Below, one piece after another: positions 1-32,000 of a stretch of 32,000 nt of DNA. The translations under genes and the position numbers were made by a program. The notes beneath the pieces are model-generated. The model worked only from the letters and a program-made list of their open reading frames with translations, was not told where the DNA came from and ran no database searches. Every line of letters starts with the position of its first letter. Positions within the stretch are counted from its first letter, which is position 1. The DNA comes from Bellilinea caldifistulae (GTDB taxonomy: Bacteria > Chloroflexota > Anaerolineae > Anaerolineales > Anaerolineaceae), in assembly GCF_001306055.1 (NCBI RefSeq), contig NZ_LGHJ01000008.1, positions 1 through 32,000 on the forward strand, written 5' to 3'.

Positions 1-154
1 TGGAGGTGAAGAGGTCAAATCAAGATACACAGCCCCTTTATTTTAGGGTGGATACCCCATCGGGTGCGGCTTTTCCACCCCTCAAACAGCCTGCTCGGCG
101 TATTACGCTTGATTTTTCAACTCTCTCAATATGGGTTTGGTTGAACGTACAAAC

Positions 155-790
155 TTAATTGTTTTTCCATTGTTCTGCGGCGGTGCGCAACAATAGATAA
201 GAGGATGTGGCACCGGGATCCTGATGACCCGCACTGCGTTCGCCGAGGTAACTGGCACGCCCTTTACGGGCAACCAGCGGGATGGTGGCTTTCATGCCTT
301 CCTCGGCGGCGCGGGCAGAGCGCTCCAGAGCATCGCTGAGAGTGGTGCCATTCTCAGCGGCTTGTTTGAGTGCGTTCAGAGCCGGCACCAGCGCGTCAAT
401 CATGGTCTTGTCGCCCAGTTCGGCTTTGCCACGCATCTTGACGCCATTGACGCCGGCTTCGAGTGCATCAATCCAGTCCTGAAGCGTCAATTCCATCTTA
501 CCCGTGGTCTTCATCCCAGCCTGGAGAAATATGGTGGAGTAGAGCGGCCCGCCCGCTCCCCCAACTGTGGAGAGGAGTGTCATACCCACTGTTTTGAAAA
601 TGGTGCCGATGTCCTTATCCCGCATCTCCGGCATCTTTTTCATCACAGCCTGAAAGCCGCGGTCCATGTTGGCGCCATGGTCGGCATCGCCAATGGCGGC
701 ATCCAGTTGGGTCAGGTAGTCGCGATTCTCCGCCAGTATTTCAGCGTAGCGTGTAATCCATTCCAGTACGTCATCACGTGTAATTACCAT
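155..790 (-). CDS. dhaL: Dihydroxyacetone kinase ADP-binding subunit DhaL
   Basis: ORF 155..805. Carries the Dak2/DhaL signature LDAAIGDADHGANMDRGF and a glycine-rich GGAGGPLY segment. Start moved to ATG 790, which has GGAG 7 nt upstream and gives about 211 aa. Lies directly downstream of dhaK. Confidence 0.88.
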   Translation of the reverse strand: MVITRDDVLEWITRYAEILAENRDYLTQLDAAIGDADHGANMDRGFQAVMKKMPEMRDKDIGTIFKTVGMTLLSTVGGAGGPLYSTIFLQAGMKTTGKMELTLQDWIDALEAGVNGVKMRGKAELGDKTMIDALVPALNALKQAAENGTTLSDALERSARAAEEGMKATIPLVARKGRASYLGERSAGHQDPGATSSYLLLRTAAEQWKNN

Positions 791-850
791 AGACTTCTCC
801 ATCAAACAAGCCAGGCAGAGCCAGCGGGTAAACCTGGCTTTTCAGGATTT

Positions 851-1852
851 TTAGACGCCCCAGCGCAGTCCGGGGGTTTTGACGGGTGCATCCCACAGTT
901 TGATCAGGTCATCGTCCATCTTCAGCATGGTGATGGACGTGCCAGCCATTTCCAGACTGGTGATGTACGGGCCGATCAGATTGCGAACGACCTTCAAACC
1001 GTGCTTGGTGGCGATTTCGTAGGCCTTGCGATAGACAATGTAGAGTTCGATTAGCGGTGTACCGCCCATGCTGTTGACGAACAGCAACACTTCATCACCG
1101 GCTTTGTAAGGCAAATCCGAGATGATCGGTTCCATCAGCATTTCGACAATTTCGTCGGCGGGTTTGATCTTCATGCGGGTGCGGCCCGGTTCACCGTGAA
1201 TGCCGATGCCGATTTCCATCTCGTCTTCCGGCAAATCGAAGGTGGGTTTACCGACATGCGGCACGGTGCAGGACGTGAGCGCCATGCCCATGCTGCGACC
1301 CCAGCCGTTGACTTTGCGGCAAATATCGGCAACTTCCTTCAACGAGCGGCGCTGTTCAGCGGCGGCACCGCAGATCTTTTCTGCCAAAACGGTGGTGCCA
1401 ACCCCGCGGCGTCCGGCGGTGTAGAGACTGTCCTGTACGGCCACATCATCATCAATGACCACCGATTCGATTTCGATGCCTTCGGCGCGCGCCAGGTCGG
1501 CGGCCATTTCAAAGTTCATGATATCGCCGGTGTAGTTCTTGACGATGTGCAGCACACCTGCCCCGCCATTGACGGCTTTGGTGGCTTCCAGCATCTGGTC
1601 TGGGGTGGGGGAGGTAAACACCGCCCCTGGGCAGGCTGCATCCAGCATCCCCAAGCCGACAAAACCGCCGTGCATCGGTTCGTGGCCAGATCCGCCGCCG
1701 GAGACAATGCCCACTTTTCCTTGAATGGGCGCATCTGCGCGGACAATGAAATTCGGGTCAAAATGGACTTTGACGAGATCGGGATGAGCAACTGCAATCC
1801 CCTCCAGCTCCTCCTTCACTACGTCTTCGGGTTTATTGATTAACTTTTTCAT
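851..1852 (-). CDS. dhaK: Dihydroxyacetone kinase subunit DhaK (Dak1 domain)
   Basis: 333 aa ORF with typical Dak1 segments ([26 protein letters not shown]). Has an SD-like AAAGGAAA before the ATG and is adjacent to dhaL and glpF. Confidence 0.9.
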
Positions 1853-1960
1853 GCTGTATTTCCTTTCTACACAAGAAACTTTTGCGGTGTGCCACTACCT
1901 GTCAGCGGGGCGAAGGTGGGCCTGCTTCTACTTGCAAAGCAGGCCCTGATGATGACGAAA

Positions 1961-2755
1961 CTAATCTTTCTTGGGGGGCAGTTGAGCGGTGACCAGGGCG
2001 TCATAAATGACCGCGCCGAGGATACCGCCAATGATCGGCATGATCACCGGGGCAACCAGCCAGTAAATGCCATCGAACAAGCCCTGAGTTCCGACCAGCG
2101 CGCCAAAGATGCGGGGGCCGAGATCACGGGCGGGATTGATGGCGTAACCGGAGGGGCCGCCAAGGCTCAAACCGACCGCCAGAACCGTACCACCGACCAG
2201 GAACGGCCCCATGTTGAATTTAAGGCCGAGGTTGCGTTCATCTCCGCTGGCTAATACACCCATCAGCAGCACCGCCGTACCCACAATTTCTGCGATGCTG
2301 GCGTTGACCAGCGAGTAGGCCCCAACCGAGCCGCCTCCCGTTCCGCCCCAAAAGGCCTGACCGAACACCGAACCCGGCCCGGTGCACCATACATTTGGCA
2401 TACCGGCGGCTTGCAGACCTTCCATGTAGACCAGATAGACACCCAGTGCGCCAAGGAACGCACCAACGAACTGGCCGAGGATGTAGGTGGGGACTTTCGA
2501 CCATGAAAAGCCACGTTTGACTGCCAGAGCGATGGTCACGGCGGGGTTGAGATGTGCGCCGGAAACGCCAGCCGACACATACACCGCCACGATCACCGCG
2601 AAGGCCCAGCCGATGGTGATGGTGTTCCAGTTGTAGGCGGGGGAAGCCAGACGCGGGGCAAGACCAACGTTGGCGACCACGCCATCACCCAACAAAATCA
2701 GCGTGAATGTTCCAATGACTTCGCCGAGGAATTCACTTAAACCTCTTGATTTCAT
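1961..2755 (-). CDS. glpF: Aquaglyceroporin / glycerol uptake facilitator (MIP family)
   Basis: 264 aa hydrophobic ORF with both MIP NPA boxes (HLNPAVT and INPARDLGPR). AAAGGAGAG precedes the ATG. First gene of the glpF-dhaK-dhaL string. Confidence 0.9.
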   Translation of the reverse strand: MKSRGLSEFLGEVIGTFTLILLGDGVVANVGLAPRLASPAYNWNTITIGWAFAVIVAVYVSAGVSGAHLNPAVTIALAVKRGFSWSKVPTYILGQFVGAFLGALGVYLVYMEGLQAAGMPNVWCTGPGSVFGQAFWGGTGGGSVGAYSLVNASIAEIVGTAVLLMGVLASGDERNLGLKFNMGPFLVGGTVLAVGLSLGGPSGYAINPARDLGPRIFGALVGTQGLFDGIYWLVAPVIMPIIGGILGAVIYDALVTAQLPPKKD

Positions 2756-3000
2756 CTTCGATCTCTCCTTTCAAGGATTTGAAAAATTGGGAAACAGCAG
2801 GAAACCAAGGACAGAAATGGAATGTATCTCTTTCCGTGCAACCTCCTTGTTATGATTTGGATTGTTGAGAAAAGACCGATAGGAACTTGCAAAAAAATAC
2901 CGCTGTCTGGATGGGGTTCCTAACGAGCGGTATCTCTTGCCGGAAGGGAGGGAATAACCAATAATCCTTGAGCTGCAACCTGCCAGCTCATCATATCGGA

Positions 3001-3016
3001 GCAAAGCCCCTGCCAA
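3001..3016 (-). promoter_or_regulatory. Sigma-54-type -24/-12 element candidate (TGGCAG-N5-TTGCT) upstream of glpF
   Basis: The minus strand reads TTGGCAGGGGCTTTGCT, with correct GG-N10-GC spacing. It lies 119 nt after the regulator stop and about 245 nt before the glpF ATG. The adjacent regulator lacks a GAFTGA loop, which weakens this call. Confidence 0.3.
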
Positions 3017-3109
3017 TAATTGCGCGTAAATGTCCAAAAATTAAACATCGCCCTTAATTGTACGGCACTTAACCAACGGGTCAACTTTTGTGCAATTTTT
3101 GGTTCGGAA

Positions 3110-3147
3110 TGAAACAGATATCTTAATAAGTGTTTCAATTTGAAACA
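3110..3147. promoter_or_regulatory. TGAAACA half-site cluster / 8-1-8 palindrome (possible activator binding site)
   Basis: TGTTTCAA-T-TTGAAACA is a perfect palindrome at 3131..3147 that spans the regulator stop codon. An extra TGAAACA lies at 3110..3116. The cluster sits about 95-145 nt upstream of the -24/-12-like motif. Confidence 0.25.
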
Positions 3148-5126
3148 TTGAGTGATTTTGTGTTGCGAATGCGGAATTCTTCCGGGGATAAATTCATCTG
3201 CTTAAAGTAGCGCCAGATGGTCGTCCGGCCGATCCCCAGCATCTCCGACATGCGGGTGACATTCCCCTGACAGTACTGAGCGGCCTGCAGGATGGCGCGT
3301 TTTTCCAGTTCTTCCAGCGGCAGGATTCTGCCGTCCTCGCGCGGCAGGCTGAGATCGCTTTCCCCGATTGCCTGCAACTGAGGCAGATGGGCGGGGGTAA
3401 TCAGCCGGCTCGGGCTGGCCTGGACGGCAGCGCGGGTCAACACCGACTCCAGCTCGCGCACGTTGCCGGGCCAGTGATAGGCCTTGAGCAGGCTGAGCGT
3501 TTCGCGGCTGAGAGTCAGAGGATGTCCCACCTGTTTGGACAACCGTTGGAGAATTTGTTCGATCAACAGGTCTAAATCCTGCTTGCGTTCGCGCAGGGGC
3601 GGCAGCACAATTTCAAATGAACTGAGACGGTAAAGTAAATCGGCGCGGAAGTTGCCCTCGCGTACCAGATGCTCCAACGGAGCGGAGCTGGAGGCGATGA
3701 TGCGTACATCCACCTCGATGGGTTTGCGGCTGCCGATTTTCTGAATGATGCCCAATTCCAGAAAGTTGAGCAAAACGCTTTGCGCCTCGAGCGGCAGTTG
3801 ATCCACATCCTGCAGGAACAACGTGCCGCCGGCAGCCAGCTCGAACTTGCTGGTGATCGGCGCGCCGTCGTGATTGCCTTTTTCACTGCCGATCAGTTCG
3901 GTTAGCGCCAGTTCACTGGGGACTGCGGTACAGGCGAAGACCACAAACGGAGCCTGGCTGCGCTGGCTGTGGTAGTGGATGGCGCGGGCGAGCAGGTTTT
4001 TACCCGTACCCGGCTCGCCGCGGATCAGCACACAGCCACGGGCAGCCGCGGCGCTGCGCGCCATGCGCCGCACCCGCCGGATAGCGGGTGATTCGCCGAT
4101 CAGATTTTGCAGGTCGAAGGTGGGTGAGCTGACCTGCCTTTGGACGTACTCGCGCAGGGTCTTGACCGGGCGCAAGACGGCAATGGCTGAACGCAGCCCG
4201 TGCCGGCCGTGAATGTACTGCAAACTGAGCAAGCAGTTGATTGGTTCGCCGGCAGCGGTCAACTGGATCTCAAGATCGGTGATCGGGATGAGTTTTTGAA
4301 GGGCGTCTTGAATCACGCGCGGGAAACGGATGTAAGCATCCAGCTTGGAGCCGAGCAGGCTATCCGGTTTCACCCGCAGGATGTTGGCGGCGGTGGGGTT
4401 GGCGTGCAGAATGGTGCCCTCCGCATTCCACACGAGGATACCCTCCTGGATGCTGGAGAGGATGGCATTCAGACCGGTAAGCTGATTGTTCTGTTCTTCC
4501 AATAACTGGTCGGCTTGGCGTTGGGCTTCGATGGCTCGGGCAGCGGCAGTAACCATGCCGAGCGAATGCGGGTGAAGATGTCCGCGCAGGGTGATGATTC
4601 CCAGCGCCCCGATTAACTTACCGGAAGTATCGAAAACCGGGGCAGCGGCGCAATCATACTGGTGGAACGGCTGGCGGAAATGTTAAAATCCCAGCACATA
4701 TTGCGGCATTCTTTCGAGCAGGCTTAATCCAATTCCGTTGGTGCCAATTTCTCCCTCGGCCAGCAAGGTGCCGGGAGTGATACCCATTCGCTCGAGCGCC
4801 GCCATGATGTTGGCATCCCCCACGGTATCCAGCAGATAGCCCACGTTGTTGGCAAACACCACCGCCGAATTGGAGTTTTCGATGTATTGATAGACATCTT
4901 CCATGACCGGACGGGCTATGGCCATCAGGTCAAAGTGATTCACCTGGATGGAAAGTAAGTGCTCGGCAGAGAGATGGGGCGGGCGGTGTGGGGAGTAAGG
5001 ATCCACGCGCGCCCAGCAGCGTTCCCAAGAGGCGGCAATCACCGGGCGCACAGGAGGCATAAGGACGTGGTTGGTGACGAACGCAATCCAGGCTTGCTGG
5101 ATTTCCTCACCCGGTTGATGGCTCAT
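3135..5126 (-). pseudogene. dhaR: DhaR/AcoR-type transcriptional activator (GAF-like N-domain, PAS, AAA+, Fis-type HTH) interrupted by an in-frame TAA
   Basis: ORFs 4683..5126 and 3135..4556 are in the same frame. My hand translation of the gap reads ...QYVLGF*HFRQPFHQYDCAAAPVFDTSGKLIGALGIITLRGHLHPHSLGMVTAAARA, a continuous AcoR-type N-domain broken only by TAA at 4683..4685. Walker A is GEPGTGKN, the C-terminal HTH is GIGRTTIWRY, and GAGAGGAG SD precedes ATG 5126. Confidence 0.75.
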
Positions 5127-5358
5127 TGACTTCTCCTCTCCCGAAGTATGGAATAGAAACGAATCAACCCCAATATATTCTAGCCGATAGCGCCTTCAGA
5201 TTCAATAACCAACTTTTTGGGGAATGGAGCCGATTGAACTCTGACTTGATCTGGATGCGGTTGTATTTGGGTGAAGTAGTGTTGTTTTATGAATGAGTAG
5301 TTGTTTGATCAACCAGTGATAAATTTAGACCTTACAAATCAGTATATTCATTTCAGTC

Positions 5359-5387
5359 TTGACAGAAATGATGAATGATTGTAGAAT
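5359..5387 (+). promoter_or_regulatory. Sigma-70-type promoter TTGACA-N17-TAGAAT
   Basis: TTGACA lies at 5359..5364, followed by a 17 nt spacer and TAGAAT at 5382..5387. This is about 45 nt upstream of the GbsR-type gene. Confidence 0.6.
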
Positions 5388-5432
5388 AAAAAAGTCCCTG
5401 ATGGACGGCTTGGTCCTTTTTAATTTCAAGGA

Positions 5433-5954
5433 GTGATGAATCGTATGGTTTCAGACGAAACGGATAGTGGTGATAGTACCCCTCCCATATCGGGAGACCT
5501 GACCACCCTATCCCAGTTCATTGAAAATATGGGATTGCACTTTGAGGAGTACGGCATTCCTCGCATCGGTGGCAAGATTCTCGGGCTGCTGTTGATTGCC
5601 AGCCGACCGGTTTCGCCGGAAGAGATGGCCGAAGTGTTGCAGGTCAGCCGCAGCAGCATCTCCACCAATCTCCGAACGCTGTTGATGGCTGGGCTGGCAG
5701 AGCGGGTTTCTCTGCCCGGAGAGCGCAGCGATTATTATGTGTTCTCTGACGAGGCGTGGGAAAATTCGCTGGAGATGCGTCTGGAAAGCATTCAGAACCT
5801 GCGCGAAATGGCGGAAGAAGGCCTGCAAGGACTGGCAGACAATCACCCGGCCCGCCAGCGGATGGATGAGATCATCGAGTGGACCGATTTGCTGGAAAAG
5901 TCGTACGAGAAAATTTTACAGGAATGGCAATCCCGCCGAGAGATACCAGCCTGA
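5433..5954 (+). CDS. GbsR/MarR-family winged-helix transcriptional regulator
   Basis: The segment IGGKILGLLLIASRPVSPEEMAEVLQVSRSSISTNLRTLLMAGLAERV is typical of GbsR-type wHTH proteins. The start is ambiguous: GTG 5433, ATG 5436 or ATG 5445, with AAGGAG at 5428..5433. Confidence 0.75.
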   Translation: MMNRMVSDETDSGDSTPPISGDLTTLSQFIENMGLHFEEYGIPRIGGKILGLLLIASRPVSPEEMAEVLQVSRSSISTNLRTLLMAGLAERVSLPGERSDYYVFSDEAWENSLEMRLESIQNLREMAEEGLQGLADNHPARQRMDEIIEWTDLLEKSYEKILQEWQSRREIPA

Positions 5955-5985
5955 TGGTGTAGATGGCGCATGACCGCCTCCTTTG

Positions 5986-6020
5986 ACCGGCTGGTATCTC
6001 GACACCAGCCGGTGTTTTTT
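5986..6020 (+). terminator. Rho-independent terminator / attenuator between the regulator and the ABC genes
   Basis: A perfect 10 bp stem pairs ACCGGCTGGT (5986..5995) with ACCAGCCGGT (6004..6013), followed by GTTTTTT. Its 5' arm overlaps an alternative 12 bp pairing with 5940..5951. Confidence 0.6.
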
Positions 6021-6050
6021 ACCGGTAATTGACGGACAAGGAGGTTGAAA

Positions 6051-6953
6051 ATGCGCTACCTCGTACTGCGTACCGAAAATTTAACCAAAGAATTTCACCG
6101 CCGCCCGGCGCTTTGTGGGGTGACGCTGGAAGTTGACCCGGGAGAAGTGTTCGGCTTGCTTGGGCCATCCGGCTCCGGTAAATCCACCCTCCTTCATATT
6201 CTCCTTGATTTTATCCGTCCCTCTCATGGTCAGGCACTGGTCTTAGGCATGGACTGCCAGCGCAACGGGCTGAAAGTACGGCGGCTGGTGGGCTATTTAC
6301 CGCAAAATCTGACATTGCCCAAGGGGATCACTGCCGGTCAACTGCTGGAACGCTTTGCAGCTTTGCGTGGTGGTGTGGAAATGACTTTTGCCGATGAACT
6401 GGCGGCGCGTTTTCAACTCAATTTGGAATTGCCGTGTGAACGGCTCTCACCGGGCGAACGTCGGAAAATCGGTCTGGTGCAGGCTTTTATGCACCGTCCT
6501 GAATTGATTCTACTGGATGAACCTTCCCGTGATCTGGATACGGCTGCTCAGAGGGAACTCTACCGATTAATTGCCGAATTTCGCGCCGAAGGCCGTTCGG
6601 TGGTGATGGCTTCTCAATCTATCTCCGAGATGGAGCGGATTTGTGACCGGGTCGCCGTCTTTTACCGGGGACGGATTATTGCTGTGGAACGCGGCGCCCA
6701 ATTGCGCGCTCGCGCCATCCGCAAAATTGAAATGCGCTTTGCCAACCCGATCAACCCGCAGATTTTCATAGGTTTGAACAATATCAATCAACTGGTCTGT
6801 GATCAGAACAAGGTGTACTGCACGGTACAGGGAGACCCGGATGCTTTGCTGAAAACGGCCACCCAGTTCCGCGTGCTGGATATCATCAGCCAGCAGCCCA
6901 GCCTCGAAGAGGTCTATCAAACCGTCTACGGCATTCCAGCCTATGCGACTTGA
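6051..6953 (+). CDS. ABC transporter ATP-binding protein
   Basis: Walker A is GPSGSGKST, the ABC signature is LSPGERRKIGL and Walker B is LILLDEP. GGAGG lies 7 nt before ATG 6051 (the ORF track starts at TTG 6045). Confidence 0.88.
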   Translation: MRYLVLRTENLTKEFHRRPALCGVTLEVDPGEVFGLLGPSGSGKSTLLHILLDFIRPSHGQALVLGMDCQRNGLKVRRLVGYLPQNLTLPKGITAGQLLERFAALRGGVEMTFADELAARFQLNLELPCERLSPGERRKIGLVQAFMHRPELILLDEPSRDLDTAAQRELYRLIAEFRAEGRSVVMASQSISEMERICDRVAVFYRGRIIAVERGAQLRARAIRKIEMRFANPINPQIFIGLNNINQLVCDQNKVYCTVQGDPDALLKTATQFRVLDIISQQPSLEEVYQTVYGIPAYAT

Positions 6954-7692
6954 TCTATTGCGGGATCTCTGGCTGGAAAGAAGGCGCCGCTTCGCCTTCT
7001 GGTGCATAATGGTTGTGGGCTGGAGCGGGGTATGTGGATTGCTTTTTCCGGTGCTGGTGGATGAAATCTGGGTTGAAGTGGTGATGGATTGGTTCAACCC
7101 CGCTCTGGATCTGCAACAGGGTTACTGGTTGGTGGCGCTTCCTGCTGTGGGGTTACCGGTTCTTGGCGGATCGTTTGCTTTTTTGGAAGGAGGATCGCTC
7201 TTCAAGGGGCAGACGGTGCGCCATGCAATTGCCTTTTTGCTGGCTTACCCGCTGCCGCGCTGGCAGGTCTATTTCAGTCGTCTGGCATATCTCCTGTCGG
7301 CGTGCTTTTTGTTGACCGTGGCCGGTTATCTTAGCGGAAGCGGTATGATTCTCCTGACCGGCTATCCGCTGCCGGCCGGGTTGTCTGGGTTGTTGCCCGG
7401 TACCTTTTTGCTGATCCTGCTGTTGGGGGAATTGGGGGTTCTGTTTGGCATGTTGAGCAAATCTTTCTGGCTCGATCGGCTGGCAGGCATCGTCTTTCTG
7501 TTTTTGGTTTACCTGCCCTTTGGGATGAGGTCGGGTTCTGGATGGGTGCGGTATTCGCCCTTATTCTATGTGCTGGGTGAATCACCGCTGATGGGTGGAG
7601 TTGATGTGGTAAATTTGCTCGTGCTGAGTCTGTTGTGTGTGGCTGGCGGGCTGGCAGGCGGTTACGTGTTTGAGCGGTTGGAATTGGAGTGA
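6943..7692 (+). CDS. ABC-2-type transporter permease (multi-pass membrane protein)
   Basis: 249 aa strongly hydrophobic ORF. Its ATG overlaps the ATPase stop by 11 nt, indicating translational coupling. Confidence 0.7.
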   Translation: MRLDLLRDLWLERRRRFAFWCIMVVGWSGVCGLLFPVLVDEIWVEVVMDWFNPALDLQQGYWLVALPAVGLPVLGGSFAFLEGGSLFKGQTVRHAIAFLLAYPLPRWQVYFSRLAYLLSACFLLTVAGYLSGSGMILLTGYPLPAGLSGLLPGTFLLILLLGELGVLFGMLSKSFWLDRLAGIVFLFLVYLPFGMRSGSGWVRYSPLFYVLGESPLMGGVDVVNLLVLSLLCVAGGLAGGYVFERLELE

Positions 7693-8006
7693 ACTCTTCT
7701 TAACAAATTGCTAACCTGTTCTTTGAATACTCTTAATTCAAATCCTGTATGATAAATGCAGGCAGTCGTTGCTCATTCCTCCGGGCAAAGTCGTGCTCCT
7801 GGTGGGTAGGTGATACAGGGATAAGATAGTGGTAGAGACGGAAAGGCAGCCTGAGAAGGCTGTCTTATCCGTTTAAGAGGCGAAAGTCGAACGGCGGAAG
7901 TGATACATTTCGTTTTGAGGTGGGATTATTGTCAGGTATAATTTTTATAGACAAGAAAAGCCAGCCTGTTTTTTACCCGCTGCTTTTCTGGAAAAGGTAG
8001 GTTGCC

Positions 8007-8618
8007 ATGAATCCGCTGATGGATCCCAATGTTGCTTATGTTCTGCTCGTACTCGGACTGGTTTTAGGGATTCTGGCGCTGTTTTCCCCCGGCACCGGTT
8101 TGCTGGAAATTGGGGCTTTGTTTGCCATCGTGCTGGCAGGAATTGGGGCGCTCAGCCTGCGCATCAACCCATGGGCACTTGGGATTCTGGTGGTGGGAGT
8201 CGTGCCGTTTTATCTGGCTCTACGGCGTTCGCGCCACTGGATCTTTTTACTGCTCACCATTGCTGCCGTGATCGCCGGTTCGGTTTTTCTCTTTGAAACC
8301 GCCGAAGGTCAACCGGCGGTTAATTTCTGGCTGGCGCTGGTCACTTCGATTATAGTCATCCCCATTCTCTGGATTGTTGGACGAAAAGGAATTGAAGCCA
8401 TTGGACGCGGAAAGGATTTTGATCTTACCCGTCTGGTGGGAGCGATTGGGGAAGCCAAGACCGATATTCATCGCGATGGAGCCGTATATGTAATGGGAGA
8501 GGAATGGTCGGCATGGAGCGATGAGGAAATTCCGGCCGGCAGCAAGGTGCGTGTGGTCAGACGAGAAGGGTTGATTTTACAGGTTGAAAAAGTGGACGAA
8601 GAGTCAACAATCCCGTAA
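8007..8618 (+). CDS. NfeD-family membrane protein
   Basis: Has N-terminal transmembrane helices and a C-terminal OB-like NfeD tail (AVYVMGEEWSAWSDEEIPAGSKVRVVRREGLILQVEKV). Lies immediately upstream of an SPFH gene, the classic NfeD-stomatin pairing. Confidence 0.8.
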   Translation: MNPLMDPNVAYVLLVLGLVLGILALFSPGTGLLEIGALFAIVLAGIGALSLRINPWALGILVVGVVPFYLALRRSRHWIFLLLTIAAVIAGSVFLFETAEGQPAVNFWLALVTSIIVIPILWIVGRKGIEAIGRGKDFDLTRLVGAIGEAKTDIHRDGAVYVMGEEWSAWSDEEIPAGSKVRVVRREGLILQVEKVDEESTIP

Positions 8619-8684
8619 GGGATCATCACATCCGAAGGGCTGTGTTCAAAACAGCCAATTCAGTAAAAATGGAGGTTTGCAAAA

Positions 8685-9587
8685 ATGGAAGTCATCTATT
8701 GTCTGATTGGGATTGTCGTACTGGGGGCTTTGATCTTCCTCGGCACGGCGCTCAAGATTGTTCCGGAATATCAGCGGTTGGTGGTGTTCCGACTGGGACG
8801 CTGCATTGGCGCCCGCGGGCCGGGTCTGATCATCCTCATCCCCTTCATTGATCGGGCAGTGCGGGTGGATCTGCGCGAACAGGTGCGTGAAATCCCCGCC
8901 CAAACTTCGATCACCGCGGATAATGCTCCTATCTCGATTGACTTTTTGTGGTACTACAAGGTCTTTGACCCGGTACAAAGTGTGCTGCAGGTTGGCAACT
9001 TTGAAATGGCGGCCCAGGGTATTGCAACCACCACCCTGCGCTCGGTCATCGGCGGCATTATGCTCGACGGTGTGCTTTCAGAGCGGGAAAAGATCAATCA
9101 GGCTCTGCGCGTTCGCCTGGACGAAGTGACTGAACGGTGGGGTGTCAAAGTTACGAACGTGGAAATCCGCGAGATCATCCCGCCGCGGGATGTGCAGGAT
9201 TCGATGAATCGCCAGCTTGCGGCAGAACGAACTCGCCGGGCGGTGGTGACCGAATCGTCCGGTCAGCGAGAGGCAGCGGTGAACATTGCCGAAGGTGAGC
9301 GCCAGGCCGCCATTTTACGGGCGGACGGTCAGAAACAGGCCGCCATTTTGCAGGCAGAGGGTGAAAAACAGGCGCAATTGCTGCGCGCCGAAGGTTACGC
9401 AGCAGCGCTGGAGCGCATTTTCTCCGTTGCCAGTACTATAGACCAGAAGACGATGACCCTGCAGTATTTCGAAACTCTCAAAAACATTGGCGCAGGTCAG
9501 TCCACCAAGTTCATTTTCCCGATGGAATTCACCAGTTTATTAGGTGACTTTCTTAAAGGACGTTATTCCGCAGAAAATAAAGAATAA
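8685..9587 (+). CDS. SPFH/band-7 (stomatin/slipin-like) protein
   Basis: Has an N-terminal membrane anchor, an SPFH core (VPEYQRLVVFRLGR...IDFLWYYKV...) and an Ala/Gln-rich coiled-coil tail. GGAGG SD precedes the start. Confidence 0.88.
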   Translation: MEVIYCLIGIVVLGALIFLGTALKIVPEYQRLVVFRLGRCIGARGPGLIILIPFIDRAVRVDLREQVREIPAQTSITADNAPISIDFLWYYKVFDPVQSVLQVGNFEMAAQGIATTTLRSVIGGIMLDGVLSEREKINQALRVRLDEVTERWGVKVTNVEIREIIPPRDVQDSMNRQLAAERTRRAVVTESSGQREAAVNIAEGERQAAILRADGQKQAAILQAEGEKQAQLLRAEGYAAALERIFSVASTIDQKTMTLQYFETLKNIGAGQSTKFIFPMEFTSLLGDFLKGRYSAENKE

Positions 9588-9606
9588 TTTCCCCGACTGA
9601 GAAATC

Positions 9607-9649
9607 CCACCCGACGGTAACTGCATTCCTGGTCGGGTGGGTGCTTTTC
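9607..9649 (+). terminator. Rho-independent terminator after the SPFH gene
   Basis: The stem pairs CCCACCCGAC (9607..9616) with GTCGGGTGGG (9633..9642), followed by TGCTTTTCT. Confidence 0.6.
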
Positions 9650-9671
9650 TCCTGCTTTCCTTCCCCTTGCT

Positions 9672-10115
9672 ATGGACTATCTCATTGAAAAAGCCAGTTG
9701 GCGGGATTTTTTTGACCTCTATCGCTTGGAAAAAACGGTCTTTGCCCAGGATGCCTGGCCTTGGTTCGATTTATTGATCGTGCTTACCTTTCCGGGGTTC
9801 GTGCGCCTGAAAGCAGTTTCCGGCGGGCAAATGATCGGCTTTGCTGCCGGCGAATTCCGCAGAGGGGATGGGGCTGGCTGGGTAGTGACGTTGGGGGTTT
9901 TGCCGGAATACCGCCGAAAGGGGGTTGGACAGGCGCTGCTCCGGCAGTGTGAGGAATGGTTGAACAGCAAGCGCATCCGGTTGTGTGTACGCAAATCCAA
10001 CCTGCCGGCGTTGAAGTTGTATCAGCGGGAAGGCTATGTGGTGTACACCACCTGGCCAAATTATTATCAAGGTGGAGAAGATGCCCTTGTGTTGGAAAAA
10101 ATTTTTCCCAGTTAA
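9672..10115 (+). CDS. rimI: GNAT N-acetyltransferase, RimI-like
   Basis: 147 aa ORF with acetyl-CoA motif A, GVLPEYRRKGVGQALL. Size and N-terminal region fit ribosomal-protein-alanine acetyltransferases. The symbol is tentative. Confidence 0.55.
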   Translation: MDYLIEKASWRDFFDLYRLEKTVFAQDAWPWFDLLIVLTFPGFVRLKAVSGGQMIGFAAGEFRRGDGAGWVVTLGVLPEYRRKGVGQALLRQCEEWLNSKRIRLCVRKSNLPALKLYQREGYVVYTTWPNYYQGGEDALVLEKIFPS

Positions 10116-10143
10116 GAGGTTTCTTAAAATTTAAGCGAAGTCG

Positions 10144-10172
10144 TTGACTTTACCTGCGAGTCAGTATAATAT
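10144..10172 (+). promoter_or_regulatory. Sigma-70-type promoter (TTGACT ... TATAAT/TAATAT)
   Basis: TTGACT lies at 10144..10149. TATAAT at 10165..10170 gives a 15 nt spacer; the overlapping TAATAT at 10167..10172 gives 17 nt. Confidence 0.5.
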
Positions 10173-10234
10173 AGTAAAGAAAGGATACGAGGCGCATCCA
10201 AATGCCTGTGTTGACGACATATTCAAAGGTTGGC

Positions 10235-10261
10235 TCATTTTCTGGGCACGCGTGATGACGC
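10235..10261 (+). terminator. Intrinsic terminator inside the 5' leader of the SWIM gene
   Basis: GGCACGCG (10235..10242) pairs with CGCGTGCC (10249..10256) around a 6 nt loop, then TTTTT. It sits 43 nt before the ATG at 10304. Confidence 0.55.
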
Positions 10262-10303
10262 GTGCCTTTTTGTAAATTTCAAATCGAAAGGAGACCAGTT
10301 GAA

Positions 10304-10549
10304 ATGGATTATGGGATGATCGGGAAGCGGGAAAAAGCCAGACGGTACGCACAGGAGCGAGAGCGGATTCACTTCCATTCTTTTACCGTAACAATGGATG
10401 GGAACAACAATCCGCATCACATTCAATATGAAAATGGACGCTGGCAGTGTGATTGCGATTTCTTCAAGACGCGTGGGGTTTGCAGCCATACCATGGCGCT
10501 TGAAATCGTATTGGAGAATATGCTGGCAGCGCCGGTGAATAACCCGTAA
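10304..10549 (+). CDS. Small SWIM zinc-finger protein
   Basis: Carries a CxCx(n)CxH signature, WQCDCDFFKTRGVCSHTMAL. Start set at ATG 10304 with AAAGGAG upstream; the ORF track begins at 10262, upstream of the leader terminator. Confidence 0.65.
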   Translation: MDYGMIGKREKARRYAQERERIHFHSFTVTMDGNNNPHHIQYENGRWQCDCDFFKTRGVCSHTMALEIVLENMLAAPVNNP

Positions 10550-10567
10550 GTCACATTCGAGTAGCCC

Positions 10568-10605
10568 AAAACAAGCCCGGCGCAACAAAACCGGGCTTGT
10601 TTTTT
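10568..10605. terminator. Bidirectional terminator between convergent genes
   Basis: AAAACAAGCCCGG ... CCGGGCTTGTTTTTT forms a 10-13 bp stem with T-runs on both strands. It lies between the SWIM gene and the halogenase gene. Confidence 0.75.
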
Positions 10606-10625
10606 ATTCGTTTGGATTGCAGAAA

Positions 10626-12086
10626 TTAGATGCGCGCCAGTTTGAGGCGGGGTTTGGTCTGAACATATAAACCGTCAATCGCATCCTCTTGATTGAGGGC
10701 AAACAGACCTTCTACCGAAGAAAAGAAACGCGCATTTTCACGGGCGGCTTTGAGGTCTTCTCCCTCCAGATTGGCGAGGGCCTGTTTGTCTTTGCGAAAA
10801 TTCAAGTTTTCGCTGATCCGGTCGGTCATTTCTTTCAGGATAAAGTGGCGGGTGTTGCTTTGTGCATCGCGCAGGTCCCTGACGCCGGTAACCAGATTCA
10901 AGAAGGCCATTTTGAGGTTGTTCTCGTCCACATCCTCCTGAGTCAGACGTTGGGCTTCCCAGAAGTAGGATTCTTTTCCGCGATTGATGTCGTAGAATGC
11001 CGAGAGGAACACCAGAAAACGCAGGTAGGCCTGGCGGTAGGCTTTTTCGAAAAAGGAGACGGCCTGCTCTTCGCTGATTTCTCCTTCAAACATGGTGATT
11101 AATCCAGCAGCCGCCAGCATAGCGCTGAAGGTTGCCAGATGCACCCCGCTGGAAAGCAGGGGATCGAGAAAACATGCGGCATCACCTACCATGAAGTAAC
11201 CCGGCCCGGAGAATTTTTCTGCTGTGTAGGAATAATCGGTCTCGGTTTTGAGGTCGGAAATCAGTTCCGCATCCTGGACGATGCGGGCAATCAAAGGCGA
11301 TTCGAGCAGTGCCTGCTGGTAGATTTCCTCCAGACCCAGCGAGCGTTTCGCAGCAAGGGCATCTTTGTGCATGACAACCCCGATGCTCATCGTCCCGTCA
11401 TGGAGGGGAATTGCCCAGATCCAGCCGTTCGGAATTGAGCCTACTGCAATGTCACCTTCCCGGCCGGTAGCCAGACGGTCGGTGTTTTTCCAATAGCCCC
11501 AAAAGGCAATGTTCTTGAAAACTTGATGATAGCGGCGATTACGCAGATAACGATTTGCCATAATTCCGTTGCGTCCGCTGGCATCAATCAAATAATCGAA
11601 CGAAATGCTGCCGGTTTGTCCGGCGCTGCCGTTGCCATTCTGGTTGACCAGATAAGCAGCCGAGACGGGGCGTTCTCCCACAAATTCAAGGCTGCGGACT
11701 TCGACACCTTCAAACACTTTGACTCCCTGACTTTTGGCATGTTCGAGGAGCAGGTGATCGAATTCGGCCCGCGTGACCTGAAAACTATACGTGGTATCGC
11801 CGGCCAGTTCGCCGAAGTTGAGCGCCCAGGTGTCGCGTCCCCACTCAAGATAGGCGCCATGTTTGCGTTGAAAGCCGAAGGCTTCCATTTTTTCGCGCAT
11901 TCCTAATAGATTGATGACGTCAATCATGGTTGGGAGTAAGGATTCTCCAATGTGATAGCGCGGAAAACGTGACGCTTCGAAAAGAGTGACATCCAAACCA
12001 GCTCTGGCAAGTAAGGTGGCAGCCGTGGCCCCGCCGGGGCCGCCGCCAACGACGAAAATCTTCGTGTGAGATGGAATTTCCAGCAT
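10626..12086 (-). CDS. Flavin-dependent halogenase family protein
   Basis: Has an N-terminal FAD fold, VVGGGPGGATAA, and the halogenase-diagnostic WxWxIP motif (GWIWAIPL, nt 11406..11423). Also has the FPRYHIGESLLP segment seen in phenol/pyrrole-type halogenases. Confidence 0.75.
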   Translation of the reverse strand: MLEIPSHTKIFVVGGGPGGATAATLLARAGLDVTLFEASRFPRYHIGESLLPTMIDVINLLGMREKMEAFGFQRKHGAYLEWGRDTWALNFGELAGDTTYSFQVTRAEFDHLLLEHAKSQGVKVFEGVEVRSLEFVGERPVSAAYLVNQNGNGSAGQTGSISFDYLIDASGRNGIMANRYLRNRRYHQVFKNIAFWGYWKNTDRLATGREGDIAVGSIPNGWIWAIPLHDGTMSIGVVMHKDALAAKRSLGLEEIYQQALLESPLIARIVQDAELISDLKTETDYSYTAEKFSGPGYFMVGDAACFLDPLLSSGVHLATFSAMLAAAGLITMFEGEISEEQAVSFFEKAYRQAYLRFLVFLSAFYDINRGKESYFWEAQRLTQEDVDENNLKMAFLNLVTGVRDLRDAQSNTRHFILKEMTDRISENLNFRKDKQALANLEGEDLKAARENARFFSSVEGLFALNQEDAIDGLYVQTKPRLKLARI

Positions 12087-12393
12087 AAAAACCTGCCCTT
12101 CAGTGAACCTGATAAATTTTATTCTATTTATAGATTATCCAAGTCAACAATTGGCTTGTCAAGAGCATATTTCTTATAGGCTTCTTATAAAAATAAAAAC
12201 CTTTTTGAAATGAAAGACTCAAAAAGAAAACGTTGACAAAAACACTATACATTGTATTGAATTTGTAAAATGTATAATGTACTATAACCAAGCAGACCGT
12301 AATCCATCCTCGAGTCATTTCAACAGACGGAGAAAGGGTGCAAATGTTCCAATTTTTCAACCGAACTATTCAAGTAAAAGGGAGAAATACGAA

Positions 12394-12834
12394 ATGAAAC
12401 CGTTTGCAAAAGTTGTGTCCTTGATGGTTTTACTGGCGTTGTTCTTTGGCTTTGCCGTCAGCCCGGTGCAGGCCCAAACCAAAGGCGATCAGTGTGAGAC
12501 CTTTTTTGTCAACGTCAACCATGGCATCAACGGCACCCGACTGGGTCTTTCCAGAGAGTTGCCAGTAGTTGCGTATGTGTACAAAGATGGTGATGTGCTT
12601 GCCAAAATTCCGCTGGTATTCAAGGATAATTTTCAGGCTGAATTACCGGTAGGCGAATACACCATTGAGATCTTCTCGGAAGAGCTGGGTGTTTTCATCG
12701 ATTCGATGAAAGTCGGACCAGTGGAAATTCCCGGATGTGTCAAAGTGACTTTGCTGGCGCGACTCGGTGAAAAGGGCGAACCCACTATCCGTGTGTTGAT
12801 CCGTGAATTAGCCGGTAAAACCGCCAGCCGATAA
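12394..12834 (+). CDS. Secreted protein of unknown function, paralog A
   Basis: Signal peptide is MKPFAKVVSLMVLLALFFGFAVSPVQA. Start set at ATG 12394 with GGGAGA upstream. Clearly alignable with the 13056..13496 product. Possibly DUF4397-like; unverified. Confidence 0.7.
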   Translation: MKPFAKVVSLMVLLALFFGFAVSPVQAQTKGDQCETFFVNVNHGINGTRLGLSRELPVVAYVYKDGDVLAKIPLVFKDNFQAELPVGEYTIEIFSEELGVFIDSMKVGPVEIPGCVKVTLLARLGEKGEPTIRVLIRELAGKTASR

Positions 12835-12868
12835 TTAAATGATCAGCCCTTTTTCCCCGGTCTGTCCC

Positions 12869-12895
12869 CCGCCAGCCTTGCTGGCGGTTTTTTTT
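12869..12895 (+). terminator. Rho-independent terminator
   Basis: CCGCCAGC-cttg-CTGGCGG is followed by eight T. Confidence 0.8.
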
Positions 12896-13055
12896 AGGGG
12901 TGATTTTCAGCCTTTTTGGGAAATCACTATTGATTTTGTTTATAAAAGTGATAAACTATTAATGTGGGTGTCAATCAATCCGATTACTCCCGCCGAAAGT
13001 TCAACGAGGGGGTATGGATTGAGATCATTTCTTTTTGTTCAATAGTGGAGGAAAA

Positions 13056-13496
13056 ATGAAAACGTTTTTAAGGATTTTTTCGATTGTGATATTTCTAAGT
13101 CTTCTGGTGGGCTTTTCCTACACCCCGGCTGAAGCGGGTGGCAGATGCCCAACCTTTATTGCGCATATCACACACGGCATTGACGGGACAAAGTTAGGAT
13201 TAAGTCAGGAACTACCGGTTATTGTGGAAGTTTATTTCGGCCCGAACCTCAAATTGATGGACAAAATTGACTTGAAATTCAAAGAAAGTGTAACTGCCGA
13301 ACTTCCACGGGGAACTTACCTGATCAAGGTGTATTCGGTTGAGCTAAAACAATACGTTGAAACAATGACGGTTGGCCCAACGACCATTGAGGGGTGTAAA
13401 AAGGTGATCTTCCAGGCGCGCTTAGTGGATAATACACCCGTGATCAATGTAATCATCCGTGATCTGACGCCCAAGCCGGTGGAGGTTGCTCAGTAG
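13056..13496 (+). CDS. Secreted protein of unknown function, paralog B
   Basis: Signal peptide is MKTFLRIFSIVIFLSLLVGFSYTPAEA, with GGAGG before ATG 13056. Shares with paralog A the blocks C.TF...(V/I).HGI(N/D)GT(R/K)LGLS.ELPV, AELP.G.Y.I and VGP..I.GC.KV. Confidence 0.7.
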   Translation: MKTFLRIFSIVIFLSLLVGFSYTPAEAGGRCPTFIAHITHGIDGTKLGLSQELPVIVEVYFGPNLKLMDKIDLKFKESVTAELPRGTYLIKVYSVELKQYVETMTVGPTTIEGCKKVIFQARLVDNTPVINVIIRDLTPKPVEVAQ

Positions 13497-13533
13497 GTTT
13501 TGACCCTTTTTTCACAACAGAATATCCAATTCT

Positions 13534-13566
13534 CCAGCACCGTTATCAATTTGATGGCGGTGCTGG
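13534..13566 (+). terminator. Hairpin terminator candidate
   Basis: CCAGCACCG (13534..13542) pairs with CGGTGCTGG (13558..13566), extendable with G-T pairs. The T-run is weak (ATGTTTGT). Confidence 0.45.
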
Positions 13567-13624
13567 ATGTTTGTAGGGCGACTGGTCTGGTAGAATGGGT
13601 GTATCTCAATTGGGAGGATTGCGA

Positions 13625-14557
13625 ATGGAATTAGCCATCATGATTGAGGGGCAAAATGGTTTGAACTGGCCGCGCTGGAAGCGGATGGTTGCGGCGGTGG
13701 AGGAACTGGGCTTTACCGGTCTGTACCGCTCGGATCACTTTACCAACGCCCGACCGCCTGATAAAGATTCACTCGAATTGTGGGTCTCGTTGACCTGGTT
13801 GGCAGATCATACCCGCCGCATCCGCTTTGGGCCGCTGGTTACGCCGTTTTCATTCCGTCATCCGGCGCTGACGGCGCGCATGGCAGCCGCGGTGGATGAT
13901 CTTTCCGGCGGACGACTGACGTTGGGGGTTGGTGCCGGATGGCAGGAACGCGAACATGACCTGTTTGGCTTTGATCTGCTGCCGCCTCGCGAACGATTTG
14001 AACGTTTTGAGGAAGGGGTGATTGTCCTCAAGCAATTGCTTGGCGGTGGGCAGCCTGTCACCTTTAGCGGTAAGTACTATCGCTTGAAGGAGGCGCAGGT
14101 GCTGCCTGCACCCCAGCGCGGAGCGAAGTTGCCCATTTTGATTGGCGGCAATGGTAAAAAACGCACTCTCCCGCTGGCAGCCAGGTACGCGGATGAATGG
14201 AATGCAATCTTCCTCACACCATCCGCTTTCCGGGAATTGAACCATGAGTTGGATCACCTGATTCTTCAAAGCGGTCGCCAACCGGTTGAGGTACAGCGTT
14301 CGATGATGACCGGACTGGTGTTTGGCAAAGATCAATTCACCCTGCAGGAACGGCTAAGATTGTATGGAGGGGGCAACCTGACAGCGGCGGATTTACGCAT
14401 GCGGGGGCTGATTGTCGGCACCCCGACAGAAGTGTTGGAACAAATCCAGGCGCTGAGCGAAGCGGGTGTGCAGCGTTTGATGTTGCAATGGCTGGATCTG
14501 GATGACCTTGCCGGGTTGGAAGCACTGGCAAAGACTGTGCTGGAAAAGGTCAGTTGA
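13625..14557 (+). CDS. Luciferase-like monooxygenase (LLM) family, F420-dependent oxidoreductase type
   Basis: The product (MELAIMIEGQNGLNWPRWKRMV...GFTGLYRSDHF...GVGAGW...) is typical of LLM class F420-dependent oxidoreductases. GGGAGG SD precedes ATG 13625. Confidence 0.78.
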   Translation: MELAIMIEGQNGLNWPRWKRMVAAVEELGFTGLYRSDHFTNARPPDKDSLELWVSLTWLADHTRRIRFGPLVTPFSFRHPALTARMAAAVDDLSGGRLTLGVGAGWQEREHDLFGFDLLPPRERFERFEEGVIVLKQLLGGGQPVTFSGKYYRLKEAQVLPAPQRGAKLPILIGGNGKKRTLPLAARYADEWNAIFLTPSAFRELNHELDHLILQSGRQPVEVQRSMMTGLVFGKDQFTLQERLRLYGGGNLTAADLRMRGLIVGTPTEVLEQIQALSEAGVQRLMLQWLDLDDLAGLEALAKTVLEKVS

Positions 14558-16613
14558 CAAAATCCACCAGTCCACTTTTGTGCAAATCCTGAAAAACGGC
14601 TGGCAGGTCATTCATATAACTGAGATACAGGTAATTGCGGGCGCGGGTCATTCCCATGTAGTATAAGCGGCGTTCCTGCGACTCTTTACTTTGTCTTTGA
14701 GGGTCATTTTCGGAAAAGTTGAACGTGCGCTGCAGGAACGGCAGAATGACCGCTTCGAGTTCCAATCCTTTGAAGGCGTGTATCGTACTGATCTGAACTT
14801 CGTATCCTTTCAGCCGGGATTTCAGTTTATCAATATCATCTTTGAAACGGACTAAAATGCCGATTTGATTGTCCCGCAGTCCGCGGCTGCGCAGGGTTTG
14901 GATCGTATCCGTGATGAAGTTGAACTCATCCATTGCACCGCGGCACTTGCGCAGGAGCGGCCGCTGACCATGCCGCATGGTGTGGGGGTTCAATGCCGGA
15001 CTGACCGGTTCCCCCTCTTCTGCCAGTGATTGTTGAATTTCCTCGTAATTTTCAATCAAGCGGTAAGCAGCCTGATAAATTTCAAAAGTGTTTCGGTAAG
15101 GCACACGCAGCCAGCGGGTGCGCCCCACTACCGGGATACCTTTCTCCCTCCAACTGAAAAAGCGGTAGATACTCTGGGAGGGGTCATCGGATAAAAACAG
15201 GAAACCATCCGGTTTCAGGATTGTCTGAATCACTTTGAACCAGAGGGGAGCCCAATCCTGTGCTTCGTCTATCAGGATGGCGTCATAAGGCTCGAACTTT
15301 ACCTCGCCGCTTTGTAATTTTTGCAAGGTCAACCGATGAGCCTCCTCCCAATCCCAGCGTTGATGCGTTTCCAGAAATTGCTGATAAGCACGGTAGATTT
15401 CAAAAATTTTCTGGCGTTGTTCGCGGTTCAGGCGCAGGTCACGCCCGATGCCGCGCCGCTCGATCTTCAAGTAGGCGTCGGACTGTTCGATGCCCATGTC
15501 CCGTATCCACTTAACTTCACTTTCCAAATCGTTGGGCTTGAATTCTGCGAGGAAGGGCATGGAAGGACGATTTTCTTTCAACCAGTCCTGAAATTCAATC
15601 ATCTGGGGATCATCGAGCCGGGTGATAGAGCGGCAAAGTGCATCAAAAGTGAGCGGTTTAATCGGCGTGCCCTGAAAAGCGCGTTCCAGCATTTGCTGCA
15701 ACGCTTTGTTGTATGTAAAAACGCCAATCTTCCATTCGGGGTATTGGGCAGCTAAAAATTTCGCGCGCTGGATCATCACCAGTGTTTTACCGCTGCCGGA
15801 AAAGCCGCGCACCAGACGGATGGCGAAGTTCTGCACCAGTTGTTTGCCCTCATGTGGCAGTTCATCGGTTTCCACCGGTTGGGTTAATTGCTCAAAGAGG
15901 GCTTCCTGGCGTGCCTGTTCTTCCTGTCTGCCGGGACGCTGAACTTTTTGAGGTTCCTCTGCACGAATGGGTTCGGCAACGATTTTTTCCTGTTGCTCAT
16001 CCAGTACAATGACGCGTTGATCCTCGGTGGTAAATTCCAGGATGGGATAGATTGTCGAACGAACGTGGTCGAGTTCCTCGCGGGTCAGCGGACGCATGCG
16101 TTCGGCCGGGAAGAGGTTCTTCAAGCGGTTCAGTAGAATATCCGAATTTTCGAGATGGTATTTACCGAAGACAAACTCCTCTCCCCAAACTTTTTGTAAT
16201 TGGGTGATGGTGCTGCCGGGCAGGTTGGGCAGCACGGCTGCATAACTCCATGGGATGGCCTCACCCGGTAAGTCGCCGTTTCTCCTGCGGTTGAGTTGAT
16301 TGGAGAGATTGATGGCATAGTTGCGGGCTACCTCGACTGGATTTTTCTCCTCCCGTTCTTTATTGTTCCGTGTCAGAACAACAACCCAATGAGGGGTTGC
16401 CTGACGAACTTGAACCCAGTCCTTAACTTCTAAAACGATTACCCCGTAATTCGTCAGGATCGTAAAGTCGGGGTATTTCAGGTCACGGCTTTTGTGAATG
16501 GGCGTTTCAACGTAAACGGTGAACTCTTTGGGCAGATTGTTTTTCAAGTACCTGAGTGTTTCTTTTTCACCGAACGTTGCATCATGCCGAAGAATACCGA
16601 TGATTTCTGCCAC
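14550..16613 (-). CDS. NERD-domain (PD-ExK nuclease) + SF1 UvrD-like helicase fusion
   Basis: The N-terminal NERD domain has D49...E62-V-K64 (YPDFTIL...VLEVKDW). Helicase motifs are I GFSGSGKT, II ILIDEAQDW, III SDDPSQSIY, V TIHAFKGLE and VI YYMGMTRAR. The start is GTG with AGGGAGG 8 nt upstream. The 3' end overlaps the LLM gene by 8 nt in convergent orientation. Confidence 0.85.
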   Translation of the reverse strand: MAEIIGILRHDATFGEKETLRYLKNNLPKEFTVYVETPIHKSRDLKYPDFTILTNYGVIVLEVKDWVQVRQATPHWVVVLTRNNKEREEKNPVEVARNYAINLSNQLNRRRNGDLPGEAIPWSYAAVLPNLPGSTITQLQKVWGEEFVFGKYHLENSDILLNRLKNLFPAERMRPLTREELDHVRSTIYPILEFTTEDQRVIVLDEQQEKIVAEPIRAEEPQKVQRPGRQEEQARQEALFEQLTQPVETDELPHEGKQLVQNFAIRLVRGFSGSGKTLVMIQRAKFLAAQYPEWKIGVFTYNKALQQMLERAFQGTPIKPLTFDALCRSITRLDDPQMIEFQDWLKENRPSMPFLAEFKPNDLESEVKWIRDMGIEQSDAYLKIERRGIGRDLRLNREQRQKIFEIYRAYQQFLETHQRWDWEEAHRLTLQKLQSGEVKFEPYDAILIDEAQDWAPLWFKVIQTILKPDGFLFLSDDPSQSIYRFFSWREKGIPVVGRTRWLRVPYRNTFEIYQAAYRLIENYEEIQQSLAEEGEPVSPALNPHTMRHGQRPLLRKCRGAMDEFNFITDTIQTLRSRGLRDNQIGILVRFKDDIDKLKSRLKGYEVQISTIHAFKGLELEAVILPFLQRTFNFSENDPQRQSKESQERRLYYMGMTRARNYLYLSYMNDLPAVFQDLHKSGLVDFVN

Positions 16614-16691
16614 AGGCTATACCTCCCTAATAGCTGGTTTGTTTCTGGTTTAATTTTACACAAGAAAAGTGAAAAACAGGGCGACAGATAT

Positions 16692-17474
16692 TTATCGAAT
16701 CTCGATCTGGAGCGATTGGGTGATCTCCCCAATTTGCACGGTCAGTGTACCATTGCCCGCCGTACTGCCGGTCTCGAAGAGCCAGCGGCACAATCCCTGT
16801 TCATCGGCGCGGATAGTGCCCTCTGCGGCGTTGAGCAGCGTTTCGCCGGCCGGGTTAGTGTAGGTAAGGGTACAGGTCTGGCGTGGATTGGTTTGGATTT
16901 CGAGCAGGGCTTGCCGGTTGATCAATCCAATGGACGGGCGATGAATTATTTTAAACCCGACAAATGGACAGATCATTTCGCTGCGGTTCTTGCGATTTTC
17001 GGTTTGGCTTTGATCGGAAGATAAGGAAAGAGCGATATATTCCAAAACAGGCTGGTTGAGTTCGGAAGGCAAACCCGCGTAGGTCAATACAGCCGGCTCT
17101 TGCAAGACCATTTGACCCTCGCAGATAACCCCCTGAAAATAACGCACACTGGTTACTTCTTTGACGTAGTCATGCACCGTAACCCGTAAAAAAATGCGAT
17201 TTTGTCGAAGGCTGTAGTCTCCCCGCCACAAATTCGTGTTTTCACGGTTCAACCAGCGTTGGATATCGGATAAATCCTTTGATTGGGGCGGGGATTCAAA
17301 ACACTCACCTTGCGAGTAGAGCACCAAACCGTCGGGATAAAAACGGTAGAGTTTATAACAGCGTTCTGGCTGCTTACCGGGACTTGAAACCCTCGATATA
17401 AAAATTTCATCCATGCCGCCACTTACCGCATCGGATGGGAGCGGTTCGGCATTCAACTCAGCCGGCATGGGCAA
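16692..17474 (-). CDS. Hypothetical protein, probable lipoprotein (5' end uncertain, may reach about 17578)
   Basis: 260 aa ORF with no family recognised. The frame stays open upstream and encodes KTITVILSFFLGCLLTAC, a lipobox, but has no in-frame ATG/GTG/TTG. GTG 17578 is in the +1 frame. Confidence 0.55.
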   Translation of the reverse strand: MPMPAELNAEPLPSDAVSGGMDEIFISRVSSPGKQPERCYKLYRFYPDGLVLYSQGECFESPPQSKDLSDIQRWLNRENTNLWRGDYSLRQNRIFLRVTVHDYVKEVTSVRYFQGVICEGQMVLQEPAVLTYAGLPSELNQPVLEYIALSLSSDQSQTENRKNRSEMICPFVGFKIIHRPSIGLINRQALLEIQTNPRQTCTLTYTNPAGETLLNAAEGTIRADEQGLCRWLFETGSTAGNGTLTVQIGEITQSLQIEIR

Positions 17475-17960
17475 GGGAGTTGGCCGGAATAAACCGTTGA
17501 TGCCCGTTCCTGTGCAGGCGGTCAGCAGACAGCCAAGAAAAAAAGAGAGAATTACCGTGATGGTTTTGAAGTCAACACCCTGCCTTAGATTTTGCTAATC
17601 GGAAAATTTTCCATCCCACGAAAGAAGATGTTGTCAAAGAAGTGGATTTCACCTTGTACAATTAGAATTACTTTTGTTAGTATAACAAATTGTATCGTTT
17701 TTGTATAAAAATTGCGGGTTTGCTTTGGGGGCAATTTTTCCCTCATCAAGCAACGTGGTCAAATTCACCATTCTTAATCCCATGTCCTTAACTCGGGGCA
17801 AACAATCTCTGAAGTTCTTTATATCTTGTTCACGATTATGTAATAACACAATAGGAAATAAAAACACCGCTCTTTTTTCGAGCGGTTTGGCAGGTTTTTA
17901 TTGTGGCGGAGAGGGTGGGTGCCCGCCCATCCAAGCGTAAAGCAGGCTAAAAGCAATTAT

Positions 17961-18017
17961 TAGCCGGCTCTCGGTCTGAACCTGTTTTTTTACAGGCCAG
18001 ATTGAGAGCCGGCTTTT
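17961..18017 (+). terminator. Long imperfect hairpin followed by TTTTT
   Basis: AGCCGGCTCTC...CCTGT-ttttttt-ACAGG...GAGAGCCGGCT then TTTTT. No plus-strand CDS lies upstream. Sits at the left edge of the integrative element. Confidence 0.4.
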
Positions 18018-18051
18018 TGATTCTCCCGAAAAGCCGGCGGGAGAAAAGGAG

Positions 18052-18309
18052 ATGACCACACAACCTACCCACCCACCCCCGGGCACCTGGAATGCCCGAA
18101 ACTTACTGACCGTGCTCGAAGTGGCGGAATGGGCACGTGTCCACCCTAAAACGGTTTACCGCTGGATTAGAGATGGAAAGCTTGAAGCGATCCAATTTGG
18201 ACCGCGCACATTCCGTGTGCCGGAGGATGCCATTGGCAAGTTTCTTCAGAAAACAGGATACAAAAAGGCGTCTGAACTCCCGAAGCCAAATGGGAGAGAA
18301 CGATCATGA
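18052..18309 (+). CDS. Excisionase-family / MerR-type helix-turn-helix DNA-binding protein
   Basis: LLTVLEVAEWARVHPKTVYRWIRDGKLEAIQFGPRTFRVPEDAIGKFL matches the excisionase-type HTH_17 pattern. AAAAGGAG SD precedes the start, and the stop overlaps the next ATG (ATGA). Confidence 0.75.
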   Translation: MTTQPTHPPPGTWNARNLLTVLEVAEWARVHPKTVYRWIRDGKLEAIQFGPRTFRVPEDAIGKFLQKTGYKKASELPKPNGRERS

Positions 18310-20462
18310 ACGGCTCCTCGATCCAGCCGGAGCGGGCGTGGCAGATGGCGCTTGACCAGTTGCGTCTGGGTATGCCAAAGGCTTCTTTTGACACCTGGGT
18401 GCGGGATACCAGCTTTGTCTCGTACGCAGATGGAGTTTTCACCATCGGTACCCCCAATGCCTACGGCCGAGAATGGCTGGCAAGCCGCCTGACCAGCACG
18501 GTGACCCGCATGCTGACAGGTATCCTGAGCCAGCAGGTGGAAGTGCAGTTTATCGTCGTTGAAGCGCCAGTTGATGAATATGAGGAGTCGGAAGGCGACG
18601 AGTATGCCCAACAGATAGCAATCCCACCTGAGCAAAACCAGGATGTGCTCGCGCTGCAGGCAGCCTACCAATCCGTCTACGACGAGATCGTCCGCCCCGA
18701 CCAGGTGATCGTCCTGCCAGGCTATTTTCTTCGCTTTATCCCACTGCTCGGTGTGGAGCTGGCCTGGCTGTATATTGGCTTTCGCCAGGCGGCCTACGAA
18801 GCTGGCGCTGCGAGGCAACCTGGAAAGAAGTTCGGCGCGCCAGCACAGAAGGTTGCCAGGTACTCCGGGATGAGCCTGCGCACCTTCCGGCGCTACTCTG
18901 CAAAACCCGATACCTGGCAGCGCTTACGCGGTTTGGTTACGGCTGTCGAGGATAAACCCCGCTGGCAGCACGGCAATGATAACCATCCTCATCGGACTCC
19001 CCGCTTCTACCGGGTGGCGATGACCTTGCCATTAACTCCCTCGGATGAGCTTTCACTCCGCGCCTGGCTGTACAAACGCCTGGCTGGAGGGAAAAGCCCA
19101 CTGGTTGTGATCCGGGCTGCTTTAGAAACCCCAGCAGATGAGCTGATCCCCTGGCAAGAGAATACACCATCGTCGAGAGATGTCAACGTCGAGCTTCATT
19201 CTGTCCATGATGTGCTGAGCGCCGTGTGCGGACCAATCTCAGAAAACGATCGCAAGCAATTCCAGGAACTGGCCGATCAGTTGGCGCAGCACCTGATGCC
19301 GCCCAAAGACCTGGTCTTCCTCACACACTACTTCGTGACCCGATGGCTGCCCAAACTGGGTCATGGGCAGGGTTGGTTCGTGGTGTTGCTGCGCGACCGC
19401 TGTTATATCAACCCTCGCACGGGCGAAATCCGGGATGAAGCACGGGTAGAACAGGGCTACGCAGAGATCGCTGGCTGGTTAGGCTTGAAACGCGTCAAAA
19501 CGATCTGGGAATGGCTGCGCAACGATGATGTCAGCCGGTTCGTCCGCGAGATAAGCCACGAGATTGGCGAATGGGAAGAATCGCCGCGCCGCTTCAAAGT
19601 CTGCCTGGGTGAACCGATGACCGATGAAGACCAGACCCGGGCAAATAAATCGTTAGCCCATAGAGGGTTTGGCGCAGTTGACACCTATAGCCAGCCGATT
19701 GGCGCGAATGACACCATTAGGAATGAGTGCACCAGCGGCTCCGTTGGCGCGGTTGACACCCATAATGGCGGAATTGACACCATTAGTGGCGCGAGTGACA
19801 CCATTAGGGATGGATATAGCAACGATCTTATTGGCGCAGTTGACACCCATAATGGCGCGATAGACACCGATCGTGGCGCGAATGGCACTCCCATTGGCGG
19901 TGATGACACCCATAGGGTTGGCGCGGATGTCACCTTTGATTGGCGCGAGTGGCACAGTTTAAATACCTTAGCACTTGGTTTGAATCACAAGAAAAATACG
20001 CCAACCACCACCGGCTCCGAGATCGAATCCGATTTGGAAATTCCAGCTAGCACAATCAGAAAGGGGGTGGTGGGCATGGAATGGAATTTATCGGAATTGC
20101 TCCTCCGAAACCGAATAAGCGTCAAGAACCAGGAGTTGCTCCTGGAAAATGGTTTAACAGCGCAGGCATTGGTTTCCTGGCTGCTTTACGCCGCCAGCAC
20201 AAGCGGAAATGGCATCCGTGATCCCATCGCCCATGCTGTCTCTCGATTAATCCCAGACCCAAGTCGAGGTGCAGGTGGCGTCTTTGATCAGCTATCCGAG
20301 GTGCCTGCCAACGAACTGGCGGACATGCTCCTCAGAGAAATCGAAGGACAAAGCCCCTGGAACCAGGTATGGCGAAAAGCAATGAAAGGTACACCTTGTT
20401 CACGACTGCGAACGCTGGCTGATCAGTTGGGTATACCGGTTTCGGACCTTGGTAATTGGTGA
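18306..20462 (+). CDS. Putative replication initiator with a DnaA N-terminal-like domain and an internal heptad/iteron repeat block
   Basis: The N-terminus (WQMALDQLRLGMPKASFDTWVRDTSFVSYADGVFTIGTPNAYGREWLASRL...VEVQFIV) parallels DnaA domain I. A central HTH-like segment reads KVARYSGMSLRTFRRY. Residues encoded by 19671..19961 form GxxDTxx heptads. Confidence 0.55.
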   Translation: MNGSSIQPERAWQMALDQLRLGMPKASFDTWVRDTSFVSYADGVFTIGTPNAYGREWLASRLTSTVTRMLTGILSQQVEVQFIVVEAPVDEYEESEGDEYAQQIAIPPEQNQDVLALQAAYQSVYDEIVRPDQVIVLPGYFLRFIPLLGVELAWLYIGFRQAAYEAGAARQPGKKFGAPAQKVARYSGMSLRTFRRYSAKPDTWQRLRGLVTAVEDKPRWQHGNDNHPHRTPRFYRVAMTLPLTPSDELSLRAWLYKRLAGGKSPLVVIRAALETPADELIPWQENTPSSRDVNVELHSVHDVLSAVCGPISENDRKQFQELADQLAQHLMPPKDLVFLTHYFVTRWLPKLGHGQGWFVVLLRDRCYINPRTGEIRDEARVEQGYAEIAGWLGLKRVKTIWEWLRNDDVSRFVREISHEIGEWEESPRRFKVCLGEPMTDEDQTRANKSLAHRGFGAVDTYSQPIGANDTIRNECTSGSVGAVDTHNGGIDTISGASDTIRDGYSNDLIGAVDTHNGAIDTDRGANGTPIGGDDTHRVGADVTFDWREWHSLNTLALGLNHKKNTPTTTGSEIESDLEIPASTIRKGVVGMEWNLSELLLRNRISVKNQELLLENGLTAQALVSWLLYAASTSGNGIRDPIAHAVSRLIPDPSRGAGGVFDQLSEVPANELADMLLREIEGQSPWNQVWRKAMKGTPCSRLRTLADQLGIPVSDLGNW
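19671..19961 (+). repeat. Eleven direct 20-21 bp repeats, consensus GGCGCGnnTGACACCnATAG (iteron-like)
   Basis: Hand-located copies start at 19671, 19701, 19746, 19767, 19788, 19833, 19854, 19875, 19896, 19920 and 19942. Spacings are 30, 45, 21, 21, 45, 21, 21, 21, 24 and 22 nt. The block is stop-free in several frames, since extra ORFs appear on both strands. Confidence 0.85.
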
Positions 20463-20489
20463 TTTGGTTCAGTTACATGGAGGTGTGAC

Positions 20490-20966
20490 ATGAAAAAGAT
20501 TGGTTTCTTCATCGCTCTGGTGTTGTTGGTTTTACTGGCTGCGGCTGCATGCGGGCCAGGCGACAATGCTGTGGAGATTGCCCAGGCGCAGAGCGTGATC
20601 GAGGCTGCCCGCGCCGCTCAGCATGCTGCCCGGGCAGCGCAGATCGCCTCCCAAGGATTGAGCGATGTGGGACGAGGTCAAACGTTGATCCTAATACTCC
20701 TGACCCTGGTGGTGGCTCTGCTGATTGGTGTGGCAGCCTATATTGTCATCCAACGCCAGGTTTGGAAGCACAGCCAGGTTCAACCAAAGAACAATGGCCG
20801 CTGGATGAGTGGGCCGAACGCCCACTGGAAGCGAGTGGATGCTCTTGATCCTTACCAACAACTGCTCCTCCAACAGCAAATGCTGCTTACCCAGCTTCTG
20901 CAGCAAAGCCAGGTCGAATCCGAAGATGATGATCGACCTCAACTGCCTGCTGGGTGGTGGGGATAA
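20490..20966 (+). CDS. Membrane lipoprotein, unknown function
   Basis: Signal/lipobox is LLAAAACG. Has a central TM helix (TLILILLTLVVALLIGVAAYIVI) and a Gln/Leu-rich tail. GGAGG SD precedes the start. Confidence 0.6.
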   Translation: MKKIGFFIALVLLVLLAAAACGPGDNAVEIAQAQSVIEAARAAQHAARAAQIASQGLSDVGRGQTLILILLTLVVALLIGVAAYIVIQRQVWKHSQVQPKNNGRWMSGPNAHWKRVDALDPYQQLLLQQQMLLTQLLQQSQVESEDDDRPQLPAGWWG

Positions 20967-20989
20967 ATGCGGCTAGTGAGGATGTCCAC

Positions 20990-21988
20990 ATGAAAACCCA
21001 CAAGTTATCTATCCTGCTCATTCTAATGTTGGCTGGAGGGATACTGACCGCATGCGATGATGCTGCTTATATCAGCGCAGATCCCAATGTCTCCGGAGTT
21101 CAGGCTAGAGCGACCCTGGAATTTGTACAGGCTGTGCAGACTTCTACCGCGCAGGCTTTGTATGCCGCCGAATGGCAGGCGACCGTCCAGGCAGGGGCGA
21201 CGCAGGATGCTATCCAGGCTGCCTATGTCGCTGCTCAGGCGACCGAAGAAAGCATCCGAGCTGCGGCAGCAGCCACCCAGACTCAACAGGTGTGGAACGC
21301 CACCGCAACAGCCGATAGCAGTCAGGCAACCGCCACGGCTGCCGCCAATGCCATGGCAGTGAGCTGGTCGAGCACCGCTACCCAATCTGCCTGGAACAAC
21401 CAGGCTACTGTCGAAGTCGCCAGCGTACAGGCATTGCAAACCGCTCAAGCTGCTCAAGCCGATATGGCTCGAATGGCGGCGGAGCGTCAGCGCACGATCA
21501 ATAAAATTCAAGCCGCCGCTCCCTGGGTGATCCTGGCAATCGCTGTCCCTTTGGTGGCGTATCTGGCCTGGATCTGGGGCAACACAGAAGCTCTGCGCCG
21601 GCGCGCCATCCCGCGGGATCCGCGTGGGGATGCACCTATCCTGATCCTGGATGACCATGGCAGGCGCAATGTCATCGACCCGGATTTGTTCTTCGGCGCA
21701 GCCGTGTCGATCGGTAAGGGAGGCCAACCGGAAGCTCCGCAGTTGGCTGCTCCTGAGCTGCAATCACAGGTGAAGGCGCGTGACCAGGCTGTCGATCTCG
21801 TCAGCCGTGGCCTTCCCGGTCAGCCTCCGCGCAGGCGCGCTTTACCTGCCCTAACACAACCTCCCTCAAATCTGTTGTTAGGCGATGTCCGGATAGTGGA
21901 GCCCGACGAAGTCAAGGATTGGATTTCAGATGTGCTGCCGCGTATCCAGCAAAAGGCGCTACAGGAAGGAGAAGACGATGATGTTTGA
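20990..21988 (+). CDS. Membrane lipoprotein with Ala/Gln/Thr-rich low-complexity ectodomain
   Basis: Start set at ATG 20990 (MKTHKLSILLILMLAGGILTAC lipobox, GAGGA 8 nt upstream). Has an internal TM (PWVILAIAVPLVAYLAWIW). Its position fits Spd-like spread proteins of AICEs, which is inference only. Confidence 0.55.
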   Translation: MKTHKLSILLILMLAGGILTACDDAAYISADPNVSGVQARATLEFVQAVQTSTAQALYAAEWQATVQAGATQDAIQAAYVAAQATEESIRAAAAATQTQQVWNATATADSSQATATAAANAMAVSWSSTATQSAWNNQATVEVASVQALQTAQAAQADMARMAAERQRTINKIQAAAPWVILAIAVPLVAYLAWIWGNTEALRRRAIPRDPRGDAPILILDDHGRRNVIDPDLFFGAAVSIGKGGQPEAPQLAAPELQSQVKARDQAVDLVSRGLPGQPPRRRALPALTQPPSNLLLGDVRIVEPDEVKDWISDVLPRIQQKALQEGEDDDV

Positions 21989-22298
21989 AACCAACAACTT
22001 CATATCCAGGCGTTACCAACTCCAGGCGCAGATTGTCGCGAAGCGGCTGCCGCAGGTGCTGCAACAGCGCGGCCTGGAAGCGGCGTTTGCTGAATTTTTG
22101 CTCACCTCGACCCAGGGCATGGTGCTGCTCTTTGCCATTCTGGATCTGCCCCGCGTCAGGCGTCTGGAAGCCTATACCACTCCCGAACTATTGCATCACC
22201 TGAGCACCGATTTGCAGGGGTTGCCGGTGTTCCTCTCTAACTCGAATGGGCTGCGTTACGCCATCCCGCTATCCCCGCTTCCCCGCCTGCCAAAGTAA
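21978..22298 (+). CDS. Hypothetical protein
   Basis: ATG 21978 has GGAAGGAG upstream and overlaps the preceding stop. 106 aa, no recognisable motif. Confidence 0.45.
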   Translation: MMFETNNFISRRYQLQAQIVAKRLPQVLQQRGLEAAFAEFLLTSTQGMVLLFAILDLPRVRRLEAYTTPELLHHLSTDLQGLPVFLSNSNGLRYAIPLSPLPRLPK

Positions 22299-22312
22299 TT
22301 CCATTCCCCGGT

Positions 22313-23338
22313 GTGATGGATGGCTGGGTTCAGTTGGGCGTCAACCACAGCGGCGAGACGATCAGCCAACCCTGGTCGAGACTTGGTCACCTGTTGGTGG
22401 CTGGCAAGACAGGTTCCGGGAAATCTGTCTATCTGCGTTTGTTGGCATACCAGGCGATTGCTGAAGGCGCTCAGCTCCTCCTGGTGGACTTAGACGGCGC
22501 CACCTTCCCGATGCTGACCAATCACCCAACTTTGTTGGCTCCAATCGCAACGACACCGCAAGCAGCTCAAGCTGCAGTCGAGCGTGCCCTCGGCGAGTGC
22601 AACCATCGGGCAGGACTGTATCTGCAAATGGACGGATACCCTGAAAGTCTGGAAGAGTATAACCGGACAATCGTCCGACATGGAAGCGACCCGCTCTCCC
22701 GGCTGCTGGTAGTGCTGGATGAGTTCAGCGCTTTGATGACCACTCTGGGTGGTCCGAAGAGCAGTTTTGCGAATCGGGTCGCAGAGTTAGGCTGGCGTGG
22801 GCGCAAATTTGGCGTCCACCTGGTATTCGCAGCCCAGGATTTTACCAAGCAGGTGGTAGGTCGGGTGCGTGACCAGGTCAGCGCCGCAGTCTGCTTCCGG
22901 GTGCGTAGCCTGGAAGCTGCCCGTGCGATGGGTTGCCCGGAAGCGGTGCGTATTCCGGAGAGTCGCCCTGGACTGGCATGTACCGACCGTTGGGGATTGG
23001 TGCAGACCTTTTACCTGGACAAGCGCATGTTCGGGCAGGTTGGCCCAAGGTCTGTGCTTAGTCGTCAAGAGCAGGAATTGGTGGAGCGCGCTTTGAACGA
23101 AGCCGAGGGCAAGATGTCCATCCCGCTGCTTGTGTCATGGGGAATGCCAGAGCGTGGGGCGCGTTCGCTGGTAGAGAGTTGGGAGCTACGTGGCTGGCTG
23201 CGCCAGGATCCGTCTCGCCAGAACGCTCGCTATATCACCCCGAAATTGAAAGCATTGCTGGCTGCTTTTGCCAGCAATGCCAATTCCTTGTCAAACAGTC
23301 AAGATGGTCAAACCGCGTCAAGCACATCAAGCTGGTGA
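22313..23338 (+). CDS. FtsK/SpoIIIE-family DNA translocase (TraB/TraSA-like)
   Basis: Walker A is VAGKTGSGKSVYL and Walker B is LLVVLDEFSAL, followed by HLVFAAQDF. This is the typical FtsK motor-domain order. Confidence 0.8.
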   Translation: MMDGWVQLGVNHSGETISQPWSRLGHLLVAGKTGSGKSVYLRLLAYQAIAEGAQLLLVDLDGATFPMLTNHPTLLAPIATTPQAAQAAVERALGECNHRAGLYLQMDGYPESLEEYNRTIVRHGSDPLSRLLVVLDEFSALMTTLGGPKSSFANRVAELGWRGRKFGVHLVFAAQDFTKQVVGRVRDQVSAAVCFRVRSLEAARAMGCPEAVRIPESRPGLACTDRWGLVQTFYLDKRMFGQVGPRSVLSRQEQELVERALNEAEGKMSIPLLVSWGMPERGARSLVESWELRGWLRQDPSRQNARYITPKLKALLAAFASNANSLSNSQDGQTASSTSSW

Positions 23339-23349
23339 GGAGTAAGTAT

Positions 23350-24123
23350 ATGCATACGACAATAGCAATCTTGAACCAAAAAGGTGGGGTCGGGAAGACA
23401 ACAACCGCAGTAACCCTGGCATCAGGTTTGGCCAAAAGCGGATATCACGTTTTGCTGATTGACCTGGATACCCAGGGCAATGTCGCCGACAGCCTGGGCT
23501 TGCCGCACAATGATGACCTTCGCCGGCTGCTTTCACCTGATTTACGCGTTCCAATCGACCAGGTCACCACATCGAGCGGATTAGATCATCTGGATGTCAT
23601 CCGCTCTGACAAGAGCACTACTGCTTTGAAACAAACCCTGGCTGGTGTAACCATGCGAGAGTACGTCCTGGCGGATGTGCTGGAAAGTGTTGCGCATGAC
23701 GTGATCCTGCTGGACTGCGCTCCTTCAGCCGATCTTCTGCACTTCGCTGCGCTGGTCGCCGCAGACTATCTGCTAATCCCCACCCGTCTCGACAAGCTGG
23801 CGGTGAATGGTGTGCGCGATGCCCTGCAAACGCTGGCTGCGTTGAGGCGAATCAGCCGCTGCCAGGTGGCTGGCATTTTGCCTACATTCTACGAAAGAGT
23901 CACTTTGGAAAGCCATGAGCAGCTGATCCACCTGGCACAAACTTTTGGCAAGCTTGTGTTGCCACCAATCCCACAAGATACCCAATGCCGTGTGGCGACT
24001 CGCTACGGGAAGACGCTGTGGGACTACGCCCCGAATGCCAAAGCCTTGATTGGTTACGAGCAAGGCAACCGGCGAGTGGGCGGATATCTACAAGTTTTAG
24101 AACGAGTAAAGGAATGGCTATGA
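23350..24123 (+). CDS. parA: ParA/Soj-family partition ATPase
   Basis: Deviant Walker A is NQKGGVGKTTT at the N-terminus, when the start is set at ATG 23350 (GAGGAG SD). The ORF track extends further upstream to 23137. Confidence 0.85.
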   Translation: MHTTIAILNQKGGVGKTTTAVTLASGLAKSGYHVLLIDLDTQGNVADSLGLPHNDDLRRLLSPDLRVPIDQVTTSSGLDHLDVIRSDKSTTALKQTLAGVTMREYVLADVLESVAHDVILLDCAPSADLLHFAALVAADYLLIPTRLDKLAVNGVRDALQTLAALRRISRCQVAGILPTFYERVTLESHEQLIHLAQTFGKLVLPPIPQDTQCRVATRYGKTLWDYAPNAKALIGYEQGNRRVGGYLQVLERVKEWL

Positions 24124-24524
24124 ACAGGAACACAAAAGGATTAACCAGTTTTGAAGAATTGCCCGCGGTTGACCCGGCGGTCGAGTCGCTGCTTGGGCAG
24201 GGGCAGCGTCGCCAGGATGAAGCCCGCCTGGCGCGCGCCGAGCGATCCCGCAAGAAGAAGGAGCGCGAGCGAGCGGAAAAGCGCAAACCCAACCGCATCA
24301 ACCTCGACCTGCCAGTGGATTTGAAAAAGCGCCTGGAGCAGCTGGCGAAGAAGGAGGGCGTGCCCATCAGCCAGTTGGTGGCTTTCCTGCTCTACGAGCC
24401 GGTGCACCAGCTGGAGAGCCGGGCGATCAGCCTGTGGGGCTACAAGACCGCCTCCGGCTGCCCCAAGTTCGAGTGCAACCTGGATCTGAAACGCCGCGCA
24501 GATGAGGCGGCGCGGAAAACATGA
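24120..24524 (+). CDS. Ribbon-helix-helix (CopG/ParG-like) DNA-binding protein
   Basis: The ATG overlaps the parA stop (ATGA). Has a basic Arg/Lys-rich N-tail followed by the RHH pattern RINLDLPVDLKKRLEQLAKKEGVPISQLVAFLL. Confidence 0.65.
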   Translation: MNRNTKGLTSFEELPAVDPAVESLLGQGQRRQDEARLARAERSRKKKERERAEKRKPNRINLDLPVDLKKRLEQLAKKEGVPISQLVAFLLYEPVHQLESRAISLWGYKTASGCPKFECNLDLKRRADEAARKT

Positions 24525-24537
24525 AACTTTGGCTCTG

Positions 24538-24629
24538 TAGGGCGTCCTGAGGCGATTTGTAGGGCGTCCCAATAGGGCAGCCTACTAGGGCGTCCTATTG
24601 GAGAAAACCCCAAAAATCATAGGGCGTCC
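24538..24629 (+). repeat. Five direct copies of TAGGGCGTCC (one degenerate)
   Basis: Copies lie at 24538, 24560, 24573 (TAGGGCAGCC), 24586 and 24620. All are in the 225 nt gap between the RHH gene and the integrase gene. Confidence 0.85.
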
Positions 24630-24749
24630 TAAGAGCCAACAGGAAGGCTCAGGAGCCACGAAATCTGAGGGGTGGTTATCTTTGATCATAAAGCGAAAAA
24701 CCGCCCTTGAAAGGGCAAAAATATACACGACAAGAATGGAGACCGAAAG

Positions 24750-25673
24750 ATGACAGACACGCTGCACCTGAACGAATTCCAAGCGTATTTGTTAGCCGAG
24801 GATCGCTCGCCGGTAACAATCACTGGCTATTTGGGTGATGTGCGCTTATTCGCCCAATGGTATGAGGGGCATTATCGGGAAGCATTGATCCCTGCTTCTC
24901 TGACAAACGAAGCCGTACGCAATTATAAGCAGCACCTTCTTGACCAGGCTGCCAAACCCAAAACGATCAACCGGCGGTTGGCAGCTTTGGCAGCTTATGC
25001 TCACTGGCTGGAGCAGGCAGGATATGTAAAGAATGCACGCAATCCAGTCCAGGGGGTGAAGGCTGTGAAGGAAACCGCGCTTGCTCCCAAGTGGTTGGAT
25101 AAGAAACAGCGTGCAGCATTGTTAAGAGCGGTTGATAAGGAAGTTGATGATGCCGTGCGCCGTTACCCACGCCTACGATTAATGTATCTGCGCGACGCAG
25201 CGATCGTAAAACTGATCCTGTTTGCCGGCCTGCGAGTAGGAGAAATTATCCAGTTGCGTATGAGCGACATTGTTTTGGATGAGCGAAAGGGAAGCGTAGT
25301 CGTCCGGGAGGGGAAAGGTACAAAGAGGCGCGAGATCCCGCTGAATGCCAAAGCGTGCAAAGCTTTGCTCGATTATATGCAAGTGAGACCAGACATAGAA
25401 AGCAACGAGCTTTTTCTTGGCCAACGTAATGAAGGCGTGCAGAGCAAGACCATCCAGCGGGCTGTACAACGCTTTGCGAAAAAAGCAGGGCTCAAAATGG
25501 TTACTCCTCATACCCTGCGCCATAGTTTTGCCAAAGCTTTAATCGACGCAGGGGTATCCCTGGAAAAGGTTGCGACGTTGCTTGGGCACAGCAACTTGAA
25601 CACGACCCGGATTTATACAACTCCGGGGGTGCAAGATTTAGAAGACGCGATAAATGAGTTGGAAGATTTTTAG
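24750..25673 (+). CDS. Tyrosine recombinase / integrase (XerC/D-like)
   Basis: Has an N-terminal SAM-like domain and the catalytic pattern AGLRVGE ... HTLRHSFA ... LLGHSNLNTTRIYT (R, H-x-x-R, H, Y). Confidence 0.9.
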   Translation: MTDTLHLNEFQAYLLAEDRSPVTITGYLGDVRLFAQWYEGHYREALIPASLTNEAVRNYKQHLLDQAAKPKTINRRLAALAAYAHWLEQAGYVKNARNPVQGVKAVKETALAPKWLDKKQRAALLRAVDKEVDDAVRRYPRLRLMYLRDAAIVKLILFAGLRVGEIIQLRMSDIVLDERKGSVVVREGKGTKRREIPLNAKACKALLDYMQVRPDIESNELFLGQRNEGVQSKTIQRAVQRFAKKAGLKMVTPHTLRHSFAKALIDAGVSLEKVATLLGHSNLNTTRIYTTPGVQDLEDAINELEDF

Positions 25674-25762
25674 ACATCCCTGGAAGTATTCTGTTGTCGC
25701 GTTAAGCCGAACTGTTACTGCTTATGATATGCTGGGGTGGCTTGGATAGCCCTCACCGATTA

Positions 25763-25960
25763 CTACTCGTCGCTCTTATGCTTGGTTTTGTCTACCAGCA
25801 CGAAGCCCTGACCGGATTTCGGAGTAGGGGGCAACGTTTCGCCTTTCGTTACCGTTACCTCAGTACCGGTTTTACCGCCCTTTGAGTCAACAACAGCGTA
25901 CTGCCCCGAAACAGGAGCTTTCTGGCCCGGCTTATAGGTTGGCGCTTTGGCTTTGCCCAT
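25763..25960 (-). CDS. YjzC-like small protein
   Basis: KPGQKAPVSGQY...G...V.KGETLPPTP...G..F.L resembles the YjzC family as recalled from B. subtilis YjzC. Start set at ATG 25960, 8 nt after AAAGGAGG. Confidence 0.5.
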   Translation of the reverse strand: MGKAKAPTYKPGQKAPVSGQYAVVDSKGGKTGTEVTVTKGETLPPTPKSGQGFVLVDKTKHKSDE

Positions 25961-25981
25961 CTTCATCACCTCCTTTGGTCA

Positions 25982-26473
25982 TTATGACCATCTCGTTAAT
26001 CGTTCGCTACATTCCTCGGCGGGTAATCTTGCGCCTGATTCGAGCATTCGCCTGAGGGCTGTGGCGGCTTGCCCTGGCGTGAGAGCCTTGAAATGCACCA
26101 TCTCATCCAATAACCAGAGAACGCCATGCACTACAAGACCGTTAGCGTTGGCTAGCTCATTGAGCCGCCGATCCCCAGTCACGAGGGTTGCATCCAGCAG
26201 CTTGGCTAATAACAATGCAGCTAGGTCGATGATAGAAAGCCCTCGATGAGCTTGACGCAATTGGATTAGTTCAACCACCTGCTCAGCAGGCAGTCCGTGC
26301 GCTCTGAGTCCCAATACTTCTAGAGTCTCCCATCTGGGTCGAATGAGCTCTGGAATAGCAAAATCCGGGATCAAAAACTGATAAGGGAGGCGGAAAACCT
26401 CCACCAGTACGCCGCCATCTTCGAGGTCGATCCAAATATTGGTGTCAGTGACCAAAACCGACTGCAACGCCAT
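25982..26473 (-). CDS. PIN-like domain protein (putative toxin/nuclease)
   Basis: Acidic PIN pattern: VTDTNIWIDL near the N-terminus, IIDLAALLLA, and TGDRRL. Overlaps the upstream XRE-ImmA gene by 29 nt. Confidence 0.6.
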   Translation of the reverse strand: MALQSVLVTDTNIWIDLEDGGVLVEVFRLPYQFLIPDFAIPELIRPRWETLEVLGLRAHGLPAEQVVELIQLRQAHRGLSIIDLAALLLAKLLDATLVTGDRRLNELANANGLVVHGVLWLLDEMVHFKALTPGQAATALRRMLESGARLPAEECSERLTRWS

Positions 26474-27497
26474 CCTGTTGGAATGCCTCCGCCACCCAGT
26501 GCAGTTGTAAAGGTTCGCCGAGCAACTCTTTTGCTCTGGAACGCGAGATTACATCCTCCGCCAAAGCCCTATAGATAAGACGCTCCATGCGTAAAGGCTT
26601 TTCACTAGATAGCGCCTCACCCGGCTCCTGGCGATGCCAGCCATTGGCTCGAAAGCGGTGGAAAAGCCTCGTAGCGGCATTCTCTGAGATAATGCCTAGC
26701 TCTTTGGCTCGGAAGATCCAGGCTTGCATGCTCATACCGTACTTGTGCTTGAGCAAATACAGCTCGTTCATGTCCAGTGTAGTACGCCTGGAGCCCAGTT
26801 CGAAGCGGACTGCCTGCGCCGGGACCAGAAAAGCCCCGACAAACCGATGACAGGCAGGTTCGGGATCGAGTTCTTCTTTAATATCCAAGATCAAGTGTCC
26901 TAATTCGTGCCCCAGGTTGAAGCGCTGCCGGTCGCCAGGAAGCTCAGCCTTCGATACGATTACTGGAATACCATCAGCCATGAAAGTGCAGGAGTCGAAA
27001 TGCTCAAACCCCGAGACCAACCCCACTTTTATGCCTTGATCTTCAAGCACTTGAGTCAGGTTTTCGATTGGATCAAGGCCCAGGTTCCAGCTTTCGCGCA
27101 AACTTAAAGCAACGTCTTCTACCTGCTCTATCGCTTGTATCGAATATACGGGCAGGTTAACCGAGCGTCTTTCATCCGGGAAAAGGCTTTCGACCTCTAA
27201 GTATCGTTCTAGCCACTCTTGAATCCGCATCTGAATCGCTTCTTGCTCTTTTACACCCAGCGCGGCATGTTTGCGATACGCCTGTAACCGGACCGATATC
27301 GTATAGGGACGAAACAGGAAATCCATCGATACGTTCAGCGCCTGCGCCAGACGCAGCAGAACACTCGAGCTGGGGATATCCAGATCCCGCTCGTACTTCG
27401 AAATTGCCATTGCACTGATCTCAGCCTTTTCTGCAAGGCTTCGTAAGCTCATATTGTTCGCCTTACGGGCCTGTTTGATGCGCTGACCGATGGTCAT
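26445..27497 (-). CDS. Fused XRE-family HTH / ImmA-IrrE (COG2856, M78) metallopeptidase-domain protein
   Basis: The N-terminal HTH is IKQARKANNMSLRSLAEKAEISAMAISKYERD. The zinc-peptidase HExxH is LGHELGHLIL. AAAGGAGG SD precedes the start. Confidence 0.8.
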   Translation of the reverse strand: MTIGQRIKQARKANNMSLRSLAEKAEISAMAISKYERDLDIPSSSVLLRLAQALNVSMDFLFRPYTISVRLQAYRKHAALGVKEQEAIQMRIQEWLERYLEVESLFPDERRSVNLPVYSIQAIEQVEDVALSLRESWNLGLDPIENLTQVLEDQGIKVGLVSGFEHFDSCTFMADGIPVIVSKAELPGDRQRFNLGHELGHLILDIKEELDPEPACHRFVGAFLVPAQAVRFELGSRRTTLDMNELYLLKHKYGMSMQAWIFRAKELGIISENAATRLFHRFRANGWHRQEPGEALSSEKPLRMERLIYRALAEDVISRSRAKELLGEPLQLHWVAEAFQQDGVAVGFGH

Positions 27498-27521
27498 TAT
27501 CGCCTCCTTTCGCGTGTCTCT

Positions 27522-27559
27522 GGTTTACATTATAGCATAATTGTTTTATTTTGTAAACC
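27522..27559 (-). promoter_or_regulatory. Near-consensus promoter (TTTACA-N17-TATAAT) embedded in an 8 bp inverted repeat (operator candidate)
   Basis: On the minus strand, -35 TTTACA is at 27552..27557 and -10 TATAAT at 27529..27534, with a 17 nt spacer. GGTTTACA (27522..27529) and TGTAAACC (27552..27559) are perfect inverted repeats covering both hexamers. Confidence 0.65.
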
Positions 27560-27636
27560 GATTTGACCGAAGAGAGCGACCTCTCGCTGACCGCCGGGCA
27601 GCAACGTTTGAAATTTTGATTATTTGCAGTATTTCT

Positions 27637-28368
27637 TCAAGCTTGGTTCGATAGCAACGCTAATCTGGGCAATTCATCCCATGTCCGGCCGTCCAACTTT
27701 CGTCCTGATTTCTTCTTGTTTGTTCCTCCCCACTGTTTGAAAAAGAACGGAACGTTGGCATCTAGGCATTGATCTCGAATATCACAAACCCAAGATTCTT
27801 GAATGGGGCGAGCTCCTGGTCCAGATTCACCACCTACAATTACCCAATGAATCCCCGATAGATTTAGATTTACAAGAGGACCCAATAATGGTTCGAGTGA
27901 AAGAAATCTTATTGCGGCGTGTGTCTCCCGTAAGTGGTCTATTCTAAATGCGTAGTTTTGATTTTCTACACTCACTCCCATCCATACATTCTCAGGCCAA
28001 TACAGTTCTTTATCAAGTTCCAATAATCTATCAGAGCGCTTGGTAAGTACCTGAAAAGTGTGCCAGTGGGCCTTAGTCATCGTATCGAAAACCTTTTGGA
28101 TGAACTCCAGCGGGACATCTTCATGGAAAAGGTCACTCATCGAATTGACAAAAATCATTTGCGGTTGTTTCCAGTTTAGAGGAATTTCTAAGGCATGATC
28201 ATGTAGAGTAAGATCGAAACCGTTACGATAATTTGACTGCCCCATTGCTTGAAGCCGTTTAGCCATTCTTTCCGCGTAGCAATGTTTACATCCCGGACTA
28301 ATTTTTGTGCAACCCGTTAACGGATTCCAGGTTGATTCTGTCCATTCGATGGCAGAATTGGAAGCCAT
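27637..28368 (-). CDS. DUF5131 / phage Gp37-Gp68 family three-Cys-motif protein
   Basis: The N-terminus [30 protein letters not shown] has C20-x6-C27-x2-C30. Later blocks are [26 protein letters not shown] and FFFKQWG. AGGAGG SD precedes the start. Family name is from memory. Confidence 0.75.
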
Positions 28369-28422
28369 AAGAATTCCTCCTATCGATACACCTGTAATAA
28401 TTATGGCACAAATGTTCTTGTA

Positions 28423-29523
28423 TTATATATCGACTTTGAACTCGACAACCGCATCGTCTGGAAATGCACCTCTGCGTCGTTTCTTGCCACAAACTTTGTT
28501 AGGGTTCACACATAAGAGATCCTGTTCTTCTAAAAGTCTTAATGCTTTTTTCATTTGGCTACTTGTATAAGGCGTCTGATTTTCAACAAAAACCCGAATT
28601 TCACTTACTTGGACTTTTTGTGAGGTAAAAGCAGATAAGATTAGTTCAGACAAGGCATTAGACGAATCCATTTCAAACAACACGAGCTGATTAGGATTTG
28701 TCGCATCCGAAAATCTAAACCCACTTTCAGGATCAACTTTCCAAAAAGCTTCTTTCATCCGAGCATGACCAAGCGGATGGTTAGTTGCAAAGAAAAGGTA
28801 ATAGAGTACCCGATCTCGCTGGTCTCTCATCTCAAAATATCGTACAAACCGAGCATGATTTTGGAGTTGTGATAAATATAAACGGCGTAAGGCTTCCAAT
28901 CGATCCCCACCTGAACGAATTACATCCAAAACCTGGCGGGTGCCAAACAGATCAATAATGTGCTGCTGTGTTTGTGGATCGGAGCGTTCGATGAAACGAT
29001 TTACAAAGTCAATCATGACATTAACGAATACTTCTGTATGCGGGTTCTGCAATAATTGCTTTACCAAATCAAAGGAGAGACCTTTAAAACCGAAAGGATC
29101 AATGAAGGCAAAAATTGGAGCAAGATTAGAATTAGCCCGTCTTGCTTGGTCAAAAATCTGTTCCAAAATACAATGAAATTCGCCAGTTTCTACGATAAGC
29201 CTGAAATTAGGTGGAATGGTTAGCAGAGCGATTTCTTGCTTAAGATGCTCGATTCGGTCCGGGTTTGTGTCAATGAAAAGGAACACAACCTCGCTGTTCT
29301 GCAATAAAGAATGATGTTTTATGGCTTCTTTCAATGCTATGATAGGTGAGCCATCTTCTCCCCCTATATAACGCCCGGGACCGCAGAAACCATCTAGATA
29401 CATGATACGAGGGATCTTCTGCCCCAAGATGCCAAACCACGCTCCTAAGTAACGACGCAGGATTTCGTGTTTTATTTGCGTATGCGGTTCGATTTTCCAT
29501 ATTGTTTCTGACGATTTTGCCAT
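28423..29523 (-). CDS. Three-Cys-motif partner protein TcmP-like (Rossmann methyltransferase-like motifs)
   Basis: The N-terminus WKIEPHTQIKHEILRRYLGAWFGIL is as I recall for TIGR04474. MYLDGFCGPG is motif-I-like, VVFLFID has a motif-II acidic residue, and FAFIDPFG is motif-IV-like. Ends 54 nt upstream of the DUF5131 gene. Confidence 0.65.
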   Translation of the reverse strand: MAKSSETIWKIEPHTQIKHEILRRYLGAWFGILGQKIPRIMYLDGFCGPGRYIGGEDGSPIIALKEAIKHHSLLQNSEVVFLFIDTNPDRIEHLKQEIALLTIPPNFRLIVETGEFHCILEQIFDQARRANSNLAPIFAFIDPFGFKGLSFDLVKQLLQNPHTEVFVNVMIDFVNRFIERSDPQTQQHIIDLFGTRQVLDVIRSGGDRLEALRRLYLSQLQNHARFVRYFEMRDQRDRVLYYLFFATNHPLGHARMKEAFWKVDPESGFRFSDATNPNQLVLFEMDSSNALSELILSAFTSQKVQVSEIRVFVENQTPYTSSQMKKALRLLEEQDLLCVNPNKVCGKKRRRGAFPDDAVVEFKVDI

Positions 29524-29687
29524 TAACCGCTCGATTGTCTCTCTCTGTGATCAACTATCACAAATGTTTACCGATTGACGCGGAAGATTGATTGCTCTTG
29601 GATCGAATTAACGATCACATAACTATTGGAAAGGTGCTCGGCAGCCTGAAAGAGTAGTCGATCTTCATGTAATGATTGCTAGATTAC

Positions 29688-30431
29688 TCATGGCCGTTGA
29701 GAAAAATCATTACATTCTACAAATAGTTCTCCTCGCTCTTGATCTGTTATCGAACGAGTGTGAAATTGGAGTCCCCAATTTCTTAGCACATCGTATTTTG
29801 ACCATATTTTAGGATAAAAATGACGAAATATAAATCGGACAAAATGCCCTATACTAATTGGACCAAATACCGGCCAACGACACTCCTCGTTAAGCAGGTG
29901 TAAATGCGAGGCTGGATGTGTGTCAGTTTGTGATCCGGGGTCAAAATCGAATCGGAAGGGAGTTGAAAGCCGTAGCAGGTTTTGCAGACGGGAAAATTCC
30001 GATTCTGAAATCGCAGCTCTTAATGCATCAATTTCCTGAGTGAGCAACAAGTCGAACAGAGTGACAAAATCGTGTCCTGTCTGTATGGACTCAATATCCG
30101 AAGAAGTAATGACCAAGGGGCAGGGATAATAACAATTTCGATGTTTCGACAAAGTATTATTTGTATACAAATACCCAAATTGGATAATTGACCCATCAAA
30201 TAGCATACAATGATAATGCCTATTTTCTATCAGGTTTCGATATTCAGTTATTGTCGCAAACCTTCCAACCAAAGCATCAAATAGTCTATCTGGAGCATTT
30301 GCCCAGGTCAGGATTGAATCGTGACCAGAGTCCCGAATAATTGCCGAATTCCAATCAATAGCTAACCCCTCCTCTAAAAGAAAAGAAAGCAATTCGTTTA
30401 TCTGTCTTACCAGTGCTCTAGCGGTCATCAT
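29688..30431 (-). CDS. Hypothetical protein, helicase partner (possibly DUF2290-like)
   Basis: Start set at ATGATG 30431/30428, which overlaps the helicase stop within ATGATGACCGCTAG. Has a conserved-looking C-terminal block RFDFDPGSQTDTHPASHLHLLNEECRWPVFGPISIGHFVRFIF. The family assignment is unverified. Confidence 0.55.
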   Translation of the reverse strand: MMTARALVRQINELLSFLLEEGLAIDWNSAIIRDSGHDSILTWANAPDRLFDALVGRFATITEYRNLIENRHYHCMLFDGSIIQFGYLYTNNTLSKHRNCYYPCPLVITSSDIESIQTGHDFVTLFDLLLTQEIDALRAAISESEFSRLQNLLRLSTPFRFDFDPGSQTDTHPASHLHLLNEECRWPVFGPISIGHFVRFIFRHFYPKIWSKYDVLRNWGLQFHTRSITDQERGELFVECNDFSQRP

Positions 30432-32000
30432 CCTCACCCGATCTCCCAAACAGCTCTTCCAATTGGGTTCGAAGTTCGCTAGGCAAATTTTCGATGGCAA
30501 GATCTCCACTTGTAACTTGGGCAACAAAGTCCGCGAGGGTTTGCTGCATTTTCTGAACCTTCTCTCTTTCCTTGGGGGTCATGTCACGATGGATTTTTCG
30601 TAATCTTTCGAGTTCTACGGGAGTAGGAACTCGAAATCTAAGTTGGTAATTATCCAAAACCACCTTATCTACTTCAGACTTCAGTCCTTCCATAGCTGTT
30701 CCGCACCCAAACAACCTAACCCACGCCTTAGATCGAGTTATTGCAGTGAAAATAATATTGCGGCGCTTGCTTAACTCAAATCCTTCAAATGCATACTCGC
30801 TGTTCAAAACATAAACCATTGGGGCTTCATTACCTTTAGCCCTATAGATTCCGGTGATTGCAACCGACTCATCCTTGAAAAGTTCATCACGACTGCTGGT
30901 TACGCCTGCAAGATGAGTAGGGATATTTAATTGATTTAACTCTCTAAACAATATGGCAGCCTCCTCTTGGGCAGTTAAAGGATCAGAGAGGATAATTAGA
31001 ATATCTCGAAATTCCAATTCGTCTTCGGTCAGATTCTTTTTTATCTCACGTGCGACTGCTTTAGCTTGTGTAACTTTATCGGGAAACACCTGACAAAGTA
31101 TTGCATCATCTGAATCAAGTAATTGTTCGAAATAATCTGGATACGAATCCGAACGGCGTTTGAGAGCTACCTCTTGCCCTGGAGCAAGTGCACCAGATAC
31201 GACATGATACCCAACTTCTTCCCAGAGCCCCTGGGGATCATTGAAATATTGAACCAAACCTTGGTCGCGCTTTATGCCAAATCCAAGAGCATGAGCGATT
31301 GTTAATGCCCAGGGGGTGTTACGGTAACAAACGGGTAAAACAATATCCTGAGATGGCGATCCTTTCTCATTACGTAGCTCAGAGACTCGAGGCGAACCGC
31401 TAGAATCTTTTCCGAACAATTCGGAAGGTGGCACCATCGAATAACGACTGAGGTTTTGTAATTCGTCGTAAGCGTATACTATTCGTTTGGGTTCACGGGT
31501 CGCAAGATATGCCAACTCAAAGAAGGATTGTGGGAAATCCTGCGCTTCGTCTATAAGGACTACATCAAATATTGGCTGGAATTTCGCTTCACCGACTTCT
31601 TGTAGCAATTCTTGGCATACACCATCAAAAGCTGTAGGAGCGCCAAATGTACTTTTTGCATAATTGAAATCCTTGGGCAAAACGCCGTGAGCCATGGCAA
31701 CTTCGGAATAAAAGCCGGGCTGATTCGAACTACCCCAAGCATGAATGATGCGCAAATTTTCCCAGTTGGGTTCATCATTAATTTGATCGAAAGTGAAACG
31801 TCTGACAAGATCCTCAAATTGTTGATAGAGTGATCGGGTTTGAAAAGTAATCGCGATCTTCCATTCCGGTTTTAGTACATGAAGATAAGCTGCTTTCAAA
31901 GCCAAAACGATCGTCTTGCCTGAACCCGCTAGACCGCGAATTCTCTGCACCCCATCAGGCATTTCAACCGCGGCACTATTTTGCCATTTATCCAAATTAG
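30418..32000 (-). CDS. SF1 (UvrD/DUF2075-like) helicase, 5'-partial at window edge
   Basis: The frame is open to nt 32000. Motifs are Walker A IRGLAGSGKT, motif II VLIDEAQDF, VCYRNTPW, GIYRAKGNEAP and FTAITRSKAW. PEWKI after Walker A is shared with the 14550..16613 helicase. Confidence 0.8.
   Translation of the reverse strand, partial: NLDKWQNSAAVEMPDGVQRIRGLAGSGKTIVLALKAAYLHVLKPEWKIAITFQTRSLYQQFEDLVRRFTFDQINDEPNWENLRIIHAWGSSNQPGFYSEVAMAHGVLPKDFNYAKSTFGAPTAFDGVCQELLQEVGEAKFQPIFDVVLIDEAQDFPQSFFELAYLATREPKRIVYAYDELQNLSRYSMVPPSELFGKDSSGSPRVSELRNEKGSPSQDIVLPVCYRNTPWALTIAHALGFGIKRDQGLVQYFNDPQGLWEEVGYHVVSGALAPGQEVALKRRSDSYPDYFEQLLDSDDAILCQVFPDKVTQAKAVAREIKKNLTEDELEFRDILIILSDPLTAQEEAAILFRELNQLNIPTHLAGVTSSRDELFKDESVAITGIYRAKGNEAPMVYVLNSEYAFEGFELSKRRNIIFTAITRSKAWVRLFGCGTAMEGLKSEVDKVVLDNYQLRFRVPTPVELERLRKIHRDMTPKEREKVQKMQQTLADFVAQVTSGDLAIENLPSELRTQLEELFGRSGEDDDR

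Follow-up and report, generated by a model that had tools for sequence, protein, structure and literature searches.

Direct repeats within a putative initiator gene of an integrative element of Bellilinea caldifistulae are maintained as DNA and probably form the iteron part of its replication origin

An array of 11 direct repeats in the genome of Bellilinea caldifistulae probably represents the iteron part of the oriV of a small integrative element, located where the initiator gene codes for a disordered linker that looks dispensable. We infer the designation oriV from sequence comparisons which strongly support it. The same reading had been put forward in a first-pass annotation of this DNA, and both of the checks that could be carried out computationally, for conservation of synonymous positions and for an adjacent AT-rich tract, favour it. 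The features considered here are given below by their positions in the window, i.e., the whole stretch of 32,000 nucleotides that was analysed.

17906 to 25680, no strand: integrative element of about 7.78 kb with 56% GC, delimited by blastn homology limits and Pfam domains
18052 to 18309, plus strand: Xis-like / MerR-type HTH_17 gene (PF12728, E 5e-10; PHROG excisionase families)
18306 to 20462, plus strand: putative replication initiator of 718 aa (Pfam, PDB profile search, Foldseek, AlphaFold2)
19662 to 20075, plus strand: segment coding for a predicted disordered linker (aa 453-590), which holds the array and the AT tract
about 19670 to 19960, plus strand: 11 direct repeats (putative iterons), core T-GGCGC-R-nn-TG-R-CAC-C-nn-T (TGGCGCRnnTGRCACC)
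19957 to 20000, plus strand: AT-rich tract, putative DNA-unwinding element, from AT content and family comparison
20001 to 20012, plus strand: CCAACCACCACC, short G+C-rich block that encodes TPTTT and, as judged by eye, comes after the AT tract in the majority of subfamilies
21978 to 23338, plus strand: FtsK/SpoIIIE-like translocase gene (Pfam PF01580)
23137 to 24524, plus strand: partition module, composed of ParA (23137-24123) and an RHH/CopG-like ORF (23985-24524)
24538 to 24629, plus strand: second set of repeats, TAGGGCGTCC, unrelated to the array and located between the RHH gene and int
24750 to 25673, plus strand: tyrosine integrase, XerC/D-like (PF00589, E 8e-38)

Copies of GGCGCGnnTGACACC with up to 2 mismatches start at positions 19671, 19701, 19746, 19767, 19788, 19833, 19854, 19875, 19896, 19920 and 19942. 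The start-to-start spacings are accordingly 30, 45, 21, 21, 45, 21, 21, 21, 24 and 22 nt, which corresponds to 21-24 nt or to multiples of this distance with degenerate copies in between, the repeat core itself being about 19 nt long. In a search of both strands of the window for the degenerate core GGCGCRNNTGRCAC, allowing up to 1 mismatch, 10 matches were located within 19671-19955 and only 1 outside of it (at 13873). Dinucleotide shuffles contained on average 0.79 matches and at most 3, and none of the 100 shuffles reached 11. Thus, the array is far above chance expectation; the window contains no second cluster of this motif, and all copies of the array are on one strand. It occupies aa 456-552 of the 718-aa ORF. 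The first ten copies are read in codon phase 0 of ORF 18306-20462 and encode the peptide G-A/G-x-D/G-T, and the eleventh copy (19942) is in phase +1 and encodes W-R-E-W-H. The number of copies, their position inside the ORF and the deviating frame of the last one had all been described in the first-pass annotation and were recovered here.

Apart from a few singletons, no motif copies that could serve as operator or handcuffing sites were detected outside the gene in the window or in the ±8-kb flanks of about 30 loci. Host DnaA boxes (TTATCCACA, up to 1 mismatch) occurred at chance level and none was near the array, and scans for promoters and terminators near the initiator gene gave no signal over background. 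An RNA-level element was also considered and rejected: the folding of 19660-19960 as RNA resulted in a z value of -0.27, and Rfam finds no match in the window.

The deviating frame of the last copy had been taken earlier as a sign that the DNA motif itself, not only the peptide, is maintained. In the comparison with homologues of about 70% identity (loci L004, L005 and L006), the amino-acid identity was 0.58-0.68 in the repeat region versus 0.80-0.82 in the central region of the protein. At the same time, the identity of codons specifying the same residue was 0.84-0.93 in the repeat region and only 0.55-0.59 in the flanking and central regions, i.e., the codons are conserved although the same segment diverges more rapidly at the amino-acid level than the remainder of the protein does. 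The codon usage, counted for peptide-defined repeats from 25 loci, was nearly invariant. Glycine was encoded by GGC in 105 out of 105 cases (37% elsewhere) and aspartate by GAC in 80 out of 81 (38% elsewhere), alanine was never encoded by GCC (38% elsewhere), and the variable codon of the repeat ended with T in 104 out of 105 cases (21% gene-wide). The arginine of WRxWH was CGC in 24 out of 25. Moreover, homologues of about 35% identity contain one motif translated in all three frames, as GAxDT, WRxWH and MAQVAP, and two or three reading frames are used in 59 of the 61 arrays. The out-of-frame copy in the window is therefore not unique. Heptads kept with scrambled codons had been named as the finding that would speak against a role of the DNA; we observed the opposite. 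As the repeats need both helical register and an open frame, these comparisons indicate that selection acts on the DNA and keeps the repeat sequence independently of the peptide that it encodes. The peptides GAxDT, WRxWH and MAQVAP would then largely be by-products of one DNA motif translated in different frames.

These data also bear on the possibility that the array is a tandem repeat at the protein level, a functional linker of GAxDT heptads whose DNA likeness results from recent duplication or concerted evolution and has no role in cis. The ten in-frame copies in the window indeed form a regular heptad, and the copy number varies among close relatives, as would be expected of slippage-prone repeats. 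However, duplication or concerted evolution would hardly account for a codon choice that is fixed across lineages with about 35% protein identity, for synonymous sites that stay constant where the amino acids vary, or for the reading of the motif in three frames. In other subfamilies the spacing alternates between 22 and 23 nt and the peptide repeat is a 15-residue by-product, and the segment is, in addition, predicted to be disordered. Judged by the codon and frame data, this explanation appears largely refuted, and we regard it as barely credible.

The maintenance of the repeats is a property of the whole family. In a set of 80 loci (79 homologous loci and the window, examined with ±8 kb), an array was found at the same position of the gene in 61, and no local cluster of repeats in the region examined is denser. 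The most frequent spacings in the family were 22 nt (96 cases), 23 nt (84), 24 nt (60), 45 nt (35) and 21 nt (26). Many subfamilies alternate spacings of 23 and 22 nt, so that two repeats make 15 codons. At least three direct repeats, each about 17-22 bp long and phased by approximately two helical turns, are thus present both in the window, with its 11 copies, and in the family, with its modes of 22, 23 and 24 nt. The sequence of the repeat is specific to the subfamily, which lends indirect support to a specific recognition of the repeats by the encoded protein. Eleven genomes carry two paralogous loci: in 6 of these both arrays were detected and the repeat types differ, 2 (L052/L055 and L037/L040) share one type or have similar ones, and for the remaining 3 one of the arrays was undetected.

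An AT-rich unwinding region adjacent to the repeats, which the first-pass annotation had suggested looking for, lies directly 3' of the array. The segment 19959-19998 is 72.5% AT, the highest value of any 40-mer in the whole element, and an AT-rich tract of about 40 nt follows the last repeat in 46 of 57 loci. The AT content of the family peaks at 0.66-0.67 between +20 and +60 nt past the last repeat, against a background of about 0.45. The motifs CTTTAA/CTCTTAA are reiterated in the tract, and leucine is encoded there by TTA in 18 out of 21 cases compared with 8% gene-wide.

The AT tract is also relevant to the idea that the repeats are sites of the initiator used mainly for regulation, by roadblock autorepression or by handcuffing control of copy number, and that the true origin lies elsewhere. 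Known plasmid iterons serve in initiation as well as in control, and the present data fit both functions. Nevertheless, the conservation of an AT tract adjoining the array argues for initiation at this place, and no other combination of a repeat cluster and an AT tract is conserved across the family loci. A mainly regulatory function is for these reasons unlikely.

The putative initiator consists of DnaA domain I (aa 8-84), an acidic disordered stretch (87-111), a central folded region with two winged-helix-like alpha/beta modules (112-452), a disordered linker (453-590) and a helical C-terminal domain (591-714). The resemblance of the N-terminus to DnaA domain I, noted previously from the sequence, is confirmed by the match to Pfam PF11638 (E 8e-7, aa 10-70), by the PDB profile search (4tps_B/8btg_A, E about 3e-11) and by Foldseek (4tps, TM 0.85-0.88), the full-length Foldseek search giving domain I only. 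The array lies within the interdomain linker: the AlphaFold2 pLDDT is below 32 over aa 451-590 and folded domains are predicted on either side, and in close homologues the length of the linker and the number of copies vary (7-15 copies). The best structural match of the central domain was found in BFVD, a 'Replication initiator protein' of Podoviridae (E 3.7e-3, 325 columns), and weak HTH matches were obtained at aa 174-207 in 9 of 13 family members. Foldseek comparison of the central domain with the PDB gave nothing significant (all E > 1), and no Pfam Rep family matched the initiator. For the Rep_3 / RepE-pi type of iteron initiators (PF01051, with tandem WH1-WH2), Pfam likewise gave no match; in the model, the secondary-structure elements of the two alpha/beta modules do follow each other as in winged helices. 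The homologues form 287 clusters, and there are 542 relatives among species-representative genomes, nearly all of them in Anaerolineae/Chloroflexota.

The element that carries this gene encodes, in order, the Xis-like protein, the initiator, three hypothetical or membrane proteins, the FtsK/SpoIIIE-like protein, ParA, the RHH protein and the tyrosine integrase. The stop of the Xis-like gene overlaps the start of the initiator, and the 3' end of the integrase coincides with the right boundary of the element. In blastn comparisons with loci L001, L003, L005, L008 and L081 the homology extends from 17904/17906 to 25649-25674 and the flanks are unrelated. The boundaries are set by this loss of homology only, and the two ends of the element share no direct repeat of at least 8 nt that could represent att. 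The 7.78-kb block (17906-25680) recurs in other genomes with 72-89% DNA identity, and this recurrence between unrelated flanks, together with the tyrosine integrase and the Xis-like gene, bears out the integrative context assumed in the first-pass annotation. The 7953-nt contig of L081 was considered as a possible circle and rejected, as it contains the element in integrated form next to another left flank. Terminal overlaps, which would mark a circle, were absent from all 19 small contigs that had been captured in full. In PLSDB the sole relative was a truncated protein of 295 aa on a 212-kb plasmid of Leptolinea sp. HRD-7, with no array nearby, and PLSDB and the small contigs together provided no complete circular replicon with a full-length family member. 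A phage origin of the element was likewise rejected, as the relatives in INPHARED are limited to DnaA domain I and there are none in IMG/VR.

The gene content of the element raises two further explanations of the array. Translocases of the TraB type recognise short direct repeats, which may be intragenic. Since the element in the window encodes a protein with an FtsK/SpoIIIE domain, the repeats could be a clt-like site for such a translocase, comparable to the TRS repeats of Streptomyces TraB. However, FtsK-like genes are present in only 12 of 79 loci compared with arrays in 61 of 80, and the close relatives L004 and L007 have retained the array without the FtsK block. The unit of about 19 bp with a period of 22-23 bp and an AT tract downstream also differs from the 8-bp TRS motifs. 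We therefore consider a clt-like site very improbable. In the window the FtsK-like gene is split over two frames: in tblastn, the intact 453-aa orthologue of L081 matched frame 3 over its aa 1-106 and frame 2 over its aa 74-436.

According to the other explanation, the repeats are a partition site, a centromere that is bound by the RHH/ParB-like partner of ParA and not by the initiator. A ParA-like gene is the most conserved neighbour, present in 62 of 79 homologous loci and usually in the order parA, small gene, rep, and the loci with RHH homologues are largely those with repeats of the TGGCGCRnnTGRCAC type. This correlation would, however, also be produced by shared ancestry alone. The array is always in rep, on the coding strand and followed by the AT tract, which is the layout of an origin and not that of a centromere. 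Moreover, the par genes of the window are 3.2 kb away and have conserved repeats of their own beside them, TAGGGCGTCC, with 4 copies at up to 1 mismatch and a degenerate fifth, kept at the same position in L001-L008. This set is itself a candidate for a partition site, an operator or an arm site of the integrase. In distant loci perfect palindromes lie just upstream of parA, and at L011, L014, L029 and L061 the arrays are kept although the flanks available for these loci contain no ParA-like ORF. Thus, the array does not adjoin and co-occur with a par operon in the manner of a partition centromere of the parS, parC or parH type, and this explanation is unlikely.

Taken as an origin, the array suggests the following course of initiation. 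The 718-aa protein would bind the repeats of about 19 bp through its central winged-helix-like region. The copies are 21-24 bp apart, about two helical turns, so that bound protomers would align on one face of the DNA and could oligomerise. The oligomer would stress and open the adjoining 40-bp AT tract at 19957-20000, and the DnaA-domain-I module, if it acts as in DnaA, would recruit the replicative helicase of the host or the helicase loader. The alternation of 22 and 23 nt would reconcile a phasing of about 22.5 bp with an open frame, and the translation of one motif in all three frames would follow from it. There is perhaps an even chance that the family represents a class of initiators of its own, with DnaA domain I, tandem winged-helix-like modules, a disordered linker encoded by the origin and a C-terminal domain. 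It would serve Anaerolineae as the common replicon of plasmids and integrative elements, in which the phasing of about 22.5 bp is kept in frame by the 22/23 alternation and the peptide motifs are pure by-products.

Origins that lie within the gene of their own initiator are textbook knowledge (lambda O, RepA_N plasmids, repC), and the principle is for this reason not new. In gene O of lambda, as in lambdoid and Stx phages, direct repeats to which the initiator binds occupy a mid-gene position with an AT-rich tract after them, and their number varies between relatives and alters the length of the protein (PMC7466680). The likeness to the lambda origin proposed in the first-pass annotation holds as a layout, since here too the iterons and then the AT tract follow each other in the direction of transcription in mid-gene, in a linker between folded domains. 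In contrast to O, the protein has a DnaA-domain-I N-terminus and shows no sequence relationship and no Phage_rep_O or Rep match in Pfam, the sole PHROG match being the DnaA_N-like segment of phrog_26369. There are also 11 copies instead of 4-6, the host belongs to Chloroflexota, and the element is small and integrative, not a phage. In Rep of pSK41 the rep boxes are central in rep, and the segment encoded by the origin links the N-terminal winged-HTH domain with a C-terminal domain that binds a host factor (PMC5703833). The family resembles such RepA_N theta replicons of Firmicutes (pSK41, pAD1-type) in that the array lies in the middle of rep and encodes the interdomain linker. However, PF06970 does not match, the Foldseek match to 4pql_A is weak (probability 0.66, E 1.6), and the protein, of double the length, contains DnaA domain I as an extra module.

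In repABC replicons the origin is located within the initiator gene repC (PMC3155836). As in these replicons of Alphaproteobacteria, most distant family members have rep together with a parA-like gene and a small gene, but the initiator has no homology to RepC, the origin in repC is not a long iteron array and the phylum is another. The combination of int, xis, rep and an FtsK/SpoIIIE-type transfer gene is shared with the AICEs (actinomycete integrative and conjugative elements), small integrative elements with this content (PMC2440964). The gene content is, however, only analogous: the host belongs to Anaerolineae and is not an actinomycete, the Rep is not of the RepSA (rolling-circle), RepAM or prim-pol type, a ParA/RHH module is present and the FtsK-like gene is frameshifted here. 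Finally, chromosomal DnaA shares the fold and the sequence signature of N-terminal domain I, but neither the AAA+ domain nor domain IV, which binds DnaA boxes, is present in the initiator. DnaA boxes are also absent from the vicinity of the array, and the score against TIGR00362 was 26.8 bits compared with the cut-off of 343.9.

The analysis thus assigns a putative function to a large family of 'hypothetical proteins', with 287 clusters, and with over 540 relatives in species-representative genomes, almost all from Anaerolineae/Chloroflexota, which becomes a candidate replication module of plasmids and integrative elements in this group. With three frames in use, synonymous sites frozen and amino acids free to vary, the array appears to be an unusually clean case of a cis-acting DNA element overriding protein constraint, and it calls for caution when conserved peptide repeats are interpreted. 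We know of no genetic tools for Anaerolineae. If the proposed class of initiators is real, the gene of about 2.2 kb, comprising rep and its internal ori, would be a self-contained minimal replicon that could be used as a vector backbone, and it is a compact candidate replicon for vectors of Chloroflexota.

Eleven copies of GGCGCGnnTGACACC (≤2 mismatches) start at 19671, 19701, 19746, 19767, 19788, 19833, 19854, 19875, 19896, 19920 and 19942, with successive spacings of 30, 45, 21, 21, 45, 21, 21, 21, 24 and 22 nt, and all of them lie inside the 718-aa ORF (18306-20462, + strand). The degenerate core GGCGCRNNTGRCAC (≤1 mismatch) was matched 10 times within this array and once elsewhere in the 32 kb (both strands); shuffled sequence gave a mean of 0.79 matches, and none of 100 shuffles attained 11. 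Summarized position by position, the copies share a core, T-GGCGC-R-nn-TG-R-CAC-C-nn-T, that is roughly 19 nt long. The array described in the first-pass annotation of this initiator ORF is confirmed: ten copies share one frame (phase 0, peptide G-A-x-D/G-T), and the last is read in another (phase +1, W-R-E-W-H).

The further claim that the DNA motif itself is maintained was examined at synonymous positions, where the repeat codons proved near-fixed across homologues while the amino acids diverge. Against L004, L005 and L006, three homologues of 69-73% identity, amino-acid identity was 0.58-0.68 in the repeat region (aa 456-552) versus 0.80-0.82 in the central domain, whereas codon identity at identical residues was 0.84-0.93 in the repeat region and 0.55-0.59 in the flanks. 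When repeats were defined by peptide alone (GAx[DG]T, 25 loci), the Gly codon was GGC in 105/105 cases versus 37% elsewhere in the same genes, the Asp codon GAC in 80/81 (38% elsewhere), and the variable codon T-ending in 104/105 (21% gene-wide); GCC, used for 38% of Ala elsewhere, never occurred. In WRxWH, Arg was CGC in 24/25 and His CAC in 25/25. Homologues of 35% identity carry motif copies 22-23 nt apart, with one DNA motif read as GAxDT, as WRxWH and, in the third frame, as MAQVAP (ATGGCGCAAGTGGCACC). These three independent results (codon identity, codon choice and multi-frame reading) agree and strongly support the view that the DNA, not the peptide, is conserved. The fixed codon choice and the changes of frame refute a pure peptide repeat. 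An RNA element was also considered, and no signal for one was found.

The 718-aa protein has 287 homologue clusters and 542 relatives in genome_contigs (one genome per species), nearly all from Anaerolineae/Chloroflexota MAGs, and the peptide repeats and the subsequent DWREWHSLN motif are retained down to about 35% identity. With 79 homologous loci fetched, a motif-agnostic detector was run on 80 loci, the window included, and in 61 of them the densest local cluster of repeats was an array within the gene. Two or more codon phases are represented among the copies in 59 of these 61 arrays, and all three phases in 22. Spacings of 22 nt (96 times), 23 (84), 24 (60), 45 (35) and 21 (26) were recorded, and many subfamilies show strict 23/22-nt alternation, so that the period stays near 22.5 bp and the copies return to frame after each 45 nt. 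At the same gene position, other subfamilies have repeats of different sequence, e.g. GAGTGGCGCGAATGACAGTA, GTGGCGCGAWTTTCAGTATCG, TGGACGCAAATGGnAGnAATA, GCGCGGTTTGTAGTATCG and CACGCGAATGTCCCC. Of the eleven genomes with a pair of paralogous loci, six have two detected arrays of different repeat type, two have arrays of the same or a similar type, and three gave a detected array at one locus only. Two paralogues with different repeat types, L017 and L031, lie at the two ends (799-18676 and 545657-558738) of the 558,738-bp long-read contig CAWIOV010000002.1; if this contig is circular, they would be neighbours near its start point.

An AT-rich region adjoins the array, both in the window and across the family. 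Directly after the last repeat, 19959-19998 is 72.5% AT, and no other 40-mer in the element is as rich in AT. In 57 loci aligned on the last repeat, AT content was 0.66-0.67 at +20 to +60 nt versus about 0.45 on either side, and in 46 of them the point of highest AT content within ±400 nt begins 0-40 nt beyond the first base of the last repeat. The tract holds reiterated CTTTAA/CTCTTAA motifs, and it opens with a Leu codon that is the otherwise rare TTA in 18/21 cases. It is followed by a CCACCACC block (20001-20012 in the window, with counterparts in most loci), which encodes the peptide TPTTT and is conserved across subfamilies with different iterons. On comparative grounds, the array probably serves as oriV, the best-supported mechanism. 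That the iterons are regulatory only seems unlikely, but computation cannot tell such a role apart from one in initiation.

The predicted N-terminal DnaA domain I was confirmed by Pfam (PF11638, E 8e-7), by profile matches to 4tps_B/8btg_A (E ~3e-11) and by Foldseek (TM 0.85-0.88); neither an AAA+ domain nor a DnaA DNA-binding domain was found in the protein. An AlphaFold2 model built with 28 sequences gave the following layout.

Regions of the 718-aa protein in the AlphaFold2 model
aa 8-84, domain I
aa 87-111, acidic disordered stretch
aa 112-452, folded region
aa 453-590, long disordered segment (pLDDT <32)
C-terminal to aa 590, helical C-terminal domain

The disordered segment aa 453-590 is the coding counterpart of the array and AT tract. 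Modelled by itself, the central region (pLDDT 86, pTM 0.85) forms two alpha/beta modules with a winged-helix-like element order. Foldseek returned no significant PDB match for it, the weak ones being mainly winged-helix proteins, including the RepA_N N-terminal domain 4pql_A; the best BFVD match was a 'Replication initiator protein' (E 3.7e-3, 325 columns), ahead of phage replicon-initiation and replisome-organizer proteins. Pfam gave only sub-threshold HTH matches (aa 174-207, 9/13 members). The protein is therefore initiator-like, with no match to a curated Rep family. Its only PLSDB relative is a truncated 295-aa protein (L080; AP024711.1, 196974-197861, a 212-kb Leptolinea sp. HRD-7 plasmid), which comprises domain I and part of the central region, lacks the C-terminal domain and the repeat array, and is preceded by two small genes.

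By blastn against the homologous loci, a 7.78-kb block (17906 to ~25680, 56% GC) is shared with other genomes at 72-89% identity, between flanks that are unrelated and differ in every genome; it is therefore a small integrative element.

Genes of the element accompanying the initiator ORF
18052-18309, excisionase-like gene (HTH_17)
21978-23338, FtsK/SpoIIIE-like gene, in two reading frames in the window
24750-25673, tyrosine integrase gene
ParA gene, neighbour of the initiator
RHH protein gene, neighbour of the initiator
three hypothetical or membrane genes

The left end is sharp, starting GCGGAGAGGGTGGGTGCCCGCCCATCC in all copies (window 17906; L001, L003, L010, L081), and the right end is the integrase stop codon; no att direct repeat and no target duplication were found at the element ends. 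The flank of locus L081 has GGCGGAGAGGGTCGCGC...ACCCTCGC repeats resembling the element end, a hint that the element inserted into a repeated palindromic sequence. Whereas L081 has an intact FtsK/SpoIIIE-like gene (453 aa), its orthologue in the window is divided between frame 3 (aa 1-106) and frame 2 (aa 74-436), with the break close to an 8-9-nt tandem repeat (22265-22286); loss of gene function, slippage or an error in sequencing could each account for this. A NERD-UvrD/REP-type helicase gene (14550-16613, - strand) just outside the left boundary is not conserved beside homologous elements, so it probably belongs to the host or another island. A 33-nt tandem repeat at 9303-9373 (2.2 copies, 84% match, Tandem Repeats Finder) has no connection with the present finding.

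ParA is the most conserved neighbour (62/79 loci), so the array had to be weighed as a partition centromere. However, its invariant position within rep and the downstream AT tract suit an origin instead, and arrays occur in four loci (L011, L014, L029, L061) without a ParA-like ORF in the flanks. Moreover, the RHH gene has its own adjoining conserved repeat set, TAGGGCGTCC, unrelated to the array, with four copies (≤1 mismatch) and a degenerate fifth at 24538-24629. This set lies between the RHH and integrase genes, a position conserved in loci L001-L008; it may function in partition, as an operator for the RHH protein or as arm-type sites of the integrase. Palindromes also stand upstream of parA in distant loci, and we consider a centromeric array improbable. 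In distant parA, RHH, rep loci, these palindromes are perfect 13-16-nt inverted repeats immediately upstream of parA, which may act as par operators, as parS sites or as terminators for genes upstream.

Inverted repeats upstream of parA
L013, 6654-6685
L015, 6648-6682
L020, 277-312
L023, 6627-6662

In L023, two tRNA-T-arm-like segments (TCGCGGGTTCGAATCC) upstream suggest a tRNA-linked insertion. A clt site for the FtsK-like translocase is very improbable, as FtsK occurs in only 12/79 loci, and L004 and L007 lack it but keep the array.

An origin within the initiator gene would have several parallels. Lambda and lambdoid phages carry iterons and an AT-rich tract mid-gene O, iteron number changing protein length (PMC7466680), and the likeness lies in this placement in the middle of the initiator gene. 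In pSK41-type RepA_N plasmids, whose layout the array likewise matches, the Rep boxes occupy the centre of rep and the protein segment encoded by the ori serves as a linker (PMC5703833). The origin of repABC replicons lies within the initiator gene repC (PMC3155836), and the order parA, small gene, rep in distant family members resembles that of these replicons. AICEs have a gene content like that of the element (PMC2440964), but phylum and Rep are different. The 718-aa protein was not found to belong to the protein families of the compared systems; the likeness is one of mechanism and architecture.

The finding is of moderate interest on three grounds: it annotates a large Chloroflexota protein family, it shows with great clarity how a cis-element can override coding constraint, and it indicates a compact candidate replicon.

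Follow-up and report, generated by a model that had tools for sequence, protein, structure and literature searches.

Two autonomous two-gene modules very probably adjoin in a low-G+C block of a Bellilinea caldifistulae defence island

Do four co-oriented genes on a Bellilinea caldifistulae contig form one system, or do they belong to separate modules? By ORF coordinates, the genes encoding a helicase, a DUF2290 protein, TcmP, and a DUF5131 protein all lie on the minus strand of the window (the whole analysed stretch of 32,000 nucleotides of contig NZ_LGHJ01000008.1). The initial annotation read them as a single unnamed modification plus motor/effector system; its gene identities, internal pairings, and island setting hold, while the single four-gene system does not. 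We consider it very probable that two autonomous two-gene modules meet in this block within a defence island, namely, Helicase+DUF2290 and TcmP+DUF5131, the latter being candidate PDC-M30. The features are as follows.

30418..>32000, minus strand: helicase, C-terminal 526 of 714 aa, SF1 UvrD-like, with the N-terminus past the window end
30418..30431, minus strand: helicase/DUF2290 overlap, 14 nt, ATGATGACCGCTAG, read from the sequence
29688..30431, minus strand: DUF2290 protein, 247 aa, PF10053; presumed effector partner of the helicase
29524..29687, minus strand: spacer between the two modules, 164 nt, from ORF coordinates
28423..29523, minus strand: TcmP, 366 aa, TIGR04474; PDC-M30 component A
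27637..28368, minus strand: DUF5131 / Gp37-Gp68 'three-Cys-motif' protein, 243 aa, PF07505; PDC-M30 component B
26445..27497, minus strand: XRE-HTH + M78 (ImmA/IrrE) protein, similar to RmrA of RosmerTA; matches to HTH_3, Peptidase_M78, and PADLOC RmrA (169 bits)
25982..26473, minus strand: PIN/DUF3368 protein, overlapping the end of the XRE-M78 gene; matches to PIN and DUF3368
24750..25673, plus strand: tyrosine integrase at the edge of an integrative element; Phage_integrase, 130 bits

Composition sets the block apart, as the initial annotation had noted from its AT-richness. The G+C content is 0.423 at positions 27600–32000 vs. 0.531 at 1–27500, and none of the other 4.4-kb windows in 1–27600 falls below 0.482. 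The values are uniformly low, at 0.406–0.448 in 500-nt windows of the block and 0.40–0.44 in each of the helicase, DUF2290, TcmP, and DUF5131 genes; GC3 is 0.34–0.39 in the four genes vs. 0.66–0.84 in the adjoining upstream BREX genes. On the source contig, exactly these four genes make up the low-G+C stretch, and both flanks differ from it sharply. The low G+C common to both modules suggests that they came as one ~5-kb segment in this lineage; it is consistent with acquisition in one event and compatible with co-expression. Neither a consensus promoter nor a terminator turned up in the 164-nt spacer, which is thus compatible with separate as well as joint transcription of the modules. Uniform composition and a spacer of this kind are points counted against reading the modules as independent.

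The block lies in a defence-rich neighbourhood, as the initial annotation proposed from the PIN/XRE-ImmA module and the integrase, both of which were confirmed. A BREX system (PglX, GmrSD-like, PglZ, BrxL) is encoded in the source contig just past the window end, upstream of the helicase, so that the order is BREX, Helicase+DUF2290, TcmP+DUF5131, the RmrA-like XRE-M78 and PIN pair, and the integrase of the integrative element, whose gene families in the source contig include a DnaA_N-like Rep, FtsK/SpoIIIE, ParA, and RHH. With BREX on one side and the RosmerTA-like pair on the other, this is a defence island beside an integrative element. The XRE-M78 gene has its own promoter-like site, TTTACA-17-TATAAT, at 27557–27529 and a G+C content of 0.52; it is a separate neighbouring module, with the PIN/DUF3368 protein as its likely toxin partner.

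The helicase and the DUF2290 protein correspond to a system that already has a name. The full-length helicase (714 aa, taken from the source contig, L002) matches the PADLOC model PDLC03002 'Helicase' at 797 bits (residues 1–706 vs. model 1–705/707) and Pfam UvrD_C_2, and, weakly, the PADLOC GajB profiles; its Walker A (GLAGSGKT) and Walker B (LIDEAQD) motifs are conserved among 28 homologues. The DUF2290 protein matches PF10053 (118.5 bits) and PADLOC PDLC02998 DUF2290 (117.9 bits), with identity to plasmid-borne homologues of only 25–33%; its AF2 model (pLDDT 91) yielded no match among PDB folds. The coupling of the two genes described in the initial annotation is confirmed, the helicase stop and the DUF2290 start sharing exactly these 14 nt, which suggests translational coupling. 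A helicase gene is adjacent to DUF2290 in 30/30 informative loci among the 75 distant DUF2290 loci. Homology, conserved gene order, and overlapping reading frames place the pair in the named Helicase+DUF2290 anti-phage system (PDLC03002 + PDLC02998; PMC9122126), whereas the initial annotation had not recognized the four-gene combination as any named system.

Two cloned genes of this system suffice to inhibit phage T7 (Rousset et al. 2022, PMC9122126); its deletion in P. aeruginosa has phage-specific effects (preprint 10.64898/2026.09.16.752016), and a lactococcal homologue gave no protection (PMC11381338). Similar to the system catalogued by PADLOC as 'Helicase-DUF2290' (PMC9122126), the pair consists of a ~710-aa SF1 UvrD-like helicase followed by a ~240-aa DUF2290 protein, matches the PADLOC models end to end with the same gene order and overlapping frames, and is sited in a variable defence region beside a mobile element. 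The differences are that the host is a thermophilic member of Chloroflexota, as opposed to Enterobacteria with the system on P4-like satellites, that the pair lies directly downstream of BrxL, and that this homologue is known from sequence alone. Gabija (GajA/GajB) and Hachiman (HamA/HamB) may share with it the logic of an SF1/SF2 helicase with a small effector; this is an analogy only, as neither the sequence nor the predicted fold of DUF2290 is related to GajA (OLD/TOPRIM) or HamA (PD-(D/E)xK). In DefenseFinder, the Helicase+DUF2290 system goes by the name 'Rst_HelicaseDUF2290'.

TcmP and DUF5131 had been described in the initial annotation as a recognized pair with no assigned function, and this description holds; the two match the PADLOC candidate PDC-M30A/B. 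TcmP scores 212 bits against TIGR04474 (cutoff 53) and 186 bits against PDC-M30A, and contains a PF22560 wHTH at residues 271–341. The AF2 model (pLDDT 86) combines a class I SAM-methyltransferase-like Rossmann domain with a C-terminal winged helix, the top Foldseek PDB matches all being class I methyltransferases/aminopropyltransferases (E 1e-5, prob 1.0). The motifs D44-x-F46-x-G48-P49-G50 and D142-P143-F144-G145 are at least 95% conserved. DUF5131 matches PF07505 (357 bits), PADLOC PDC-M41B (417 bits) and PDC-M30B (401 bits), and TIGR04471 rSAM_mob_pairA (E 2e-23). Its cysteine cluster, noticed earlier as C-x6-C-x2-C, is C20-x6-C27-x2-C30, with all three Cys at least 95% conserved among 78 homologues, as is G179-G180-E181. 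A Pfam search gave no match to Radical_SAM (PF04055); RadicalSAM.org places DUF5131 in Megacluster-5-2, beside the DNA repair enzyme spore photoproduct lyase (5-3) (PMC9477430). By sequence, DUF5131 is a predicted radical-SAM-superfamily enzyme. It resembles spore photoproduct lyase and prokaryotic viperins, which are radical-SAM enzymes with nucleic acid or nucleotide substrates, in superfamily, three-Cys cluster, and GGE motif, and differs in Cys spacing (CX6CX2C vs. CX3CX2C), in its obligate methyltransferase-fold partner, and in lacking the PF04055 match.

In 77/80 TcmP loci of other genomes, DUF5131 is the adjacent gene, most often in the order TcmP–DUF5131 (60/77), so that this second pairing also stands. 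DUF5131 is the more conserved partner in 69/69 pairs (67% identity vs. 48% for TcmP). The obligate pair occurs in many phyla and in temperate Gordonia phages, and the DUF5131 partners in phages represent three SAM-methyltransferase-fold types: PDC-M30A (ThankyouJordi), PDC-M41A (Ssp-JY39), and a C5-cytosine DNA methyltransferase (Bakery). Compared with PDC-M30/PDC-M41, in which TIGRFAMs pairs TcmP (TIGR04474) with the three-Cys-motif DUF5131, the pair is alike in profile matches, gene order, and defence-island context, with no material difference; judging by these profiles, it is an ordinary member of PDC-M30, itself a candidate only.

Linkage between the two pairs is confined to close relatives of the locus. 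No helicase/DUF2290 gene was found within 10 kb of TcmP in 80 loci (1,155 kb of flanks), and no TcmP at 75 distant DUF2290 loci. Since the absence of conserved linkage and a match to a named system had both been set beforehand as deciding against it, the single four-gene system fails; it is contradicted by these two results and by the independent decay of the pairs. A lineage-specific integrated system, in which TcmP+DUF5131 marks host DNA and helicase+DUF2290 attacks unmarked DNA, as in restriction-modification, Dnd, or BREX, would explain the common orientation, short gaps, and uniformly low G+C and GC3, as well as the arrangement kept at 85% identity or more, in several metagenomic contigs at 85–89%; at one of the 75 distant DUF2290 loci (L137), DUF2290 is directly flanked by a DUF5131 gene. 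Against it, linkage is gone already in the next-closest relatives, at 64–73% identity: DUF2290 relatives at 73%, 65%, and 64% have the helicase and no TcmP, and TcmP relatives at 69% and 64% have DUF5131 and no helicase. Even in close relatives each pair decays independently of the other. L165 has a split DUF2290 gene and an intact TcmP pair; in L084 and L085 TcmP is a ~75-codon remnant, DUF5131 is deleted, and helicase+DUF2290 is intact, a state that would be lethal if modification served self-protection. The validated Helicase+DUF2290 also acts as two genes (PMC9122126). The two modules thus do not depend on each other, and we regard a lineage-specific integrated system as very improbable.

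Could the genes serve a mobile element instead? It is hardly credible that the block belongs to a replication or structural module of a prophage or integrative element. The block does adjoin the integrase/ParA/FtsK/DnaA_N-like element, and DUF5131, named for phage proteins Gp37/Gp68, matches phrog_2045; however, the only PHROG match of the helicase is a generic 'DNA helicase' family (55 bits), neither DUF2290 nor TcmP has a PHROG match, tblastn of DUF2290 against 50,697 phage records gave no match, the block differs from the element in composition, and in relatives the element abuts another point of the block. It is possible, albeit rather unlikely, that TcmP+DUF5131 alone is a non-defence DNA modification or repair module helping mobile elements, e.g., by hypermodifying their own DNA against host restriction, with island siting reflecting mobility only. 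DUF5131 occurs in 181 phage records, mostly without TcmP (present in only 13), and within the replication module of Gordonia phage Bakery it shows translational coupling to the C5 DNA methyltransferase; the RadicalSAM.org placement and the candidate status of PDC-M30 point the same way. However, cellular TcmP-type pairs are flanked mainly by diverse defence genes (type I, IIG, and III restriction, Hma, MADS, DISARM, Dpd, TIR, DarT), no one family exceeding 6/128 neighbours, and in temperate Gordonia phages the TcmP pair lies between the immunity repressor and the integrase, where defence genes expressed during lysogeny are typically found. Of the P. aeruginosa strains with PDC-M30, 68.8% belong to the phage-resistant group, a weak correlation (PMC10855318).

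For the mechanisms of the two autonomous modules we infer the following. By analogy with Gabija and Hachiman, the SF1 helicase would be an ATP-driven nucleic-acid sensor or motor, and DUF2290 its effector. We also infer that TcmP+DUF5131 is a two-enzyme SAM-dependent nucleic-acid modification pair, where the wHTH of TcmP would bind nucleic acid, a base would be presented or alkylated in the SAM-binding domain, and DUF5131 would perform a radical-SAM step on the same substrate. The Bellilinea caldifistulae island thus joins Helicase+DUF2290, already a named system, with TcmP+DUF5131, already catalogued as a candidate.

The AT-rich block at window positions 27600–32000 comprises four genes that share one orientation, on the minus strand, and fall into two modules: the helicase with the DUF2290 protein (module A) and TcmP with DUF5131 (module B). 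These genes, and the pair downstream of them, are listed below.

Genes of the block and of its downstream flank
30418 to beyond 32000, minus strand: SF1 helicase (UvrD_C_2, Pfam)
29688–30431, minus strand: DUF2290 protein, 247 aa (PF10053, 118.5 bits, cutoff 25)
28423–29523, minus strand: TcmP (TIGR04474, 212 bits, cutoff 53; C-terminal wHTH PF22560)
27637–28368, minus strand: DUF5131 (PF07505, 357 bits)
25982–27557, minus strand: XRE-HTH/M78 protein, then PIN/DUF3368 gene (PADLOC profile RmrA, the RosmerTA antitoxin, 169 bits)

Every descriptive point of the initial annotation of this block was confirmed. The helicase stop overlaps the DUF2290 start by 14 nt (ATGATGACCGCTAG), DUF5131 carries the cysteine cluster C20-x6-C27-x2-C30, and the G+C content of the block is 42.3% versus 53.1% in the remaining window, where no other 4.4-kb stretch falls below 48.2%. 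A scan of the block for promoters and terminators yielded sites no more numerous than in shuffled sequence, and none of either kind in the 164-nt spacer between the modules.

The block is a new instance of the named system Helicase+DUF2290 beside a new instance of the catalogued candidate PDC-M30, inside a larger island. The initial annotation had proposed a candidate four-gene modification/defence system that it did not recognise as any named one; this does not hold, as the linkage of the four genes is not conserved and a named system matches, both of which the annotation itself had listed as grounds for refutation. Profile search of the block gave identities to both of its parts, the helicase and DUF2290 proteins fitting the PADLOC models PDLC03002 and PDLC02998 and the other two a catalogued candidate. 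The PADLOC models of Dnd, Ssp, and Dpd are matched by none of the four proteins.

The linkage was assessed from both modules. TcmP anchored 80 loci of 39–59% identity, taken from GTDB genomes together with as much as 10 kb of sequence to either side. The genomes include members of Chloroflexota, Acidobacteriota, Myxococcota, Nitrospirota, Planctomycetota, Proteobacteria, Bacillota, and Actinomycetota, among others. At 77 of the 80 loci TcmP has DUF5131 as its neighbour, two of the three exceptions stopping at a contig edge; homologues of the helicase or DUF2290 are found in none of the flanks (1,155 kb), relaxed thresholds included. DUF2290 anchored 80 metagenomic loci, 75 of them with at most 46% identity. 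Wherever enough upstream sequence is available (30/30 loci), the helicase is adjacent; among the 75 distant loci, TcmP is never nearby, and DUF5131 occurs once, in convergent orientation (locus L137). The four genes stand together only in contigs of 85–89% identity, whose shared BREX and XRE/PIN flanks mark them as the same island in close relatives. The next DUF2290 relatives (73, 65, and 64% identity) retain the helicase and lack TcmP, their neighbours being a type III restriction system, rluB/scpB, or an ABC transporter; the next TcmP relatives (69 and 64%) retain DUF5131 and lack the helicase.

An integrated four-gene system is thus highly improbable. It would account for the common composition of the genes (G+C 0.40–0.44, GC3 0.34–0.39 in all four), from which the flanks differ, the upstream BrxL gene having GC3 0.66 and the downstream XRE gene G+C 0.52. 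The simplest reading of this single composition is that both modules reached the lineage together on one piece of about 5 kb; co-arrival, however, is not co-function. TcmP pairs elsewhere are G+C-poorer than their own flanks in 58 of 66 loci, and low G+C relative to flanks is common for mobile defence genes. Against integration, the linkage is limited to close relatives, and there the pairs decay independently. In one relative (L165) the DUF2290 gene is broken into pieces of 48 and 172 aa, with TcmP and DUF5131 intact. In two others (L084 7541–8772 and L085 10947–11348) homology ends at about codon 75 of TcmP and is followed by the 3′ end of an integrase gene; DUF5131, XRE-M78, PIN, and YjzC are deleted, the TcmP remnant, devoid of a start codon, is a pseudogene abutting the integrative element, and the helicase and DUF2290 genes are intact. 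Such loci should fail to survive if TcmP and DUF5131 protected the host from the helicase pair. The junctions also hint that the end of the integrative element, or its integrase, mediates rearrangements at these two loci. In a multi-gene modification-restriction system of the Dnd, Ssp, Dpd, or BREX-like kind, the modification and effector modules would be co-inherited across genomes, which those of the block are not.

Turning to Helicase+DUF2290 itself, sequence past the window end was read from contig DF967971.1 (assembly GCA_001050215.2). The full helicase has 714 aa and matches PDLC03002 ("Helicase") with 797 bits, residues 1–706 aligning to profile positions 1–705 of 707; the adjacent protein matches PDLC02998 ("DUF2290") with 117.9 bits. 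The order of the system, with the helicase first and DUF2290 adjacent and co-oriented, is the same here as in all 30 informative loci. Across 28 homologues the helicase preserves both Walker motifs, A (GLAGSGKT) and B (LIDEAQD), as well as the SF1 motifs that follow them; its N-terminus forms a conserved domain of about 130 aa with no recognisable family. A NERD or other nuclease at this N-terminus was considered and rejected: it has no Pfam match, and its conserved residues form no clear nuclease motif. Invariant residues of DUF2290 include D79, C104, R160, H176, R185, S193, and G195, and H97 and H196 are nearly invariant. The predicted DUF2290 structure is confident (pLDDT 91), and Foldseek finds nothing similar to it in the PDB (best E 0.08, probability 0.08), hence no effector chemistry could be assigned; nor did PDB sequence searches with the helicase, DUF2290, TcmP, and DUF5131 give meaningful matches.

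Helicase+DUF2290 was discovered in a P4-satellite hotspot and inhibits T7 specifically; phage resistance has been demonstrated only for the Klebsiella pneumoniae system, against this phage (PMC9122126). Its deletion in Pseudomonas aeruginosa MPAO1 has phage-specific effects (preprint 10.64898/2026.09.16.752016), a lactococcal homologue failed to protect against the phages used (PMC11381338), and the roles of the domains are described as unexplored (PMC10952713). By analogy with the helicase and effector logic of Gabija and Hachiman, we infer that the helicase may serve as the sensor, and DUF2290 would then be the effector.

For module B, PADLOC assigns both proteins to the candidate system PDC-M30/PDC-M41, and the two genes are adjacent here, 54 nt apart. 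TcmP matches the PDC-M30A profile with 186 bits over 1–340. Foldseek on its predicted model (pLDDT 86) places it in the Rossmann-like methyltransferase fold: all 50 PDB matches listed are class I methyltransferases or aminopropyltransferases (probabilities 0.93–1.00, best E 1e-5), with modest TM scores (TMt up to 0.55) due to an extra C-terminal domain. Motif I of class I SAM methyltransferases has the form D/E-x-F/G-x-G-x-G, and D44-G-F46-C-G48-P49-G50 of TcmP is conserved (at least 95% for D44-x-F46-x-G48-P49-G50). The catalytic motif IV of amino-methyltransferases is (D/N/S)-P-P-(Y/F/W); at its position TcmP has the non-canonical D142-P143-F144-G145, likewise at least 95% conserved. Gordonia phage homologues were labelled "methyltransferase" by SEA-PHAGES annotators, and PHROGs gives no functional category for TcmP, DUF2290, or DUF5131.

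In DUF5131, the three cysteines C20, C27, and C30 and the GGE SAM-binding motif (G179-G180-E181) are at least 95% conserved among 78 sequences. The canonical CX3CX2C spacing is absent, and a search with PF04055 gave no match; similarity to TIGR04471, radical SAM "mobile pair A", is sub-threshold (E 2e-23, 83 bits, cutoff 355). RadicalSAM.org places DUF5131 in the radical SAM superfamily, in a megacluster shared with spore photoproduct lyase (PMC9477430). DUF5131 is more conserved than TcmP in all 69 pairs compared (67% versus 48% identity to the window proteins), as expected for a conserved catalytic and a faster-evolving recognition subunit, and the identities of the two correlate across pairs (r = 0.67).

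TcmP and DUF5131 form an obligate and very widespread pair: TcmP clusters number more than 3,200, and at least ten phyla as well as temperate phages are represented. The immediate neighbours of the pair are defence genes of varying kinds, including type I, IIG, and III restriction, Hma, MADS, DISARM, DpdF, TIR-Argonaute, DarT, and deaminases; as no family accounts for more than 6 of 128 neighbours, the pair has no hidden third component. Among 50,697 phage records, TcmP is present in 13 and DUF5131, which is commoner, in 181. Gordonia phage ThankyouJordi carries the pair with the immunity repressor on one side and the integrase on the other; the partner of DUF5131 in Synechococcus phage Ssp-JY39 (L173 2498–4116) is PDC-M41A, the short form of TcmP; and the replication module of Gordonia phage Bakery (L172 921–3475) encodes DUF5131 in translational coupling with a C5-cytosine DNA methyltransferase. 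These three different methyltransferase-fold partners point to a two-step, SAM-dependent nucleic-acid modification.

The role of such a modification may be defence, anti-restriction, or repair. PDC-M30 is a "guilt-by-embedding" candidate. The literature searched holds no functional study of TcmP, DUF5131, PF07505, TIGR04474, or GMT-wHTH and no experimental validation of PDC-M30 anti-phage activity; weak support comes from P. aeruginosa, where 68.8% of PDC-M30 strains fell in the phage-resistant group (PMC10855318). A tentative and rather unlikely reading is that PDC-M30 would be a stand-alone immune or conflict module installing an undescribed DNA or RNA modification, the radical-SAM enzyme DUF5131 being guided by its methyltransferase-fold/wHTH partner TcmP, and that it was perhaps also recruited to Helicase+DUF2290 in Bellilinea.

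Some of the loci compared have gene contents of their own. A distant metagenomic contig of 1.8 kb (L137 1–1765) carries a Helicase+DUF2290 pair (35% identity) with a convergent, immediately adjacent DUF5131 gene, the only independent juxtaposition of DUF2290 and DUF5131 among the 75 distant loci. The TcmP pairs closest to that of the window outside the island are found at L170 1657–7683 and L169 1–7581. One of them adjoins a type III restriction system and another XRE-M78 gene; the other adjoins an SNF2/NOV_C helicase and a 1,392-aa sacsin-like (PF25794) protein, which together look like an uncharacterised defence candidate. The neighbours of these two TcmP pairs also include a SocA/Panacea gene.

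The defence-island neighbourhood suggested earlier was borne out. Directly upstream of the helicase, past the window end, lies a BREX locus (positions 1–6883 of L002, the continuation of the source contig). It comprises PglX (C-terminus), PglZ, and BrxL, with a GmrSD_N/DUF262 protein inserted between the first two in a way that recalls BrxU. The gene order of the visible part suggests BREX type 1. With G+C of 0.53–0.66, its composition is unrelated to that of the four-gene block. On the other side, downstream of DUF5131, the XRE-HTH/M78 gene has a near-consensus promoter (TTTACA-17-TATAAT, 27557–27529) and overlaps the PIN/DUF3368 gene downstream of it; this overlap and the RmrA match indicate that the two are probably a RosmerTA-like toxin–antitoxin or defence pair. 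Beyond them, a tyrosine integrase stands at the edge of an element that also carries RHH, ParA, FtsK/SpoIIIE, and DnaA_N-like genes, so that the block belongs to a defence island beside an integrative element. No convincing direct repeats were found as att sites of this element, and the window contains no tRNA genes.

Two further observations concern the rest of the window. The 718-aa DnaA_N-like ORF of the integrative element (18306–20462, plus strand) contains at least seven copies of a 21-nt unit, TTGGCGCnnTTGACACCnATA, at 19669–19955. The array could represent a coding repeat of seven residues, or else iteron-like origin repeats lying within the initiator gene. A 687-aa protein (14550–16613, minus strand), encoded among metabolic genes outside the AT-rich block, combines a UvrD-like helicase with a NERD nuclease-related domain at the N-terminus, an architecture typical of single-gene defence proteins (Nhi-like).

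Being absent outside one lineage, the four-gene unit does not matter as a system in itself. The locus is a clean example of a defence island that stacks modules independent of one another, here BREX, Helicase+DUF2290, PDC-M30, and a RosmerTA-like pair, beside an integrative element. The questions of TcmP–DUF5131 chemistry and of the DUF2290 effector belong to the families rather than to this locus: DUF2290 would be the effector of a validated system, with a predicted fold that has no solved relative, and the recurrence of DUF5131 with three partners makes the two-step modification hypothesis concrete and directly testable.

Follow-up and report, generated by a model that had tools for sequence, protein, structure and literature searches.

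A horizontally mobile gene pair joins an RlmJ-like methyltransferase fold (TcmP) to a predicted variant radical-SAM enzyme (DUF5131)

[quoted passage not shown] A first-pass annotation, made from the sequence alone, had seen class-I methyltransferase-like motifs in the first protein and a radical-SAM-like cysteine triad in the second; its motif strings and residue numbers for both proteins are all confirmed by translation. A literature search found no functional study, biochemical or genetic, of either TcmP or DUF5131. In this study we examine the layout and spread of the pair, the fold and active site of TcmP and the cysteine loop of DUF5131, and we assess contrasting explanations of what the two proteins might do together.

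Layout, spread and genomic context of the pair

Both genes lie on the minus strand of the window, i.e. the whole 32,000-nucleotide stretch of contig NZ_LGHJ01000008.1 that was analysed. The TcmP gene (28423..29523) is an open reading frame of 366 aa whose product belongs to the TIGR04474 family (E 1.1e-62; 212.4 bits against a cutoff of 53, over profile positions 1-262 of 263). The DUF5131 gene (27637..28368) codes for 243 aa and its product is a member of PF07505 (E 5.8e-107; 357.2 bits against a cutoff of 28.9, over profile positions 1-243 of 243); a B. caldifistulae protein is 100% identical to it. The adjacent genes also match both components of PDC-M30 and PDC-M41, two computational candidate phage-defence systems in PADLOC, with E-values of 1.8e-55 for PDC-M30A (the TcmP gene) and 1.8e-13 for PDC-M41A, and of 4.9e-126 for PDC-M41B and 5.2e-121 for PDC-M30B (the DUF5131 gene). 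A literature search found no defence test of PDC-M30 or PDC-M41. The window pair are ordinary members of already named families.

The two genes are separated by a spacer of 54 nt (28369..28422, minus strand), exactly the operon spacing given in the first-pass annotation. It holds an AGGAGG ribosome-binding site (28376..28381) 7 nt 5' of the DUF5131 ATG, and a scan of the 54 nt for a terminator-like site between the genes found none; the cassette is probably read as one transcript. The GC content of the pair is 41.9% versus 53.3% in the rest of the window, and the genes lie in a horizontally acquired island of the Bellilinea genome.

Across 80 loci, DUF5131 adjoins TcmP in 78, spanning at least 12 phyla, in three gene arrangements that vary in order and orientation, and the pairing is kept even at 22-24% TcmP identity on the plasmids pSymA and pCAR1. 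All-against-all clustering of the neighbouring ORFs in the 80 loci found no conserved third gene, the ORF clusters present in 19-48 of them being shadow ORFs that overlap TcmP or DUF5131. TcmP itself forms 5036 representative clusters at E <= 1e-3, and its carriers include many phyla, conjugative plasmids (pCAR1, pSymA) and temperate phages. The pair is flanked by restriction-modification, Mrr, AbiE and helicase-DUF2290 genes, and in Gordonia phage Easley it sits within the lysogeny module. Hundreds of DUF5131 genes occur without TcmP in phages and plasmids. Such solo genes have been seen in replication modules, beside DNA methyltransferase and ASCH genes and also near SSB and DNA polymerase genes. 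TcmP and DUF5131 together constitute a self-contained, horizontally mobile two-enzyme cassette with obligate pairing.

The fold of TcmP and its kinship with RlmJ

The model of TcmP is confident and shows a class-I SAM methyltransferase fold with a winged helix after it. The methyltransferase fold, class-I by AF2 model and Foldseek and RlmJ-like by hhalign, occupies aa 1-262 (28738..29523, minus strand). In the AlphaFold (AF2) model (pLDDT 86) the seven strands of a Rossmann-like sheet run in the order b1-b7 (residues 39-44, 78-85, 107-113, 137-141, 164-170, 226-233 and 239-247), with the C-terminal b6-b7 hairpin of the class-I fold. The check for a Rossmann methyltransferase likeness proposed with the first-pass annotation turned out positive: in a Foldseek search of the model against the PDB, all 50 matches listed are class-I methyltransferases or aminopropyltransferases with a probability of 1.0 (best E 3.8e-5; 68 matches at E <= 1e-3). 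A viral structure library gave a picture that agrees with the PDB search and added nothing specific. The C-terminal winged helix-turn-helix (aa 271-341; 28501..28713, minus strand) is recognised both by Pfam PF22560 GMT-wHTH (E 1.8e-11) and by the helix/strand pattern of the model, and this domain is present in 53 of 53 TcmP homologues. Sequence-level comparisons returned less: at E <= 10, Pfam methyltransferase families matched TcmP only as single marginal hits (Cons_hypoth95 0.23, RsmB-F 0.14), and sequence and profile searches of TcmP and DUF5131 against PDB chains gave no meaningful match.

The class-I motifs I, II and IV, previously read in canonical order from the letters, are borne out both by their placement in the model and by their conservation in 130 representatives that are just 34-52% identical to the query. 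Motif I (YLDGFCGPG, aa 42-50; 29374..29400, minus strand) forms the D-x-F-x-G-x-G glycine loop after strand 39-44, and its residues are nearly fixed (D44 100%, G45 93%, F46 97%, G48 98%, P49 95%, G50 99%). Motif II (VVFLFID, aa 79-85; 29269..29289, minus strand) ends strand 78-85 in the acidic residue D85, a position that is acidic in 130 of 130 representatives (E in 106, D in 24). Motif IV (FAFIDPFG, aa 138-145; 29089..29112, minus strand) takes in strand 4 (137-141 in the model) and the D-P-F-G loop after it (D142 100%, P143 99%, F144 95%, G145 98%). Conservation of this degree across the family, 93-100% for the listed residues of motifs I and IV with position 85 always acidic, is far more than chance would give. 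Its further suggestion that a methyltransferase reading goes beyond the current label was overstated, since the annotation of TcmP homologues from Gordonia phages already reads 'methyltransferase'.

What the analysis adds is an RlmJ-like active site in TcmP; the pair itself is of a known kind. When the TcmP profile was compared by hhalign with an RlmJ profile of 78 diverse sequences, collected by a metagenome scan, the match reached a probability of 90.8% (P 1.2e-6) over 128 aligned columns, whereas controls with reversed or column-permuted profiles gave P of at least 0.076. The relationship is significant only with this diverse RlmJ profile: against a single RlmJ sequence or a shallow RlmJ profile motif I alone was matched, with a probability of 7-8%; E. 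coli RlmJ scored just 7.7 bits in an hmmsearch with the TcmP profile; and the RlmJ family of Pfam (PF04378) was not among the 25 most often matched of 27 families for 53 TcmP homologues at E <= 10. A comparison of RsmJ with TcmP returned nothing.

Five residues of RlmJ (K18, H19, S100, E118 and D164) have been assigned to SAM binding or catalysis by crystallography and mutagenesis: K18-H19 is catalytic and SAM-binding, S100 contacts the amino-acid moiety of SAM, E118 its ribose, and D164 of the DPPY box is catalytic (PMC3814359). They align respectively with TcmP K18 (100% conserved), H19 (92%), S59 (98%), D/E85 (100%) and D142 (100%). TcmP K18-H19 lies in the N-terminal helix (29467..29472, minus strand), as the equivalent of motif X, and S59 belongs to a G58-S59-P60 segment (29344..29352, minus strand; 98-100% conserved) that is the equivalent of RlmJ G-S100-P; motif I aligns with RlmJ YLDTHAGAG. 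The two families share the class-I fold and the motif order X, I, II, IV. Both have K-H in the N-terminal helix, Y-(L/I)-D-x-x-x-G-x-G-x-Y, G-S-P, an acidic residue where strand 2 ends, and (I)-D-P following strand 4. By these profile comparisons, TcmP is homologous to the RlmJ catalytic domain, as a sister family of this m6A rRNA methyltransferase. The likeness of FAFIDPFG to the (D/N)PP(Y/F) box of amino-methyltransferases, earlier noted as a reminiscence, hence reflects real homology, RlmJ being a DPPY enzyme whose catalytic D164 aligns with D142.

The two families also differ. TcmP has DPFG where RlmJ has DPPY, lacking the second Pro and the Tyr; nothing in TcmP aligns with the helical subdomain of RlmJ (~45 residues, about 52-96); and no Y or H stands at the N-terminal positions of TcmP equivalent to RlmJ Y4 and H6. 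TcmP in turn has two features that set it apart from RlmJ, the winged helix at its C-terminus and, between strands 5 and 6, a helical insertion. It is also mobile and accompanied by DUF5131, while RlmJ stands alone as a housekeeping gene. That all checkable SAM-binding and catalytic residues of RlmJ are retained in the TcmP sequence speaks for an active SAM site, and we infer that TcmP binds SAM; because two residues of the DPPY box (the second Pro and Tyr) as well as Y4 and H6 are absent, methyl transfer may nevertheless not occur.

The cysteine loop of DUF5131

The three cysteines of DUF5131 lie in a 13-residue putative cluster loop (aa 19-31; 28276..28314, minus strand) as C20-x6-C27-x2-C30-Y31. 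The C-x6-C-x2-C spacing described in the first-pass annotation is thus present, and every one of 72 DUF5131 sequences at 31-75% identity has C20, C27, C30 and Y31. A broader set keeps the 6-2 spacing in 185 of 192 sequences, with C-x2-C-x9-C and C-x9-C-x2-C as rare variants. Canonical radical-SAM enzymes have CX3CX2C; DUF5131 has C-x6-C-x2-C instead.

The kinship of this loop shows in a comparison with protein A of the radical SAM mobile pair (TIGR04471), which is homologous to DUF5131 with the three cysteines aligned (HMM E 2e-23). By BLASTP the similarity extends over ~200 residues at 32% identity (E 3e-23), and the DUF5131 loop aligns with GCT---VGCTYCY, a canonical Cx3Cx2C motif. Because it aligns with a canonical family at this significance, the DUF5131 loop can be read as the radical-SAM motif into which three residues have been inserted. 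Protein B of the mobile pair, which also has the canonical motif, was matched by hhalign over the cluster loop with a probability of 78%. The mobile pair proteins A and B (TIGR04471/TIGR04470) resemble DUF5131 in being small, in lying on mobile elements and in having an adjacent partner gene. The window DUF5131 is nonetheless not a member of TIGR04471 (83 bits against a cutoff of 355); protein A has VGTMTG where DUF5131 has GGESG, and it is paired with another radical-SAM protein plus a MarR regulator, whereas DUF5131 is paired with a methyltransferase-fold protein.

The GGESG segment (G179-G180-E181-S182-G183; 27820..27834, minus strand) follows strand 175-179 and is invariant in 72 of 72 DUF5131 sequences. 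In radical-SAM enzymes a GGE motif normally follows strand 2; that of DUF5131 comes late in the chain, unlike this usual position.

RadicalSAM.org already counts DUF5131 among the radical-SAM subgroups, next to spore photoproduct lyase, and gives its motif as CX6CX2C (PMC9477430), so that the claim of the first-pass annotation to go beyond the current label was overstated here too. The DUF5131 protein of the window is typical of the subgroup (SFLD; RadicalSAM.org Megacluster-5-2) and carries CX6CX2C, which the same publication accepts as a variant of the cluster motif. A literature search turned up neither an Fe-S cluster nor SAM cleavage described for the subgroup.

The DUF5131 model alternates strands and helices, with the cysteine loop at low confidence (pLDDT < 50), and Foldseek returned no match at E <= 1e-3, showing a weak, non-specific TIM-barrel resemblance (E 8.5e-3 or worse) in which radical-SAM barrels were not told apart from ordinary TIM barrels. 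The radical-SAM-like character proposed in the first-pass annotation stands with respect to the cysteine triad, which aligns with a canonical Cx3Cx2C, and receives no backing from Foldseek at a significant level or from the Pfam Radical_SAM family (PF04055), which matched none of 41 DUF5131 homologues at E <= 10. We regard DUF5131 as a small, predicted variant radical-SAM enzyme with a presumed partial TIM barrel, whose cysteines would hold a [4Fe-4S] cluster.

What the pair may do

The best explanation we can offer, one that we hold to be evenly poised, is a mobile two-enzyme nucleic-acid modification cassette made of the RlmJ-like TcmP and the variant radical-SAM protein DUF5131; that the pair modifies DNA or RNA is probable. 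The substrate, the order of the steps and the biological role would be as follows. TcmP would bind nucleic acid through its winged helix, DNA being favoured and structured RNA possible, and a flipped-out base would be placed in the RlmJ-like pocket, where TcmP might methylate an exocyclic amine of the base or merely present it. DUF5131 would reductively cleave SAM and then perform radical chemistry on the same nucleotide, and the resulting modification may be used in the conflict between mobile element and host, as defence or counter-defence. The two-step modification chemistry put forward in the first-pass annotation is, like cluster binding and SAM cleavage by DUF5131, a conjecture. A nucleic-acid and conflict role is favoured by the defence-gene flanks, the lysogeny module of Easley, the context of the solo DUF5131 genes, the PADLOC candidates and the low GC. 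Against the explanation count the RlmJ residues that TcmP lacks and, for DUF5131, the non-significant TIM-barrel matches, the missing Pfam Radical_SAM match and the late position of GGESG. Two further observations do so too: the closest known relative, RlmJ, is an RNA and not a DNA enzyme, methylating A2030 of 23S rRNA (m6A2030) in an RNA hairpin and being inactive on single-stranded DNA (PMC3814359); and some loci lie among housekeeping genes (tRNA synthetases, primase, sigma factor) rather than among defence genes.

The last two observations also speak for an alternative that we think rather unlikely, in which TcmP recognises a structured rRNA or tRNA element and DUF5131 acts on the same RNA nucleotide, changing translation and leaving no DNA mark. 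By analogy, the action of DUF5131 would then resemble that of RlmN/Cfr or the wybutosine steps. In the wybutosine pathway, TYW1 (radical SAM) and TYW2 (a class-I-fold SAM-dependent transferase) act successively on one tRNA base, a precedent for an RNA target; it holds for TcmP and DUF5131 by analogy only, with no homology claimed, and TYW1 and TYW2 are housekeeping tRNA-modification enzymes encoded separately, unlike this pair. Against an RNA target, a winged helix such as the C-terminal one is more often a feature of proteins that bind double-stranded DNA; core RNA-modification genes are not mobile, patchily distributed and low in GC as this pair is; and the company of solo DUF5131 is that of DNA methyltransferase, SSB and DNA polymerase genes.

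A restriction-modification-like arrangement is distinctly unlikely. DUF5131 would here be no radical-SAM enzyme but a TIM-barrel nuclease or lyase with cysteines serving a structural Fe-S cluster or zinc, and TcmP would methylate host DNA protectively. In the cluster loop of endonuclease III and MutY the first three cysteines are spaced C-x6-C-x2-C, exactly as in DUF5131, and 71 of 72 DUF5131 sequences keep a fourth cysteine, C201; no fourth Cys, however, is found at x5 after C30. The best Foldseek matches of DUF5131 are TIM barrels other than radical-SAM ones (the best is a sugar epimerase, E 8.5e-3, with spore photoproduct lyase at E 0.054 and lipoyl synthase at E 0.1), which fits a nuclease or lyase as does the missing Pfam Radical_SAM match, and the defence-island position, the variable order and orientation reminiscent of restriction-modification genes and the PADLOC matches point the same way. 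Against this stand the homology of DUF5131 along its length to the canonical Cx3Cx2C family and its curation as a radical-SAM subgroup (PMC9477430). Neither TcmP nor DUF5131 matches a nuclease family in Pfam, NCBIfam or PADLOC; among the top matches DUF5131 is more conserved (75-94% identity) than TcmP (54-89%), the opposite of what is typical of fast-evolving restriction nucleases; and a nuclease is hard to reconcile with the hundreds of solo DUF5131 genes that phages and plasmids carry without TcmP.

It is very improbable that DUF5131 is a spore-photoproduct-lyase-related lyase reversing a DNA lesion, with TcmP as a lesion-recognition or base-flipping partner that has lost methyl transfer: spore photoproduct lyase and MJ0683-like proteins do neighbour DUF5131 in radical-SAM sequence space (PMC9477430), one homologue of DUF5131 in a phage bears the annotation spore photoproduct lyase, solo DUF5131 genes occur in phage replication/recombination modules and also in phages of phototrophs, and TcmP has DPFG, not DPPY, but the structural matches to spore photoproduct lyase (E 0.054-0.12) are not significant, the RlmJ SAM-binding and catalytic residues are kept, and a context of defence islands and lysogeny modules does not suggest housekeeping repair.

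Returning to the modification cassette, a more specific form of it is possible but doubtful, namely that the pair installs a previously undescribed radical-SAM-dependent modification of DNA or structured RNA, both enzymes acting on the same nucleotide, and so represents defence or counter-defence of a new, modification-based class. If this were true, a radical-SAM branch would be added to the DNA and RNA modification systems of phage-host conflict, possibly along with a new enzymatic tool. The set of RlmJ residues and the reading of the cysteine loop make the hypothesis concrete, with K18 and D142 of TcmP and C20, C27 and C30 of DUF5131 as its named residues.

A gene for an HTH-M78 peptidase lies downstream of the pair. 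It was rejected as a third component, being present in at most 2 of the 80 loci; it adjoins the pair in the window, in one further locus (L001) and in phage Easley.

The gene pair and the fold of TcmP

The two genes lie on the minus strand, where a TcmP ORF of 366 aa (28423..29523) is followed by a DUF5131 ORF of 243 aa (27637..28368) after a spacer of exactly 54 nt, in which an AGGAGG ribosome-binding site precedes the DUF5131 ATG by 7 nt. No terminator-like hairpin was found in this spacer, so the two genes are likely to be co-transcribed. The pair segment has a GC content of 41.9%, compared with 53.3% in the remainder of the window, and each of the two proteins hits the PADLOC candidate systems PDC-M30 and PDC-M41. 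The sole Pfam domain of TcmP is a C-terminal GMT-like winged helix (aa 271-341), a domain of nucleic-acid-binding type; DUF5131 matches PF07505, the phage Gp37/Gp68 family, over its full length (357 bits) and has an identical counterpart (100%) in Bellilinea caldifistulae. Both genes are typical representatives of families that have a name but no assigned function.

The first-pass annotation had read class-I methyltransferase-like motifs (motif I, an acidic residue closing strand 2, and motif IV) in TcmP and a three-Cys, radical-SAM-like loop in its partner. Translation recovered every quoted string, namely YLDGFCGPG (aa 42-50), VVFLFID (aa 79-85) and FAFIDPFG (aa 138-145) in TcmP, and the 13-residue segment of DUF5131 (aa 19-31) that includes C20, C27 and C30. 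An AlphaFold2 model of TcmP built from 53 homologues was confident (pLDDT 86, pTM 0.85), and runs from an N-terminal helix through seven strands in class-I order to the winged helix; the three motifs take the positions expected of class-I motifs I (behind strand 1), II (closing strand 2) and IV (behind strand 4). Foldseek returned 68 PDB matches at E <= 1e-3 (best E 3.8e-5, probability 1.0), and all 50 of those listed were class-I SAM methyltransferases or aminopropyltransferases, among them SpeE, HNMT, EgtD, Abd1, KsgA, CmoA, MnmM, TrmR and COMT. A viral structure library gave an equally generic class-I result.

The motif residues are kept at 93-100% among 130 TcmP representatives only 34-52% identical to the query. 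D44 occurs in 130/130 and G45, F46, G48, P49 and G50 in 93-99%, position 85 is Glu or Asp in every sequence, and motif IV is similarly constrained (D142 100%, P143 99%, F144 95%, G145 98%). Equally conserved beyond these motifs are K18 (100%), H14, H19 and G58-S59-P60 (98-100%), which led us to consider as a relative Escherichia coli RlmJ (...DVLKH...YLDTHAGAGRY...PGSPLIA...LTELH...LILIDPPYE), the methyltransferase that makes m6A2030 in 23S rRNA. With a single RlmJ sequence or a shallow RlmJ profile, motif I alone was matched (probability 7-8%). With a profile of 78 RlmJ homologues (47-100% identity) gathered from metagenomes, hhalign aligned TcmP 18-180 with RlmJ 18-190 at a probability of 90.8% (P 1.2e-6, score 53); with RlmJ profiles that were reversed (one) or column-permuted (ten), the score did not exceed 20.2 (P >= 0.076), and the DUF5131 profile, as a negative control, gave P 0.13.

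In this alignment K18-H19, S59, D/E85 and D142 of TcmP fall on K18-H19, S100, E118 and D164 of RlmJ. Crystal structures and mutagenesis of RlmJ have shown that the SAM amino-acid moiety is bound by H19, S100 and D164 and the ribose by E118, and that catalysis requires K18 and D164 (PMC3814359). By this correspondence TcmP retains both the cofactor pocket of an amino-methyltransferase and its catalytic Lys-Asp pair. TcmP is nevertheless a sister family of RlmJ rather than a member: the RlmJ Pfam model gives no match to it, the helical subdomain inserted in RlmJ is missing, as are counterparts of Y4 and H6, and TcmP carries a helical insertion of its own (aa 171-221) besides the winged helix. 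The DPPY of RlmJ is replaced by D-P-F-G, and in about 75% of sequences the next residue is aromatic; since the DPPY Tyr makes no stacking contact with the base in RlmJ itself (PMC3814359), its loss would not in itself be disabling. This statistically supported link, with residue-level conservation of the active site, is new.

The three-Cys loop of DUF5131

C20, C27 and C30 are invariant in 72 DUF5131 sequences (31-75% identity), as are Y31, M77, D79, K110-R111, S157, E159-P160, G179-G-E-S-G183 and K211-Q212; T109 and C201 are each found in 71/72. C201 (window 27766..27768) is a fourth conserved Cys, distant from the triad along the chain. Over 201 residues, the window protein can be aligned (32% identity, E 3e-23) to 'radical SAM mobile pair protein A', which is encoded on a plasmid of Lachnospira eligens ([Eubacterium] eligens). 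Its Cys segment falls there on GCT---VGCTYCY, a canonical Cx3Cx2C, and the loop likewise aligns with the canonical Cys motif in pair protein B (probability 78%, P 1.7e-5). These alignments indicate that the Cx6Cx2C is homologous to the radical-SAM cluster motif and carries a three-residue insertion, and DUF5131 is thus predicted to be a radical-SAM relative. The plasmid locus (L091:2531-4550) combines a MarR regulator with the DUF5131 relative protein A and with protein B, likewise a canonical radical-SAM protein, and represents another partner solution for the same enzyme lineage.

The 6-2 spacing is found in 185/192 sequences, whereas a Planctomycetota-dominated subgroup has C-x2-C-x9-C and mycobacteriophage Che9c gp68 has C-x9-C-x2-C. 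At five compared loci (L059, L070, L080, L082, L084; mostly Planctomycetota), divergent DUF5131 proteins of 31-35% identity adjoin TcmP and carry C-x2-C-x9-C-Y in place of C-x6-C-x2-C-Y, the middle Cys having moved. Such a shift is unusual for radical-SAM enzymes, in which the final CxxC is normally kept. The late GGESG was rejected as the radical-SAM GGE motif because of its position in the chain and its absence from pair protein A.

Structural modelling gives weak support. In the model (pLDDT 75), strands alternate with helices as in a partial TIM barrel, and the Cys loop is below pLDDT 50; no Foldseek match reached E 1e-3, the best being ordinary TIM barrels, with spore photoproduct lyase at E 0.054 and lipoyl synthase at E 0.1, and Pfam Radical_SAM did not match DUF5131. 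The first-pass proposal does not go beyond current labels as had been suggested: RadicalSAM.org places DUF5131 in subgroup Megacluster-5-2 'with a CX6CX2C motif', neighbouring spore photoproduct lyase and MJ0683-like proteins (PMC9477430), so that the radical-SAM reading is already published, and the TcmP homologue of Gordonia phage Easley is already annotated 'methyltransferase'.

Pairing, mobility and possible chemistry

A scan of one genome per species yielded at least 549 TcmP relatives. DUF5131 adjoins TcmP in 78 of the 80 best loci, drawn from Chloroflexota, Acidobacteriota, Myxococcota, Planctomycetota, Bacteroidota, Pseudomonadota, Nitrospirota and other phyla, the two exceptions being contig-end cases. 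TcmP precedes DUF5131 in 46 loci and follows it in 20, while 12 have the genes on opposite strands, a variability that favours functional coupling over an operon arrangement passed on by descent. A recurrent third gene is absent from the 80 loci, the next real cluster reaching only 6/80. The pairing is kept at 22-24% TcmP identity on pSymA and the IncP-7 plasmid pCAR1, and in phage Easley it lies between integrase and immunity repressor. Its neighbours differ between loci, some having restriction-modification genes of types III and II, Mrr and AbiEii and others housekeeping genes. TcmP and DUF5131 constitute an obligate, self-contained, mobile pair, and these counts are new quantitative evidence that it is obligate and self-contained.

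The dependence is one-sided, DUF5131 occurring in 181 phage and 439 plasmid records and TcmP in only 10 and 102. Solo DUF5131 proteins are about 100 aa longer (340-386 aa), with extra C-terminal and internal segments, and are located in modules for the replication, recombination or transfer of phages or plasmids, frequently close to DNA methyltransferase, ASCH-domain or HNH genes. Examples are Che9c gp68 (L010:4908-6068), in which one extra segment is Cys-rich, and L092, L095, L096, L097 and L098. An ASCH-domain gene directly adjoins solo DUF5131 twice (Che9c and an Acaryochloris plasmid), and C5 or MT-A70 DNA methyltransferases lie a few genes away in several cases.

The interpretation of the first-pass annotation, two SAM-related folds, is supported at the level of fold, and its two-step chemistry is something we infer. 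TcmP would bind DNA (or structured RNA) and flip a base into its own pocket, methylating or presenting it, DUF5131 would perform radical chemistry on the same nucleotide, and the product would act in conflicts between mobile elements and their hosts; we consider the chances of this picture about even. An RNA target, as for RlmJ, is rather unlikely, and a restriction-modification-like pair with DUF5131 as a nuclease bearing a structural metal site is improbable. A repair module resembling spore photoproduct lyase, a Megacluster-5-2 neighbour whose structural match fell short of threshold, is the least probable. No functional study of the pair was found in our literature search; the pair is a promising but uncharacterised candidate for novel chemistry on nucleic acids, albeit a finding unsurprising to a specialist.

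Behind the DUF5131-TcmP pair on Sinorhizobium meliloti pSymA (L093, 45065-55949), the opposite strand encodes an HD-domain protein, an AAA ATPase, a 3'-5' exonuclease and a further radical-SAM protein. SMa2243, the TcmP gene, lies close to SMa2245, which encodes the Hna defence helicase, and is listed in a J Bacteriol 2025 paper as co-upregulated with hna when NolR is functional.

Neighbourhood of the pair in the window

On one side, the pair is flanked by a candidate defence pair and on the other by an HTH-M78 peptidase gene, a PIN gene and a tyrosine recombinase. Immediately upstream of tcmP, a DUF2290 gene (29688..30527, minus) and a UvrD-like helicase (30418..32000, minus; PADLOC 'Helicase' PDLC03002, E 1.8e-196) form the PADLOC helicase-DUF2290 candidate. 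The helicase match begins at profile position 191 of 707 and its ORF is open at the window end, which places the N-terminus outside the window; the listed DUF2290 ORF overlaps it by 110 nt, so that its true start is probably an internal Met.

Just downstream of DUF5131, a fused HTH and M78/ImmA-type peptidase (26445..27497, minus) has its own near-consensus promoter-like site (27529..27557, minus; TTTACA-17-TATAAT, 11/12, TG extension). It matches PADLOC RmrA (about 1e-50) and, weakly, capP and capH, and is similar to the spr1629 repressor/antitoxin family. In one related locus (L001) and in phage Easley, DUF5131 adjoins HTH and M78 genes that are separate; as anything similar occurs in only 2/80 other loci, a conserved third component was rejected. 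A PIN/DUF3368 gene (25982..26473, minus) overlaps the end of the HTH-M78 gene, with which it may form a toxin-antitoxin-like pair, and beyond it lies a XerC/D-like tyrosine recombinase (24750..25673, plus). No tRNA genes were found within the window. GC content is 41-47% over 27001..32000, against 50-59% across most of the remaining window, which is consistent with a horizontally acquired island carrying both candidate defence pairs.
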